Part shown: positions 1-64,000 of the stretch, one piece after another
Layout: each line of letters begins with the position of its first letter
Numbering within the stretch: the stretch's first letter is position 1
DNA from: Octopus bimaculoides
Taxonomy: Eukaryota
Assembly (NCBI RefSeq): GCF_001194135.2
Contig: NC_068985.1
Coordinates: 39,918,319-39,982,318, forward strand
Direction of reading: 5' to 3'
DNA length: 64,000 nt
Translations under genes and position numbers: made by a program
Notes under the pieces: model-generated
What the model was told of the DNA's origin: nothing
Databases searched by the model: none
Seen by the model: the letters and a program-made list of their open reading frames with translations, nothing else

Positions 1-150
1 ACGTTCGAAATGCAAGTCGCAGCGAAGTCAACTTTACCTCTCATCCTTTCAGGGCCAATAAAATAAAGTACTAGTCAAACACTGGAGTCAACGATATCGA
101 CAAATCCCTCTCCCTAAAATTGTTGGCCTTGTACTTAAATCAGAAATATT
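1..150 (+). mobile_element. tRNA-derived SINE, family B (3' part, cut by window edge)
   Basis: Same body (GTCAACTTT..CATCCTTTC..AATAAAATAA(A)GTACTAGT..ACTGG..GGCCTTGT..AAAT) as the copies at 274-467 and 48390-48597. Confidence 0.7.
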
Positions 151-273
151 TTTTTGATTTAGGCACAAGGCCAGCAATCTTGGATCTCAACAGTCCAATC
201 ATATAAACATACAAAACTGATTTTTATTTTTATTTTAATTTCGAATTTATTTTCATTATCATTTCTTAAGCGA

Positions 274-467
274 AAGACGGTGAACTGGCAAAAATCTTAA
301 GCTAACTGGACAAAATGCTTGACGTTCTGAATTCAAATGCCACGAGGTCGACTTTGCTTTCATCCTTTCGGAGTGAATAAAATAAGTACTAGTTGAACAG
401 TGGGATCGGGAGAAATCCACTTCCCCCTGCATGATATTGCTGGTCTTATGCCAAAATTTGAATCATT
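274..467 (+). mobile_element. tRNA-derived SINE, family B, full length with 13-bp TSD
   Basis: Degenerate A/B-box head (GACGGTGAACTGGCA...GTTCTGAATTC). Flanked by the direct repeat ATTTCTTAAGCGA at 261-273 and 468-480. Confidence 0.75.
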
Positions 468-1158
468 ATTTCTTAAGCGATACAGACGGTAAACAGCATT
501 TTATATTTTCACCTCTGATACGGTGCTTTTTGACAACTTTCCTTGCATCAATTGCTTTTCACTTCCTCACTTGAAATGTTTCTTATCAATCAAAATATTA
601 AACGAAAGTGTAAATGTAACAAATTCCCTACGATCTACGCTTCATTCGTTCAAACGTTTCTCAGAAAATTGGGGACAAAAACTGAAATGTTCCAGTATGT
701 AGAAACAGGGTGGGAGTCGATGCCGTCTCACTTCACTTTTTTCCACAAATATTATTTTTCTCAACACTTAAAATACTAGAATTTTATCAAATTTATGCCT
801 AGTAAAACAGAAAGCATTATTTCCTTAAAAACATTTGTGGGCCGTATTGTAGACATAAGATCTCAACAAATTAAGTCCACAGTTCAGTTTCACTTCAACA
901 TATACCTATTTTACTTCACTTAGCCTAATAGCATGGAGAAAAGTATAATGCCGTTTGCGAATAGCTATGCTTTAATAATTCGGCTGTAATAACACTAGTG
1001 TGAAATAGTTTAGATGTTTATGTGTGTACACACACGTATATATTGATGTTTATTTTCATGTCAAGTTATAATAAAAACCATTTTACATTAAAGGATTGCT
1101 CAATACTTTTGCAGAGTACATATTTATCATAATTTTACAAGAAAAGTTGTGACAAAAA

Positions 1159-1226
1159 CTTCGAAGTTTCGGTTTGCTCGCCTCATCGGACAGTCCGATG
1201 AAGGCTAGCAGGTCGAAACTTCGAAG
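1159..1226. repeat. 68-bp imperfect foldback palindrome with hammerhead-like half sites
   Basis: CTTCGAAGTTTCG...TCATCGGAC-A-GTCCGATGA...CGAAACTTCGAAG. The arms are reverse complements about position 1192. Confidence 0.7.
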
Positions 1227-1247
1227 ACGTTATCAGCGCTCTTAGTG

Positions 1248-1284
<37 letters not shown>

Positions 1285-2654
1285 CACACACACACAAACT
1301 TCCATAAAGAATATTGTTTAACTCTTTTTTTTTTTTTTACCTGAGATCTCCGTTGGGGAGCAGCACTTTCTGTTATAGTTCAGGAACGAGACACTAATAA
1401 TGTGGTTACAAGAGGAGTTGGTAAGCAACCGAGTTTTTTATTTATTTATATATACACATTGTTATTCAATCGTTACACACGATGTCGCAATAATACGATT
1501 TCGTGTATTGATCGAAATCATAAATAAATGAAAGTTATATTCAAGGCAGGTAACTCCCAATGACTTTTTTTTTCTCGCTTGAAAGTCTTATCGAAATTCG
1601 ATATCATTCTCCAACCAGAAAACAGCATCGCTGTTTATTGTCTTTTATTTTCCATAAACCTGTAACCATGTACGATTGTTAAGCATCCACACTATTAAAA
1701 TATTATCGTGAAGCAAGGAAAGATCCTCTATGCAGTCATTCAAAATGCTTAAAATAGCAGAATTTCCCTCAGCTCTGGCCCGATCTTTAAAAAAAGAAAG
1801 CAAGGTGTAAATAGATACAGGCCTTATCTAACATTTCTGCATTTTAAAATAATTTAAGAATAGGAAATACTCAAGATGGAGGAAAGTCCCAATCCGGGAA
1901 GAATTTAACCAAATATTTCTGGTTGTGATAGAATTTTCAGTGAAGACTGAGACTTTATTTACAACTCAAGAGTTGTAGATAAAGTCTACCACAGGTGTTC
2001 AACAAGAAATTGCAGGACTGTTTATCACATTCGAAAGCGTAATGTTTCCAAAAACATGCACCTAGATCTCTGGGAAATGCTTAAACTGTTCTCTTTGGAG
2101 CAACTTAGGTGCGGGATCATCTCAGGGTTTGTCCCAGGGAAAAAATCAAGCACGAACCGCAAATTGGAGTCGGCTGGCGATAAATGACTTAACCATTACC
2201 ATTTGTTGAGGAATATTTAGCTGATGTTTTTAACAGATAGAGTGACTACAGAGGCTATATGGGTTATGGAGGTGGGCGTAAAGCAAAAGTTATTCATTGA
2301 ATCAATATAATTTACGACATCCCAACAAATTCGCGGGTATGTTCTTATGCTAGAAATCATTTAGAGAGAGAGAGAGGAGTGTGTGTGAAGGAGAGAGAGT
2401 CACTCTTTGTGCTACTGGTAATACGTAATCCAGTACAATATGTCACATGATCAGACCGACGGTGATTAAGCTGGCAACCCTACCAAAATTACTTGTTAAA
2501 AAAAATTAGTTTTCATTGGACAACCTGCGAGATAAAAAAACAAAGCTTGTGAAAGGGCTGGTGAACTTAGTAGAGTCAATGGCCATCCCATCCAACAGTT
2601 GGGAGTGAGTGACCCAAGAGATCTCTCTGGGAGAAGGAAATTCCAAAATAACAC

Positions 2655-3050
2655 ACACCTCATAAATAATGCAGTTTTATATACTTTTAGTTTTTATAAA
2701 TTAAGATAAACAATGTGCTATTTTAGTCTAAAATATACTCTCTTTCATTTTCTACAATGCACTTCCATCTATATGGTAAATTTGGAAGGCTCCTCTTCCA
2801 ACATTCACTTGTCCGTGACGAAAAATACTCCTCCAGTACTGTTCTGACTTCGTCTACGGAATTCTTTTTTTCGTCCAAATAATTTTGAAGACTGAGTAAT
2901 AAATGATAATCAGATGAGGCAATGACCTGTGTATATGATGGGGGGGGGGCATCGTTCAAACTACTCCAACCTTTGGAATGTCATCTTCGTTGCCGAGCAT
3001 TATCTTGATGGAGGAACAACTTTCGTCTTCAAACCAAAGATAATCGTTTT
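2655..3050 (-). mobile_element. mariner (Tc1/mariner) transposase C-terminal fossil plus right TIR remnant
   Basis: Minus-strand translation PPSYTQVIASSDYHL...RWKCIVENEREYILD* resembles the mariner PPYSPDLAPSDYHL...GEY motif. An HQDNAR-like motif lies upstream. TIR-like CATAAATAATGCAGTTTT near 2661. Runs into an N gap at 3051. Confidence 0.75.
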
Positions 3051-3498
3051 NNNNNNNNNNNNNNNNNNNNNNNNNNNNNNNNNNNNNNNNNNNNNNNNNN
3101 NNNNNNNNNNNNNNNNNNNNNNNNNNNNNNNNNNNNNNNNNNNNNNNNNNNNNNNNNNNNNNNNNNNNNNNNNNNNNNNNNNNNNNNNNNNNNNNNNNNN
3201 NNNNNNNNNNNNNNNNNNNNNNNNNNNNNNNNNNNNNNNNNNNNNNNNNNNNNNNNNNNNNNNNNNNNNNNNNNNNNNNNNNNNNNNNNNNNNNNNNNNN
3301 NNNNNNNNNNNNNNNNNNNNNNNNNNNNNNNNNNNNNNNNNNNNNNNNNNNNNNNNNNNNNNNNNNNNNNNNNNNNNNNNNNNNNNNNNNNNNNNNNNNN
3401 NNNNNNNNNNNNNNNNNNNNNNNNNNNNNNNNNNNNNNNNNNNNNNNNNNNNNNNNNNNNNNNNNNNNNNNNNNNNNNNNNNNNNNNNNNNNNNNNNN

Positions 3499-3532
<34 letters not shown>

Positions 3533-3939
3533 TGCAAAATATTTGAATATTTCTTTAGTGTTATATCCTGCTGAATAAAATTGTTGCAAAGTAAAGCAAA
3601 ATAAAGGTAGAGATTTCATTTTAAGCAAATATTGCGATATTGTGTTTATCCAGCCCAAGGAAATACAAAAAGGCATATCACACGACTTGTAATAGGATAA
3701 CAGATAAGCTAGATATATAAATGCCTTACGATACTTCCGGAGTTACAAAATAAAATTGAAGAAAAAAAATCATATCGTAAAGCAACACAGAAAGGTATAT
3801 GCTAAAATTTATTTTATTTGTTTAATCAGTTTAAATGTCCTTCGGCACTAAATTACTCTTCATAGAGTGCCCCCAGAAATAAGTTTGTTTCATTTGCCAA
3901 GAAAATATTGCTGTGAAGAAGGTAGAAGTTATCAGATGA

Positions 3940-4205
3940 CATTACATGAGGGACCATATTTCTGCTCCATAGAGGAAAACGGAGAGGACCGACGCGTTGA
4001 AGATGCAGAGCTCCGTCTTCCAGGAGATAGAGTCGTGACGCTAAAAGGGTTTCCATGGGGAGTGCATGATCCCGGCAGTCAGACTACGTCTGCAGTTGAT
4101 TTCCGGAGTCAGGTCTCCATTTTTGGTGACTGTGAAGCCCAAATAAATGAAGGAACTGACAAATTCCACGACGTCAGGGCCAATATGGAGATCACACGGC
4201 AAAGT
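3940..4205 (-). mobile_element. RTE-clade LINE reverse transcriptase fragment (degenerate)
   Basis: Minus strand reads VEFVSSFIYLGFTVTKNGDLTPEINCRR...IFNASVLSVFLYGAEIW, which matches the YLG...LLYGAETW RT C-terminal pattern. Contains a stop codon. Confidence 0.75.
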
Positions 4206-4929
4206 GGCACCTTTCTTTTTCTTCAGAAATGATGTGAATTTAGTACTGGTTTCTTGTAAAACTGCAACTGCCTTCTGGTCTCTTGTAAAAATGCAACTGC
4301 CTTCATCTCGTCGCTGATCACATTGTAAAATCTTTAGCCAATATCTTTCAGGTTTTTAGAAATTGAAAAGTAAACTAAAAAGAAACCTAAAGTAGTTTCC
4401 CTTGTAAAACACACGCCAAAGTAGCACTGACTATTTTCAATCCTTTCCTCTCCAGATTTAAAATAGTCTGGAATACCCTTCTCATTCACGTTTTTATTAT
4501 AAACATCGATATATAGATGCTCAAATTAAATAAAGTCGAACGGATGCGGTTTAAGAAAGATTTGATAAAGATATCAAGCTTGTTAAGTGACAACATAAAA
4601 GCTCCAATGTTGGTTATTTAGTATATAACTTTCATGTGTCCACTAATCGGTATTCCATTGTCAGTTCGTAAACGATGTTTGTATACGTGTAGAATATATT
4701 CAAAACAACAGAAGACCTTTGAGTAACAACAATTCATGCTTTGGAACTGACTTAGTGATTTGGTTTCCATTTCCGGCTGTCACCACCTCAAACAAATACT
4801 ACGGTCATTTTGCACCGTTGTCACGTGTGTTATTCTAATTTATTAAAGATTTTAATTAATGAAAGACTAGTTGGCTGTGAGTTTGCTCTTGCTAGCATTT
4901 AACTTAACCTTTGATTTGTCCTTTACAGA

Positions 4930-5013
4930 ATGAATTCTACCAGTTTAAAAACACATGCGTTATTGATTTTTTTCTCTTTATTGATATCCATTTATCTGCT
5001 TGCACGTATTTGA
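4930..5013 (+). CDS. candidate terminal exon or small ORF MNSTSLKTHALLIFFSLLISIYLLARI (hydrophobic, GPI-signal or micropeptide-like)
   Basis: Preceded by a good acceptor (TTAAC..CTTTGATTTGTCCTTTACAG ending at 4928). Stop TGA at 5011-5013. AATAAA at 5244-5249. No homology recognised. Confidence 0.25.
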   Translation: MNSTSLKTHALLIFFSLLISIYLLARI

Positions 5014-6141
5014 CTGCATAACGCATTATTCAATTGGTTTTGTAAAACACGAAAATAACAATGAATATTCTTACAAACAAAATTATGTAAACTTACCTTG
5101 AATTATGCTGAAACTTAAGATCATATGCTATGTTTGAATTCTATCCTCTTCTTACTTGTAGCCTAAAACCATGTGCTGTGTAATTATTGCTGCATTATTC
5201 TACCAACTAAATCAGAAAGTGTTTATTTTTTTTATATGCAGAAAATAAAGGGGAAAAGTACATACTACATATTATTGTTGTTATCTCTACGAACAATTTC
5301 TTAATTTCCCACAGATACTTCTTGTAACTCTTGGTGAGGAAGGAATTCTATATACACATTATCGAGCGAAGGAACTGGTATAAAGAAAACATAATTAATG
5401 CTAGAAAAGTTGCTGATATTCGATGGGATATGTAATGGTAAAAGTTGCAAGTCTTCTCATAAATTTTTGACCTTGACTCTATTCAACAAGTCGAAAAAAA
5501 CGTGTTTTTGTTCAAATTGATGGTTGAAATCAGTTTAGCACTAGATTAGCATTAATTGAGTAGTCCTGTGGTTAAAGACATTTCATCCACGACCATCTCG
5601 TCTTTTTCAAATATAGTACATATAAGACTACATCATTATCTGACTCATCTTGAGACAGTAGTGTATGAATTGAGGGAAATTTAGCAACTACACAGAAGCT
5701 CACATCTGAAATAACATTAAAAATTAAAATGTTTATTTTTCAATGCATTTCATAAGGTAATGTGTGGAACAGTTGTTCCTTACCTACAAACAAAAATCAG
5801 ATTTCTTTCAAAGAAGCATGTATTAAAATTAATTATCGCTTTTTGGGGGTGGGGAGCTACTAGTAATTATCACAAGGTTTTATTTTCTTTCTCCAACTAA
5901 GAAAGAAATTTCAATTTTTTTTTTCTACATAAACATTCAGTAGAGCACTCAACAACTCATACCATTTGCTTATTTGAATTATTCCCCATCCGAATTTATT
6001 TCTTTAAAAATCCTTGGCAACTGATCAAGTAAGTTAGAGTTGACACTTTTATACTGACGAGATACAGTAGAACGAAACCTGCTCATAATTGTCCCTTATC
6101 TGTTCAGATAAGCATTTCTCCTCTTCTAAGCAAGTGTAAGA

Positions 6142-6588
6142 TGTAAAATTGGTTGGCACTGGAAGGGTGCCACACAATTCCTTACATAAATGCTAGAGGA
6201 AAAATATCGGAACAAGAAAACATCCGAACATAAAAACAATCCTTTTATTTTGTATGTACAAAAATTTACACCTTGGGACAATCAGTAGACAGGTCTGATG
6301 TGGAAGCAGCAAAGTCGGAGTTAATCATACTTTGTGAAGGCATTATTCACAGAAATTCAGCTACACAGAGCTGGTCAAATACCGATCAGCAGCAGAGGCG
6401 AATAGGAAGCTGCTGAGGACACGTCTGCATAGTTCAGCGGCTGCATCTCGAGTCCGAGATACAAGAGAACTCTGCTGCTGCTGCTGCTAGTTTTCTGCGC
6501 ATGCGCATCAGGGACCTTTCGGCAGGCCTTTCAGAAGGTTCCAATCCTGTGCATGCGTGCTGGAGACCCTCAAAATGACGTCACTACA
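6142..6588 (-). mobile_element. 3' LTR of a Ty3/Gypsy retrotransposon
   Basis: On the minus strand a polypurine tract (TCGAGGGGGAGCCT, 6589-6602) is followed directly by TGTAGTG at 6588. AATAAA lies at about 6244-6249 and the LTR ends ...TTACA at 6142 (alternative end 6135). Confidence 0.7.
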
Positions 6589-6919
6589 AGGCTCCCCCTC
6601 GAGTGCGGAAGCATGAAACAAGATTGTAGTGGCTCCAAAAAACAAGATGGCTACCGATCACCCAGAAGATGTGGCACACGATATGACAACTCAAATATCA
6701 ATACAAAAAGAAATAAACATACACAACAGTTTTTTTGTTTTTTTTACACAAAATGTTCAAGAGTAAAAAAAATGAAATGGGCCAAGAGAAAAAAAATGAA
6801 TGTCAAANNNNNNNNNNNNNNNNNNNNNNNNNNNNNNNGTTGACAAAGGTGCATGTGTAGGTGATGGTGTTGCCAAAGGTGCATATGTAGGCTCAAAGGC
6901 GTGACAGTGGTGTCATCAA

Positions 6920-8065
6920 AAGATGTATACACCTCAAAATATGCCTTTTTAAGCCGATCTACAGAGACGGTCTCCGAACGACCATTCATCTCGATGGTAA
7001 AAACTTTGGGTGTGCGAGAAAGCACACGAAAGGTCCTTTATAAGGAGAAACAAGAGGTCCCTTGACAGAGTCACCTCGAACAAAAACATGCGACCAAGAG
7101 TTCATATCCGGTGGGACATGAGAGGGTGAAGATTGTTCCCGGGAAACCATGGGCAGAAGATTTGAAAAATACGTGCGAAGTCTGGCGACATAAGACACCG
7201 GATCATGGAGCTGTGAAGTGTCTGGCACCAACATCGTACTAGGCAATGCTAGTGTGGTACCATACAGTACCGCAGAAGAAAAACCCAGGTCTGCCTTGAC
7301 AGCAGTACGACAATCAAGAAGAACAATTGGCAGAAACTCAGTCCAAGACTGTGGATCTGAAAAGGCACGTAGAGCAGCCTTAAGCTGTCTATGGAACCGT
7401 TCAACTAATCCGTTTGAAGCTGGATGATAACTGGTCGTGCGAATGTGGTGCACACCTAGAATACGTGACAATTCACGAAATAAAGAGGCTTCAAACTGAC
7501 GTCCACGATCAGTACTTAATCTGGGCAGAACTCCGAAACGGGAAATCCAGTTAGAAACAAAAGCTCGAGCAACAGATTCAGCAGAAATATCTGCTATTGG
7601 AATGGCTTCTGACCAACGGAAGAAGCGATCGACACGTGTTAAAAGATAAGAGAACCCGCGACTCACAGGCCATGGTCCAACCAGATCAATGTAGACATGG
7701 CGAAAACGGGCCTCCGTTGGAGGCAAGTGTCCAAGTGGGGCACGAATGTGCCGATGAATCTTGGACGGTTGGCACTTGGAGCAAGTGCGTGTCCAAGAGG
7801 TAATAGTGCGACGCATATTCGGTCAGAAAAACCGAGCAGTGATAAGCTTAAGGGTAGCAGCGATGTCAGGGTGTGATAAGTAGTGCAGTGTCTCAAACTC
7901 TGAGCGTTGATGATTCTCAGGCACGAGTGGCCTGGGAGAACCAGTGGAAGTATCACAAAGAATAGTACCTTCAGCTGACGGAAGCAGAAGATAGGCAAAC
8001 TGGCAACAGGAAAACTTAGGCGAAGTTAAGTCTAACGATGCCAAAGGTGGTTGCTCAGTAAATTA
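6920..8065 (-). pseudogene. Ty3/Gypsy pol integrase region, inactivated and 5'-truncated
   Basis: HHCC zinc finger (HYLSH...CSKC), DDE triad (YIDLVGP, TDRGRQFE, NGLVERFHR) and GPY/F motif (YKGPF...TVSVDRLKKAY). In-frame TGA replaces Trp at 7823-7825 and there is a 1-bp frameshift near 7030. Confidence 0.92.
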
Positions 8066-8299
8066 ATTTAAGGAGTTTCTTCTTCTTTCGTTTTGTTGTT
8101 GTTGTTTGCGCACAGCATTTTATGAGATAACTCTTTTATTTATTAGTTTTACATCAGCGGTACCCAACTTTTTTTACACACACGAACTGGTTCATGCATG
8201 TCGATTTTTCTACGGACCAAGAGATCACGCACAAAAGAAAGTACAATAAAGTGCAAAGTATGTAATTTAATTAATACATACTTATTACATACATAATAC

Positions 8300-8667
8300 A
8301 GTGGTTAGGGCAGCGGACTCGCGGTCATAGGATCGCGGTTTCGATTCCCAAACCGGGCGTTGTGAGTGTTTATTGAGCGAAAATACTTAAAGCACCACGA
8401 GGTCCCGGTAGGGGATGGTGGCGAACCCTGCTATACTCTTTCACCACAACTTTCTCTCACTCTTACTTCCTATTTCTGCTGTGCCTGTAATTCAAAGGGT
8501 CAGCCTTGTCACACTGTGTCACGCTGAATATCCCCGAGAACTACGTTAAGGGTACACGTGTCTGTGGAGTGCTCAGCCACTTGCACGTTAATTTCACGAG
8601 CAGGCTGTTCCGTTGGTCGGATCAACTGGAACCCTCGACGTCGTAAGCGACGGTGTGCTAACAACAA
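8300..8667 (+). mobile_element. tRNA-derived SINE, family C
   Basis: tRNA-like head GTGGTTAGGGCAGCGG...GGTTTCGATTCCC and tail GTCGTAAGCGACGG..AACAACAA. Near-identical copies at 18959-19283 (-) and 30052-30175. Confidence 0.8.
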
Positions 8668-9444
8668 TGCAGGCTATCTTTCGGCAGAAATCTATGATGT
8701 ATTGAGTGAGAGAATCTCATTATTTCATTTGCTAAACAGAGCTGAACAGTCAAACACACACTCGCACGTTGTCATGTACGACTGACGTCACTTACTTATT
8801 CCGAATCGTGTAGAAACACACTGCAAGCTGCCACAGTCAATAAAATATGAATACAGTTTACAAATTTGTTCCTTCTGTGCGGTCCGGTAGTTGGGGACTC
8901 TTGTTTTATATAGTTATCATATCTCACTATGTAGCCATTAAGTCAATGGTAAACGAAGAGATAGACAAAATCAAACGAAATAAATGCGGACAGTGATGAC
9001 TTGTTTCCTTCTTTCTTTCAAATTATAATAATTGCAAGTCTGAATTTAACAAAGATAATTTACTGACGAGAAACAAGTTCTACCAGAAGAAGGGAAAAAA
9101 AACTCCTACATTTAGATTATGTTCCATGAATTACAAAATTTTTCTAACTATATTTGTTAGTCCGATTAGTAAATTGAGTATGAAACAAAAACAGTTACAT
9201 GAACTCAATATTGTAGTGAAGGAAGTACCATTTCAAATATTTGCGTCGTGGTCATACATCACCTTAGCTTATAATTTATATTTCAGTGTTCTATGTTTAA
9301 CGTGGTGGATATGGATATTTAAGGGAAGCAAAGTTCTTATACATTTCGTTTATTAAACTATCAAAGAAAAAATTGGTAATATGCGAGCACTAATACATAA
9401 TATTTACTCTATATATATCTTAATTTGTCCCCTTCATCATGTCT

Positions 9445-9515
9445 GCATCGGTGGTTCAGTGGTAGAATGCTCGCCTGCCACGCGGGCGGCCCGGGTTCGA
9501 TTCCCGGCCGATGCA
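9445..9515 (+). tRNA. tRNA-Gly-GCC: tRNA-Gly (anticodon GCC)
   Basis: 71-nt canonical sequence GCATCGGTGGTTCAGTGGTAGAATGCTCGCCTGCCACGCGGGCGGCCCGGGTTCGATTCCCGGCCGATGCA. Acceptor stem GCATCGG/CCGATGC and intact A and B boxes. Confidence 0.97.
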
Positions 9516-9519
9516 ATTA

Positions 9520-9526
9520 TTTTTTT
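9520..9526 (+). terminator. RNA polymerase III oligo-T terminator of tRNA-Gly
   Basis: T7 run beginning 5 nt after the discriminator base. Confidence 0.85.
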
Positions 9527-10040
9527 ATTTCACTTTACATTCAAATAATGACGTTAATATTGTGAATGAGTTCATTGTAACCATTTAGAACGCCTACGTA
9601 TTTTAGTACACATTTATGCTACTTATATAAACAATAATTCGCCGTTGTACACCTCAGTTCTGCTGCTGGATATACTAGTCTTTTGTCGAAATTATCTATC
9701 GATCGTCTGTCATTTATGCATAATGAACTCACCACCTGCAGTTAACAAAAAGGCTAGTTAATTTCAACGCCAATAAATATTGTTTTTAATTTGACCCTGC
9801 CAGTTTATATCGATTTTCCAACCTAACTCATATCAACACAGACCACCATTTCTAGTGACCTTCTATATTTGTAATATGTGTATGTATGTGGTAAGGTCAC
9901 GCTACTAATTGTAATTCCAACAAAAACAGCAGGATAAATCTATTCACGAAAAACGTGGGAGGAATGGTGTTAAGAATCTGACTAAGAATCCAATTAACAA
10001 GGGACTCAACTCATAGAAAACGACTTCCTCCTCTCGAAAT

Positions 10041-10268
10041 ATGGCTGTCCAGTATATTTGCCGATATCCTGGTATCTTGTTAATTTCGGCAAGACCATTG
10101 TTAAACTTTACTCGAACTTTCCTACATAAACGTCAACTGACAAATACGAATTTATCCAAACTTTCCAAGATTTCGTTGACCAATGGCAAAGCTGGGAAAC
10201 TGATGCAAGCCTACGAAGAATTCATTGGTTTGTCTGATGTGAAAGCAGCACAGAGTAAGGTTATTGAA
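10041..10268 (+). CDS. CCDC51: CCDC51 / MITOK mitochondrial potassium channel, coding exon 1 (76 codons, mitochondrial presequence)
   Basis: Acid-free, R/K/S/L-rich N-terminus followed by YEEFIGLSDVKAAQSKVIE (human YEEFVGLNEVREAQGKVTE). Phase-0 donor GAA|GTGAGT at 10268/10269. Confidence 0.9.
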
Positions 10269-12039
10269 GTGAGTCACATAACTTCTGTCCTTTTTCCCGG
10301 TTATTACGCACCTTATCAGATAATTAACTACGTATTCTTCACGTCTATGAATCGCATGAACAGACAGAAACCAAGTTAAACTTTTTTCTCATCTACATGA
10401 AATAATCTACAGAGTTGTCATAATACCTTTTCGTCATTCTGCTGTTAAATTCTAAGGAAGTCGACATTGTATTTCCTTTTTCTTTTCTTTTTCGGGTTCA
10501 GTCGCCTACACAGTAATTGGTTTTGTTCCTTTCTTTTCAACAAAGATCTGACATATTACTTAAATTATCGTGTTCCTAACTTTGATCGGTTGATTTTTTA
10601 AAGTTATCTTTTATTCCGTCTGTATTCACCGCCGGCAGCAGGTTGAGTTAAAATTTAACTTCACTAGTCCCACTCGAAATTGTAGTCCTAGATACAATAT
10701 GACGGGGGGGGGGGAAGAACGATGGGAAGGTCTCGGCTGGAATGTCTCTGATTGTGGATCCGCAGGTTTAGGGATGATCCGGAGCTAATCAATAACATGC
10801 CAAAGGACACCTCTTAGTGATCTCTACATCTACTAGATATAACAGCCAAATCTTCCACATAGCATGTCCTATTTTCAATAAAGAAATGTACATTGGATGA
10901 TGTAGTCCTCGATACACTATCTGAATAAAAGAAAAGATGGAACATCATTGATCATAGGTTATTATTCTTTCCCACACAATTTTTCACTGATCATCCCCTT
11001 CCTGTGCCATCAGTTATCTCTCCCGCTCCTCTGAGCTACATCTTAGACTTGTCATACCTTGTCTTTAACACCTCTCATATCTGCCATCATTCTTTCCAAC
11101 CACTCATATATCTGCCATTGATGTTCCCTCACTGTTGTCACACCACTCACATTATGTATCTCTGACCTCCCTGTCACTATACATCATCTTGCACACCATC
11201 GCCCTATTTTTTTAAATCTATCTTCCTTCCTGAGCCACTTCTTTCTCTCTCACCTTACAATATTTCTTATTGACCATACCTCCACCTTTGTTCATCACTC
11301 TCTATATTCACCACTTCCCTACCCTCTCCTTAACCATCTGTTATTCTTGTCTAACACACTTATGAAATGTTTACGTGTGTGTGTATTAATAAGATATAGT
11401 GGTACAAGAAGGCACCAATCTTTGCTGGAAATAGCAGTCGATAATAATACAACGCTATGTAAAGCTTCACTGAAATATATACTGGTAAAGAAGTATGCAG
11501 GCAGCGAACTTAAAAAGTTTTCGTCTTACCTCAAGGAAGAACATCGTAAAAATGGACAATCCAGAATGGATAATCTAGGACCTGAGTTTCGGACTTTCCA
11601 AAATATGGTTGTTATTGTAAATTTGATTAGTCCTCATCAGCTAGATTCACCTGTGATGAAATTTTAAAATATATATTTCAGTGAAGCTTTACATAATATC
11701 ATATCGTTATTGACTGTTATTTCCAGCAAACATTGGTACCTCTTTGCACCACTATTTCTCATTCTACCTTTACGGTGCTTTATTTGGCCAGAAAGTGATA
11801 CTATTGTATTGCAATTGTTAAAAATTTATGTGGATATATATATAATATCGTCATCATCATTGTTGTTGTTATCAATTTATGTCCACTTTCCATGCTGGCA
11901 TGGGCTGGATGAACTGGAGTAAGTTACCTTTACAGTTTGGTTTCTATACCTGATGCTCTTCTTTAAACGACCTATTGTACAGAGTGTATTGGATGCATTT
12001 TGTCATGGCACAAGTTCTGGAGACTAAAGGGATTATGTG

Positions 12040-12249
12040 CATATGTGTATATATGTATATGCATGTATATATATCAAACAGATGTGTTTTAATACTATTC
12101 CACAGCCATACCAACAATCCAATAATACTAATCCACACACATGTATGTGTGTGTGTGTGTATGCATGTATATATGTATGTATATATATATGTATGTGTAT
12201 ATATATGTATGTATTTATGTGTATCTGTATGTATATATGTATGTGTGTT

Positions 12250-12292
<43 letters not shown>

Positions 12293-12447
12293 GTATGTGT
12301 ATATATATGTATATATATGTATGTGTATATATATGTATATATATGTATGTGTATGTATATGTATGTATATATGTATGTGTATGTGTATGTATATGTATGT
12401 ATATATGTATGTGTATGTATATGTATGTATATATGTATGTGTATATG

Positions 12448-12478
<31 letters not shown>

Positions 12479-12720
12479 GCATATTTGTATGTGTATATGT
12501 ATGTATATATATGTATGTATACATATATCTATGTGTGTGTATATATGTATNNNNNNNNNNNNNNNNNNNNNNNNNNNNNNNNNNNNNNNNNNNNNNNNNN
12601 NNNNNNNNNNNNNNNNNNNNNNNNNNNNNNNNNNNNNNNNNNNNNNNNNNNNNNNNNNNNNNNNNNNNNNNNTATATATATATTTATATGTATATATATA
12701 TATGCAAAACACCCACACAC
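12040..12720. repeat. compound (TA/TG/TATG)n microsatellite in the CCDC51 intron, with assembly gap
   Basis: Low-complexity AT/GT run. Source of the spurious MYVYI-type ORFs. Confidence 0.95.
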
Positions 12721-13068
12721 ATATATAAACCGCTGTTAATTGATCACACCAAGCTTGAGGAAATTGTTATATCGATGAGGTCCAATATGACCAAAACATG
12801 TCTATAGCAGATCAAATTTTTCCCAAAGCATGTAAATTAGGTTTTGGAATTACCTTCCCTTTTTTTTGAAGGTATTAATAATTACTGTTAGGTTTTGGGT
12901 TTTTTTTTCCAATTAAGAAGAGAATTTTTATCACCCTGTAACTATAATTCATGCTATTGGTCCACTTAAGTCGTTTCATTATTTCATTAATTTTTTAAAA
13001 TTATGCTTGCAATATGTTGTCATTCAGCATAAACCTATCATAAATATACATATTCATCTCTTTTACAG

Positions 13069-13974
13069 TCTGAGAAAAATTTTTTGAAAATTCAAGAACA
13101 GCGCCGCCAAAAAAGTCATGAGCTTTTTGAAATTCAAATGAGTCTTCGGAAGATCAATGCTGAGCTGGAGAAGATAAACCGAGCCGATGATAAATACTTG
13201 GCATTGCTAACTCAAGAGCATGCAATCATACAGAGAGAGGCAAACTTAAACAATGATTTAAGCGATCTTGAAAAGCTAGAGAAGGAACATTTCACAGCTC
13301 TATCAATATCAGTACGAGAAAGTCATGAAAAAGAACGTGCTCAATCTGAGAAAACCAAATATTGGTCTGTTATTGGTTCCATTATTGGTGCCTTGCTAGG
13401 TATAATTGGTACAACCATAAACAACAAAATGAGAATGAATGAGTTACGTTCAATTGTGACCAAATCTACTGAAGAGGGGCAACAGCAAAGGGATTTAACA
13501 GAGAAGGTAATTGCTGCTTTAAAGAAACAATTGGCTTCAACAGAGGCTTTCATCTCTGAATTACATGGAGTATTGAAATCAAATGTGTTAACTCCAGCAA
13601 CTCTCTCTAATATGGGAGAACAATTTATTCATTACAATAAGGAACACTCTAAAGATTCAACTGCTGCTTTCTTAACTGGTAGCTCCCAAAAACTGGAGCA
13701 GCAAACTGCAGAGTTATTGACCTGCCTTAAACACCAGGACAAATACCTAACAATTGAACTGGCAGCCATTAAAGAACTCTTACAAAAAACTCATGTGGAT
13801 GTAAACAAAGATGGCATTATCTATATTAACCCTGATATTGATCACCATCTTGAAGATAATAATCGGAAACTGGAACAACGCTTGAAATTGCACTCTTTAG
13901 CAACAGTGACTTTCATTTATGCAGCATTTGCTTTAACTCTGCCTGTACTGTATTCAATCTTTCGAGGGAACTGA
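13069..13974 (+). CDS. CCDC51: CCDC51 / MITOK, coding exon 2 (301 aa + stop; whole protein 377 aa)
   Basis: Acceptor CATCTCTTTTACAG ends at 13068 in phase 0 (SEKNFLKIQE...). Conserved VRESHEKERAQSEKTKYWSVIGSIIGALLGIIG (TM1) and C-terminal TM2 ending TLPVLYSIFRGN*. Candidate AATAAA at 14517-14522. Confidence 0.95.
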   Translation, partial: SEKNFLKIQEQRRQKSHELFEIQMSLRKINAELEKINRADDKYLALLTQEHAIIQREANLNNDLSDLEKLEKEHFTALSISVRESHEKERAQSEKTKYWSVIGSIIGALLGIIGTTINNKMRMNELRSIVTKSTEEGQQQRDLTEKVIAALKKQLASTEAFISELHGVLKSNVLTPATLSNMGEQFIHYNKEHSKDSTAAFLTGSSQKLEQQTAELLTCLKHQDKYLTIELAAIKELLQKTHVDVNKDGIIYINPDIDHHLEDNNRKLEQRLKLHSLATVTFIYAAFALTLPVLYSIFRGN

Positions 13975-15485
13975 ATCATTGTGATTTTTTAGAAGAAAAA
14001 AAAGAAAAAAATTCATGGTATGAATTTTATCTGAATCTGTGATAGCAAATTTTGTATCTACACAATGCCTTCCTGTTTTGTTTTTAATGATTTATTTGTG
14101 ATTTCTCATATTTTCTTATAAGACTTGAGAGATTTGCTGATCATTTAAATTGTTATTTTCGTAGACTGATGTTGATATTGTAACATCATAGCAGCATCTA
14201 CTAAGATATAAAGATTAACAAATGAGGTGGGTGTGGGATTATATTGTATCTTTTTGATTAGCTATTGAAAGTTTCATTTTTGTATAAATCACTTGAACGA
14301 TTTTTTTCAACAATGATTGCATTTTCTGCTTCCAGGCACAAATGTAAAGATGTCTGCTTTTATTACATTGAGACCTTAAACTGATTCAAATTGACTGAAC
14401 AATTTCTAATAACCATTTCCATCTGACTCTCAATACACAAAAACTATAAATGACAAGACACCAAAACATTCTTCTGCCAATCACTATATTCTTCATTAAT
14501 ATTTTAAAAAATAAGAAATAAAATAGAAACCACTTTAAAAGATGAGGAAAACAATTTTGCGTAATGACATTGGAAAATTTCTTCGGAATGCTTTTAGCAT
14601 GAAAAACATACATTTAAGTGTAGGCTACTATACTTAATGTATCCTCATTCTGTTGTGTTAATCTGCACTTGTCAGCACAGTTCATAGTAATTTGTTTCAA
14701 ACCATATGGTCTCTTTTACTACATTTCCTCCAATGACTTGTGGACCCTGAGAACTTTTCTAAGTACTATCATAAGATGGATACAGTATCTGTCTACTTGC
14801 TTCTGGATCACAAGTTCATATCCACTGCTGGCATATTCTTGTTTTCCTCAGTTTAGTTATAAATACTAGATCAATTTGTAAATGCTCTGCCTTAGACCAG
14901 AGTCAACTTTGCCATTAGGTCTGAACTCTGATTCTGGTTACAGTCTTTTCCATGTTAAACTCTTCTATCATGAAGCATCTTCCTCCATTAGATAGCTATT
15001 ATCCTTTAACCGCAAGCAATTTCCTTCGTCTTTTTCATTTGGTTCTAACTGTATAAATAACATGATAACTCTGTATTACCTCAATTTCAATTCCCACTGC
15101 AGGCCCAGGTTCTATGATGAGTTATAATTCCAAAGAATAAAGTCTACCAAACCGAAGTAAATTCAGTCCAACATTATTGTTCCCCTGTAATCACTACCAG
15201 AAACTTCTGACATACATAATTAATTAACAGTAATCACCCTCTGGATAATCCCAGCCAATGCACTAATGCAAACCTGAAGAAACCTTATTGCTCTGCCACT
15301 TCTGCACTCACACAATGAAGTGCTAGTCTATATGAGTAATGTTTATTGGGGTTCCCTGATACCAACAACAACAACAATCAAAGAAAAACAATCAACTTTT
15401 ATCTTCCTAATGATTGAGTTACATTGATACATTATTTATATTATTTACATTTGACGGATATTTGTCCTCATCTTGTTTGTTGTTA

Positions 15486-15529
15486 ACACAACATTTCAGC
15501 TGATATACCCTCCAGCCTTCATCAGATGT
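15486..15529 (-). ncRNA. minimal type I hammerhead ribozyme motif (degenerate) in inverted pLTR
   Basis: Minus strand ACAT-CTGATGA-A-GGCTG-loop-CAGCT-GAAA-TGTT-GTGT. Core CUGAUGA/GAAA is intact; stems I, II and III each rely on G-U wobbles. Confidence 0.5.
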
Positions 15530-15984
15530 CTTGGGGAAATTTCAAACCTGGGTTCTCATTCCTGTGGTGGTGGCGGTGTTGTTGTTAACCACTACAACAA
15601 TAGAAGAGAATATGACCAAAGACTGCATGTACTCCATCCCATGCAGCTGTGGTAGGTTATACAAAGGCGAAACATGCCACCCTCTCAAAATAAGGGTAGG
15701 TGAACATTACAAAGCTGTGACACGAGGAGATATTGATAAATTGAGTATAGCTGATCATGTATGGAAAAATGGAGACCGCCTCCCTCTGTGGGAAGAAGTT
15801 AAAATAATAGACAGAGAACACCACTGGAAATACAAAAACTAAAAGAAGCAGCACATATGCTAGGGCACAACAACCTCCTAAGCAGACCGAGTGCAGATAT
15901 GAATAGCATGTGGGAACCGGTATTAAGGAAGGATAGGAAAATATTAGATTTATAAGCCCTAAAATTCACTTCATAATTGCCCAC

Positions 15985-16057
15985 GGGCATATGGCTTAGT
16001 GGTTAAGAGCACAGGCTATTAACCCCAAGATTCCGAGTTTGATTCTAGGTAGTGACC
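15985..16057 (+). other. tRNA-like Pol III head (A box TGGCTTAGTGG, degenerate B box GTTTGATTC) followed by (AAT)n, inside the Penelope-like element
   Basis: A-box and B-box spacing is typical of tRNA-derived heads. Acceptor stem not intact, so not a tRNA gene. Confidence 0.6.
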
Positions 16058-16135
16058 TGAATAATAATAATAATAATAATAATAACATTGAAAATTACCT
16101 TAGGAATGAGAACCCAGGCTTGAAATTTCCGCAAG

Positions 16136-16179
16136 ACACCTGATGAAGGCGGGAGGGTATACCAGCCGAAGTGTTGTGT
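16136..16179 (+). ncRNA. minimal hammerhead ribozyme motif, core mutated (GAAG instead of GAAA)
   Basis: ACAC-CTGATGA-A-GGC...GCC-GAAG-TGTT-GTGT. Stem I ACAC/GTGT is perfect. Confidence 0.45.
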
Positions 16180-17717
16180 TAACAGAGATGAAGACAAATA
16201 TCCATCAAATGTAAATAATGTATTCAAGTAAATAATGTTCCTCATCTCTTAAATATAGAACTGTAAAACTTCATTCATATATGAACTTCAATAAATAAGT
16301 TTCTTCACACTGACTGATCACAAAAATATCTCATACAAAAATTTTTTCAAATGCATTCATGGGAATGATTGGTATTTCCTTCCCAGAAGCATTTATGTGT
16401 GTAATATATGAAACTATGGACAAGAAAGAGGTTTTTTTTTAATATTAATGTGTATCTGAGTTAGACTGTCACTTCCATACATTATTGTATGAAGCAATAG
16501 TGAAGAGTCAGTTCAATATTATTGTTTCCCTATAATCATGAATAGAATCTTCCAACAGAAATCTTAACAAACTGTGTACCACTGCTAGATAATCCTACTC
16601 AAAGCACCCACATTTCCCTATCATTATTGATATATCATTTCCCAAATTCTGTTCTATAGACTTTGCCCAATCATCTGAATTTGCTTGTTAGTTTTGACAG
16701 AAGAATTGTGCATTGTAGTAACTGAATACACTTATTGATCTTTTTAAGGGTTCTTGTCACGATTTCAAATTTTGAAATTTGATATAAATTAGTGAGGCAG
16801 AGGAAATCAAAATCTCTTTAAGAATGCAAAAAAAAACAAAATCGAATTTATGCAATGAGTAATGTAGTGTATTGCAACTGAGTAGATAACTATAATATGA
16901 AGAGAAGTATCATCTTGGAAATGCCTGACACAAAGCAAACATTTATATGCCTTCGAACATGGTGTCCTGTAAAAAGAATTTTTTTTTTATTAAAAAAAAC
17001 ATAAAATTTAACAGTAGAAACAACAAATTCCAAAATAATATTCTGTAATAAAAGTAATAGAAATCATCAAAAACAAGTCTCCTGTATCTGTGGCTTCTCG
17101 TCAGATTATACCATTATGATGTGTGCTAATAGAGCTCTTTCTAACCCACGTTCTATCAATTCTGTGCCCCAGAGTTTGGTTTTGTCTGCAAACTCTTCCT
17201 CCTGTACATCAGTGACTTACTTGCTGTCACTTCTAACAATGGTCACTCCTGCGAAGATGATATCATACCACCCTTCATTTCTCCAAACATCATTCACATG
17301 CAGCCTAGACATCTCAAACCAAATCTACATTGATTCCATGAAATAAAATGCCATAAACATTCTCCAGTGGATTATGTCAGTTTTGTCAACAATCAGTACT
17401 CAATCATTACACAGGAGCAATACAAAGAACACAATCATTAAACATATCCTCTGCCCCTACCCCTCTCACCTGTTCTTCTGTTGCACCTTCACTAACTTGT
17501 ACCTTGAAGGTACATCCTGATATTTCATTACCCCCTCTTTTCTCCTTTTCCAGCTGGAGTAACCATGTGTCTCCTCTACAAGACACTTGTTCCTAGTTAA
17601 CTATCATGCTGTAGCCTCTCAATACCTGGCATAAACCACTTCCATCAATACTACCTCCCCTCTATCAAAGGGTCTTCTTTTGCAAGCTACTTGATGATCT
17701 TATTAGTACTGTTGCTA

Positions 17718-17910
17718 TGGAAAAGCACCTAGTGTACTCTGTAAAGTGGTTGGTGTTAGGAAGGGCATCCAGCTGTAGAAACCATGTCAAATCAGAAACA
17801 CAGACATTGGAACTTGACACAATCCTCTGACTTGTCAAATGCTTTCAAATCATCTAACTCATTCCAGCACATCATGTGCATGTTAATTCACAATGATGAT
17901 GGTGGTGGTG
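17718..17910 (+). mobile_element. degenerate RTE LINE 3' UTR fragment
   Basis: AAAAGCAC...GTTAGGAAGGGCATCCAGCTGTAGAAA...GATGATG tail, similar to 62602-62923. Confidence 0.6.
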
Positions 17911-18004
17911 GCAGTGGTGGTGGAAAACATTATAGCCTCACCACACCCCACTCCTTCCTTAAACATAAACAGTTTATAATTAGAATTCTCAAGATTGCTA
18001 CATA

Positions 18005-18380
18005 TACTCTTTTACTTGTTTCAGTCATTTGACTGCGGCCATGCTGGAGCACCGCCTTTTAGTCTAGTAAATCAACCCCAGGACTTATTCTTTGTAAGCC
18101 TAGTACTTATTCTATCGGTCTCTTTTGCTGAACTGCTAAGTTACGGGGACGTAAACACACCAGTATCGGTTGTCAAGCGATGTTGGGGGGACAAACATAT
18201 ACACACACATACATATATATATACATATATACGACGGGCTTCTTTCAGTTTCCGTTTACCAAATCCACTCACAAGGCTTTGGTCGGCCCGAGGCTATAGT
18301 AGAAGACACTTGCCCAAGGTGCCATGCAGTGGGACTGAACCCGGAACCATGTGGTTGGTAAGCAAGCTACTTAGCACACT
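18005..18380 (-). mobile_element. tRNA-derived SINE, family A (CORE-like CCTTGGGCAAGT box, internal TA/TG microsatellite)
   Basis: Near full-length reverse copy of the family also seen at 25940, 39972, 44827 and 61375. Confidence 0.85.
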
Positions 18381-18958
18381 TTGCCTTCACTGAGGATCTC
18401 TCCTAACAATTGCAGATCAAAAACATAGTCAAAACAGCATCACATAGACATCTGTAAGTATTCCAGATTCTCAGCAATTTTTAACTTTCTACAAAGTTCA
18501 AGACCCACAGTGGAGTACCATTCCTAGATCAGAGATAGTGTTGCTGTTATACACTGATGTCCTAGAGCATCTAAAGAAGCCATTCAGCTGACTGGCATAA
18601 AGTCACTCACCAACACACTCCAAGCTCTAGTCCATAGACATGTCATCCTCTCTTTTTTTTTTCACTGATACTGCAATGGCTTCAGCTCCTTAGTGCTGAC
18701 TGGTCTCCTGCCATCTCTGTTTGGGCATCCTCAATTCACTTGTATCTCACCTCACCACTCATATTATGTCCACTACTAGTACCAAACCCTATACTAACCA
18801 GTCCTTCCTCTCCAGAGTGTTGGCCCTCTGGAATCTTCTCCCCACACATGTCTCATTTGCATCTCTTCAAGAGGAATTTTAAGTACACCAACCTTACCAG
18901 TTTTAAATAGGTTGCAAAGGCCATAGGAACAACATCTTTCTTCAGACTAAACAAATAA

Positions 18959-19283
18959 TTGTTGGCACTCTGTCACTTACGACGTCGAGGGTTCCAGTTG
19001 ATCCGATCAACGGAACAGCCTGCTCGTGAAATTAACGTGCAAGTGGTTGAGCACTCCACAGACACGTGTACCCTTAACGTAGTTCTGAGGGAGATTCAGC
19101 GTGACACAGTGTGACAAGGCTGACCTTTTGAATTACAGGCACAACAGAAACAGGAAGTAAGAGTGAGAGAAAGTTGTGGTGAAAGAGTACAGCAGGGTTC
19201 GCCACCATCCCCTGCCGGAGCCTCGTGGTGCTTTAGGTGTTTTCGCTCAATAAACACTCACAACGCCTGGTCTGGGAATCAAA
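18959..19283 (-). mobile_element. SINE family C, head lost in N gap
   Basis: Reverse complement of 8300-8667. Confidence 0.85.
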
Positions 19284-20123
19284 NNNNNNNNNNNNNNNNN
19301 NNNNNNNNNNNNNNNNNNNNNNNNNNNNNNNNNNNNNNNNNNNNNNNNNNNNNNNNNNNNNNNNNNNNNNNNNNNNNNNNNNNNNNNNNNNNNNNNNNNN
19401 NNNNNNNNNNNNNNNNNNNNNNNNNNNNNNNNNNNNNNNNNNNNNNNNNNNNNNNNNNNNNNNNNNNNNNNNNNNNNNNNNNNNNNNNNNNNNNNNNNNN
19501 NNNNNNNNNNNNNNNNNNNNNNNNNNNNNNNNNNNNNNNNNNNNNNNNNNNNNNNNNNNNNNNNNNNNNNNNNNNNNNNNNNNNNNNNNNNNNNNNNNNN
19601 NNNNNNNNNNNNNNNNNNNNNNNNNNNNNNNNNNNNNNNNNNNNNNNNNNNNNNNNNNNNNNNNNNNNNNNNNNNNNNNNNNNNNNNNNNNNNNNNNNNN
19701 NNNNNNNNNNNNNNNNNNNNNNNNNNNNNNNNNNNNNNNNNNNNNNNNNNNNNNNNNNNNNNNNNNNNNNNNNNNNNNNNNNNNNNNNNNNNNNNNNNNN
19801 NNNNNNNNNNNNNNNNNNNNNNNNNNNNNNNNNNNNNNNNNNNNNNNNNNNNNNNNNNNNNNNNNNNNNNNNNNNNNNNNNNNNNNNNNNNNNNNNNNNN
19901 NNNNNNNNNNNNNNNNNNNNNNNNNNNNNNNNNNNNNNNNNNNNNNNNNNNNNNNNNNNNNNNNNNNNNNNNNNNNNNNCAGACAGTGTATTCCGTTGAA
20001 TTAATTTATTTTGTAACTAAAATTACAAAAACCACTCAAAATAAATTAAATAATTCAACGGAATACACTGTCTGCAAGTCGATGGATACCACATATTCTT
20101 CTCCATTTTCTTATTGCTATATA

Positions 20124-20161
<38 letters not shown>

Positions 20162-20304
20162 TAGAATATGAGAGGTTTAGTTCACTGGTGATCTAAATGA
20201 ATAGGTACACTGTGTAGATGCTATAACTGGTCATCCCTTAGATTCCAAGTTCACAGCTGAGACTGGAGCTAGGGATCCGTAGTAGCCTTCTGAGTTAGCA
20301 GGTA

Positions 20305-20523
20305 TATATTTGTGTGTGTGTGTGTGTGTTTGTCCCCTCCCCTACCATCGCTTGACAGCCAATGTTGGTGTGTTTATGTCCCCTATTACTTAGTGGTTCG
20401 GCCAAAGAGACTAATAGAATAATCACCAGGCTTACAAAGAATAAGTTCAGGGGTTGATTTCTTCAACTAAAAGGTGGTGCTCCATCATGGCCACAGTCAA
20501 ATGACTGAAACAAATAAAAGAAT
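20305..20523 (+). mobile_element. SINE family A, 3' half
   Basis: CATCGCTTGACA..GGTGTGTTTA..GGCTTACAAAGAATAAG..AAATGACTGAAACAA tail. Confidence 0.75.
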
Positions 20524-20895
20524 GTATGGTGCTACTATGATATATACCTTACTATTTGTGACCTACCATAAAAGCTCTCTACCAAACAACTCACTTATGA
20601 TCTTCAGCAATTAATCAACCTCCGAAATCAGAGGATTCTGAGGCAGAACTTATAAGAAGAACCATGGGGTATGCATAGATGGCCTCTCCCTTATTAAATT
20701 TTGCTAATCTATCTCCAGTAAAATTTTATTGTAAGCTATTTATATTGATACAACAGCTGGAGAATCTAATAATTTTATTTTATGATAAAAACATTACAAG
20801 TAATACCATGTTATAAAATGAATAGGATATATAATCCAACTATTTTGTCAATCCGGTATTGTCATATTTTATGTTAGTTATTCCTAGTCATCATA

Positions 20896-21030
20896 CATAA
20901 CTTAGCGGTTCGGCATAAAGTGGCCAATAGAATAAATATTAGGTTTTAAAATAATAAATCCTGGGGTTAGTTTTGTTCGACTAAAACCCTTCAAGACAGT
21001 GCCTCAGCATGGCTGCAGTCAAGGAAAAGA
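20896..21030 (+). mobile_element. SINE family A, 3' fragment followed by poly(A)
   Basis: AACTTAGCGGTTCGGCA...CAGCATGGCTGCAGTCAA, then an A28 run at about 21039-21066. Confidence 0.6.
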
Positions 21031-21150
21031 ACAAAGCCAAAAAAAAAAAAAAAAAAAAAAAAAAAAGCAAAGTGAAATGGCTGTCAGAAAATGAACCTAT
21101 ATATTACATATTTCGCTCACCAAGAGCTTAGCACTACTTGCACAATTTAG

Positions 21151-21724
21151 GGTTCTTTTTTAAAACGGGGGCCACATTTTTCATTAATGTTTTACGTAGT
21201 GTTTTTGGTACCGAAAGACTTTCAAACTTCGTATACTTATCTATTTTGTGTTATAGAACAGAAAAATACTTTTGTATTCGAATTTATTTCATGTAAAAAA
21301 TTGTCTTATTTCGATAATTTCAACCATTCACTGACAAGTATTCAGTTGTTTACATTTACTCCTTTGGCTCATTAAGCGATGTAAAGCGTATTTAATCTCC
21401 ATACCTTCGTTTTATTTGCTTTTTTCATTTTAAATTTGCTTTAACCCTAACCCTAACCCTAGGGTTAGGGTTAGGGTTAGGGTTAATTGTTTCAGAATCG
21501 TTTGTTTATGTAGTCGGCACTTAATGTATATCGGCTGAATGGACGTCAGTGATTGGTTGAAATTACAGAAATACGACAACTTTAACATGGAATAATTTAT
21601 GGATTTCTTTTTTTTTAAAGAAGACTAAGAGAAAAAGATGTTTTATATGACACATTCTACCAGTGTTCCAAGTTTCAAAGTGTTTCGTTAATGAAAAATG
21701 TGGCCCCCGTTTTAAAAAAGATCC
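21151..21724. mobile_element. non-autonomous DNA transposon (MITE), Merlin-type, 574 bp
   Basis: TIRs of about 37 bp, GG(T/A)TCTTTTTTAAAACGGGGGCCACATTTTTCATTAA. Perfect 8-bp TSD CAATTTAG at 21143-21150 and 21725-21732. 5'-GG termini with an 8-bp TSD are Merlin (IS1016/IS1595-related) hallmarks. Confidence 0.85.
21441..21486. repeat. inverted telomeric-repeat palindrome (CCCTAA)n(TTAGGG)n inside the MITE
   Basis: TTAACCCTAACCCTAACCCT|AGGGTTAGGGTTAGGGTTAGGGTTAA. 21442-21479 is a perfect 38-bp palindrome. Confidence 0.95.
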
Positions 21725-23069
21725 CAATTTAGGTTTATTTATTTGAAATACTGCTAAGTCTGTAAGCTAGCAGAACCGTTAGAGCATCGGGGGGGGGGGG
21801 CCCACTTTGCTTTTTACAAGCATGATAGTAGGAGTCCATTGATGCTCATTCTTCAATCCTGTCCTATTCATCATAGTCGTTCAGTAATCGCATGACAACT
21901 CTCATATACTGATGAACTATAGCTGAATATCTGGAGGAGTTAGCGAGGAAATTCCAGGTATGGAAACTAGACTTATAATCGAAAGTGTTACAGATTATAG
22001 AAATGTTACAGAGGGGCGCGCGAACTGATATAGGTATATACACACGATTTGTCAACAAACGGGATATATTTTCCGTGACAAAACGCAGTGAGTAGCTTAT
22101 TCGAACGTGCCTCAAGCATATTCGGATTGATAATAACATTACAACTATAGGAATGATTAAAAGAAACAAAGGGAAGTAATGTAATTGTAAGATATCAGAA
22201 TTATGCACCTTGGATAAGATACCGGGAAAGAATTTTACTCTCGGGCCAGCTTTGATTGACAGACTTGTCAAAAACCTTCCTGCCATGACCATTATGCAAT
22301 AGTTGTAGTTATTATTTCATTTATCCAATGCCTCGCTTTTTTTTCATTTAAGATCATTTCAGTGATATTTGGCTGCTATTTCTAACAGGTTAAGGGATGA
22401 CATAGAGGTTCCACTGGCTACTGTATGAGAGTTCGGTTAAAGTGATTGCTTCACAGAACTCAAAAAAACTGCTTTTAGCAACACACCAGCTCCTTCAAAA
22501 ATGATTTCAAAATAAATACATTATTTTTTTCACAATCTTATGGGACTAGAAAGACAAAAGATGTGACAACAAAATTACAGAGGCAGTTTGGGCATAGCCA
22601 CAACATTGTTGAAACAAAGCAAAATGTTGTGACCTTGACATATTAGAGAAAATTCACATGCTTTATCATAAGGCACTGAACTAAATAGAGGAAAGGAGGT
22701 ATCTAGTGCTATCATATGCAGACTTTTTGCTGATAAACCTAGAAATTTCTGCTGAGTCACAAAGAACTCTCTCTACACCAGCTGACACCACATGACCAGT
22801 CACTGTCTAGTTTCATTCCTGACTGTTCCATATGTGTATCACATGAAAACTTAGTAAAGATTTCGAAAGATAGTTATTTACACACTCGTGCATATATCCC
22901 ATTTAAGATACAGGCAGACTTGTGGCTGAGAGGTTCAGTTACTCTGGAATTTTGAGCAAATGTCTGTTATAGGTCCAAACTGGAGGCTGTTTTTCATTTT
23001 CTTAATCCATGGAGAAATACCTAAATTAGCCCTGTGTATATAGCTATATAAGTTATATATATTGACATC

Positions 23070-25050
23070 TTAGACATATATAATTACAGAGGTATCAATT
23101 ACTGGACCAGGTCATGAAAGTTACAGAAGGAAGTCATAGCTCAACTACTTAGGAAGAGAGTAAGCTTAGATGAGATGCAATTAGGTTTTGTGGCTAGAAG
23201 CATCACTGATACTATATTCCTAGTAAGACGACTGCAGGAGAAGCATTAAAAAATAACCCTTTATACTTGGCTTTTGACAACATGGAGAAAGCCTTTGACA
23301 GGGTCCCCCACTCCCTTATTTGTTGGTCAATGTGAAAGCTAGGGATAGGCAAGTGGTTGGTGAGAGTTGTACAGGGATACATCAGTAAGATGAAATTAGA
23401 GAATGATTATAGCAAGGATCAGTTCTCAGCAACCCCTTGTTCATCATAGTTCTCCAGGCCATAACAGAAGAATTTAAGACTGTGTAGTGGAATGCAATGT
23501 TGATGCTTCAATGTAAGTTGTTGGGTGTAGCAGATGGTGCTAGGTGTGCTGGACTGGCGTCGAAGGAAAACAATGAAGAAATAATAGGAATGTAGTTTAC
23601 ATTATCTATTTGGTCACAGTTGCATTCACGTTTTGGATACTGAAAGCTTGATTTGAAATATGAATAAATATGCTGCTACATACTTCAAGTCGGCGAAGTT
23701 GTGTAAGCGGACAAATGTGCATAGTAAAACAGAGAGAATGTTGATGGGACAAGACAGTACAAAGACATACTTTGTGTCTGTGTGTGCGTTCGCCCATTGC
23801 CTGTCTCATTGCTCTGTCTTGTCTCACTCTGTTGACTCTCTGTTCTCTGCTGGCTCATTGCTGGTTAACTACCCATGTGTCTATGGAACTCATATTTATA
23901 ATGGCCCATTCTAGCTAGAAGGATGGATATACCATTATAACAGTGGCTTGTACCTATTTAGGTCACTTGTCCATCTGAACTTTCCGTGACACGGCCAGGT
24001 CAGAGGTCGAATGGAAACATCTATCACTTTAACAAGACAAAGGAATTTTCATGTCTGGTCAGCCAATAGTGGTGGATACAGTTTCAAATCTCAGCCTGGA
24101 AAATAAAATGTAGTTTCCATAACTGTCTGCCCTTAGGAGCTCTTCTACACTGGTAACTTTGCTCTTATGGCTGAATCATTACCAGGACTAGAGAAGAAAT
24201 TTCAAGGTCTGGAATCAAAGGAACTTAGGGTTAATTTAGTAAAGACCAAAGTCCTAATAAGCAGGATGGGCAGCAGACAAATTACTAATCTTTTCAGAGT
24301 AGAAATTCCATATGGTGCAGCCAGTGCAAGCTATGGACACATAATAGGTGCAGTGGTATTGCAGGAAGGTTAACAGAAAAGTAGTCTTTGTGTGTGGCAG
24401 ATGAGCAGGTGCAATAAACACTAAGAATGTACAGAAAATATACTTCCTCAAATGTCTGGTGGGATCATTAGAAGTAATAGATAGCTTCCACTACTTAGGC
24501 ATCCAAGTTAACAGTGGAGAAGGACACTCTGAAATGTAGTTGCTGGAATAAGAACAGGCTAGGTAAAGTTCAGAGAGCTATTACATTTGTTGATAACAAA
24601 AGGCCTCTGCCTCAGAGTGAAAGGCAGATTGTATGATACTTATGTAGAAACAGCTATGCTACATGTGGAACAAGGCTGTGGAACATGGGCTGTGACATAA
24701 GAAGATATGTGAAGGCCTGAAAGAACTGAAGCCACATGCTCCACTAGATGTACAATGTCAGTATGCTTATAATACAAAGAGTAAATATATTGAAAGAAAA
24801 TTGTGTATAAGAGTCATCAGATGAAGTGTGCAAGAAAGAAGTCTGTGCTTGTATGGTCATGTGATGCATAAGGATGAGGACTGCCTAAAGAAGTGCCTAT
24901 CTTTAATTGAGGAAAGAATTTGTGGAAGGAGTAGAGACAAGATGATGTGAGACAAAATAGTGAGAAATGATCTTAAAACTGCTGAGCCTCATATAGATGA
25001 CAAGTCCAAGATCTCTGACAATTTGCTGTGCTTAAGAAGACATGCCAGAG
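23070..25050 (+). mobile_element. degenerate RTE-clade LINE RT region, split by a solo LTR
   Basis: Fragments read NYRGI.LLDQVMKVT...LDEMQ.GFV...AFD.MEKAFDRVP, then after the insert C.ELFY...KGL.VNL.KTKV...GRLYD...W. Many stops and frameshifts. Confidence 0.8.
23483..24121 (+). mobile_element. solo LTR (about 639 bp) inserted into the RTE LINE
   Basis: Begins TGTAGTGG and ends ...TTTCCATA (ACA-like). Flanked by 4-bp duplication ACTG (23479-23482, 24122-24125) that rejoins RTE sequence AAGACTG|TCTGCCC. AATAAA near 24102. Confidence 0.65.
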
Positions 25051-25388
25051 CTGAATAAATTTGTGGCCATCCATACATACAGGCAAGTCCTTTACGATCA
25101 TGCCCCCCACCCCTACAAACCATCATCTCACTACCCATGATCATCACCCACTGCAGGCCCCTTCACTCTCCACCATGTACTTATCAGCACACTTTCCATG
25201 ATCTAATATATCTACTATTCCCCAGCCACTCCATTTTCTCTCACCATCATTTGCTACAGACATGTCTTCCCCATCTCTAAATGTCCCTCACACTCTTATA
25301 GAAAATCTTCTCCCACCCTTATCCCTTCTGTACTATCTATACTCCCCTCACCGTTCCCCCAATACATTTCCAGCATCATCCATTTACT

Positions 25389-25420
<32 letters not shown>

Positions 25421-25939
25421 ACTCACACACACACACACACACATTCTGACTGACTCTCTGAGTTACTCTATACTTTTGTAGGGTACAAATTAATTAATCA
25501 TATACAAGAATGTTGTTGACAGTGACTTTGAAGTTTCAGCCAGCTAAACCATTATCAGACTGCAATGCATTGGAGTTAATTTTGCCTTTAGAGAGTCTCT
25601 GTTGAGTTAAAGTCATCTTTGGGTGTGTGGGCTTGAGGGGTGGGTGATTGGTAATTAGATTTTTATGGAAAGGTGTTTTGAAAAAATTTATGTTGATTAA
25701 ATTTAGGGTTATGTTATTGTTCAGAATTTATTTATGCATGCAGGACTTTGTAAACAAACCAGTATTTTCCTTTTGTTAAATAAGTACAAGATGTGACAGT
25801 ATTTTTGTTGCTTTTGGTATAATGGGATTTAATCCTTTTGCTTTCACAATATTAAGGTCAGAGGCACAAAGGCAACCCATCCATCAGACTTATAAGTCCT
25901 TTGAAACTGGACATAGGCGTAATTAGTAAAAAAAAATCA

Positions 25940-26252
25940 TAGGTGCAGGAGTGGCTGTCTGGTAAGAAGCTTGCTTCCCAACTACATGGTTTTGGGTTCA
26001 GTCCTACTGTGTGGAACCTTGGGCAAGTATCTTCTACTATACCCTTGGGCCAACCAAAGCCTCATGGGTGGATTTGGTAGATGGAAACTGAAAGAAACCT
26101 GTCATGTGTGTGTGTGTGTGTATGTGTGTGTTTGTGTGTCTTTGTTTGTTCTCCCCACCATCACTTGACAACTGATGTTGGTGTGTTTTCGTCCCCATAA
26201 CATAGTGGTTCGGCAAAAGAGACCAACAGACTAAGTACTAGGCTTACAAAGA
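25940..26252 (+). mobile_element. SINE family A, 3'-truncated, CpG-decayed
   Basis: TAGGTGCAGGAGTGGCTGTCTGGTAAGAAGCTTGC head and CCTTGGGCAAGT box. Confidence 0.8.
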
Positions 26253-27559
26253 ACCACATTCAATAGCCCATTCTTCCATTCCAGTTTCAATAAATGAAAT
26301 TGTTTTATATCATATGAGTATCAAACTTAATAAAGTACTTCCTCATACTCTTGAGAATTAGTGTAGATATGAGGTCAAGTGGAATTCATATTATAGCCAT
26401 TGTTGATTGGGTTAATAAAGACTTCAGTAGTCAACTGTTGTACTTCAGTATATCTTGCTAGTCAATTAACACATAGCAAACATAGAGAGTATCTGAGGTT
26501 ATTTAAGGGAGTGGATTATGCCTGGGGTGGGGGACTGATTGAACTTTAGTTAGAGTAAGGTCTGTCAGCACTAATTCTTATGTCATTCAGCTCCACAAAA
26601 TTTCAAACATAATAAGTGAAGCATACTGTACTTAGTCTCAGTGTTTCGTGTTTCATAGCATGAAATGATTGAGGGAATTTATCTGTTTCTGACAACCAAG
26701 ATAACAATGCCACTTCATTACAGCCTGAAGGTTACCCAACTGTGAAATCAAATTATCCAACACAAAAGAAAAGAAGGAAAACCCATCCACCCACTCACAA
26801 TGGTGTATAAAAATAGTTGGAAATTTATGAAAAAAAAAAAAGGAAAAGAATAACAAAAAGTATAAAACAGAGCTTTACTTGTTGGCTTGTTTTGATGACA
26901 CCTGTTGTCATCGATGGTTGAGTTTAACCCTTTAGCATTCAGATTACTCTGTCAAATGTAATACTTACAAATGTTTTGAGTTAATCATGCATAATTTTGT
27001 ACTTTTGAGATTTTGATGATAGGATTGTTTACTTTTAGCTTAAAATTGTAGAGTAGGTGGCATAAGAGAGCACATTTGACCAGTTTGAACATAAAACAGA
27101 ATATTTTAGCTGGATATGGTCAGTTTAAATGCTAAAAAGTTAAAGTATATACTGGTTTAATTCTGTTATAAACCGATGTCCCTATCTAAGAAATGAGTGA
27201 CAGATGTCTTCTCAAAACAAAACCATTCTGCATTGTGAAAGTTTAGCTAAGCTATTAGACATCGATGAGGAAGTCATGGCCTTTGAAGCCCGTAATTGTT
27301 GCCTTCTGAAAGAAGTTTGTCTTTTGCATTTAAAAACAAAATCATTCTTGTTGATTACATAGTAGTATATATATTCTGTTAGCCTGTTGGTCGACAGTCT
27401 TAGAACATCGGATAGAATGTATTGCAACGTTTTTTCTAGATCTCTGCATTCTGTGTTCAAATCCTGTCAAGGTCAGCCTTGCCCTTAATCCTTTCAAGGT
27501 TGAATAATAAAGTACCACCCTAGTGCTGGTACAGCCCTCTCACCTACCTGTCACATTCT

Positions 27560-27610
27560 GGATATTTGACATGGTGGATATTTGACATGGTGGATATTTG
27601 ACATGGTGGA
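27560..27610. repeat. 16-bp tandem repeat GGATATTTGACATGGT x3
   Basis: Three perfect units plus GGA. Confidence 0.9.
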
Positions 27611-28189
27611 GACTGGAGAGCATAAATATTTCTAATAAGATTTTTGATGCTCACAACATTAGAGAACAAAAGGGAAAAGGGACTTGCTTTTAGTGGTGAG
27701 GGTGACTGGTTTTGTAGGATTCCCACGAGCAATCCTTGGAAGCCTCTCTTATTGGGGGAATTATTCATTGCTGGAATTTATTGTTCCCGTAATTCTTCCA
27801 TTTACGCACTCTTTAGGTAATCCCACATTGTATTGTCCCATAATAACCTCGATCTTTTCCTAAATCCTTAGTGATTCATAAAGTAAACATCATTATTGCT
27901 GTTGTTGTTGCTATTATTATTGGATAAAAGAAATTATCATTATTATTATTGTTATTTATCATTATTATTTTATTATTATTGTTATTTTTATTCATTTACT
28001 GTTACTTAGATTGACTGCAATAAGCAAACAATAAAATGATGCCAACAAAAGTTTGAACTACTGACCTCTGAGGTAGTTAAGTTGACACTCCTAGCTACTT
28101 TGCCATACTGCACCGTGTAATTTCATGTAATTATTCCAACCTCCAACAACTCCATACCATGCCTTTCTCCCTTATTTCTCTACCCCTCT

Positions 28190-28443
28190 GTTTGTACTCA
28201 ACCTATTTCTCCCTCCCTCTCTCATTTCTTTCTGCTTCCCATGTTTTACCTTTTGATTGTTCTTTCAATTTTTTTCTTCCCCTCTCTTTTTTTTTTACTA
28301 ACTCTCTCTCCCACCTGTTTCTCTTTCTTTTCGGTAGTCTCCCTCACTCTCTTTTCTTTTTCTCTCCTTCTCTCTCTATCTATCGGTCTGTCTATCTATC
28401 TATTTTTCTCTCCCCACGTCTTTTTTCTCTATCTCTCTTTTCA

Positions 28444-28486
<43 letters not shown>

Positions 28487-28545
28487 CATTCAGTTTCACC
28501 CTCCCCACTCTCTCTCTCTCTTTCACCACGTTCTCTCTCCCACTC
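28190..28545. repeat. CT-rich low-complexity tract / (CT)n
   Basis: Polypyrimidine run. Source of the S/L/F-rich ORFs. Confidence 0.9.
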
Positions 28546-28828
28546 TGTCCAATTCAACCAGTCATAAAAAGAGTTTAATGGCCCATTTGTACTGAGGTTC
28601 AATTTATTTAGCTTAAACAGTTTAATTTGGTCAAAGTTGACACCAAACTTTCGTTTATAATTATCTAAAATTCTCTCATCAAAAACCCCAATTAATATCA
28701 AAAGATGCTTTCTCTTAGTTCAAGCATACAATATGTGCATGTCTGCATACACACAAATGCATATACATATAGTTATACAGTTGTAAAAGACAGACAGACA
28801 GACACACACACACACACACATATACATG

Positions 28829-28876
<48 letters not shown>

Positions 28877-29730
28877 NNNNNNNNNNNNNNNNNNNNNNNN
28901 NNNNNNNNNNNNNNNNNNNNNNNNNNNNNNNNNNNNNNNNNNNNNNNNNNNNNNNNNNNNNNNNNNNNNNNNNNNNNNNNNNNNNNNNNNNNNNNNNNNN
29001 NNNNNNNNNNNNNNNNNNNNNNNNNNNNNNNNNNNNNNNNNNNNNNNNNNNNNNNNNNNNNNNNNNNNNNNNNNNNNNNNNNNNNNNNNNNNNNNNNNNN
29101 NNNNNNNNNNNNNNNNNTTCTCTTTTTGTCTTCTGCAGTTTTATTTTTGGATCTTCTATGTATATGAAGAATTTTCCTCCGTCTGGCTGTTTGTCTCTCT
29201 ACAAAACGGAAAGTTGCATTATGGAACAGTCATTTTAACGAGATTTTTTATTTATTTATCACCCGACGAGATACGTCTGCACCACCGGATACTCCTGGAC
29301 CAGTTTTTGTGTGTCCCACAAGAGGAGTTGATGCTAGATGTGTCGAAACAATTGTTGTGATTAATAATATATTCTCGTATATTCCATCTTCTGTCTTTCA
29401 TTTGTTATATATAATGTGTGTGTGTGTGTGTGTGTGTGTACAAAATATTTAACATACCTGCATAATGCAAACACACACATAGCTACATGGCTATATATAC
29501 ACATACATACAATTACAAGTACACACATACATATTCTTTTATTCTTTAATTTGTCCCAATCATTGGGATGCAACCATGCTAGGACATCTAGAAGAGTTAG
29601 CTGACTAAATCAACTCCAGTACTTACTTTATGAGTATCTGTTTGTTAAACTTCTAAGTTATGAGGATGCAAGGAAGTCAATGATCGTTGTCAGGTAGTGA
29701 GAGACAAATACCAAAACACACACACACATG

Positions 29731-29792
<62 letters not shown>

Positions 29793-30051
29793 NNNNNNNN
29801 NNNNNNNNNNNNNNNNNNNNNNNNNNNNNNNNNNNNNNNNNNNNNNNNNNNNNNNNNNNNNNNNNNNNNNNNNNNNNNNNNNNNNNNNNNNNNNNNNNNN
29901 NNNNNNNNNNNNNNNNNNNNNNNNNNNNNNNNNNNNNNNNNNNNNNNNNNNNNNNNNNNNNNNNNNNNNNNNNNNNNNNNNNNNNNNNNNNNNNNNNNNN
30001 NNNNNNNNNNNNNNNNNNNNNNNNNNNNNNNNNNNNNNNNNNNNNNNNNNN

Positions 30052-30173
30052 AACTACGTTAAGGGTACACGTATCTGTGGAGTGCTCAGCCACTTGCATG
30101 TTAATTTCACGACCAGGCTGTTCCGTTGATTGGATCAACTGGAACCCTCGACGTCGTAAGCGACAGAGTGCCA

Positions 30174-30175
<2 letters not shown>
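30052..30175 (+). mobile_element. SINE family C, 3' part after N gap
   Basis: AACTACGTTAAGGGTACAC...GTCGTAAGCGACAGAGTGCCAAC matches 8541-8660. Confidence 0.85.
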
Positions 30176-30206
<31 letters not shown>

Positions 30207-31063
30207 CACATCCATCCATACGTGTGTGCTCATACACACATACAGACATACATACATGTGTACACACACACACACACATTGCCAGTAGTTGATATATCTG
30301 AAAAAAAAAAGCACACCCTAAAGCAGTAGTTTCGAAACTTTTTCAGGCCACTGCCTCCTTGGAACCCATACCTCATTCCTAGTGCCCTATACCCCTCCAT
30401 ACCACAAACATAAACCATTTTTTGAAGCAAATTCAAAACAACTGTATTTCACAAATAAAGCTTAACCAAATTAACCCATTATTTGGGGGGGGAGTACATC
30501 TATCACCCCCTTTTTGCCACCCCGTTATCACTCCACTTCTCTTAAACCTCCCCTTCCCCACCCAATGGATCTTCCACACATCCCTCACCAAGAGGGCAGT
30601 ACCTCCCACTGGATCTTTCATGCACCCCTCGCCAAGACAGCAGTACCTCCCACTGCTTTAAAGAACTAGAGCAGTAATATATTTTTTATGAATTTAAATG
30701 TGTTGTGGCCAGTCAGAGAGTGACCATTGGTGTGGCAACTATAAAGTGCTTAGCAGTATAGGTGACTCATCAGACTCAATGGCCATAACATTTAACTTCC
30801 TAAAATATATATAGTTAGAAAGATAGAGAGAGAGAGAAAGAGAGAGAGCACATACATCAAACATAATTTTTTAGCACGTGTCATTTCTAGCTTTAAATTC
30901 ATTTGATTGTGCATTTACACTGATTTATTGAAACTAGTTTCCTCATTTTGGCTGTTATAAGTCACAATGTTTCACCATTGTATCCTGCAGCCCTTTGAAG
31001 TACCTGATATCTCCAGTTATACATAGCATACATGCGTGCATGCATATGTATGTATGTACGTAC

Positions 31064-31094
<31 letters not shown>

Positions 31095-31722
31095 TGTATG
31101 TACGTACGTATTCATTAGGTTTGGAATGAATCTTATGTCCAACATTAATGCCAGAGCTATCACCTTATTAAATAACTGGTTATTCTTCTGATCATATTTA
31201 CTGAAAAACAACTATTATACTAAGATTTTTCTACAAACAACATAGCTGGATTGGACAATTTGAACAACAATGTTGAAGAATCAATATATCAAAAAAAAAA
31301 AAAAAATTCTAGAAAAGTAAACAAAATCTTTTTAGTTGCTTGCTATGGGAAAAACCAGAACTATAAAGTGCTTATTTCTTTGACTTATGAAATTCATAAT
31401 GACTCAAGTTAATTATTATAAAACAGCAATGCAAGATTTATCTGTTGGTTATATGAAAAGAATGAAAGCATACTGCAATGAACAACAGTTTGAGCTAAAT
31501 TACTTTATGGCAAAGCAATTATACCAACAAGGAACATTTGTCAAACCCAAGAGGGAAGTCAATGACTGTAATTTATTCTGAAAAGTGATGTATAATTTTA
31601 TCCTCCAAAATGTAAACACTATACAAATTATAACCACTCAAACATTTTTCCTTGAACAGACATTGCTTTCAACAACATTGGTATTATGTGTTACAACAGA
31701 CCAAGTTTCTATTGTTGTGTTA

Positions 31723-32075
31723 CCTTGCAGCTAGGTTGGACATCCTACAGCTGCTATGATACCTCATGGTCAGGTTGACTGCCCTACATCTACTATGTTA
31801 CCTTGTGGTCAGGCTGACTGGCCTATACCTTCTATGTTACCTTACGGTTAAGTTGACCACCTTACAGCTGCTATGCTACCTTGCAGTCAGGCTGACCATC
31901 CTGCAGCTGCAATGTTACCTTGCAGTCAGGCTGACCGCCCTACAGCTGCTATGCTACCTTGCAGTTAGATTAACCATCCTACTGCTGCTATATTATTCCT
32001 CATTCAGGCTGACCATCCTACAGCTGCTGCTATGTTACTTTGCAGCCAGGCTGATCATCAACTATATGCTGTCAG
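31723..32075 (+). repeat. 39-bp minisatellite, about 9 diverged units (open frame LAVRLTILQLLCY)
   Basis: Unit consensus CCTTGCAGTCAGGCTGACCATCCTACAGCTGCTATGTTA, starting at 31723, 31762, 31801, 31840, 31879, 31918, 31957 and onward. Confidence 0.9.
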
Positions 32076-35000
32076 TGAGTCTAATAATGGCAACAATGAC
32101 AATAAAATATGCAGTATGAGTTGGAAGAGGGAGGAGCATAAACAAATGAAATTTCAAAAAAAGATTAGGACAAGAAGACAGCTTGGTAAAGGGGGCATGC
32201 AACTAGCTAGCTCAGAAGTGTAAGGTGGGGGCATTGTTGTAGCAACAGACAAGACACAAGAAGAAATTGCACTTTAGTGAGGCAATAGTTGAAGTGCATT
32301 GATGAGTGAATTATAGCCAGTCAAATGAATTTCCATTTTTGGATGTAGTGTATATGTATGCAAATGTAACATTAGCATCATATATGTGAGTAGTACTTCA
32401 GTGTGAGTCTTACTTTAGCACTGCATTAAGTCAGCAACTGATTAAGGCTGAAGTATTTTGTGACTTTGAAGAAGAATCTTAGCCTTAGTAAAACAGTCAC
32501 TATGAGAGATAATCAGATACCACAAAAGCTAGCACTTCTTTTGATGTTAATGGTTTTGATAATGTGCTGTTCATGACTAAAGACAATGAGTGACAAAACA
32601 TTTTCATTGATACATGTAGTTATTGAGTCTTGATGTTGTTGAAGGAGACAAGGCTGTCATATCCCCATTAAAGTATGTTCTCAGGGTCTCTGATCATGGA
32701 GGTTGTATGGAGACATTACTGAAACTTGCAAACATCAGCCATCATAAAGATTGAGTCCCAGTGGATTTTATTGGCACATGCTGCAATCTGGCAGGAAGCT
32801 TCTAATTCAAGAAATAGAAGAAATGTGTATACCTTAGAAGTGTTGATATGAAGTTCTAAAAGAAATATTCCTTTTACTAAAGTTCTCATTGATATATGAG
32901 AACAAGTTTTTAGAAGATCTGGTTTTATGAAAGTCATACTAACGGCCACTGAAGAGGTAGATAAACTAAATGTGATGAAGAAGGGGAGTATTAACACTTT
33001 TAAATCATTGAAAGTAAAAGTAGTAAATCAGTAATTGATAGGGACAAACTGGTTGCTTTTTTTTGTGGGATAGGACATTGTACAGTGTTTCCAAATATTG
33101 GGATGCATTCCTATAAAGTCAGGGAGACAGACACAAAGAGTGAGTGAGAGACAGAGACAGACAGATTGACAAGTTTGGTAAAGGCATCAGCTAATTCTGG
33201 ACTGCATTGTTTGAAGGTGATAGAAGGGGTGTTGTAAAGTTAGATCACTCTTTTGTGATTGGTTTGTCCTTAGTTTTGTGCAGCAGTAAAATTGTGTGAG
33301 TAGAGTTTACTTTTTATGTAATAGCAAATACTACCTTGAAACAATAGAATAGATTTGAAAACATCATGTGACAAGCAATTGTATATTTATGAAGTCAGTA
33401 CTCTAAAGTTTAAATCTATCAAGTTGCATCTTATTTCCCAGAATAAGAATAATTGTTCCTGTAGAAATAATGAAGATGACAGAGTAGTGGATATCTGATA
33501 TACCAATTTGTTGAAACAAAAGATTTGAATTATAAAGTGGTGAAATAGGAATCTGTAATGTTTAGGAGGAAGAACATTTCAGATTTGTGTTATTTAATGT
33601 TATTTCCGAATACCACATCTAGATACACTACAATGAATAAAAGATATTTTGGTCACAGATGAAAATCTTTAGTCATAGGTCTGCTTTACCAGAGTTGACT
33701 TTGGACTAAACAACAGCAAGATATTTTACACTAGCATAAAGATTTTGGTTTTTACATCAAAGAAAGAAAATGACACAAGCTGAAATGTGTGTATGTGTGT
33801 GTGTAACATCCATACTAACGTATGTTATATTTAAATGTTGGTAGAAAACATTGAAAGTATTACAAAATAACAATTTACTGCATAAATCATATTTATTGGA
33901 ATATCATTGATTCACTGAAGAAAGTTTTCAGGGTCTACTTGATGGTAGAAACTGCCGAACTGTCTTGATATACAACCAGTGTCCCTCTACTTGGTTTGGA
34001 GTAAGCATTTGTGAATGATCAACTGTTGCTCAAGTGTTGGAATGAGTGTAAAAATATTTCCAAGTTCAAATCTGACCCAGGTTGATTCAGTTATTCATTT
34101 TTCTTCAAAAATGGTACAATATAAAAATTATATAATAATTCAAGATGAATAAAGTCAGACATAGTTTAAGGACAAGCAAGAGTTCAAATCTTAACAAGGT
34201 TGATTTAATGGTTCATTTCTTCAGAAGATGAGGGTTTGGAATGATAATATAGGAACTGGCAGTGCTTATATGAACAGCATATATGTTGACTTATTTAGAG
34301 ATTTGTGGGGTTTTTTCTGCTGAATGCTTGATTGGCTATCATATTCATTTACCACCATAGATTCATTTAACAAAATAGAGTGAGTTCTTCAAAAATTCTT
34401 TACAAAAATCACAACACATACCACAGAGGGAGCGTCTGTATAGTTACTTGACATTCTGAATATAGCAACCAAATCTCTCTTACTAAATTTGTTCCCCACT
34501 TTATATCCATAGGATATGAACCAAAAGAGCCAGTAAGGTAACTCCTATGTAGTTGGTTGATTGCTCAATGTAGCAGTAACATTTTTTCAACATGAACTCC
34601 ATATTGTTTTTAAAATACAAACCACTAGTTGCTTGAAGTAGTAACTTTTAGAACAATATATTTACAATAGAGATGGAAAGATTGCCCACAGCTAAAAATG
34701 CAGATCAAATGCTTTATTTGATCAACAATCTAGTTCTATATCGGCTCATACAGAATTGACCAGAGTTACTTAACAACAATGATAACGACCACACTTATGA
34801 CAATGACAATACCAACATAAAAACAAATAATAACAGGTTCTATAGTTGACTGGAATGTTACATTGTTGTCAGCTTGAGTTAGTAATTCCAAGGTTAAAAT
34901 GTAAGACACTCTTGAGGTTCATTTGAAACCAGTGGATTAAGGTCCCAATGATATACATTTCTTTCTGATATCAGTAGAATTTACTTTATTTACAAGAAGT

Positions 35001-36442
35001 CAGTAGAAATGGTAGAAAAAATATAAATAAAACGTTTTACTTTTGAAAGTTGTCTAAGAATTAATATAGCGATTTGTAAAACAGATGAAAAGAACTAGTA
35101 TGGCTCCACAAAAAAATGAATAACCAAGAAAGGGTATCACACAGTTTGTAGGAAGACAGGGAAAATGGTAAGTCTTCTTCTTTTTAAGAGGAAGATAGGA
35201 ATAATGGCTGGTTAAATGAGTGAGAATATTACAATTTCAAGAAGAATGAGTTGGAAGATAGTTATTTTGAGAGTAAAAAAAAATTTAAAAAAAAAAAGAA
35301 GAATCTGCTGCAGAAACAACTGAAAGACTCTTATATATGAGTGAGGTGTCTTAAGTTGAAAACTTGCAATAAAAAAATTGGTCAAAATGTTTTTACAAAT
35401 TAGGGAATGATGAGGGAATGTATGAGAAATTTAAAACTTAGAATCATTTCATTCTTTCTATTGTCAAATGTTTATATAATCATCTATTTTGTATCAGAGA
35501 TTTTTAAACAAACAAAAATATTTTTAAAAATAGGTAAATAATTTTTTTAATATTAAATCAACAATTAAATATATCAAAAAATTATCCTTCATTAAAATGT
35601 TCCTAGAAACAACAGAAACAGTAACAATGCCTTTTTTCTCAAGTTCCCTTCTCTCCTGTTGATTTTATATGGTAGTCAAAGTTTCTTATCAATTTGTTGT
35701 AGTTACTGTGACTCTTTTTTAAAAAAATTAATTTTATACTAAATATAAAATAAAAATCTTTGACCAAGTCAAACTTAGAAATAGTACTGAAGCCTTGTAA
35801 TTCAGTGGAATGGTTTGCTGTGGATATTTGGTATCAGTTATCATTTTACTGGTATAAAATATCTGCAAGAAGAAATATAAATATAAACAATTTAAAACCA
35901 TTTCTCCTGATAATATATGGAAAGAAAAAGCAAGGTTTAATACAAATATATGGCAAGCGCACATAGCAAGATCTGTAGAGTGCTGGGAAGACAGCACCTT
36001 TCCCCTCCAGGTTCACTTTCCCTTTCATTTTTCTCAAGTCAAATAAATTAGTTCTAATGACCAAAGCAAACTCTTAGAATAGTATTCAACAAAAAATTAG
36101 CAACTTCCCAGGAGAGGAGGGTGAAAGTTCACAAGATCCAGAATAGTAGAATTGGTTCTATACTACTATGCTGCAAATTATGTGTGTCCAGTATGAACAA
36201 AATCTTTTAGGTCTCTGCACAGCATTCTCAATGAAACATATTGATATATAGCTAGTTGTCTTTGGACCACTAACATGAATAATCTTTATCTGTGGCTAGC
36301 ATTGCTCCACTTGGATATTAGGAGGGTAGTTTCCAGCAAAGCTGAAAAACAAAAGTAGTAGAAGGTTGATGATGAAAGATCATATCTTAGGGAACAAATA
36401 TGAAGAATAAAATAGAGCAAAAGTTTCATAATATCTACTGTT

Positions 36443-36790
36443 GCAGTAAAAGGGTAAAGACCCCCTTCAGTCATGAATGACTATGGGATTGCACCTAGAA
36501 AGTTACCCGCCAAGGCACAAGTCCAGGCAACGTGGTTTATGGAAGACCAGCAGTCGCCCATGCATACCAGATTCCCCTCTCCATGCCACTGATGTTATCC
36601 AAGGGAAAGGTAAAAGCCAATATAGCTTGGCACCAGTGACATCACAACTCATTTCTACAGCTGAGTGAACTGGAGCAACATGAAATAAAGTGTCTTGCTC
36701 AAGAACACAACACACAGCCCGGTCCAGGAATCAAACTCACTACCTCATGATTGTGAGCCTGATGCTCTAACCACTGAGTTATGTGCCTTC
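36443..36790 (-). mobile_element. tRNA-derived SINE, family E (CORE-like TTGTGTTCTTGAGCAAGACACTTT box)
   Basis: Minus-strand head GTGAAGGCACATAACTCAGTGGTTAGAGC...GAGTTTGATTCC and a TTTACC-type tail. Confidence 0.7.
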
Positions 36791-37432
36791 ACTGTTGCAG
36801 TAGATGTTTCAAACAAGTCCACTGATATAATATTCAGGAAGGAAAGATCAAAAAGTATTCCAGATATGAAGACAAAACAAGCAGAAAATATGTCAAACAT
36901 GGCCTGGCCGAATTCACTCTGTGTTGCAGTCGGAGAATCCTTTTTGTGAAAATGAAAATCTGATGAGCATGCATCACTTGTCTGTACTCTAGGTATAACA
37001 GCCCACCAGCGTGAAAATTTTCACACATGCACAGGAAAGATGGCTTCATTTTCCACCTAAGGGATTTTACCCGCACCTTGTATGTATGTATATTTGATGC
37101 ACTACCATTAAGTTACTGTCTACCAATTTCACTCACAAGATATTGGTTGGCCTGAAGTCACAGCAAAAGATATTTGCTCTGAGTATGTAGTATGTATGCA
37201 TGCTTGTGTGTGTGTATACGTATGTATATACATAAATACACAAGTGCACATGCACGCATGTGCATGCGCACACACTCACGCACCAACAGTAGCAATAACA
37301 ACAACAGTGCTGCCACTACTGCCACTGTCACCATCACCATCATCATCATCGTCATCATCAGGGTTATAAATTATTGTCCTTATATTTCTGTGTAATATAT
37401 GTATGCAACATTTCTTGTGAAATGTATGTGTT

Positions 37433-37474
<42 letters not shown>

Positions 37475-37546
37475 ACTTGGGGATGGTCATATTGCCAGTT
37501 TAGCCAATAAAAACACACGCACTGTATATTTGGTGTTAATTTGCTT

Positions 37547-37756
37547 CAGCTTTATATTACATTAATCTTAATCTTATTTCGGCCAGAGTTCTTTCGTCGT
37601 GTCTGTGTCTTTTGTAAGTGCATGTGTGTATGGGGAGTGTCTGTATCACCTATATACTCTGTTAATACGTGTTCATTTGTATTTGTTTTTATTTATTTAT
37701 GTGTGACGAAAGAACTCTGGCCGAAATAAGATTAAGATTAATGTAATATAAAGCTG
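37547..37756. repeat. perfect 52-bp inverted repeat (37547-37598 / 37705-37756) with 106-bp spacer; MITE candidate
   Basis: CAGCTTTATATTACATTAATCTTAATCTTATTTCGGCCAGAGTTCTTTCGTC and its exact reverse complement. The right arm abuts an N gap. Confidence 0.85.
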
Positions 37757-38031
37757 NNNNNNNNNNNNNNNNNNNNNNNNNNNNNNNNNNNNNNNNNNNN
37801 NNNNNNNNNNNNNNNNNNNNNNNNNNNNNNNNNNNNNNNNNNNNNNNNNNNNNNNNNNNNNNNNNNNNNNNNNNNNNNNNNNNNNNNNNNNNNNNNNNNN
37901 NNNNNNNNNNNNNNNNNNNNNNNNNNNNNNNNNNNNNNNNNNNNNNNNNNNNNNNNNNNNNNNNNNNNNNNNNNNNNNNNNNNNNNNNNNNNNNNNNNNN
38001 NNNNNNNNNNNNNNNNNNNNNNNNNNNNNNN

Positions 38032-38077
<46 letters not shown>

Positions 38078-38614
38078 GCCCTTTGCTTCTCAACTGAGAG
38101 TAGGAGATGATGTAGAGGACAGGTGGATGTAACATATTGTAATTGTAGCTAATGACTGTGGTGGTGGAGTTTATTAGATGTTATTTAGATCTAATGGGTC
38201 CTGACTGGGTAGACTATCCTATAAAAGGTAGATTATGACTCCACCAGCTTTCTCTTGCATACTGTGTAACTAAGACTACACTCACTATCCAATACATTCC
38301 TCCTTTTTCAAAATGGCAGGGTATGATTTGAGGGAGATTGAGCTGCCATTTCTAGCAAGTTGGGTGACACATGTAGTGACTAGTGAATGGAGAATAGTTG
38401 TGATAGCTGGCAGATGATGTTTAGTTCCAGGTCGATCTTGATCCAACAAGCCTACAAGTATAATGACAGATTTGTTCCAGTCTTTACCTAATTCTATCTT
38501 TTATTCAGATCACAGTCTGATGTGATTTTAGCAGAGATTTGGCCCCTAATATTAACTGATTGAAGTGACACCCTCCTTAGCAATAGAAATGGTGGTGGAG
38601 ATGCTGGTTGTAAT

Positions 38615-38680
<66 letters not shown>
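38615..38680. repeat. (GTA)22 microsatellite
   Basis: Pure trinucleotide run. Confidence 0.95.
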
Positions 38681-39150
38681 ACAGCACAAGTATAATAGTT
38701 GATGAAGATGGTGGTGGCTGAGGCTGCAAAGAATGCAAGAAATTGTGAAGGGGAAGGATGGATTACACATATTTTCTGTGTCCTTTCAATGAACCAAGTA
38801 AAATGTGCTGCTGAAGATTAATATCACTTCCAACTGCATTTCACATTTTTTAGCAAGAATTAGTCATTTACAAAATGATTGTTTACATAGAGTGTAATAG
38901 TAATTAATAAAAAAATTATTTACATTTAGCTTATTACTTTAAATATGTTAGTGTCCTATAAAACAGGATTTAGTCTACTTTTTCTTTTAGGTATTTATAT
39001 ATTTATGTTCAACCTTAGCTCTTCTCATTCTTCAAACATTCAAATAGGTCACTTATAAAACAAGATCACAGCCAATGAAACAGCTTCAATGCAATTGCTC
39101 AACATACTAGAAATAACAAACAAATATCTCCCTTAAATCATACCCTATCA

Positions 39151-39653
39151 CAGTGACTCCCAATCTTTTCACTATCAAAGACCCCTTTTATTCAAATGAA
39201 TTTTCCCACTTCTGTGGGGACCAGCATATCAAAAAAGAGACTCAACATGTTGTAAAAGGTGACTAAAGGAGGTTGAGGTAGGATTTGTACTCCAGCCTCG
39301 TAAAACCCTAATCAGTTACAACTAACCAAACAGACATGGGTTGAAGGGTTGTTACCTAAGTGATGCAAAGGTGACATCTGCAAGGAGTAAGGAATCACCA
39401 ATAAATGGTGAGTGCAATGACACACTGTTACAATGCATGCCTCCATGCTTTTGAAAAATTGTTTTTATTAACTAGCAACAAAGTTGTTTTCCCAGTTTCA
39501 TCTCTTAATTGAAAGATATATGGTAACTGAATAATTATATGTAACTGAGAAATTATAATGCACCACTTTAAAATTCTGAATTCAGCTAACCATCTCCAGT
39601 ACCTAATTTGTGGGACCTCAGTTGTCTGCAGATCCCCAGGTTAGGAACTGCTA
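39151..39653. mobile_element. old hAT-like MITE
   Basis: Degenerate TIRs CAGTGACTCCCAATCT / AGGTTAGGAACTGCTA. Flanks CCCTATCA and CCCATTCA match 6/8, consistent with an 8-bp TSD. Confidence 0.45.
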
Positions 39654-39971
39654 CCCATTCATCTCAGGTGTCTCTGAAATACTAAATGATTTATAGCCTT
39701 CAGCCAGATTGAGACTCATCCCCAAGAAGAAATTGCACAGTACCACAAGTAGAACTCCCAGACAAAATGATTTAAAGGCATTCCACATTGGAGTTGATTT
39801 GCTTAAAGTTTTAGGTATGTACTTTTACCTAAAGTACTTAAACATACAGATATACTAAGCCTGATTCAACCAACTATACCACATCTTGAAATATATGGCA
39901 TTGATTGCTATCAGTCAATGTACTAACCTTTATTTGTGTGGGATATATATATAATACATCAATATACATAA

Positions 39972-40126
39972 CAGGTGTAGCTGTGTGGTAAGAAAATTGC
40001 TTGCCAACTACATGATCTTGGTTTCAGTCCTGCTGTGTGGCACTTTGGACATATGCCGTCTACTATACTCTCAGGCCAACCAAAGCCTTGTGATTGGATT
40101 GGTAAATAGAAACTGAAAGAAACCTG

Positions 40127-40162
<36 letters not shown>

Positions 40163-40405
40163 ATGTGTGCGTGTGTGTTTGTGCTTTTGTGTCTGTGTTT
40201 GTCCCCTACCACCATTTCACAACCGGTGTTGGTGTGTTTACATCTTTACATCCCTGCAACCTAGTAGTTCAGCAAAAGGTATTGATAGAATAAGTACTAG
40301 GGTTAAAAGAAAAAGAAAGTATTGGGGTCATTTCATTCAGTTAAAAATTTTTCAAGGCGGTACCCCAGGATGGCCATAGTCTAATGACTGGAACAACTAA
40401 AGATA
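39972..40405 (+). mobile_element. SINE family A, diverged
   Basis: GCTGTGTGGTAAGAA head, (TG)n centre, AGAATAAGTACTAGG and ATGGCC..AATGACTG tail. Confidence 0.75.
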
Positions 40406-40656
40406 CCAGATACATATTTAGATCAGTTCAAATACTACTATATNNNNNNNNNNNNNNNNNNNNNNNNNNNNNNNNNNNNNNNNNNNNNNNNNNNNNNNNN
40501 NNNNNNNNNNNNNNNNNNNNNNNNNNNNNNNNNNNNNNNNNNNNNNNNNNNNTATATATATATATTTATATATATATATATTTATATACATATATATATA
40601 TATATGCACCAGCATGACCGCAGCCACTTGGCTGAAACACATAAATAAATAAATAA

Positions 40657-40692
<36 letters not shown>

Positions 40693-41659
40693 CCAGTTTA
40701 AAGGTGAAATCTTGAATTAAACAATTACTTTGTATTTGTTCATTTAATGTCTGACTTTGCACTCTAGCATAGGATTTGACACAATTTCAAGACCAGATAC
40801 TCTTCCGGTTGCCAGCTCTTGTCTGTTTTTTGAGTCAGGGAATTGCTAAGTACCAAGAGTTTTCAAAATCACAGACAAACTGGTCGTGCTAACATCACCA
40901 CACTTCAATATTATCACTGAAGTTGTGCATGACAAACTGTTGCCTAAAAATATCATCATGATACTATCCACTAACGAAGCAGGATGTTGTGGCCAAAAGC
41001 CTCTATATACAACACAATTCATAGAAAGGACAGTCTTCAATATTGATATATAAAAAATTACTGTAACATGGAAGGCATACTCACCCATAGTATGAAATAA
41101 TATTGGTGACATGCTCATGTCAAAATCCCTGTAAAATAAGCACAACAGATTAGTCATACTGCTCTGGGACAGAAAAGAAATAGTACACAGTAGCAAAAAA
41201 ATCACTTGTCTAGCACATGTTAAAGTAATTTTAGAAATTAAAGAAAAACAGAAAAAAAAAACATCTGCAACAAATTAATTAGGAATCTGCAGATATTAGA
41301 CTCAGACTAATTTTAAATTCATATCTGTGACTATTAGAGCACTTAGTAACATTTGCCTTGGTACCATTCTTGAGACGTTGGGCTTCACAAAACTAGAGAG
41401 AACACAACTGATCAGAAAACTCTAATTACTAACCATTATATATAGACATGTAATCTCTCTCTCTCTCTCTCTACCTATCTATCTATCTATCTATCTCTCT
41501 CTCNNNNNNNNNNNNNNNNNNNNNNNNNNNNNNNNNNNNNNNNNNNNNNNNNNNNNNNNNNNNNNNNNNNNNNNNNNNNNNNNNNNNNNNNNNNNNNNNN
41601 NNNAATTGATTTTAATTGAGTTTTTACCTATAATTTTGGATTTTATCCCTAATGTTTGT

Positions 41660-42475
41660 ATGGTGCATTTTACAGGCCACTGGCATGGGAGCCAGTCTAG
41701 TGGGACTGGCATTGACCATGCTCGAATGGTCCTTTTCATGTTCCACTGGCACAGGTGCCAGTTAGATGGTACTAGTGTCAGTCACAATAATGATTTGACT
41801 TGACTCAGCAGGTCTTCTCGAGCATAGTTTATTGCCCAATGATTGAAGGGTACTCTTAAATGGGCTGGTTATGTGACACTGGCATAGGCCACGGTTACAG
41901 TCTCACTTGGCTTGCCAGGTCTTCTCAAGCAGAGCATATCTCCAAAGGTCTTGGTCGCTTGTCATTGCTTCTGCGAGGCCCAACATTCAAAGGATGTGCT
42001 TCACCACCTCATCCCATGTCTTCCTGGGTCTACCTCTTCCACAAGTTCTCTCCACTGTTTCCGTTTGACACTTTTTCACACAGCTGTCCTTCTCTATACA
42101 CATCACCTGCCCATACCAGCACAGTCGTCTCTCTTGCACACCACATCTGATGCTTCTTATGTCCAACTTTTCTCTCAGGGAGCTTACACTCTGTCGTTTA
42201 TGCACACTGACATTTCACATCCAGTGGAGCATACTAGCTTCATTCCTTGCAAGCGTATGCATGTTCTCAGCAGTCACAGCCCATGTCTCACTGCTGTGTA
42301 ACATGGCTGTTCGCACACATGCATCATACAGTCTATCTTTCACTCTGAGTAGGAGGCTCTTTCTTACCAGCAGAGGTAGGAGCTCGCTGAACTTTGACCA
42401 GGCTATTCTTATTCTAGCAGCTATGATCTCAGAGCATCCACCCCAGTTACTGACTTGGTCACCTAGGTAACAGAA
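41660..42475 (-). mobile_element. RTE-clade LINE 3' end (RT C-terminus and 3' UTR)
   Basis: ARIRIAWSKFSELLPLLV.K.LL.RVK.RLYDA...QERRLCWYGQV...GRGRPRKTWDEVV. Confidence 0.85.
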
Positions 42476-43637
42476 GCTATGAAACTACTTCAAGTTTTCC
42501 CCCTGGCACATTTTCAGTGTTTATTACCCCTGTGCATTTGCCACATATATCGTCATCACATACATACATACATAAACTTATCTTCATACATACATACATA
42601 CATACATACATAAACTCATGTCCATACACACACACATACACACATTTTCAGCAACTTTAGTTGCTGAACCAAGAGCTGTATGGTAGCCATCAGCTTATTG
42701 AAATTACCCGTGATTTCAATATGTGACAAAGTGTGTAACTTACAATGTTGACAAATCTATTTTATCGTATATTGTCCACTTTTTTGTCATTTATACTAGC
42801 TGCATAAATGCTGAAGCTTACTAACTTTCTACACTTGGATCTCAATAGCATGTTCTTTGAGAGTGACTTTGCAGCTTTTTCTGGCTGGTAAGTAACAATG
42901 CAGACATTCTCTTGTTGGCTCATATATCATGCTTTCCTGTTGTTCGACCCTAAATGAGTAGACATGAACAAAAGCAGCCCTGTCATGATCATCTCACTGT
43001 TCTTTTTTTTGTGTGGGGGGGGAGGTTATTTTTGCACTTTTTTTTTCTGTGTATATAGAACAATCATTTCCATCCAACATATCTCCCTAGTTCAAGAGGG
43101 AAATTTTGTTTTTGCTGCTATTTCTAGTAAATTGTATGCAACCCTGTAGTGGCTCCTTCCTTTCAGCATTTTCTTATGGTTGTGTTTGTTTTGAGCTTAA
43201 AATTCTATTGAAATTGCCTTCGCTTGCCATTCTCTTGAGTCAAAAAAAAAGAAGAAAAAAAAACAACAAAATAGGCATACACTGGAGTAGAGTACAATCC
43301 ACTACACACCCTATCCTGTAAATTAATGGCCTTGTGTCACAATGAGTAATCAAGTAAAGAAAGTGAAGCAGAAACTGATGTTGCGGAGGGAAAGAGAGAG
43401 AGAGAGAGAGACAGACAGCCAGACAGACAGACAAGTAGACAATGTTGTTGCATTTATTATACTCTATTGTTGACTATTTCAATTCTTTATGAGTTTAATT
43501 TATTGTAAAGAAACCAGTTTCTAAACACTATAAAAGTTTTACATTAGCAAGACATTCACTTTTCACGTGTGTGCATGTGCGTGAATAACATCACAGGCCA
43601 GCTGGATCAGGCCTGATCTGGAACAATAAAAAAAAAA

Positions 43638-43673
<36 letters not shown>

Positions 43674-44111
43674 AAAAAAATAAAGAAAGAAAGAAAGTGA
43701 GAGATGTGTGTCAGCAAGTTATTTATCAAATCCAGTGCATGTCAACACTAGTGTTGAACTGTGTGAAGAAAACAAATTCACCTAACAGGTTTGTTTCAAT
43801 ATGGTCTGACACAAACCTATGTTAATATACACTATTTTTATGTTCATATTATATATATAAATACACACACACATACCAACTAAAAATATGTATATAAATG
43901 TGTTATGAGTATTATAGGATGAAATCCTATATAAACCCAACTAACCAAGTTATTTTCATTGTTTACTATCTTCTGCACTCATGTATTTCTGTATACGTAT
44001 ATAACCATACATAGAAGGAAAATGTTAAATTTGTTGTCATAATTTTTGATTGCCATAAATTTCAGTAAAATGGATATTTCTTAATAAAATTTTCTACGAA
44101 TATGTGTTATA

Positions 44112-44335
44112 TCAGGCTAGGCTGTGGCACTTTTTCACACAGCTATCCTCATCTATTCTCGCCAAATGACCATACCAGTGCAATCGTCTCTCTTGCACAC
44201 CACAACTGATGCTTCTTAGGTCCAACTTTTCTCTCAAGGTACTTACACTCTGTCGAGTATGCACACTGACATTACACATCCATCGGAGCATACTGGCTTC
44301 ATTCCATGCAAGCTTACGCATGTCCTAAACAGACA
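44112..44335 (-). mobile_element. RTE-clade LINE fragment
   Basis: MRKLAWNEASMLRWMC...QERRLHWYGHL...CVKKC, paralogous to 41987-42300. Confidence 0.85.
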
Positions 44336-44826
44336 TATTCTTCTTTAGATGACTAGTCTTCTTCACAGATCACCACCAGTGTTGACACAACATGTTAGTT
44401 TAGATAAATAACTTCAAAGATCTCTGAGACACATACCCCTCTCTCTTACTCAGTCTATCTGCTTGCCTGCCTGCTTGTCTGCCTGTCCAACTGTCTCTTT
44501 CTCTCAGGTCAGACATGATCCAGCAGGTTATGATCAAATTTTTAGGGAGCTCTTTTAAGATAGTAGGATGTGATTTAAGGAAGATTTGGTTGTTATTTCT
44601 AACTGGTTGAACTTTGGCATAGAAATTGCCTTGTTGGCTTCCTTTAGTTATATTATGTTATATATAAATATATTATATCACACACACACACACACACACC
44701 TGCGGACTTAATGTCTTGTCAACCTTAAAACTTTTTAGTTTGTCTGGAAACTGATTTCCTTACAAAATAAATAAATATATTAAAAAAATGAAATAGATAA
44801 AAATAGAATAAATTAAATGCAACAAT

Positions 44827-45198
44827 AAGCTTGCTCCCAACCACATGGTTCCAGGTTCAGTCGCACTGCATGGCACCTTGGGCAAGTGTCTTCTACTATA
44901 GCCCCAGGCCGACCAAAGCTTTGTGAGTGGATTTGGCAGACGTAAACTGAAAGAAGCTCGCTGTATATATGTATATATATATGTATATGTTTGTGTGTCT
45001 GTGTTTGTCCCCTCATCTTTGCTTGACAACCGATATTGGTGTGTTTACATCCCTGTAACTTAGCAGTTACGCAAAAGAAACCGATAGGATAAGTACTAGG
45101 CTTACAAAGAATAAGTAAGTCCTGGGGATGATTCCTAAAGGTGGTGCTCCAGCATGGCTGCAGTCAAGTGACCAAAACAAATAAAAGAATAAAAGAAC
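44827..45198 (+). mobile_element. SINE family A
   Basis: AAGCTTGCTCCCAACCACATGGTTCC...TGGCACCTTGGGCAAGT...AAATAAAAGAATAAAAGAA. Confidence 0.85.
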
Positions 45199-45499
45199 TA
45201 TTTTGAGTCTTTTGTTTATTGTTTCTCTCTTTTAGGAAGTTACTGTTATACCAGAATGACTTTACTGGGTCAAAAAAAGGACAGTGAACCTTTGTTTGAC
45301 ATCTCTGTGGTAGTTATAATAGGGTCAAGGTAGCATATTTTGTAAGATTGTTTATCCTTGATATTTTTTGAAAGTGTACTAAACCCCATAACTCTGGATT
45401 GTACAGAGATGATAGCTAGTAATTACATACAATATGAAGGGTATGCTTGCTTCTTGCCTATGCTCTAACTTGAAGAAGCTGGGGTCATTCCAGGTTAGT

Positions 45500-45725
45500 G
45501 ATCCTAGAGACATCATCATGTGTAGAGCTGACCAAGTCCACTGGTGCTCTCCATCATTGGCAGTCATATACCAGCTCCTCAGCATCCTCCAAAGTGACAT
45601 CAAGCCTCTGGAGATCTTCCTTAAAAATGCTCAGCCATCTGGTGCACAGTCTGCCATGTGGCCTCTTACAGTTTGCAGCTTCTGCTCTGGTTAGGAGACT
45701 GAGAACATGTCCATACCAGCACATG
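45500..45725 (-). mobile_element. RTE-clade LINE C-terminal fragment (second subfamily)
   Basis: Minus strand reads CWYGHVL...KRPHGRLCTRWLSIFKEDLQRLDVTLEDAEELVYD...W. Confidence 0.6.
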
Positions 45726-46164
45726 CAATGGATAGCATTGAAGTAACAACATTAGGTGGGAGGTTGTGGACTGATGTGTGCATGTGTGCAAACAGTTCTT
45801 TGTTGGGTATTAAGAAAATTTAAGGTATTTGGCTTAAATATAACTGTAAGCATCAGCAAAACTACTGTTAACTTCCTGGATAAACTTAGGTTGAAAAATA
45901 GGCAAATACTATTCTCACAGAAATCTAAAATTTCATAAAAATTTCAACCATCACAGGCCATAATTAAAAAATTTATTGCTAGAATATATAGAGTTTGTTT
46001 ATCTTCAGAGATATATTCAACTAGGCAGCTCCCCACTATAATGACGCACAAACTAGGAGTGGTTTCAGAGAAAAATTAGTTTATATAGGTTAGATGTTGC
46101 CCACCACACAGCAGTGTGGAAGTTATGAATAGCCAGATATTTTTAAGCACTAATTTGACATCAC

Positions 46165-46640
46165 TTCCCATGCACACACAAATACCATAAATTCTCAAAC
46201 TCACAATATTAAAGTCAACATAGCTTCCTATATTAAATGCTACAGTTGCAACCCTACACAGTCACTGTCCTATCAGCCAACTCATAAGTGTCCCAACTCT
46301 ATCTACATATCCACTCAAGAGATCTTTCTACCATAAAGAAGTCATATATTGAGCAACTATAACATATGGATTGCAATGAAAGGAGTTATATAGGTCTAAC
46401 AACAAGCATCTTCACAGGTCAGATTCTTCAACATCTTCACTAATTCAGTTTAAAGAACAGGATACATTCTACCAATCTTTGACAATTTCTCTAGATACTG
46501 AAAGACTAGCATCTCCAATAACATGGAACATTGTGGAACTATGGACTTTTATTAAGCAAAAACTTCCAGAACCTGAAGCACCTTGTAATATCTCTTAACT
46601 GAAGCTCATACTTATTCTCCAATAGCCAACTCTGACAAAC
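46165..46640 (+). mobile_element. highly decayed Penelope-like GIY-YIG region (second PLE type)
   Basis: Fragments VIY.ATI...SYIGLT...ITWNIV...CNISL.E resemble the GIY-YIG plus CNLCL.EK motif. Many disruptions. Confidence 0.5.
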
Positions 46641-48389
46641 ATTGTTCTTGGGACATATTCAAAATTCCCAAATGCCCAAAAATCACAACCTATAAAAATT
46701 TACTCTAAGACAGTCTCTAAAATTTCATCAGCCCTTTGAAGTAACAACATTGAGTTTCTTGTGTTTATGATACAAGCAGTCCTAGGAGTGACTTTGCCAG
46801 ACATAACAAATCCAATCATATTACCAGTCATACCCAATAAAATTTCACCTTACAAATGCACCAATGAACTTAATAGCTTTCTAAATAAAATTCAATGGTG
46901 TAGTTTTTATTGTCTTTTAGTTCCAGGTTAACTCTGGTCCAGTAATCCAATGACCAAAAGTATTTCTGTCATTTTCTCAGAAATATTCGAAGAACTATAT
47001 TGCATATATAACTTCAAACATAATGTTTGTAGAACTACATTATCCAATGTGTTCTTCCATTTTAAGATTGTATGTGTGAACTGAAGGAGATTTGGTTGCT
47101 TTATCTAGTATGTTGAGCAATCCTGTAGAAGCTCTCTCATTAGCTCATGTTGGATTTTGTTGTAGTCAAATTACTTTTGTTAATACAGACACTAAGTCTT
47201 TTGTTTAAAGGTCTTCAGATTTCAGTGTTCAAAGAATGAAACTGCCATTAATGAAAATACATCAATGAGAGCCATGTCGTAAAGTAGTATATGGAAATAT
47301 TTCTGTTAAAATAAATGTTTTGATTAACAAAACTGGCATAAAGTAGCATCAGAAGTAAACAGAGGAAAATAAAACTATAACAGGAAAGGTTATCATAGAA
47401 TAGAAAAGGTAAAAAAAAAAAAAGACAGAAGCTAAATATACATAGATGTGTTGTGTGTGACATTATGCTGATCCAAAGGTGGAGTGGTTGGGAGAGCTTT
47501 GCACACTTAACATTAAGTTTGAAATGTTGGAGGTTATAGTAATTGGAATTAATTTTCAGTAATTATATTCCTCTTACAAAGTGAACATGCATGAAAGTTG
47601 GTATTTCCAAGTCATTTTGCTTCATTCAGTTAAGATTTTTATCCATTTCTGTATGAAAGTTCAAAGGATATTTGAAATAATAGAGTACTAGATTTACTGA
47701 TTCCCTTTAAAAAAAAAAACAACATAGAATATAGCACACAGACACAGACAGACAGACACACACACACACACTGGTGTATATATAAACAGGGACTGGTGTA
47801 TAATTTAAGTTACAGAACATGCATACATATGCACAAAAGTACATATATACTGTACAAAGAGACACTACAATAACAGAACTTGCATAATCAGTTAATGCAC
47901 ACACTGAAGTCTGTATCAAAGTAGTCTTGTAGGTAATTCAGTGAAAAAGTACCTGGAGCAAAACAAAACAAAAATGAATTCCTTCCTAAAACAGTCAACA
48001 ATTAGATTGATGTACTGGGCAATGGTCCTTCCACAGGAAAGAGAGAGAGAGAGAAAATATTTTTGGAAGGAGAGACGAAATGTAATTTGCTTTGGGAAGT
48101 GTTTCACATTGTGGAAAAGTAGAAGGGATTGAAGAAGCGGAGGATGTGGAGAACATTGTGCAACAAAAGAGTGGAGCAAGGAGTTAAATTAGGCGCAAGG
48201 GTGTGTATGCATGTGAAGCATGAGTGCATCATATATATAAGTGTGTGTGTGCGTGCATGCGTGTGTGTGTAGGAGGTTTGTATGCATATGTGTTGTGCGG
48301 GTATGAAACTTTATACGTGTGTTTATAAATGTAGATGTGGACATATGTTGGTAGAGAAATGTGGCTCAGTTATATACTATACAAATACT

Positions 48390-48597
48390 GGTTTCAAATT
48401 TTGGCACAAGGTCAGAAATTTCGGGGATAAGTTGATTACATCAACCCCAGTGTTTAACTGGTACTTATTTTATCAACCCTGAATGGGATAAAGTGCAAAG
48501 TCAAGCTTAGTGGAATTTAAATTCAGAACGTAAAGATGGATGAAATGCCACTAAGCATTTTGGCTGGCATCCTAACAATTCTGCCAGCTCGCCACCT
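48390..48597 (-). mobile_element. SINE family B, full length with 17-bp TSD
   Basis: Minus-strand head AGGTGGCGAGCTGGCAGAATTGTTAG. Flanking direct repeat TATACTATACAAATACT at 48373-48389 and 48598-48614. Confidence 0.85.
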
Positions 48598-49124
48598 TAT
48601 ACTATACAAATACTAAAGTGACAGATTAGTTATTGTTTACATGGCAACTGGGATGTAAGAAAACCATGGTGTAATACAATATTTCTGTAACTCACCATTT
48701 GCAGATTTTTGTTTAGTTTTTTGCCATGCTAAGGGCAGTTCATTTTACTTCAGGAAGTTTATTTCTTAATAGTTTTGGGGTTTAACAGTATATAATTCAA
48801 TGCACTTAACTTCGAAGCAACACAGTTATGTTTATATTTTATTGCATTTTTCTGAGGNNNNNNNNNNNNNNNNNNNNNNNNNNNNNNNNNNNNNNNNNNN
48901 NNNNNNNNNNNNNNNNNNNNNNNNNNNNNNNNNNNNNNNNNNNNNNNNNNNNNNNNNNNNNNNNNNNNNNNNNNNNNNNNNNNNNNNNNNNNNNNNNNNN
49001 NNNNNNNNNNNNNNNNNNNNNNNNNNNNNNNNNNNNNNNNNNNNNNNNNNNNNNNNNNNNNNNNNNNNNNNNNNNNNNNNNNNNNNNNNNNNNNNNNNNN
49101 NNNNNNNNNNNNNNNNNNNNNNNN

Positions 49125-49420
49125 CATCATCATCGTTTAACGTCCGCTTTCCATGCTAGCATGGGTTGGACGATTTGACTGAGGACTGGTGAAACCGGAT
49201 GGCAACACCAGGCTCCAGTCTGATTTGGCAGAGTTTCTACAGCTGGATGCCCTTCCTAACGCCAACCACTCAGAGAGTGTAGTGGGTGCTTTTACGTGTC
49301 ACCCGCACGAAAACGGCCACGCTCGAAATGGTGTCTTTTATGTGCCACCCGCACAAGCCAGTCCAGGGGCACTGGCAACGATCTCGCTCGAAAATCCTAC
49401 AGGAGCCAGTCAGGCGGTAC
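49125..49420 (-). mobile_element. RTE LINE 3' UTR with (GAT)n tail
   Basis: Reverse complement of 62602-62923, beginning CATCATCATCGTTTAACGTCC. Confidence 0.8.
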
Positions 49421-50689
49421 TGTACATGAAGTATTACAATGTTACGTTCTTTGATTATCTACCTTGGAAACACGTTCATCATTTCCACTTAACCCATGGT
49501 GGCATTGCTGTTTCCAGAATTTATTTTCGTTTCTCTATTAGTAATTTTACTCTCATATCTATCTTAAAATGAGCTGCTTAGCAGAGATCTGCGGAGGATG
49601 ACATGACAAACTTTGACTATAGGGATCGACTCAAAAATCTCAGGCTTTGCTCCCTCCACCGCCGCTGTGAAACTAGCTTGCTGTTGTCATTGATGTATTA
49701 TAACTGCTTCAGATGATTCTTGTTTTTAAAGGGTTTTTTTTTTAATTATATACATTTGATGCTTTAAATATTACAACAAAATCACTTTTGATGGTAAACA
49801 AAATTCAACATGAGCCAACATGACTTTCCTATTTCTAGTAGGTTAACTGACTTTGTTTAGAAACTCTACATGATTAATAAACCTGCAAGAAATAGCAGTT
49901 GAATCTCTCTCAAATCACACAAATTTCAAAAGAAAGATATATCATTGTATAATGTAGTCTTGAGTGCAGGATGTTTGAAATCATCCACCACAAGTGTTGG
50001 ACTGTGCTTTCAGTCAAGAGTGTTTTTGTCAATATAGGCATTGAGTCTTCAGTGAAAAGTTATATGATAAAGAAGTGATTATCTTCATATTTCAGTATTA
50101 AAGAATGAAGGTATTTGGTAATGAAAGTAAATCGATAGGAGTCTCATTGTATAGCAAGCAGCGCCATGGAAACATTCAAAGTATTTATTCAATTTTTTAA
50201 CTCATTCATTTATTGTTTTAAAAAATAAGTCAAATTATTCAATCTTTCTAAAGAAAAGAATAGGATGTGAATTATTTCTCAAGGTTATAATTGTGAACCA
50301 GGTTCACTCTGAAATGCAATTAGCTTGTTTTTCCAGTGAATTAAAAAAAAAAAATTTGAGTCAGTAAATAAATTATAATAAGTTTTGTTATTTAACTCTC
50401 AGCAATGAGAGAATGTTTTCAATTGAATTAGCCTTCTAGTCTGACAACACTAAACAACAATTCTTCTAAAATAAGAGAAATAATTCCATTTTTATTCTCA
50501 CAGTCAGAAGTTAAATAAGAGAAAATTATATAAAATATGATGAATTAATTCACTGCTTTTAATCTTCATTTAAGTTACTCAAGACTAAAAACTTTCAACA
50601 TGTTGCTGAGAAAATCTCAGCAATAGGTTCACTTAGAGACTCAGATCTTTTCCATTCTGCATAGTTTGATCTCCACTAATATATCTAAG

Positions 50690-50815
50690 GTGGCTGTCAA
50701 GCAAATACTCCTTTGTCTCTTTCATCATCCAAATCAGCAGTATCCACCACTCTTGATCAATGCTTGAAGTATATTCTCCAGTGACAGGATCAACAAAATA
50801 CTGTGAATGATAGCA
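50690..50815 (-). pseudogene. probable Merlin/ISXO2-type transposase remnant
   Basis: HSQYFVDPVTGEYTSSIDQEW (50809-50747) resembles the Merlin motif NHS..FVDP.TG.HT..IE..W. Downstream LLDSHL. Confidence 0.5.
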
Positions 50816-50969
50816 TAATGCTGAAGAGATCACTTTGTCCAATACACTTATACACTGTACATTGATTTGATCTACACATATTACAAGTGCAATATTTTAG
50901 CAAATTATCAACAGCAAAGTATTAGCATCATACTGATATACTCACAAACAGCAAATTTTTGTAATGCTG

Positions 50970-51039
50970 AATATGTACAGAGCAACAATTCATCAATCAT
51001 AGTTAATATGTACAGAGCAACAATTCATCAATCATAGTT
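50970..51039. repeat. 35-bp perfect tandem duplication
   Basis: AATATGTACAGAGCAACAATTCATCAATCATAGTT x2. Confidence 0.9.
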
Positions 51040-53223
51040 ATGCTGATAGTCAATCCTTGCACCACATGCTCACTCAACTTGATCCCGTGAGTTTTCAATC
51101 TTCAAGAAGCACAAGTGCATTTCTAGTTTAGAGCTCATTGATCATGTATCCTGTAATATGCAGCACCTTCAGTAGAGAGAGCTTTGAGTTAGCTTGGTTA
51201 ATATGCTCGTAAAATTACAAATCCTTGGTTCAAAGAGAACATCTTATTCAGCAACAAATATGGCTAAGGAACTGAATACTTTCAGCTTCTTCCTGAAGTC
51301 TTAGCTTGATTGCTTTCTCAGATGTTACAGTTCTGCTTCAGGATCAAGTTTTTAACTTAACTTCAGGTCTTGTGAATTACATCAGTAGCCAATATAGTAA
51401 ATTTTGTTTGAGGATATTACAAGACCAGCCTATACAAGAAAACATTTCAGTTCTTAGTGGTTGGAAGTTGATTAATAGAACTGTGGTTCTGCCATTTAGA
51501 TAGAAAGATTGACATCTGAAGTAAGCCATTAGAAGATGAAACAAACAAAAAAAAAAACTCAAAACAGGTTTATATGATTGTAAAAACAAAAATATATGTT
51601 CATCAAATACAAAAGAATTTACAGAGCCATTATCTAATCAAGTACAATGAAAAGAAAAGAAACAACTCTAATCTAAAAGTGAAGTAACTAAAACATGGAA
51701 CATTGATGGAGTTACAACAAGCAAATTACAATCATTAGCTGAAGTTCTCACCTCAAACTTTGCCATCACTGTAATGTTTGAATTAGCTCTTTCACTTTCA
51801 GATTAGAATGATTTTCTTTTGAATGCTCCATGTAACTCAATAGAATGTTTCTGTTATTTAATCTTACATCATAAGGTAAAACTGAATAATTTATTATAGT
51901 ATTTAACCTTTTGCATATGGGAGGATATCCTGGTGGCAGTTCCGATGAAATAAAACATTCTATATCGTTGTAGTTGATAGCTCAATAATAGAACCAAAAA
52001 TTATTGGTTATTTAATGAAAGACAAAAGTGAAAACTAATGCCAAACAACCAGAGTTTTGCTAAGATGAGCCAAATTCACAATAATAATTCTGAGTAAACT
52101 CATATCTTGTTATCTTCCTTTGAAATGTATTAATTCATCTTATTCTACATAATAAAAGAAGTGATATAATTGAATTTTCTTGTAGAAAGACATGAGTCCC
52201 ATTGATTTACTTTTATTATCAAATGCTTTAGTTCCTTAATACTGAAGAGAATAATCATTTTTTATCATAAACCTTCCAACAAACTATGCACTGTCTACAT
52301 TAACAAAGATACTCTTGACTGAATCAAAATCCAACACTATGTTAGATGTTTTCAGACATAGTGTGCTTAAGACTACATTATATAATGTATCCTTCCTTTT
52401 TTTAAGATTGTAATATGACTTGAGAGAGATTTGACTGCTATTTCTAGGAAGTCAATTGACCCTGTAGAGAAGTGATTCCCAAAGTGGGCGGTATCGTTCC
52501 CCTGGGGGCAGTGGAAAGTTCCAAGGGGGTATTGAGGAAAAGTGGGGCGATTATGGGGTAGCGATTTGTGTAAAAACAACAAAATAATGGGTTCATTAGG
52601 TTGGATGGATTCCATGAATAATCTTAGCTGATTGAAGTTTTTCAACTCACTTATATTATATAGGAGAGGACTTATCTTTCTTTATTATGCAGAATGCTCT
52701 CCTGACTTATTTTCTTTCTACTGTATTGTTAATGTAAAAAATAGACTAATACTGTAATGTGGTTTCATTTCCAAAATCCCCTAAGCAAAACAGGTTGACT
52801 GTCACACAGCATTAAAAGTAACAAAGCAGTAGTTTTTCAGCTACCCGCTAAAGGATAAATACCTAATATTCAATATACTATGAATAATATCACATACAAA
52901 TGGGGAGGTACATATGTAAATGTATCCTATCTTATGTATGATGATGATTATGCATCAACATGTATATATGTGGCTGAAAAAAAAAAAAACTTCTCTTACT
53001 AGTGCCCACTCAAACTATGTAAGGCAGAATTCACACTATCACAAATATCATGCAAGGCACACTGATGAAACTGATTTGCATGTTAGTTCAACCACCTTCC
53101 CTGAAGATATAAAATAGAATGTATAAGACAGAGAGAGAGGAAGACAGTTTTATTGAACAGATCGTACATGGTCACTCAACCTGCTGAAAATAGTAGTTTA
53201 CACACTGCCATCTTAAATTAAAG

Positions 53224-54700
53224 ATGGCTGCAAAGATGCCATCAAGCAAAATTGAAGGTAGTAGTGTGAAAAAGAACTGTAAAAGGAATCCACTGCATAT
53301 TAAACTTGATATTTTTAAAGGCCTGGTGCAGGATAAAATAATCAGCCTCATTGCCAAAAAAATAAAGCTTGCAATGTCTGCAGTTGGACAATACATGACA
53401 ATAAGGAGAAAATTAAGTCAAGTACTCAAGAAATTACTCCAGTAATTGCTGGGACCTTACTTTTTTATAGATTTAATGTGATACTTAAAATGGGACAACT
53501 CTCAGATATATGGAGCAAGGATCAGACTCAATGCATTTTGCCAATAAGCATGATGATAATAATAAAAAAAAAAAAAAAGTTTGTAGGGTGATTTTCAGAA
53601 AAGGAAAGGGTGAAACTTCTAATAAAGAAACATTTTCTGGCTCGTAAAGACTGGTTTGAAAGGTTTAAGAAGTGCTTGAGTTTGGACATCATATAAAAAT
53701 GACTGATAAAGCTGCCAGTGCTGATATAAAGGCTGTTACTAACTATTCTAAGAAGTTGAAATAATTATTGTAAGAGGGTGATACATACCAGAGTGAGTTT
53801 ACAACATTGATGAAACTTCACTTTTCTAGAAGTTCATTCCTGCTAGAACTTTTATTTCTTGCAAACAAATGTCAGCAATAGAATGTAAAGCTTCCAAAAA
53901 TTGTATGACGCTTCTTAAAGGAGGAAATGCCATTGGTGATATGAAATAAAAGCACCCATTTGTGTATCACTCCAAAAATTCAAGAGCCTTCAATGATTAT
54001 GCAAAGTTTAATTTGCCTTTGGTTGTACAAGACATTATGTTTCCAACAAAGCATTGCTCTTTTTAGACAATGCACCAAGCTACCCAGTGAACTTAGATGA
54101 CTTTTCTGATCATGTGAGAGGAGAAAGTATCCCTAAGAATACTTCCTTGTTCAAGCCAATAGATTAAGGTGTGACAGTTAACTTCAAGGTATATTATTTT
54201 AGGAAAACTTTCAAACAAACTTATTAAAGCAATTGATATGGAAGATAAATCTACAATTAGAGACGTCTGGAAAAAGTTCAACATAAAAGATACTGTGGAT
54301 AACACAACTGAGTCATGGGATGAAGTGACACCCTCCCCTTTAAATGGTACTTGGAAGCATATATGGCCAGACTGTATCTGGTGACTTCACAAGATTTTTC
54401 AAGCAGAAGTCTATATCAAATTTGGAAAGATATTGTGTGATTTACAAATAATACAGAGTTTGAAGAAGTCATATAAGGTGATATAGTTGAGTTGTTAGTG
54501 TCAGGTAGAGGAAGTTTATCTGGTGAAGAACTGATGCAGTTAGAATAAGGCCAGGCTAAAAGTACAAATGAAGATATGGAAATTTCAACAACTCTACGTA
54601 AATTGACTGCCAAGAATATTGCTCAAGAATTAGCACTTAGAGAGGAAGGTCTGCAAGTATTTGTTGATAATTATGGTCTTACAATAAGCTCAGTTCCTAC
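53224..54700 (+). mobile_element. Tigger/pogo DDD transposase fossil
   Basis: Fragments FLARKDWFERFKK, AASADIKA, VYNIDETSLF, ALLFLDNAP and NTSLFKPID.GV match Tigger GWF/FNADETGL/LDNAP/NTTSLIQPLDQG motifs. Many stops. Confidence 0.8.
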
Positions 54701-55884
54701 ACTAAGCCATACAAAGAGAGATTCACCATAAACATCAAACAATTTAGGTAAGTTCCTCACCCCTCAAATAAATGTCAATGATGATGAACAATAAGATAGA
54801 AGATAGTTTTCCACATTATCCCAATAACTCTCATTCCACTCAACAGACAGTAGTCAATATCGCTTGTGGTTGAACATCATGGTAAACGTTCTCACTCTCT
54901 ATAAAAGTACATCACTCATGCTGAGTGTGTGTGTGTTAGGAATTTCATTTGATAATAGTGATTTTGTAAAAGGTATTTTTTTTTCTTTTAGTTCCAGCTC
55001 AGAAATGCGACCATGCTGGGGCACCACAATTGTAAAAAATGATTTATTTTAATACTATACTTTTCTGTCAGTAAATGTTTTTTCTTACACACACACGGAC
55101 TTGATTGAAGCAGGGTGGGGGTTAAAAATTTGAATTACAAATTTTTTGTTGTTGTTGCTTAAATCTCCACACTGGACCATTGCATCATTCCATAAAATGT
55201 TTGTGGGGAGAAAAATATTGAAAAAACATCAATATATGTCAGAGTGACAAAGAAATGAGAAAGGTATCAAGTAGTCGCAGGATGTGCTACAAACAACAGC
55301 CAAACCTCTTCTCCCTTAAATCATATACTTTTTCATCCCAAAATTATTTTGAAATTATAAACAGAAACAAATTGCAGATTCAGACTGTCCATATTTTAAA
55401 ACTATGATTAAAAAACATTTTGGAATAAAGCCAAAATTTTAGGATTTATGGAGGGGATATTAAATGATGATGATGATGTATGTATGTATATACATGCATG
55501 CATGCATACATACATACATACAAGTGTGTGTGCTATTAAATGACTCTTCGACAATGTTCATATGTGTGCGTGTCCCTGTTATAATGAATGGCAGAAAAAA
55601 AATCTGCAGAACAGTATTTTTGCTTGTATATTAGGTATAGACAACTTTTTCTAAGAAGCAGGCACACAAGACATGGCTCATCATCTGGTGGTCCACCCTA
55701 CTAAAAATTCAAGGTAATTTTTCGTTAGGTGTACTATTCCGAAAGTAACAAGGGCCACAGGTTAACTGATATTTGTCATGGTGCTAATGCAAGTATTTCT
55801 TTATATGTAACCAAAACTCCAAGTGAACTTTTGGATTATGATAAAATCAAAATATTATCTTTAAAAAAAAAATGAAATGTTAAT

Positions 55885-56297
55885 GGATCTATTTTAAAAC
55901 GGGGGCCACATTTTTCATTAATGTTTTACGTAGTGTTTTTGGTACGGAAAGACTTTCAAACTTCGTGTACTTATCTATTTTGTGTTATAGAAGAGAAAAA
56001 TATTTTTGTATTCGAATTTATTTCATGTAAAAAATTGTCTTATTTCGATAATTTCAACCAATCACTGACAAGTATTCAGTTGTTTATATTTACTCCTTTG
56101 GCTGATTAAGCGATGTAAAGCGTATTTAATGAAATTACAGAAATACGACAACTTTAAAATGGAATAATTTATGGATTTCTTTTTTTTTTTAAGAAGACTA
56201 AGAGAAAAAGATGTTTTATATGACACATTCTACCAGTGTTCCAAGTTTCAAAGTGTTTCGTTAATGAAAAATGTGGCCCCCGTTTTAAAAAAGATCC
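55885..56297. mobile_element. second copy of the Merlin-type MITE, 413 bp, lacking about 162 bp of centre
   Basis: Same TIRs as 21151-21724 and roughly 97% identical by eye. Own perfect 8-bp TSD ATGTTAAT at 55877-55884 and 56298-56305. Confidence 0.88.
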
Positions 56298-57599
56298 ATG
56301 TTAATATATTTAAATAAAAGTGTTGCTTTTATTTTTCGATTTCAACACCATTTTTGAATAAAACCCATAGCTCACTTTCTACGGTTTCATTCACTGCGGT
56401 TAACTTCTTTCTTATTTCCTGTCTCCATCCTTAAGTACAGACACATGCATTTCTCTCATCAGTTATGTTGTTTTTGTAATTTTACTTTTAAACAAACGAA
56501 GGAAATATTTTTCACGTATAACAAGGCGACCAACTCGAAGTACATTTCATTATTTCTTTCGATTTTTGTTATAAAACGTTCTAAGTTATTTTACTAATTT
56601 TTCGCTTTCGCTTCAACTTATTCGATTCTTAAAAGTTAGAAAATGATACATTTGCAATTTATCCTTTCTTTCTCTCTTTCTTTATGGGAAGAAAAGAGTA
56701 CTTCAGTTTCCTCTTTATTTTTCATCTTTTACTTGTTTCGGCACGGCAATGTTTCGAGGGGACAAACACAAAGACATGCACACAAGAAGCTCGTAGTATA
56801 TATATAATATATATATATACCTCTGGCTTCTTTCAGTTTCCGTCTACCAATTCCACCCACATGGCTTTATACACACACGCAATACATGTAAAATATACAT
56901 AAAACAAACTTGTATCACACACATAAGCATTCATTAAAGCATTGCATCATTTTATATAAAATAGGAACCAAAAAAGATGACCAAAACAACAAACTACGTG
57001 AGATTATTGATTGCTTATACTAGCACAAGGCCAAAACTTTTCCGGGAAGGGGGCAGTCGATTATAAATCGATACCAATACCTTACTGGTACTTTATTCTA
57101 TCGACACCAGGTTGCTGAAAAGCTAAATCAACCTCACTGCAGACCAAAACTTTATACGTGTGATACTCTAACGATTTTTCAAATAAACTACACAAGAAAA
57201 TAATTTCAAGCGGTTCAAAATTTCAAATCCTACTAGATCAACTTGGTTTTTCCTCCCATCCCGTTGGAATTTACAGATGCATTCGATTCAAAAATTAGCT
57301 TTGTACACAGCTAAATTACTAAAGGCATGATTTATAATTTATTACTAAATTTTGCATTATTTTAACTAAATTGGAATTTTTAAACTTTTAATTATCCTCT
57401 TTTCGTGAAGTTTGACTGTAATTATTTTTCTATTTTTTTCTTAACCTATTAAGTTTTCAATTCGGTTTTTAAAAAATCACATTAAAGAACTTCTCCCAAT
57501 TCCTTGTAGGATTATTGTTTTGCATGATATAAGATTCTTTTTATTTTTTAATTCCACTTCACATGAATAAAAAAAATGATGTGTGTGTGTATGGTGTTA

Positions 57600-58020
57600 T
57601 GTAGTCCATCCACATGCAAGAAATAGTAGCTAAATCTCCCAAATTACGTCCACCCATCTTACAAAAGGACATACTGGATAAGGTAGTTTCGAGTGCATTG
57701 TCTGAGAAGGGGACGAGAAGGTCATTATTGGAATGCCTTTGATCAAGTCTGCTCGAACTCGACAACACGGTAAAAATTGTCACGAGTGATAAATGTGATA
57801 CGTGCTCGATAGCTGCTCATACGCAAGCAGTCGTCTCCCTCGAACTAACGGGTCGCTAGACTTCCTAGAAATAGCAGCCAAATCTCTCATCACATCTTAG
57901 AAAAGGACACATGAGATAATGAAGTTTGAGATACTTTGTTTGAATAAAGAAGTAAAGGTGATCCTTATCTTTGATCATTGGTCTGCTCCATCAGAGCTGA
58001 CTGACCGAGGCTAAACAAGA
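57600..58020. repeat. two tandem degenerate copies of an abundant interspersed repeat (AGAAATAGCAGCCAAATCT...CCTTTGATCA family)
   Basis: Same motif recurs at about 10830-10960, 38330-38560, 44500-44640, 47040-47150, 49880-49960, 55270-55330 and 63890-64000. Confidence 0.55.
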
Positions 58021-58298
58021 CACGCGCAAAATTTTGTCATTACATATAACCACTAACATAAACACAGGGTCACAACGTTAGGCGGGAGCGGGGTATAGAC
58101 ACTTTAATCAACCACAGTATGTGACTGGTACTTGTTTTACCGCTTTTGAAAGATTGAAAAGTAAAGCGGGCCCTAGTCAGAATTTGAATGAAAATTACCC
58201 TGCTACACACCACAAAGCAGTTTTGTCCGACGCTCTTCGGATTCTTCTGATCACTCATTACAAACAAGAAGAAAATGTACTTACCACCATAGATAGCG

Positions 58299-59759
58299 TT
58301 AATGATATTTAGCTAAGAAATTCATATGGAATTCTTTAAAACGGATGACAGTTTTATTAAATTCTTCTTCGGGTGGCAATATAGTGATGCGAAAATGATG
58401 TGTACCCGCGCGTTGACCAAACCCACTTCCAGGGATTACACAAATGCCAGTGTTTTCTAGCAGTTCATAACAATAGAAACTGTCTGGAGTCATGTTTCTC
58501 TGCTTTGCTTGAGTTATGGCCTTCTCTGGTATGTCGATGCGTGGAAAACAATACATTGCCCCTTGTACTTCGTTGCACGTAAAACCTTGGATGGATTTGA
58601 ACATGTCGGTGACTAGGCGAGCTTTCTTCTGAAGCTGGCGGAGTACAAAAGTTTTCTCTTCCATAAAAAGATCATAAGAAGGTTCACCTTTGACAGGCGG
58701 GTTAACCACCGCTGCGATGGCAATTTGACCCATAAGAGGCGGACAAAGACGGGCTGTGATGCTTTTCAAAATCACTTTCTTCGCATCAGGGTCAATGTTA
58801 GTTAATTCACAGTAGCCACCTCGGAAGCCACATTCTCCCATGTATCCTTTTGATGCTGACATGAAAGAAGCTAACTCTACATTGCTGTATTCGGGACCCA
58901 TTTCTGTGAGGACTTTTTTGAATGAATGAAACTCTACTCCATCTGTGTATATATTATGTTGATAGACTTCGTCTGCTAAAATAAACAATTTCTCCTGGTT
59001 AGCAAATTTAATGATATCGCAAATGTTTTCTTTAGTTAATACTTGACCAGTTGGATTTCCCGGGTTAATTACACAAATGGCCCGTGGCTGGCAGTGTGAT
59101 TTTGCATTGTTGTAAGCAGCTCCAACTTCTTTTAGGTTCAAAGCCCAGTTATTGTCTTCATCGAGGTAGTAGTAAATAGGATACGCGTTATATTCTGTTA
59201 TTGTTGCTGAATAAAGAGGATACTGAGGAACTGGTATCATGACACCTGCTCTCTTTTTCCCGGGTTCTCCAGTCATTAACATATTCAAAATAATTTTTAT
59301 ACCATCACTAGCACCAGTTGTCATAATGATGTCGTCAAGAGAGGCCGAGCAACCATCCCTAGCTTCGATATAACTCGCTACATCTTCTCGAATAACTCGA
59401 AGCCCTTCGCTGTTCGAGTAAGATCCGACACTTTTTCCACGACAATCATTCAGAATTCGGTTTGCCCGTTCTTTACAATCACTCGGGATGTTAGGATCGT
59501 CCATAAGATATTCAGGATATAAACACAATGCCATTAATTGCCGTATGAATGTTATTGGTTTTTGTCCCGTGGCATGACAGTCCCCTATGTTGGATTTGAC
59601 GATTTTCTCAAATGGGTAGCTGTTGTTTCCTTTTCGCAAATCTAATTCTATTTCGTTAGCTCGCATCACAATTGGTCCCCTCACAGCATATTCCATTGCT
59701 CTTAAGTAAGGATTTATAGTATCCATTCTCAAAACCTTTTGATTTTCTTCTTTACTCAT
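58299..59759 (-). CDS. GPT: alanine aminotransferase (PLP fold type I), intronless, 486 aa
   Basis: Uninterrupted ORF with MEYAVRGPI, NIGDCH..GQ, GSYS, PQYPLYS, NPGNPTGQV, ADEVYQ, SASKGYMGECGFRGG (PLP lysine K304 at 58848-58850), QGAMY and HFRITILP. In-frame TAA lies 11 codons upstream of the ATG. Confidence 0.97.
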   Translation of the reverse strand: MSKEENQKVLRMDTINPYLRAMEYAVRGPIVMRANEIELDLRKGNNSYPFEKIVKSNIGDCHATGQKPITFIRQLMALCLYPEYLMDDPNIPSDCKERANRILNDCRGKSVGSYSNSEGLRVIREDVASYIEARDGCSASLDDIIMTTGASDGIKIILNMLMTGEPGKKRAGVMIPVPQYPLYSATITEYNAYPIYYYLDEDNNWALNLKEVGAAYNNAKSHCQPRAICVINPGNPTGQVLTKENICDIIKFANQEKLFILADEVYQHNIYTDGVEFHSFKKVLTEMGPEYSNVELASFMSASKGYMGECGFRGGYCELTNIDPDAKKVILKSITARLCPPLMGQIAIAAVVNPPVKGEPSYDLFMEEKTFVLRQLQKKARLVTDMFKSIQGFTCNEVQGAMYCFPRIDIPEKAITQAKQRNMTPDSFYCYELLENTGICVIPGSGFGQRAGTHHFRITILPPEEEFNKTVIRFKEFHMNFLAKYH

Positions 59760-60274
59760 CTTTGCTGGATTTGTTTTCCCAACTACTATTTAGTTATAAT
59801 AAACCGAAATACGGAGGCTTGTTTGTTTATATATTTCTTCGGTAGCTGATGGTTTCTTCGCTAGCAGATGATTGATAACTTAGTCTTCTTCACTCGTAAG
59901 TAGCAGTCGAAATACAAGTTCCTTCCAAAGACAGTGTAATTTTCGGCTAATAGCCGCAATTTTATCAAACACGAAACGGTTTGTCACGTAAGATAGCTGA
60001 AATGAATGTTTGAGTTGCTCCTCCAATGTAAATAAGCCATCCGAGTGAAGCCCACCCTACACCTTCTTTGTTGGCATTAATGTCCTCTCCTTCCTTCCTT
60101 TTTTAATGCTTAATGAATATTCCTCTGCACATATTCCATACAGACTTTTATACATGACTGATATTATGAATGTGTGAGTTACAGTCTCCTTACTCTCTCC
60201 TCTTTTCTCCCAACTTGCTACATATCAAGACGCTGACTAGTATATGTGTGTCAATATGAATATGTGTGTCTGTG

Positions 60275-60282
60275 TTTTATAG
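60275..60282 (-). promoter_or_regulatory. candidate TATA box (CTATAAAA) about 520 bp upstream of the ALT start codon
   Basis: Consensus match in CpG-retaining upstream DNA. Such motifs also arise by chance in AT-rich sequence. Confidence 0.25.
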
Positions 60283-60815
60283 CTGTTTATCAGCGTGTAT
60301 ATATATATATACGTGTAACAAAATTTAGATCAGCGACCGACCACATGACAGTTACAAGCAACATACATGAGTTAGCATATAATGTAAATTGAAATACATG
60401 CTAATTGCACAAACTGCAATATGAGTGTGTGTGTGTGTGTGTACCTGTAATTACAACTGAAAATTTTCACCGTTGTTACTCCTACGTATGTATGTGTGTA
60501 TATACGGCCGACTGGTTAAAGCAGTTCGCTTCTGAATCATGAGGTGCCATGCAGTGGGGGTATTTTAGCAAATAATCTTTAAGTGAAATCTTTATGGATG
60601 GAAACTCTGTTAGACCATTCATTGAAAGGATTGTATCTCATAATTCAAAGTATCAACAATATTACTGTGTTACGCGGATTCGGTTTGAAGTACAAGTGTT
60701 TGTAAAAATGCTCGCTACTTACACTGCATTGTTAATAGGACATCTGGAATACTCATCGTCGAAACCGACAGAGATCCATTTACTTTTTACTGTGTGCATT
60801 ATATGTATATGCGTT

Positions 60816-60847
<32 letters not shown>

Positions 60848-61193
60848 GTATGTGTGTGTGTGTGTGTACATACGCTGTCACACCATGGCCTTGCTTGGTT
60901 CGGTTGTATTTAATCTAAATATTGTGTTTGAGTTTATACAAACAAGAACCATTGTTTTGTTATTGTTTTAATGTGTATGTATTTCCCTGTATGTTTAAGT
61001 GTAACGTCGCCTTTTTGTTTGTTGCTTAGCACACTCAAGAGCGTCGCAAAAAATGCTTTGCGGTAGTTACAGCCTCTGATGTTTTGAGTTCAATTCCCAC
61101 CTAGGTCGATTTCACGTTTCAGCTTTCTCGATAAAATAAAAAGTATTAGGGTTGATAGAATCGACTGTTTCCTTCCTTTTTGTACCTATTTAC

Positions 61194-61231
<38 letters not shown>

Positions 61232-61374
61232 CTCTCTCCCCTCTCTCCTCTCCCCCTTCTCTCTATATATNNNNNNNNNNCTCTCTCTCTCCCTTCTCTC
61301 TCTCTCCCTCTCTCCCCCTCTCTCCTCTCCCCCTTCTCTCTATATATATGTATGCATGTATATATATGTATGTT

Positions 61375-61672
61375 TTAAGAAGCTTGCTTCTCACCCACAT
61401 GGTTCCAGGTTCAGTCCCACTGCATGGATTTGGTTGGCAAAAACTGAAAGAAGCCTGTCCTATATATGTGTGTGTGTGTTTATGTTTGTTCCCCAGCACT
61501 GTTTGACAACCAGTGTTGGTGTGTTTACATCCCCCGTAAATTAGCAGTTCAACAAAAGACACTGATAGAATAAGTACTAGGTTTTAAAAAAGATAAATCC
61601 TGGGGTGGATTTGTTCAAGGCACTGCCCCAGTATGGCTGCATTCAACTGACTGAAACAAGTAAAAGATAAGA
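61375..61672 (+). mobile_element. SINE family A with internal deletion
   Basis: AAGAAGCTTGCTTC..CCACATGGTTCC...AAACAAGTAAAAGA. The CORE-like box is missing. Confidence 0.8.
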
Positions 61673-61708
61673 GATATGTATATGTGTGTGTGTATGTGTA
61701 TATATATA

Positions 61709-61812
61709 TGCTAGAATAAGAATAGCCTGGGCAAAGTTTAGAGAGCTCTTACCCCTGCTGGCGACAAAGGGACTCTCACTCAGAGTAAAAGGCAGACTGT
61801 ATGACGCAGCCA
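61709..61812 (+). mobile_element. RTE LINE fragment
   Basis: ARIRIAWAKFRELLPLLATKGLSLRVKGRLYDA. Confidence 0.75.
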
Positions 61813-62207
61813 ATAATAGAAGCAAATAAACATTGGTAAGATCTAGGGCCACCTTCATCAGGGTGGATAGATAAGAGTCGAATGTATCAGATCATTATGC
61901 AGGGAAATTTAAGGGTAGAATAGGTATAGTAGAAGGCAAGGAAGTGGTAGTGGCAGGCGGAGATAGGTGGCTGGGTGGGAGTGTGTGGAATATTGGAGTA
62001 AAGGAAAGAGACATGCCCAAGATGCTGTACAGTGGGAAGCATTATATTGGAAAGTGAATTTCTTAACCTCCCAAACCATGCCTCTATGTATATAGACTTT
62101 AGTTGATTGTTGTTGAGGTAGACCTTCACATGTCTACCTTTTTTTTTTTGTGTAGCTTCCTTCCTGTTATAGACAATAGCTTTGGCGCATGACAACACAC
62201 TTGTTTT

Positions 62208-63182
62208 TGTTCTTGCTTAGCTGTAAGGACTAAACCCTGACTGAGCAGCTCTATGACCTAAGCTGTTTCAGCAAGGAGGTAGGTTGTGATTTTTTTTTGG
62301 GGGGGGGGAGCAAGCGCCTAGATGCTTTCTCATTGCATACAGGTATAGTAGATTGAATTGACCTTCAGTGTAAAGCAGGTGCATACTTTTTATTTCCCCC
62401 AGAGACATGAAAGACATCAATTCCTGGCAAAACTGTACTCAAACCATAAAGAATTAAAATGAAATATTTCAAAATCTTTTTATTATGGATACGAAACTCC
62501 TTCATTGGACACGAAACTCAGCTTGCGAAGNNNNNNNNNNNNNNNNNNNNNNNNNNNNNNNNNNNNNNNNNNNNNNNNNNNNNNNNNNNNNNNNNNNNNN
62601 NGCACTTGTGCCCGCAGCATGTGTAAGGACTTTCGAGCGAGATCGTTGCCAGTGCCCCTGGACTGGCTCTTGTGCGGGTGGCACATAAAATACACCATTT
62701 TGAGCGTGGCCGTTGCCAGTAGCGCCTGACTGGCCTTCATGCCGGTGACATGTAAAAGCACCCACTACACTCTCGGAGTGGTTGGCGTTAGGAAGGGCAT
62801 CCAACTGTAGAAACTCTGCCAAATCAGATTGGAGCTTGGTGTAGCCATCGGGTTTCACCAGTCCTCAGTCAAATCATCCAACCCATGCTAGCATGGAAAG
62901 CGGACGTTAAACGATGATGATGATTCTACTGTTTCTAACTCTCTATCACCCTTTCATAGACTATACATACATATATGTAATGTGTTTGTGTATGTGTGTG
63001 TTATATATAAATATATATGTACCCAGCATAAGCTAAGGACACATAAGAGGTGCAGCAATATCAGAGGTGTTTGCTCCCTCAAAAAAAAAACAAAAAAACA
63101 TCACAACCTACCTGCTTGCTGAAACAGCTTAGGTCATAGCGCTGCTCAGTCAAGGTTTAGTCCTTACAGCTAAGTAAGAACA
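62208..63182. repeat. inverted repeat pair of about 115 bp (62208-62319 / 63065-63182)
   Basis: TGTTCTTGCTTAGCTGTAAGGACTAAACC...AGGTAGGTTGTGAT and its reverse complement, about 4 mismatches in the first 82 bp. Confidence 0.85.
62602..62923 (+). mobile_element. RTE LINE 3' UTR with (GAT)n tail
   Basis: Ends GCGGACGTTAAACGATGATGATGAT. Paralog of 49125-49420. 5' side in N gap. Confidence 0.8.
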
Positions 63183-63209
63183 GTTTTTTTGTGTGGAAGA
63201 TACACATGT

Positions 63210-63505
63210 ACAATAAGCACCAAAAATGTACAGAAAATGGCCAGGTGGGTAAGCTAGAATTAGTAGATAGCTTCTGGTATTTAGGTGACCAAGTTAGTAG
63301 TGGAGGTGGATGCTCCAAGAGCATAGCTGTGAGAATAATAGGCTAGGAAAAGTTCAGAGAGCTCTTACTTCTACTGGTGATAAAGGGCCTTTCCCTCAGT
63401 GAAAGGCAGATTGTATGATGCCTGTGTGCTATGCTACATGGCAGTGAAACATGGGCTGTGACAGCTGAGGACATGCGTAGGCTTGAAAGAAATGAAGCCA
63501 GTATA
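63210..63505 (+). mobile_element. RTE LINE RT fragment
   Basis: F.YLGDQVSSGGGCS.SI...RIIG..KFRELL...KGRLYDA...LHGSETWAVTAEDMRRLERNEAS. Confidence 0.8.
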
Positions 63506-64000
63506 CATGTAAATTATTGAAGTGAATGTAATGTCGGTGTCAACTTGCTGACATTATCTACATTTTATGAGGCACGAAGTTCTTTTACAACGTCAGGTTA
63601 TCTTCAAATATAAGCAATTTTTTATGTGGTTAAGTGTGCAATATCAAAATGAAAGTTTAATATGACATGCATATGGTGTCATAACACTTGTAAAGTGTCC
63701 TACATTTAAAGCGCCATATCATATATATATATGTGTGTGTATATATATGTATATATATATAATGTGAGGTCATCAGGAAAGAACATTATAGATTGTGAGG
63801 CCTAGCATTTGTAGGGATTTCAAATTGCTTAATGTCAGAGATTGTAAAGGATGAAATATACAATGGTAACTACAGTTAAATGATGGTCTGGGGACATCTT
63901 ATTCAGTGTGTACTTTTTTTTAAAGCCAGTTGAGAGTAATATGAAGCAAATTTGTTTTTTCTAGTCGGTTGGTTGCTTGACTACATGGAAGGCTCCTTGC

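What the first reader, a model, noticed from the sequence alone, without database searches (positions are those of the whole stretch)
58299..59759. Intact, intronless alanine aminotransferase: probable functional retrogene
Seen: a 1461-bp ORF with no intron, stop or frameshift, all PLP-binding motifs including K304, and no N-terminal presequence. Known: animal ALT genes are normally multi-exon (human GPT has 11 exons), and cephalopods rely heavily on amino-acid metabolism. Inference: an mRNA-derived copy kept by selection, probably cytosolic. Its high CpG retention suggests low germline methylation and restricted expression.
Basis: partly seen in the sequence, partly recalled or inferred. Interest (0 to 1): 0.7.

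Follow-up and report, generated by a model that had tools for sequence, protein, structure and literature searches.

The report
Ancient intronless mollusc alanine aminotransferase gene
This is a real, intact, already-annotated single-exon alanine aminotransferase gene of Octopus bimaculoides, but its lack of introns is not an octopus novelty: snails, limpets, abalone and scallops have the same intronless gene, so any mRNA-copying event that made it happened before these mollusc classes diverged.

Summary
Window 58299..59759 (minus strand) is an uninterrupted 486-codon ORF for a full-length alanine aminotransferase (ALT). It hits human GPT2 at E 4e-190, has the PLP lysine at K304, and lacks a presequence. 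CpG o/e is 0.83 against 0.42 for the window.

The window is Octopus bimaculoides chromosome CM046605.1, and the protein is already in NCBI/UniRef.

The retrogene reading is only partly right. Octopus does have a second ALT with 12 coding exons over 64 kb, unlinked and carrying a presequence. But the intronless gene belongs to an old paralogue clade (bootstrap 81) shared by cephalopods, gastropods and bivalves. I verified single-exon orthologues in O. vulgaris, Argonauta, an unidentified cephalopod-like contig, Haliotis, Patella and a scallop. Mya and Littorina each have two introns. None of these four matches any of the 12 positions mapped in the multi-exon clade, most of which are shared by at least two of Octopus, Haliotis and Lingula.

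The most economical history is one retroposition before these three classes split, followed by retention as the presequence-less ALT. The cytosolic location is inferred. No poly(A) or target-site scars remain.

Purifying selection is clear: dN/dS is 0.26 and 0.14, and 144 of 146 near-invariant residues are kept. Expression was not tested. This is ordinary as a gene and of modest interest as evolution.

The parts
58299..59759 (-). Complete single-exon coding sequence (486 codons plus TAA) of the short, presequence-less ALT paralogue ('clade A') of Octopus bimaculoides
   Evidence: ORF. Pfam PF00155. Full-length match to human GPT2 (3ihj, E 4e-190). The exact protein is called as a gene of range 1461 bp on GCA_001194135.2 CM046605.1. 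It is present in NCBI/UniRef as P0126.
58848..58850 (-). Codon AAA for Lys304, the PLP (Schiff-base) lysine in the motif S-A-S-K-G-Y-M-G-E-C-G
   Evidence: Position computed and codon read. The column is invariant in the 27-sequence clade-A alignment (K304). It aligns with the SKGYMGECG motif of human GPT2.
59790..59792 (-). In-frame TAA 11 codons upstream of the ATG, which fixes the N-terminus within this exon so that no presequence is encoded upstream in frame
   Evidence: Upstream in-frame translation '...*IVVGKTNPAK' followed by M; sequence.
55760..61260 (.). CpG-retaining domain of about 5.5 kb (inferred to be unmethylated in the germline) covering the gene, about 1.5 kb upstream and about 2.5 kb downstream; the probable extent of the transcription unit (inferred)
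   Evidence: CpG o/e in 500-bp windows is 0.54-1.4 from L001 8501 to 14000, against 0.05-0.35 outside. Converted with window = 69760 - L001 coordinate. ORF 0.83 against window 0.415.
60077..60131 (-). Short upstream block that is still alignable with the Argonauta hians orthologous locus; candidate promoter or 5'UTR element (inferred only)
   Evidence: blastn L001 9629-9683 against L004 4721-4771: 80% over 55 bp, E 9e-6. It is the only non-coding match near the gene.
57540..57552 (-). Candidate polyadenylation signals (overlapping AATAAA/ATTAAA-type hexamers at +747 and +754 after the stop; another at +191, window 58103..58108); not validated
   Evidence: Hexamer scan. No transcript data were available.

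Best explanation
The ORF is the Octopus bimaculoides member of an old, mollusc-wide ALT paralogue, which I call clade A. It is a PLP-dependent class-I aminotransferase that interconverts alanine + 2-oxoglutarate and pyruvate + glutamate.

Clade A proteins are about 485 aa long and lack the basic N-terminal extension. They are therefore most likely the cytosolic isozyme. The unlinked clade B gene has 12 coding exons in Octopus and its product carries a mitochondrial-type presequence.

The clade A ancestor was already intronless before cephalopods, gastropods and bivalves diverged. The simplest origin is a single retroposition of a processed ALT mRNA that was 5'-truncated or came from a short isoform. 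The copy was then kept because it took over the cytosolic role. A few lineages (Mya, Littorina) later gained introns at new positions.

Shown here: the identity and intactness of the enzyme, the intronless structure in seven taxa, the multi-exon paralogue, the clade structure, the non-coincidence of intron positions, and purifying selection.

Inferred: retroposition as the mechanism, the cytosolic location, and low germline methylation.
For: Identity and intactness:
- (K304).
- 144 of 146 near-invariant columns are kept.

Organism and annotation:
-.

Intronless orthologues, each verified as one uninterrupted ORF that translates to the database protein:
- O. vulgaris, Argonauta hians and an unidentified cephalopod-like ENA contig.
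- Haliotis rubra and Patella vulgata.
- Ylistrum balloti.

Multi-exon clade B:
- Octopus P0099 has 11 introns.
- Eight of these positions and phases are shared with Haliotis asinina.
- Lingula shares four positions with Octopus and a twelfth, 456(2), with Haliotis.

Clade A introns:
- Mya at 53(0) and 114(2), Littorina at 325(0) and 379(0), in window numbering.
- None coincides with the 12 clade-B positions, and the two species share none with each other.

Phylogeny:
- NJ bootstraps are clade A 81, its cephalopod part 92, bivalve part 94 and gastropod part 79.
- Clade-specific HMMs separate held-out sequences into an A-like and a B-like/outgroup group, with four sequences falling between them.

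Linkage:
- A and B lie on different scaffolds or chromosomes in three Octopus species, Littorina, Pinctada and Mactra, judged from contig lengths.

N-termini:
- All 20 clade A proteins examined have 15-36 non-basic residues before MEYAVRG.
- Most clade B proteins have 38-68 basic, acid-poor residues, often with an internal Met near the point where clade A starts.

Selection:
- dN/dS is 0.26 (dS 0.087) against O. vulgaris and 0.14 against Argonauta.
Against: - No retroposition scar survives. There is no A-run of 8 or more within 2 kb downstream of the stop, and target-site duplications were not searched for, because without a poly(A) relic the ends of an insertion cannot be placed. At this age none is expected, so the mechanism rests on parsimony only.
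- A DNA duplication followed by loss of all introns would give the same end state.
- Deep nodes of the tree are unresolved (bootstraps 1-54). Whether clade A arose on the mollusc or conchiferan stem, or earlier, is not settled.
- The one chiton with named proteins shows only clade B. This could reflect a later origin, a loss, or limited sampling.
- UTR introns cannot be excluded without transcripts.
- Subcellular location and activity were not measured.
- The gene evolves about twice as fast as its paralogue over the same species pair: 5.3% against 2.3% amino-acid difference. Some relaxation or specialisation is therefore possible.
Confidence: 0.72

Rival explanations
1. A recent, cephalopod-specific functional retrogene: an mRNA of the octopus multi-exon ALT was retroposed within cephalopods and kept by selection.
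For: The gene is intronless next to a 12-exon paralogue in the same genus. It has high CpG content and no presequence.
Against: The ORF is only 61% identical to the octopus multi-exon gene. That is no closer than to ALTs of brachiopods or bivalves. It groups with intronless genes of gastropods and bivalves (bootstrap 81), not with octopus clade B. Haliotis, Patella and scallop orthologues are intronless too.
Confidence: 0.04
2. An ancient DNA-based duplicate that lost all of its introns, for example by recombination with reverse-transcribed cDNA at its own locus, before the conchiferan radiation. On this reading no retroposed copy was inserted at a new site.
For: The end state is identical to that of a retrogene. 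No poly(A) relic is present to prove retroposition. The presequence-coding part could have been lost by ordinary 5' truncation.
Against: It needs 11-12 independent or concerted intron losses on one stem branch, while the sister paralogue kept essentially all of them for the same length of time in Octopus, Haliotis and Lingula. The two paralogues are unlinked wherever this could be checked. Introns now present in clade A are at new positions, so no ancestral intron is retained anywhere among the nine clade-A genes examined.
Confidence: 0.18
3. An artefact or foreign sequence: cDNA or other contamination in the assembly, or horizontal transfer from an intron-poor organism.
For: An intronless eukaryotic metabolic gene in an assembly with many gaps could in principle be a contaminant.
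Against: The locus lies in chromosome-scale assemblies of O. bimaculoides, O. vulgaris and O. sinensis. Its flanks are colinear at about 89.5% identity over more than 10 kb. It is embedded in octopus interspersed repeats. The protein is a typical metazoan ALT; its best solved-structure match is human GPT2 (E 4e-190), against E 1e-30 for the best bacterial ALT.
Confidence: 0.01
4. A decaying or non-functional retrocopy that happens still to be open.
For: It evolves about 2.3 times faster at the protein level than its paralogue between O. bimaculoides and O. vulgaris. No expression data were obtained.
Against: Intact orthologous ORFs persist across three mollusc classes. dN/dS is 0.14-0.26, while flanking DNA diverges at the neutral rate. 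144 of 146 near-invariant residues, including the PLP lysine, are kept.
Confidence: 0.02

Closest known systems
Human GPT2 / GPT (alanine aminotransferase 2 and 1; PDB 3ihj), class-I PLP aminotransferases, Pfam PF00155
   Same: The alignment is end to end (E 4e-190). It shows the same PLP-lysine motif SKGYMGECG, and the GNPTG, DEVYQ and HFRxTILPP motifs. As in vertebrates, there is one paralogue with an N-terminal extension and one without.
   Different: The vertebrate genes are multi-exon (general knowledge: GPT has about 11 exons). No named vertebrate sequence falls inside clade A and the frog model P0144 scores B-like, so the molluscan short/long pair appears to have arisen independently of GPT/GPT2. 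The molluscan short form is intronless.
Octopus 'alanine aminotransferase 1' (XP_029646883.1, O. sinensis; split models XP_014785109.2 and XP_014770513.1 in O. bimaculoides), molluscan clade B
   Same: Same enzyme family, 61% identical over 478 residues, and present in the same genomes.
   Different: 12 coding exons over 64 kb against one exon. It has a 36-residue longer, basic N-terminus. It lies on a different chromosome. Its CDS has a lower CpG o/e, 0.58 against 0.83, and it evolves more slowly.
Annotated clade A orthologues: 'alanine aminotransferase 2-like' of O. vulgaris (CAI9722469.1), O. sinensis (XP_029636175.1), Argonauta hians, Haliotis rubra, Patella vulgata, Ylistrum balloti
   Same: Same length class (482-500 aa), same short N-terminus and the same single-exon coding region. 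Identity is 95% to 63%.
   Different: Nothing of substance: the window gene is simply the O. bimaculoides member. Mya arenaria and Littorina saxatilis differ in having two lineage-specific introns each.
Described ancient or replacement retrogenes and intronless gene families in lophotrochozoans, e.g. amphioxus SYCP1 retrogene replacement (PMC5803294), intronless nAChR expansions in molluscs (PMC6896357), abalone TSSK1-like (PMC6905558)
   Same: A single-exon functional copy of an ancestrally multi-exon gene, retained over long periods. Later intron gain has been reported in such genes.
   Different: These are different gene families. In this case the parental-type gene is retained alongside, so it is not a replacement. 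No paper among my six literature searches on ALT, retrogenes or intronless mollusc genes describes the ALT case.

Membership tests
Alanine aminotransferase (EC 2.6.1.2; class-I PLP aminotransferase, subgroup with human GPT/GPT2) | Aminotransferase class I/II fold domain | tested here: met
   Pfam PF00155, E 9.6e-38, residues 95-465.
Alanine aminotransferase (EC 2.6.1.2; class-I PLP aminotransferase, subgroup with human GPT/GPT2) | Full-length similarity to experimentally characterised ALT, closer than to other aminotransferases | tested here: met
   Human GPT2 3ihj E 4e-190 and barley ALT 3tcm E 7e-133. The next classes (AlaA, AspAT, TyrAT, ACC synthase) score E 1e-30 or weaker.
Alanine aminotransferase (EC 2.6.1.2; class-I PLP aminotransferase, subgroup with human GPT/GPT2) | Schiff-base lysine and family-invariant residues present | tested here: met
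   K304 in SASKGYMGECG. 144 of 146 columns that are >=97% conserved are kept, and the two differences are V->L and V->I.
Alanine aminotransferase (EC 2.6.1.2; class-I PLP aminotransferase, subgroup with human GPT/GPT2) | Catalyses alanine + 2-oxoglutarate <-> pyruvate + glutamate | not testable with these tools
   Needs an enzyme assay of the recombinant protein.
Functional retrogene (retroposed, expressed, selected copy of a multi-exon parent) | Coding region lacks all introns that the parental-type gene has | tested here: met
   One ORF against 11 introns in octopus clade B. Most of the 12 mapped clade-B positions are shared by at least two of Octopus, Haliotis and Lingula.
Functional retrogene (retroposed, expressed, selected copy of a multi-exon parent) | Intron-containing parental-type gene at an unlinked locus in the same genome | tested here: met
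   The O. bimaculoides clade B models lie on a 57.4-Mb scaffold, while the window's chromosome is 127.5 Mb. It is a distant paralogue, not a recent parent.
Functional retrogene (retroposed, expressed, selected copy of a multi-exon parent) | Retroposition scars: 3' poly(A) tract and flanking target-site duplications | tested here: not met
   No A-run of 8 or more in the 2 kb downstream of the stop. Target-site duplications were not searched for, because without a poly(A) relic the ends of an insertion cannot be placed. Scars are expected to be erased if the event predates the class-level divergence, so this test is uninformative rather than contradictory.
Functional retrogene (retroposed, expressed, selected copy of a multi-exon parent) | Purifying selection on the copy | tested here: met
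   NG86 dN/dS is 0.26 (O. vulgaris) and 0.14 (Argonauta), with flanks at the neutral level of about 10% divergence. The ORF is retained across three classes.
Functional retrogene (retroposed, expressed, selected copy of a multi-exon parent) | Transcribed | not testable with these tools
   No transcript data could be tied to the locus. ALT was not found in the held supplementary files of Macchi et al. 2022. Logan contigs of 2-3 kb carrying close orthologues may be transcripts, but for an intronless gene they cannot be told apart from genomic contigs.
Lineage-specific (cephalopod) retrogene | Intronless copy restricted to the lineage, and nested within that lineage's parental clade | tested here: not met
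   Intronless orthologues exist in Haliotis, Patella and Ylistrum. Clade A is separate from octopus clade B.

The most novel reading that the evidence does not exclude
Molluscs, or at least conchiferans, obtained their dedicated cytosolic ALT by a single retroposition before the class-level radiation. The retroposed mRNA was a short or 5'-truncated form of an ancestrally dual-targeted ALT transcript. This would be a route to the cytosolic/mitochondrial enzyme pair that is independent of the vertebrate GPT/GPT2 duplication. The gene then stayed intronless in most lineages while a few (Mya, Littorina) gained new introns. That makes it a dated natural series for studying intron gain and the long-term fate of retrogenes.
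Probability: 0.5. Interest if true: 0.4.

Novelty: new member of a known kind. Interest (0 to 1): 0.3.

Why it matters
As a gene it is ordinary. It is an annotated housekeeping-type metabolic enzyme, and nothing about its sequence suggests a new activity.

The correction does matter for how this kind of finding is read. An intronless gene beside a multi-exon paralogue is not evidence of a recent or lineage-specific retrogene until the orthologues are checked. In this case the intronless state is shared across mollusc classes.

The wider pattern has modest evolutionary interest:
- One paralogue kept most of its mapped introns at the same positions in Octopus, Haliotis and, where mapped, Lingula. 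The other had none and gained a few new ones.
- This looks like a case of subfunctionalisation by loss of a targeting peptide.
- It gives a usable system for dating intron gains.

Alanine is a major osmolyte and an anaerobic end product in molluscs (general knowledge). Which ALT isozyme serves which role is therefore a sensible physiological question, but it is not a long-standing puzzle.

Tried and rejected
1. Retroposition scars. I scanned 2 kb downstream of the stop for A-runs and poly(A) signals. Only generic AATAAA hexamers were found and no poly(A) relic. Target-site duplications were not pursued, because without a poly(A) relic the ends of an insertion cannot be placed.

2. Flank conservation to delimit UTRs or a promoter. 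O. bimaculoides and O. vulgaris flanks are uniformly about 89.5% identical, which is neutral and uninformative. Only one 55-bp block aligns with Argonauta.

3. The idea that the Mya introns are retained ancestral introns, which would have argued for stepwise 3'-biased intron loss. Rejected: they map to window residues 53(0) and 114(2), against clade-B positions 43(0), 74(0) and 111(1).

4. A scorpion protein (P0010) that ranked among clade A hits and joined clade A weakly in the NJ tree (bootstrap 54). It is a gene model with an internally duplicated segment and scores neutrally on the clade A and B HMMs, so it is not evidence for clade A outside molluscs.

5. Expression evidence. The held supplementary files of Macchi et al. 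2022 contain no ALT entry.

6. Literature. Six of my seven literature searches looked for a description of an intronless or retrogene ALT in molluscs or cephalopods and found none.

7. Pfam scan of neighbouring ORFs. Only a retroelement integrase was identified, and the 296-aa ORF at 13084..13974 had no significant family.

8. The identity of the ENA contig L005 (ERZ21867824) could not be established. It is treated only as 'cephalopod-like, sister to the octopod genes' (bootstrap 92).

9. Structure prediction was not run, because a solved structure matching end to end already exists.
Full report
**1. The observation**

Window 58299..59759 holds, on the minus strand, an ATG-to-TAA ORF of 1461 bp (486 aa) with no interruption. 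Apart from frames that run through N gaps, it is by far the longest ORF in the 64-kb window.

It carries Pfam PF00155 (E 1e-37). It aligns end to end with human alanine aminotransferase 2, PDB 3ihj (E 4e-190). Barley ALT follows (E 7e-133), and all other aminotransferase classes score E 1e-30 or weaker.

Its codon is at 58848..58850. Among 146 alignment columns that are >=97% conserved in 118 other ALTs, the window protein differs at two, conservatively (V75L, V442I). That is the same count as for other bona fide ALTs.

An in-frame TAA lies 11 codons upstream of the ATG. CpG o/e is 0.83 in the ORF and 0.80-0.85 in the adjacent kilobases, against 0.415 for the window. The CpG-rich domain runs from about 55760 to about 61260.

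**2. Where the window comes from**

The exact protein is called on Octopus bimaculoides assembly GCA_001194135.2, chromosome CM046605.1, at about 39.97 Mb, as a gene whose whole range is 1461 bp. It is present in NCBI/UniRef as P0126. Its 90% cluster holds 'alanine aminotransferase 2(-like)' of O. vulgaris and O. sinensis.

The locus is real. Its flanks are colinear with O. vulgaris over more than 10 kb at about 89.5% identity, and the region is full of octopus interspersed repeats. Contamination or an assembly artefact is excluded.

**3. The multi-exon paralogue**

Octopus has a second ALT, 'alanine aminotransferase 1' (P0099, O. sinensis, 520 aa, 61% identical to the window protein). It spans 64 kb and has 12 coding exons and 11 GT-AG introns.

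O. bimaculoides has it too, as two partial RefSeq models on a 57.4-Mb scaffold, which is not the window's chromosome.

**4. The intronless state is not a cephalopod feature**

Two trees were built:
- a midpoint-rooted NJ tree of 119 ALTs;
- a bootstrapped NJ tree of 59 sequences, rooted on the human sequence in the output because the three intended outgroups did not group together.

Both show two molluscan groups.

Clade A has bootstrap 81. Its cephalopod part has 92, its bivalve part 94 and its gastropod part 79. It contains the window gene together with about 485-aa proteins of gastropods and bivalves.

The second group, which I call clade B, contains the octopus 12-exon gene, a chiton, and the longer gastropod and bivalve proteins. 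It is not a supported clade in the bootstrapped tree. The brachiopod, annelid and nemertean ALTs fall outside clade A and score B-like on the clade HMMs. Clade-specific HMMs split held-out sequences into an A-like group (A minus B of +30 to +79) and a B-like/outgroup group (-15 and below). Four sequences (P0061, P0142, P0010, P0017) fall between the two groups.

I fetched the loci of clade A members and checked each one by direct translation. These are single uninterrupted ORFs:
- O. vulgaris, Argonauta hians and an unidentified cephalopod-like ENA contig;
- Haliotis rubra and Patella vulgata;
- the scallop Ylistrum balloti.

Two clade A genes have introns:
- Mya arenaria, two introns, after residues 50 (phase 0) and 110 (phase 2);
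- Littorina saxatilis, two introns, after residues 326 (phase 0) and 380 (phase 0).

**5. Intron positions**

On one alignment, in window-residue numbering, the clade B introns sit at 43(0), 74(0), 111(1), 155(0), 194(0), 237(1), 264(0), 308(2), 345(0), 367(0), 419(0) and 456(2).

Sharing among the three mapped genes:
- Octopus and Haliotis asinina share the first eight positions.
- Lingula shares 111, 155, 367 and 419 with Octopus.
- Lingula shares 456 with Haliotis.
- 345 was mapped only in Octopus.

The Haliotis and Lingula maps are incomplete. These are old introns.

The four clade A introns map to 53(0), 114(2), 325(0) and 379(0). None coincides with a clade B intron, and Mya and Littorina share none with each other.

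The simplest reading is that the clade A ancestor had no introns at all, and that a few lineages gained new ones. I had considered that the 5'-located Mya introns might be ancestral leftovers of a 3'-biased intron loss. The mapping rejects that idea.

**6. Mechanism and function**

One branch lost all 11-12 introns while its sister paralogue kept them in Octopus, Haliotis and Lingula. This is most economically explained by a single retroposition of a processed mRNA before cephalopods, gastropods and bivalves diverged.

Two further observations are consistent with this:
- The A and B loci are on different chromosomes or scaffolds wherever this can be judged from contig lengths: three Octopus species, Littorina, Pinctada and Mactra.
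- Clade A lacks the 5' part of the coding region.

All 20 clade A proteins examined have 15-36 ordinary residues before MEYAVRG. Most clade B proteins have 38-68 basic, acid-poor residues of the MLR/MFR type. Several clade B proteins also have an internal Met close to where clade A begins. I infer the following chain:
- Clade B is mitochondrial or dual-targeted.
- Clade A is the cytosolic isozyme.
- The retrocopy derived from a 5'-truncated or short-isoform mRNA.

These steps are inference; nothing here measures localisation.

No poly(A) relic remains, as expected at this age. Target-site duplications were not searched for. A DNA duplication followed by complete intron loss therefore cannot be excluded, and I give it about 0.18.

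**7. Selection**

Nei-Gojobori dN/dS is 0.26 against O. vulgaris (dN 0.023, dS 0.087). It is 0.14 against Argonauta, where dS of 1.2 is close to saturation. The neutral flank divergence of about 10% matches dS.

The protein diverges about 2.3 times faster than its clade B paralogue over the same species pair: 26 of 486 residues against 11 of 475. Retention of an intact ORF in three classes is the strongest argument for function.

**8. CpG and expression**

The CpG retention is real and extends over about 5.5 kb around the gene. The clade B CDS has a lower o/e of 0.58.

Macchi et al. 2022 (PMC9476566) report for O. bimaculoides:
- fewer than 10% of CpGs are methylated;
- methylation sits on the bodies of constitutively and highly expressed genes;
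- unmethylated genes are shorter and silent, lowly expressed or variably expressed.

'Restricted expression' is a statistical expectation only, and I could not test it.

**9. Taxonomic breadth and literature**

A profile search with the clade A alignment returned named clade A members only from gastropods, bivalves and cephalopods. The chiton Liolophura appears only in clade B. A scorpion model that ranked high is an internally duplicated gene model and scores neutrally between the clades.

Six of my seven literature searches looked for an account of an intronless or retroposed molluscan ALT and found none. Comparable intronless families in molluscs have been described for other genes (PMC6896357, PMC6905558).

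**10. Verdict**

This is an intact, selected, already-annotated single-exon ALT gene. 'Retrogene' is probably right as the ultimate origin but wrong in its implied age and lineage. The gene is the octopus member of an ancient mollusc-wide intronless paralogue.

It is ordinary as a gene and of modest interest as gene-structure evolution. Interest 0.3.

Noticed in passing
window 9444..9516 (+): A tRNA-Gly(GCC) gene (Rfam RF00005, 66.7 bits; ARAGORN). It is the only Rfam match above gathering score in the window.
   Followed up: partly
window 6986..7816 (-): A 276-aa ORF with an integrase core domain (Pfam rve, E 6e-10). It is a fragment of an LTR-type retroelement in a locally GC-richer stretch (GC 0.44 at 6-8 kb).
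   Followed up: partly
window 13084..13974 (+) and 10041..10379 (+): A 296-aa uninterrupted ORF that appears, by eye, to be rich in coiled-coil-like sequence and to have hydrophobic segments. An upstream 112-aa ORF lies on the same strand. Neither has a significant Pfam family. This is possibly a neighbouring protein-coding gene and was not identified.
   Followed up: no
window 18001..18379, 20303..20528, 25946..26253, 39972..40412, 44824..45196, 61425..61676: At least six copies, in both orientations and 68-86% identical, of a SINE-like interspersed repeat of about 220-400 bp. One copy lies about 1.7 kb upstream of the ALT start codon.
   Followed up: no
window 21151..21724 vs 55885..56297: Two segments that are 96-98% identical. 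The first copy is interrupted by about 160 bp. This is much younger than the other repeats, and the second copy lies about 2 kb downstream of the ALT stop codon, inside the CpG-rich domain.
   Followed up: no
window 49125..49398 (+) and 62626..62922 (-): An inverted pair of repeat copies (88% identical) that brackets the ALT gene at about 9 kb and about 3 kb. Both contain a similar ORF starting MKPDG(N/Y)T(R/K)LQSDLAEFLQLDALPNANHSESVVGAFTCH. They are probably copies of one transposable element, with no Pfam hit.
   Followed up: no
window 58278..58283 (-): A consensus splice-donor hexamer GTAAGT lies 16 nt after the ALT stop codon. A 3'-UTR intron is possible but cannot be tested without transcripts.
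   Followed up: no
L011 (Haliotis asinina clade-B ALT locus) 6843..7334: The 3' end of one coding exon (residues 206-219) is repeated seven times in tandem with a 62-nt period. Each copy could offer a splice donor, and the annotated model uses the last one.
   Followed up: no
L007 (Mya arenaria) 2151..2539 and 2723..3030; L010 (Littorina saxatilis) 1979..3764 and 3928..4752: Two lineage-specific GT-AG introns in each of two otherwise intronless-type (clade A) ALT genes, at positions not used in the multi-exon paralogue. They are candidate intron gains.
   Followed up: partly
proteins P0103/P0141 (Bradybaena similaris, same 81.5-Mb contig); Babylonia P0047/P0065; Nucella P0022/P0062; Potamilus P0057/P0101: Several gastropods and unionid bivalves have two clade A (short-type) ALT copies. 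The Bradybaena pair has adjacent locus tags on one contig. Clade A has therefore duplicated further in some lineages.
   Followed up: no
proteins P0121 and P0123 (O. bimaculoides): The multi-exon ALT of O. bimaculoides is split into two partial RefSeq models (147 aa and 329 aa) on the same scaffold. This is probably an annotation or assembly-gap problem.
   Followed up: no
proteins P0010 (Centruroides), P0017 (Phthorimaea), P0144 (Phyllobates): ALT gene models of 650-744 aa that contain internally repeated ALT segments, up to nine copies of HMM region 343-400 in the moth. These are likely annotation or assembly artefacts that inflate their search scores.
   Followed up: partly
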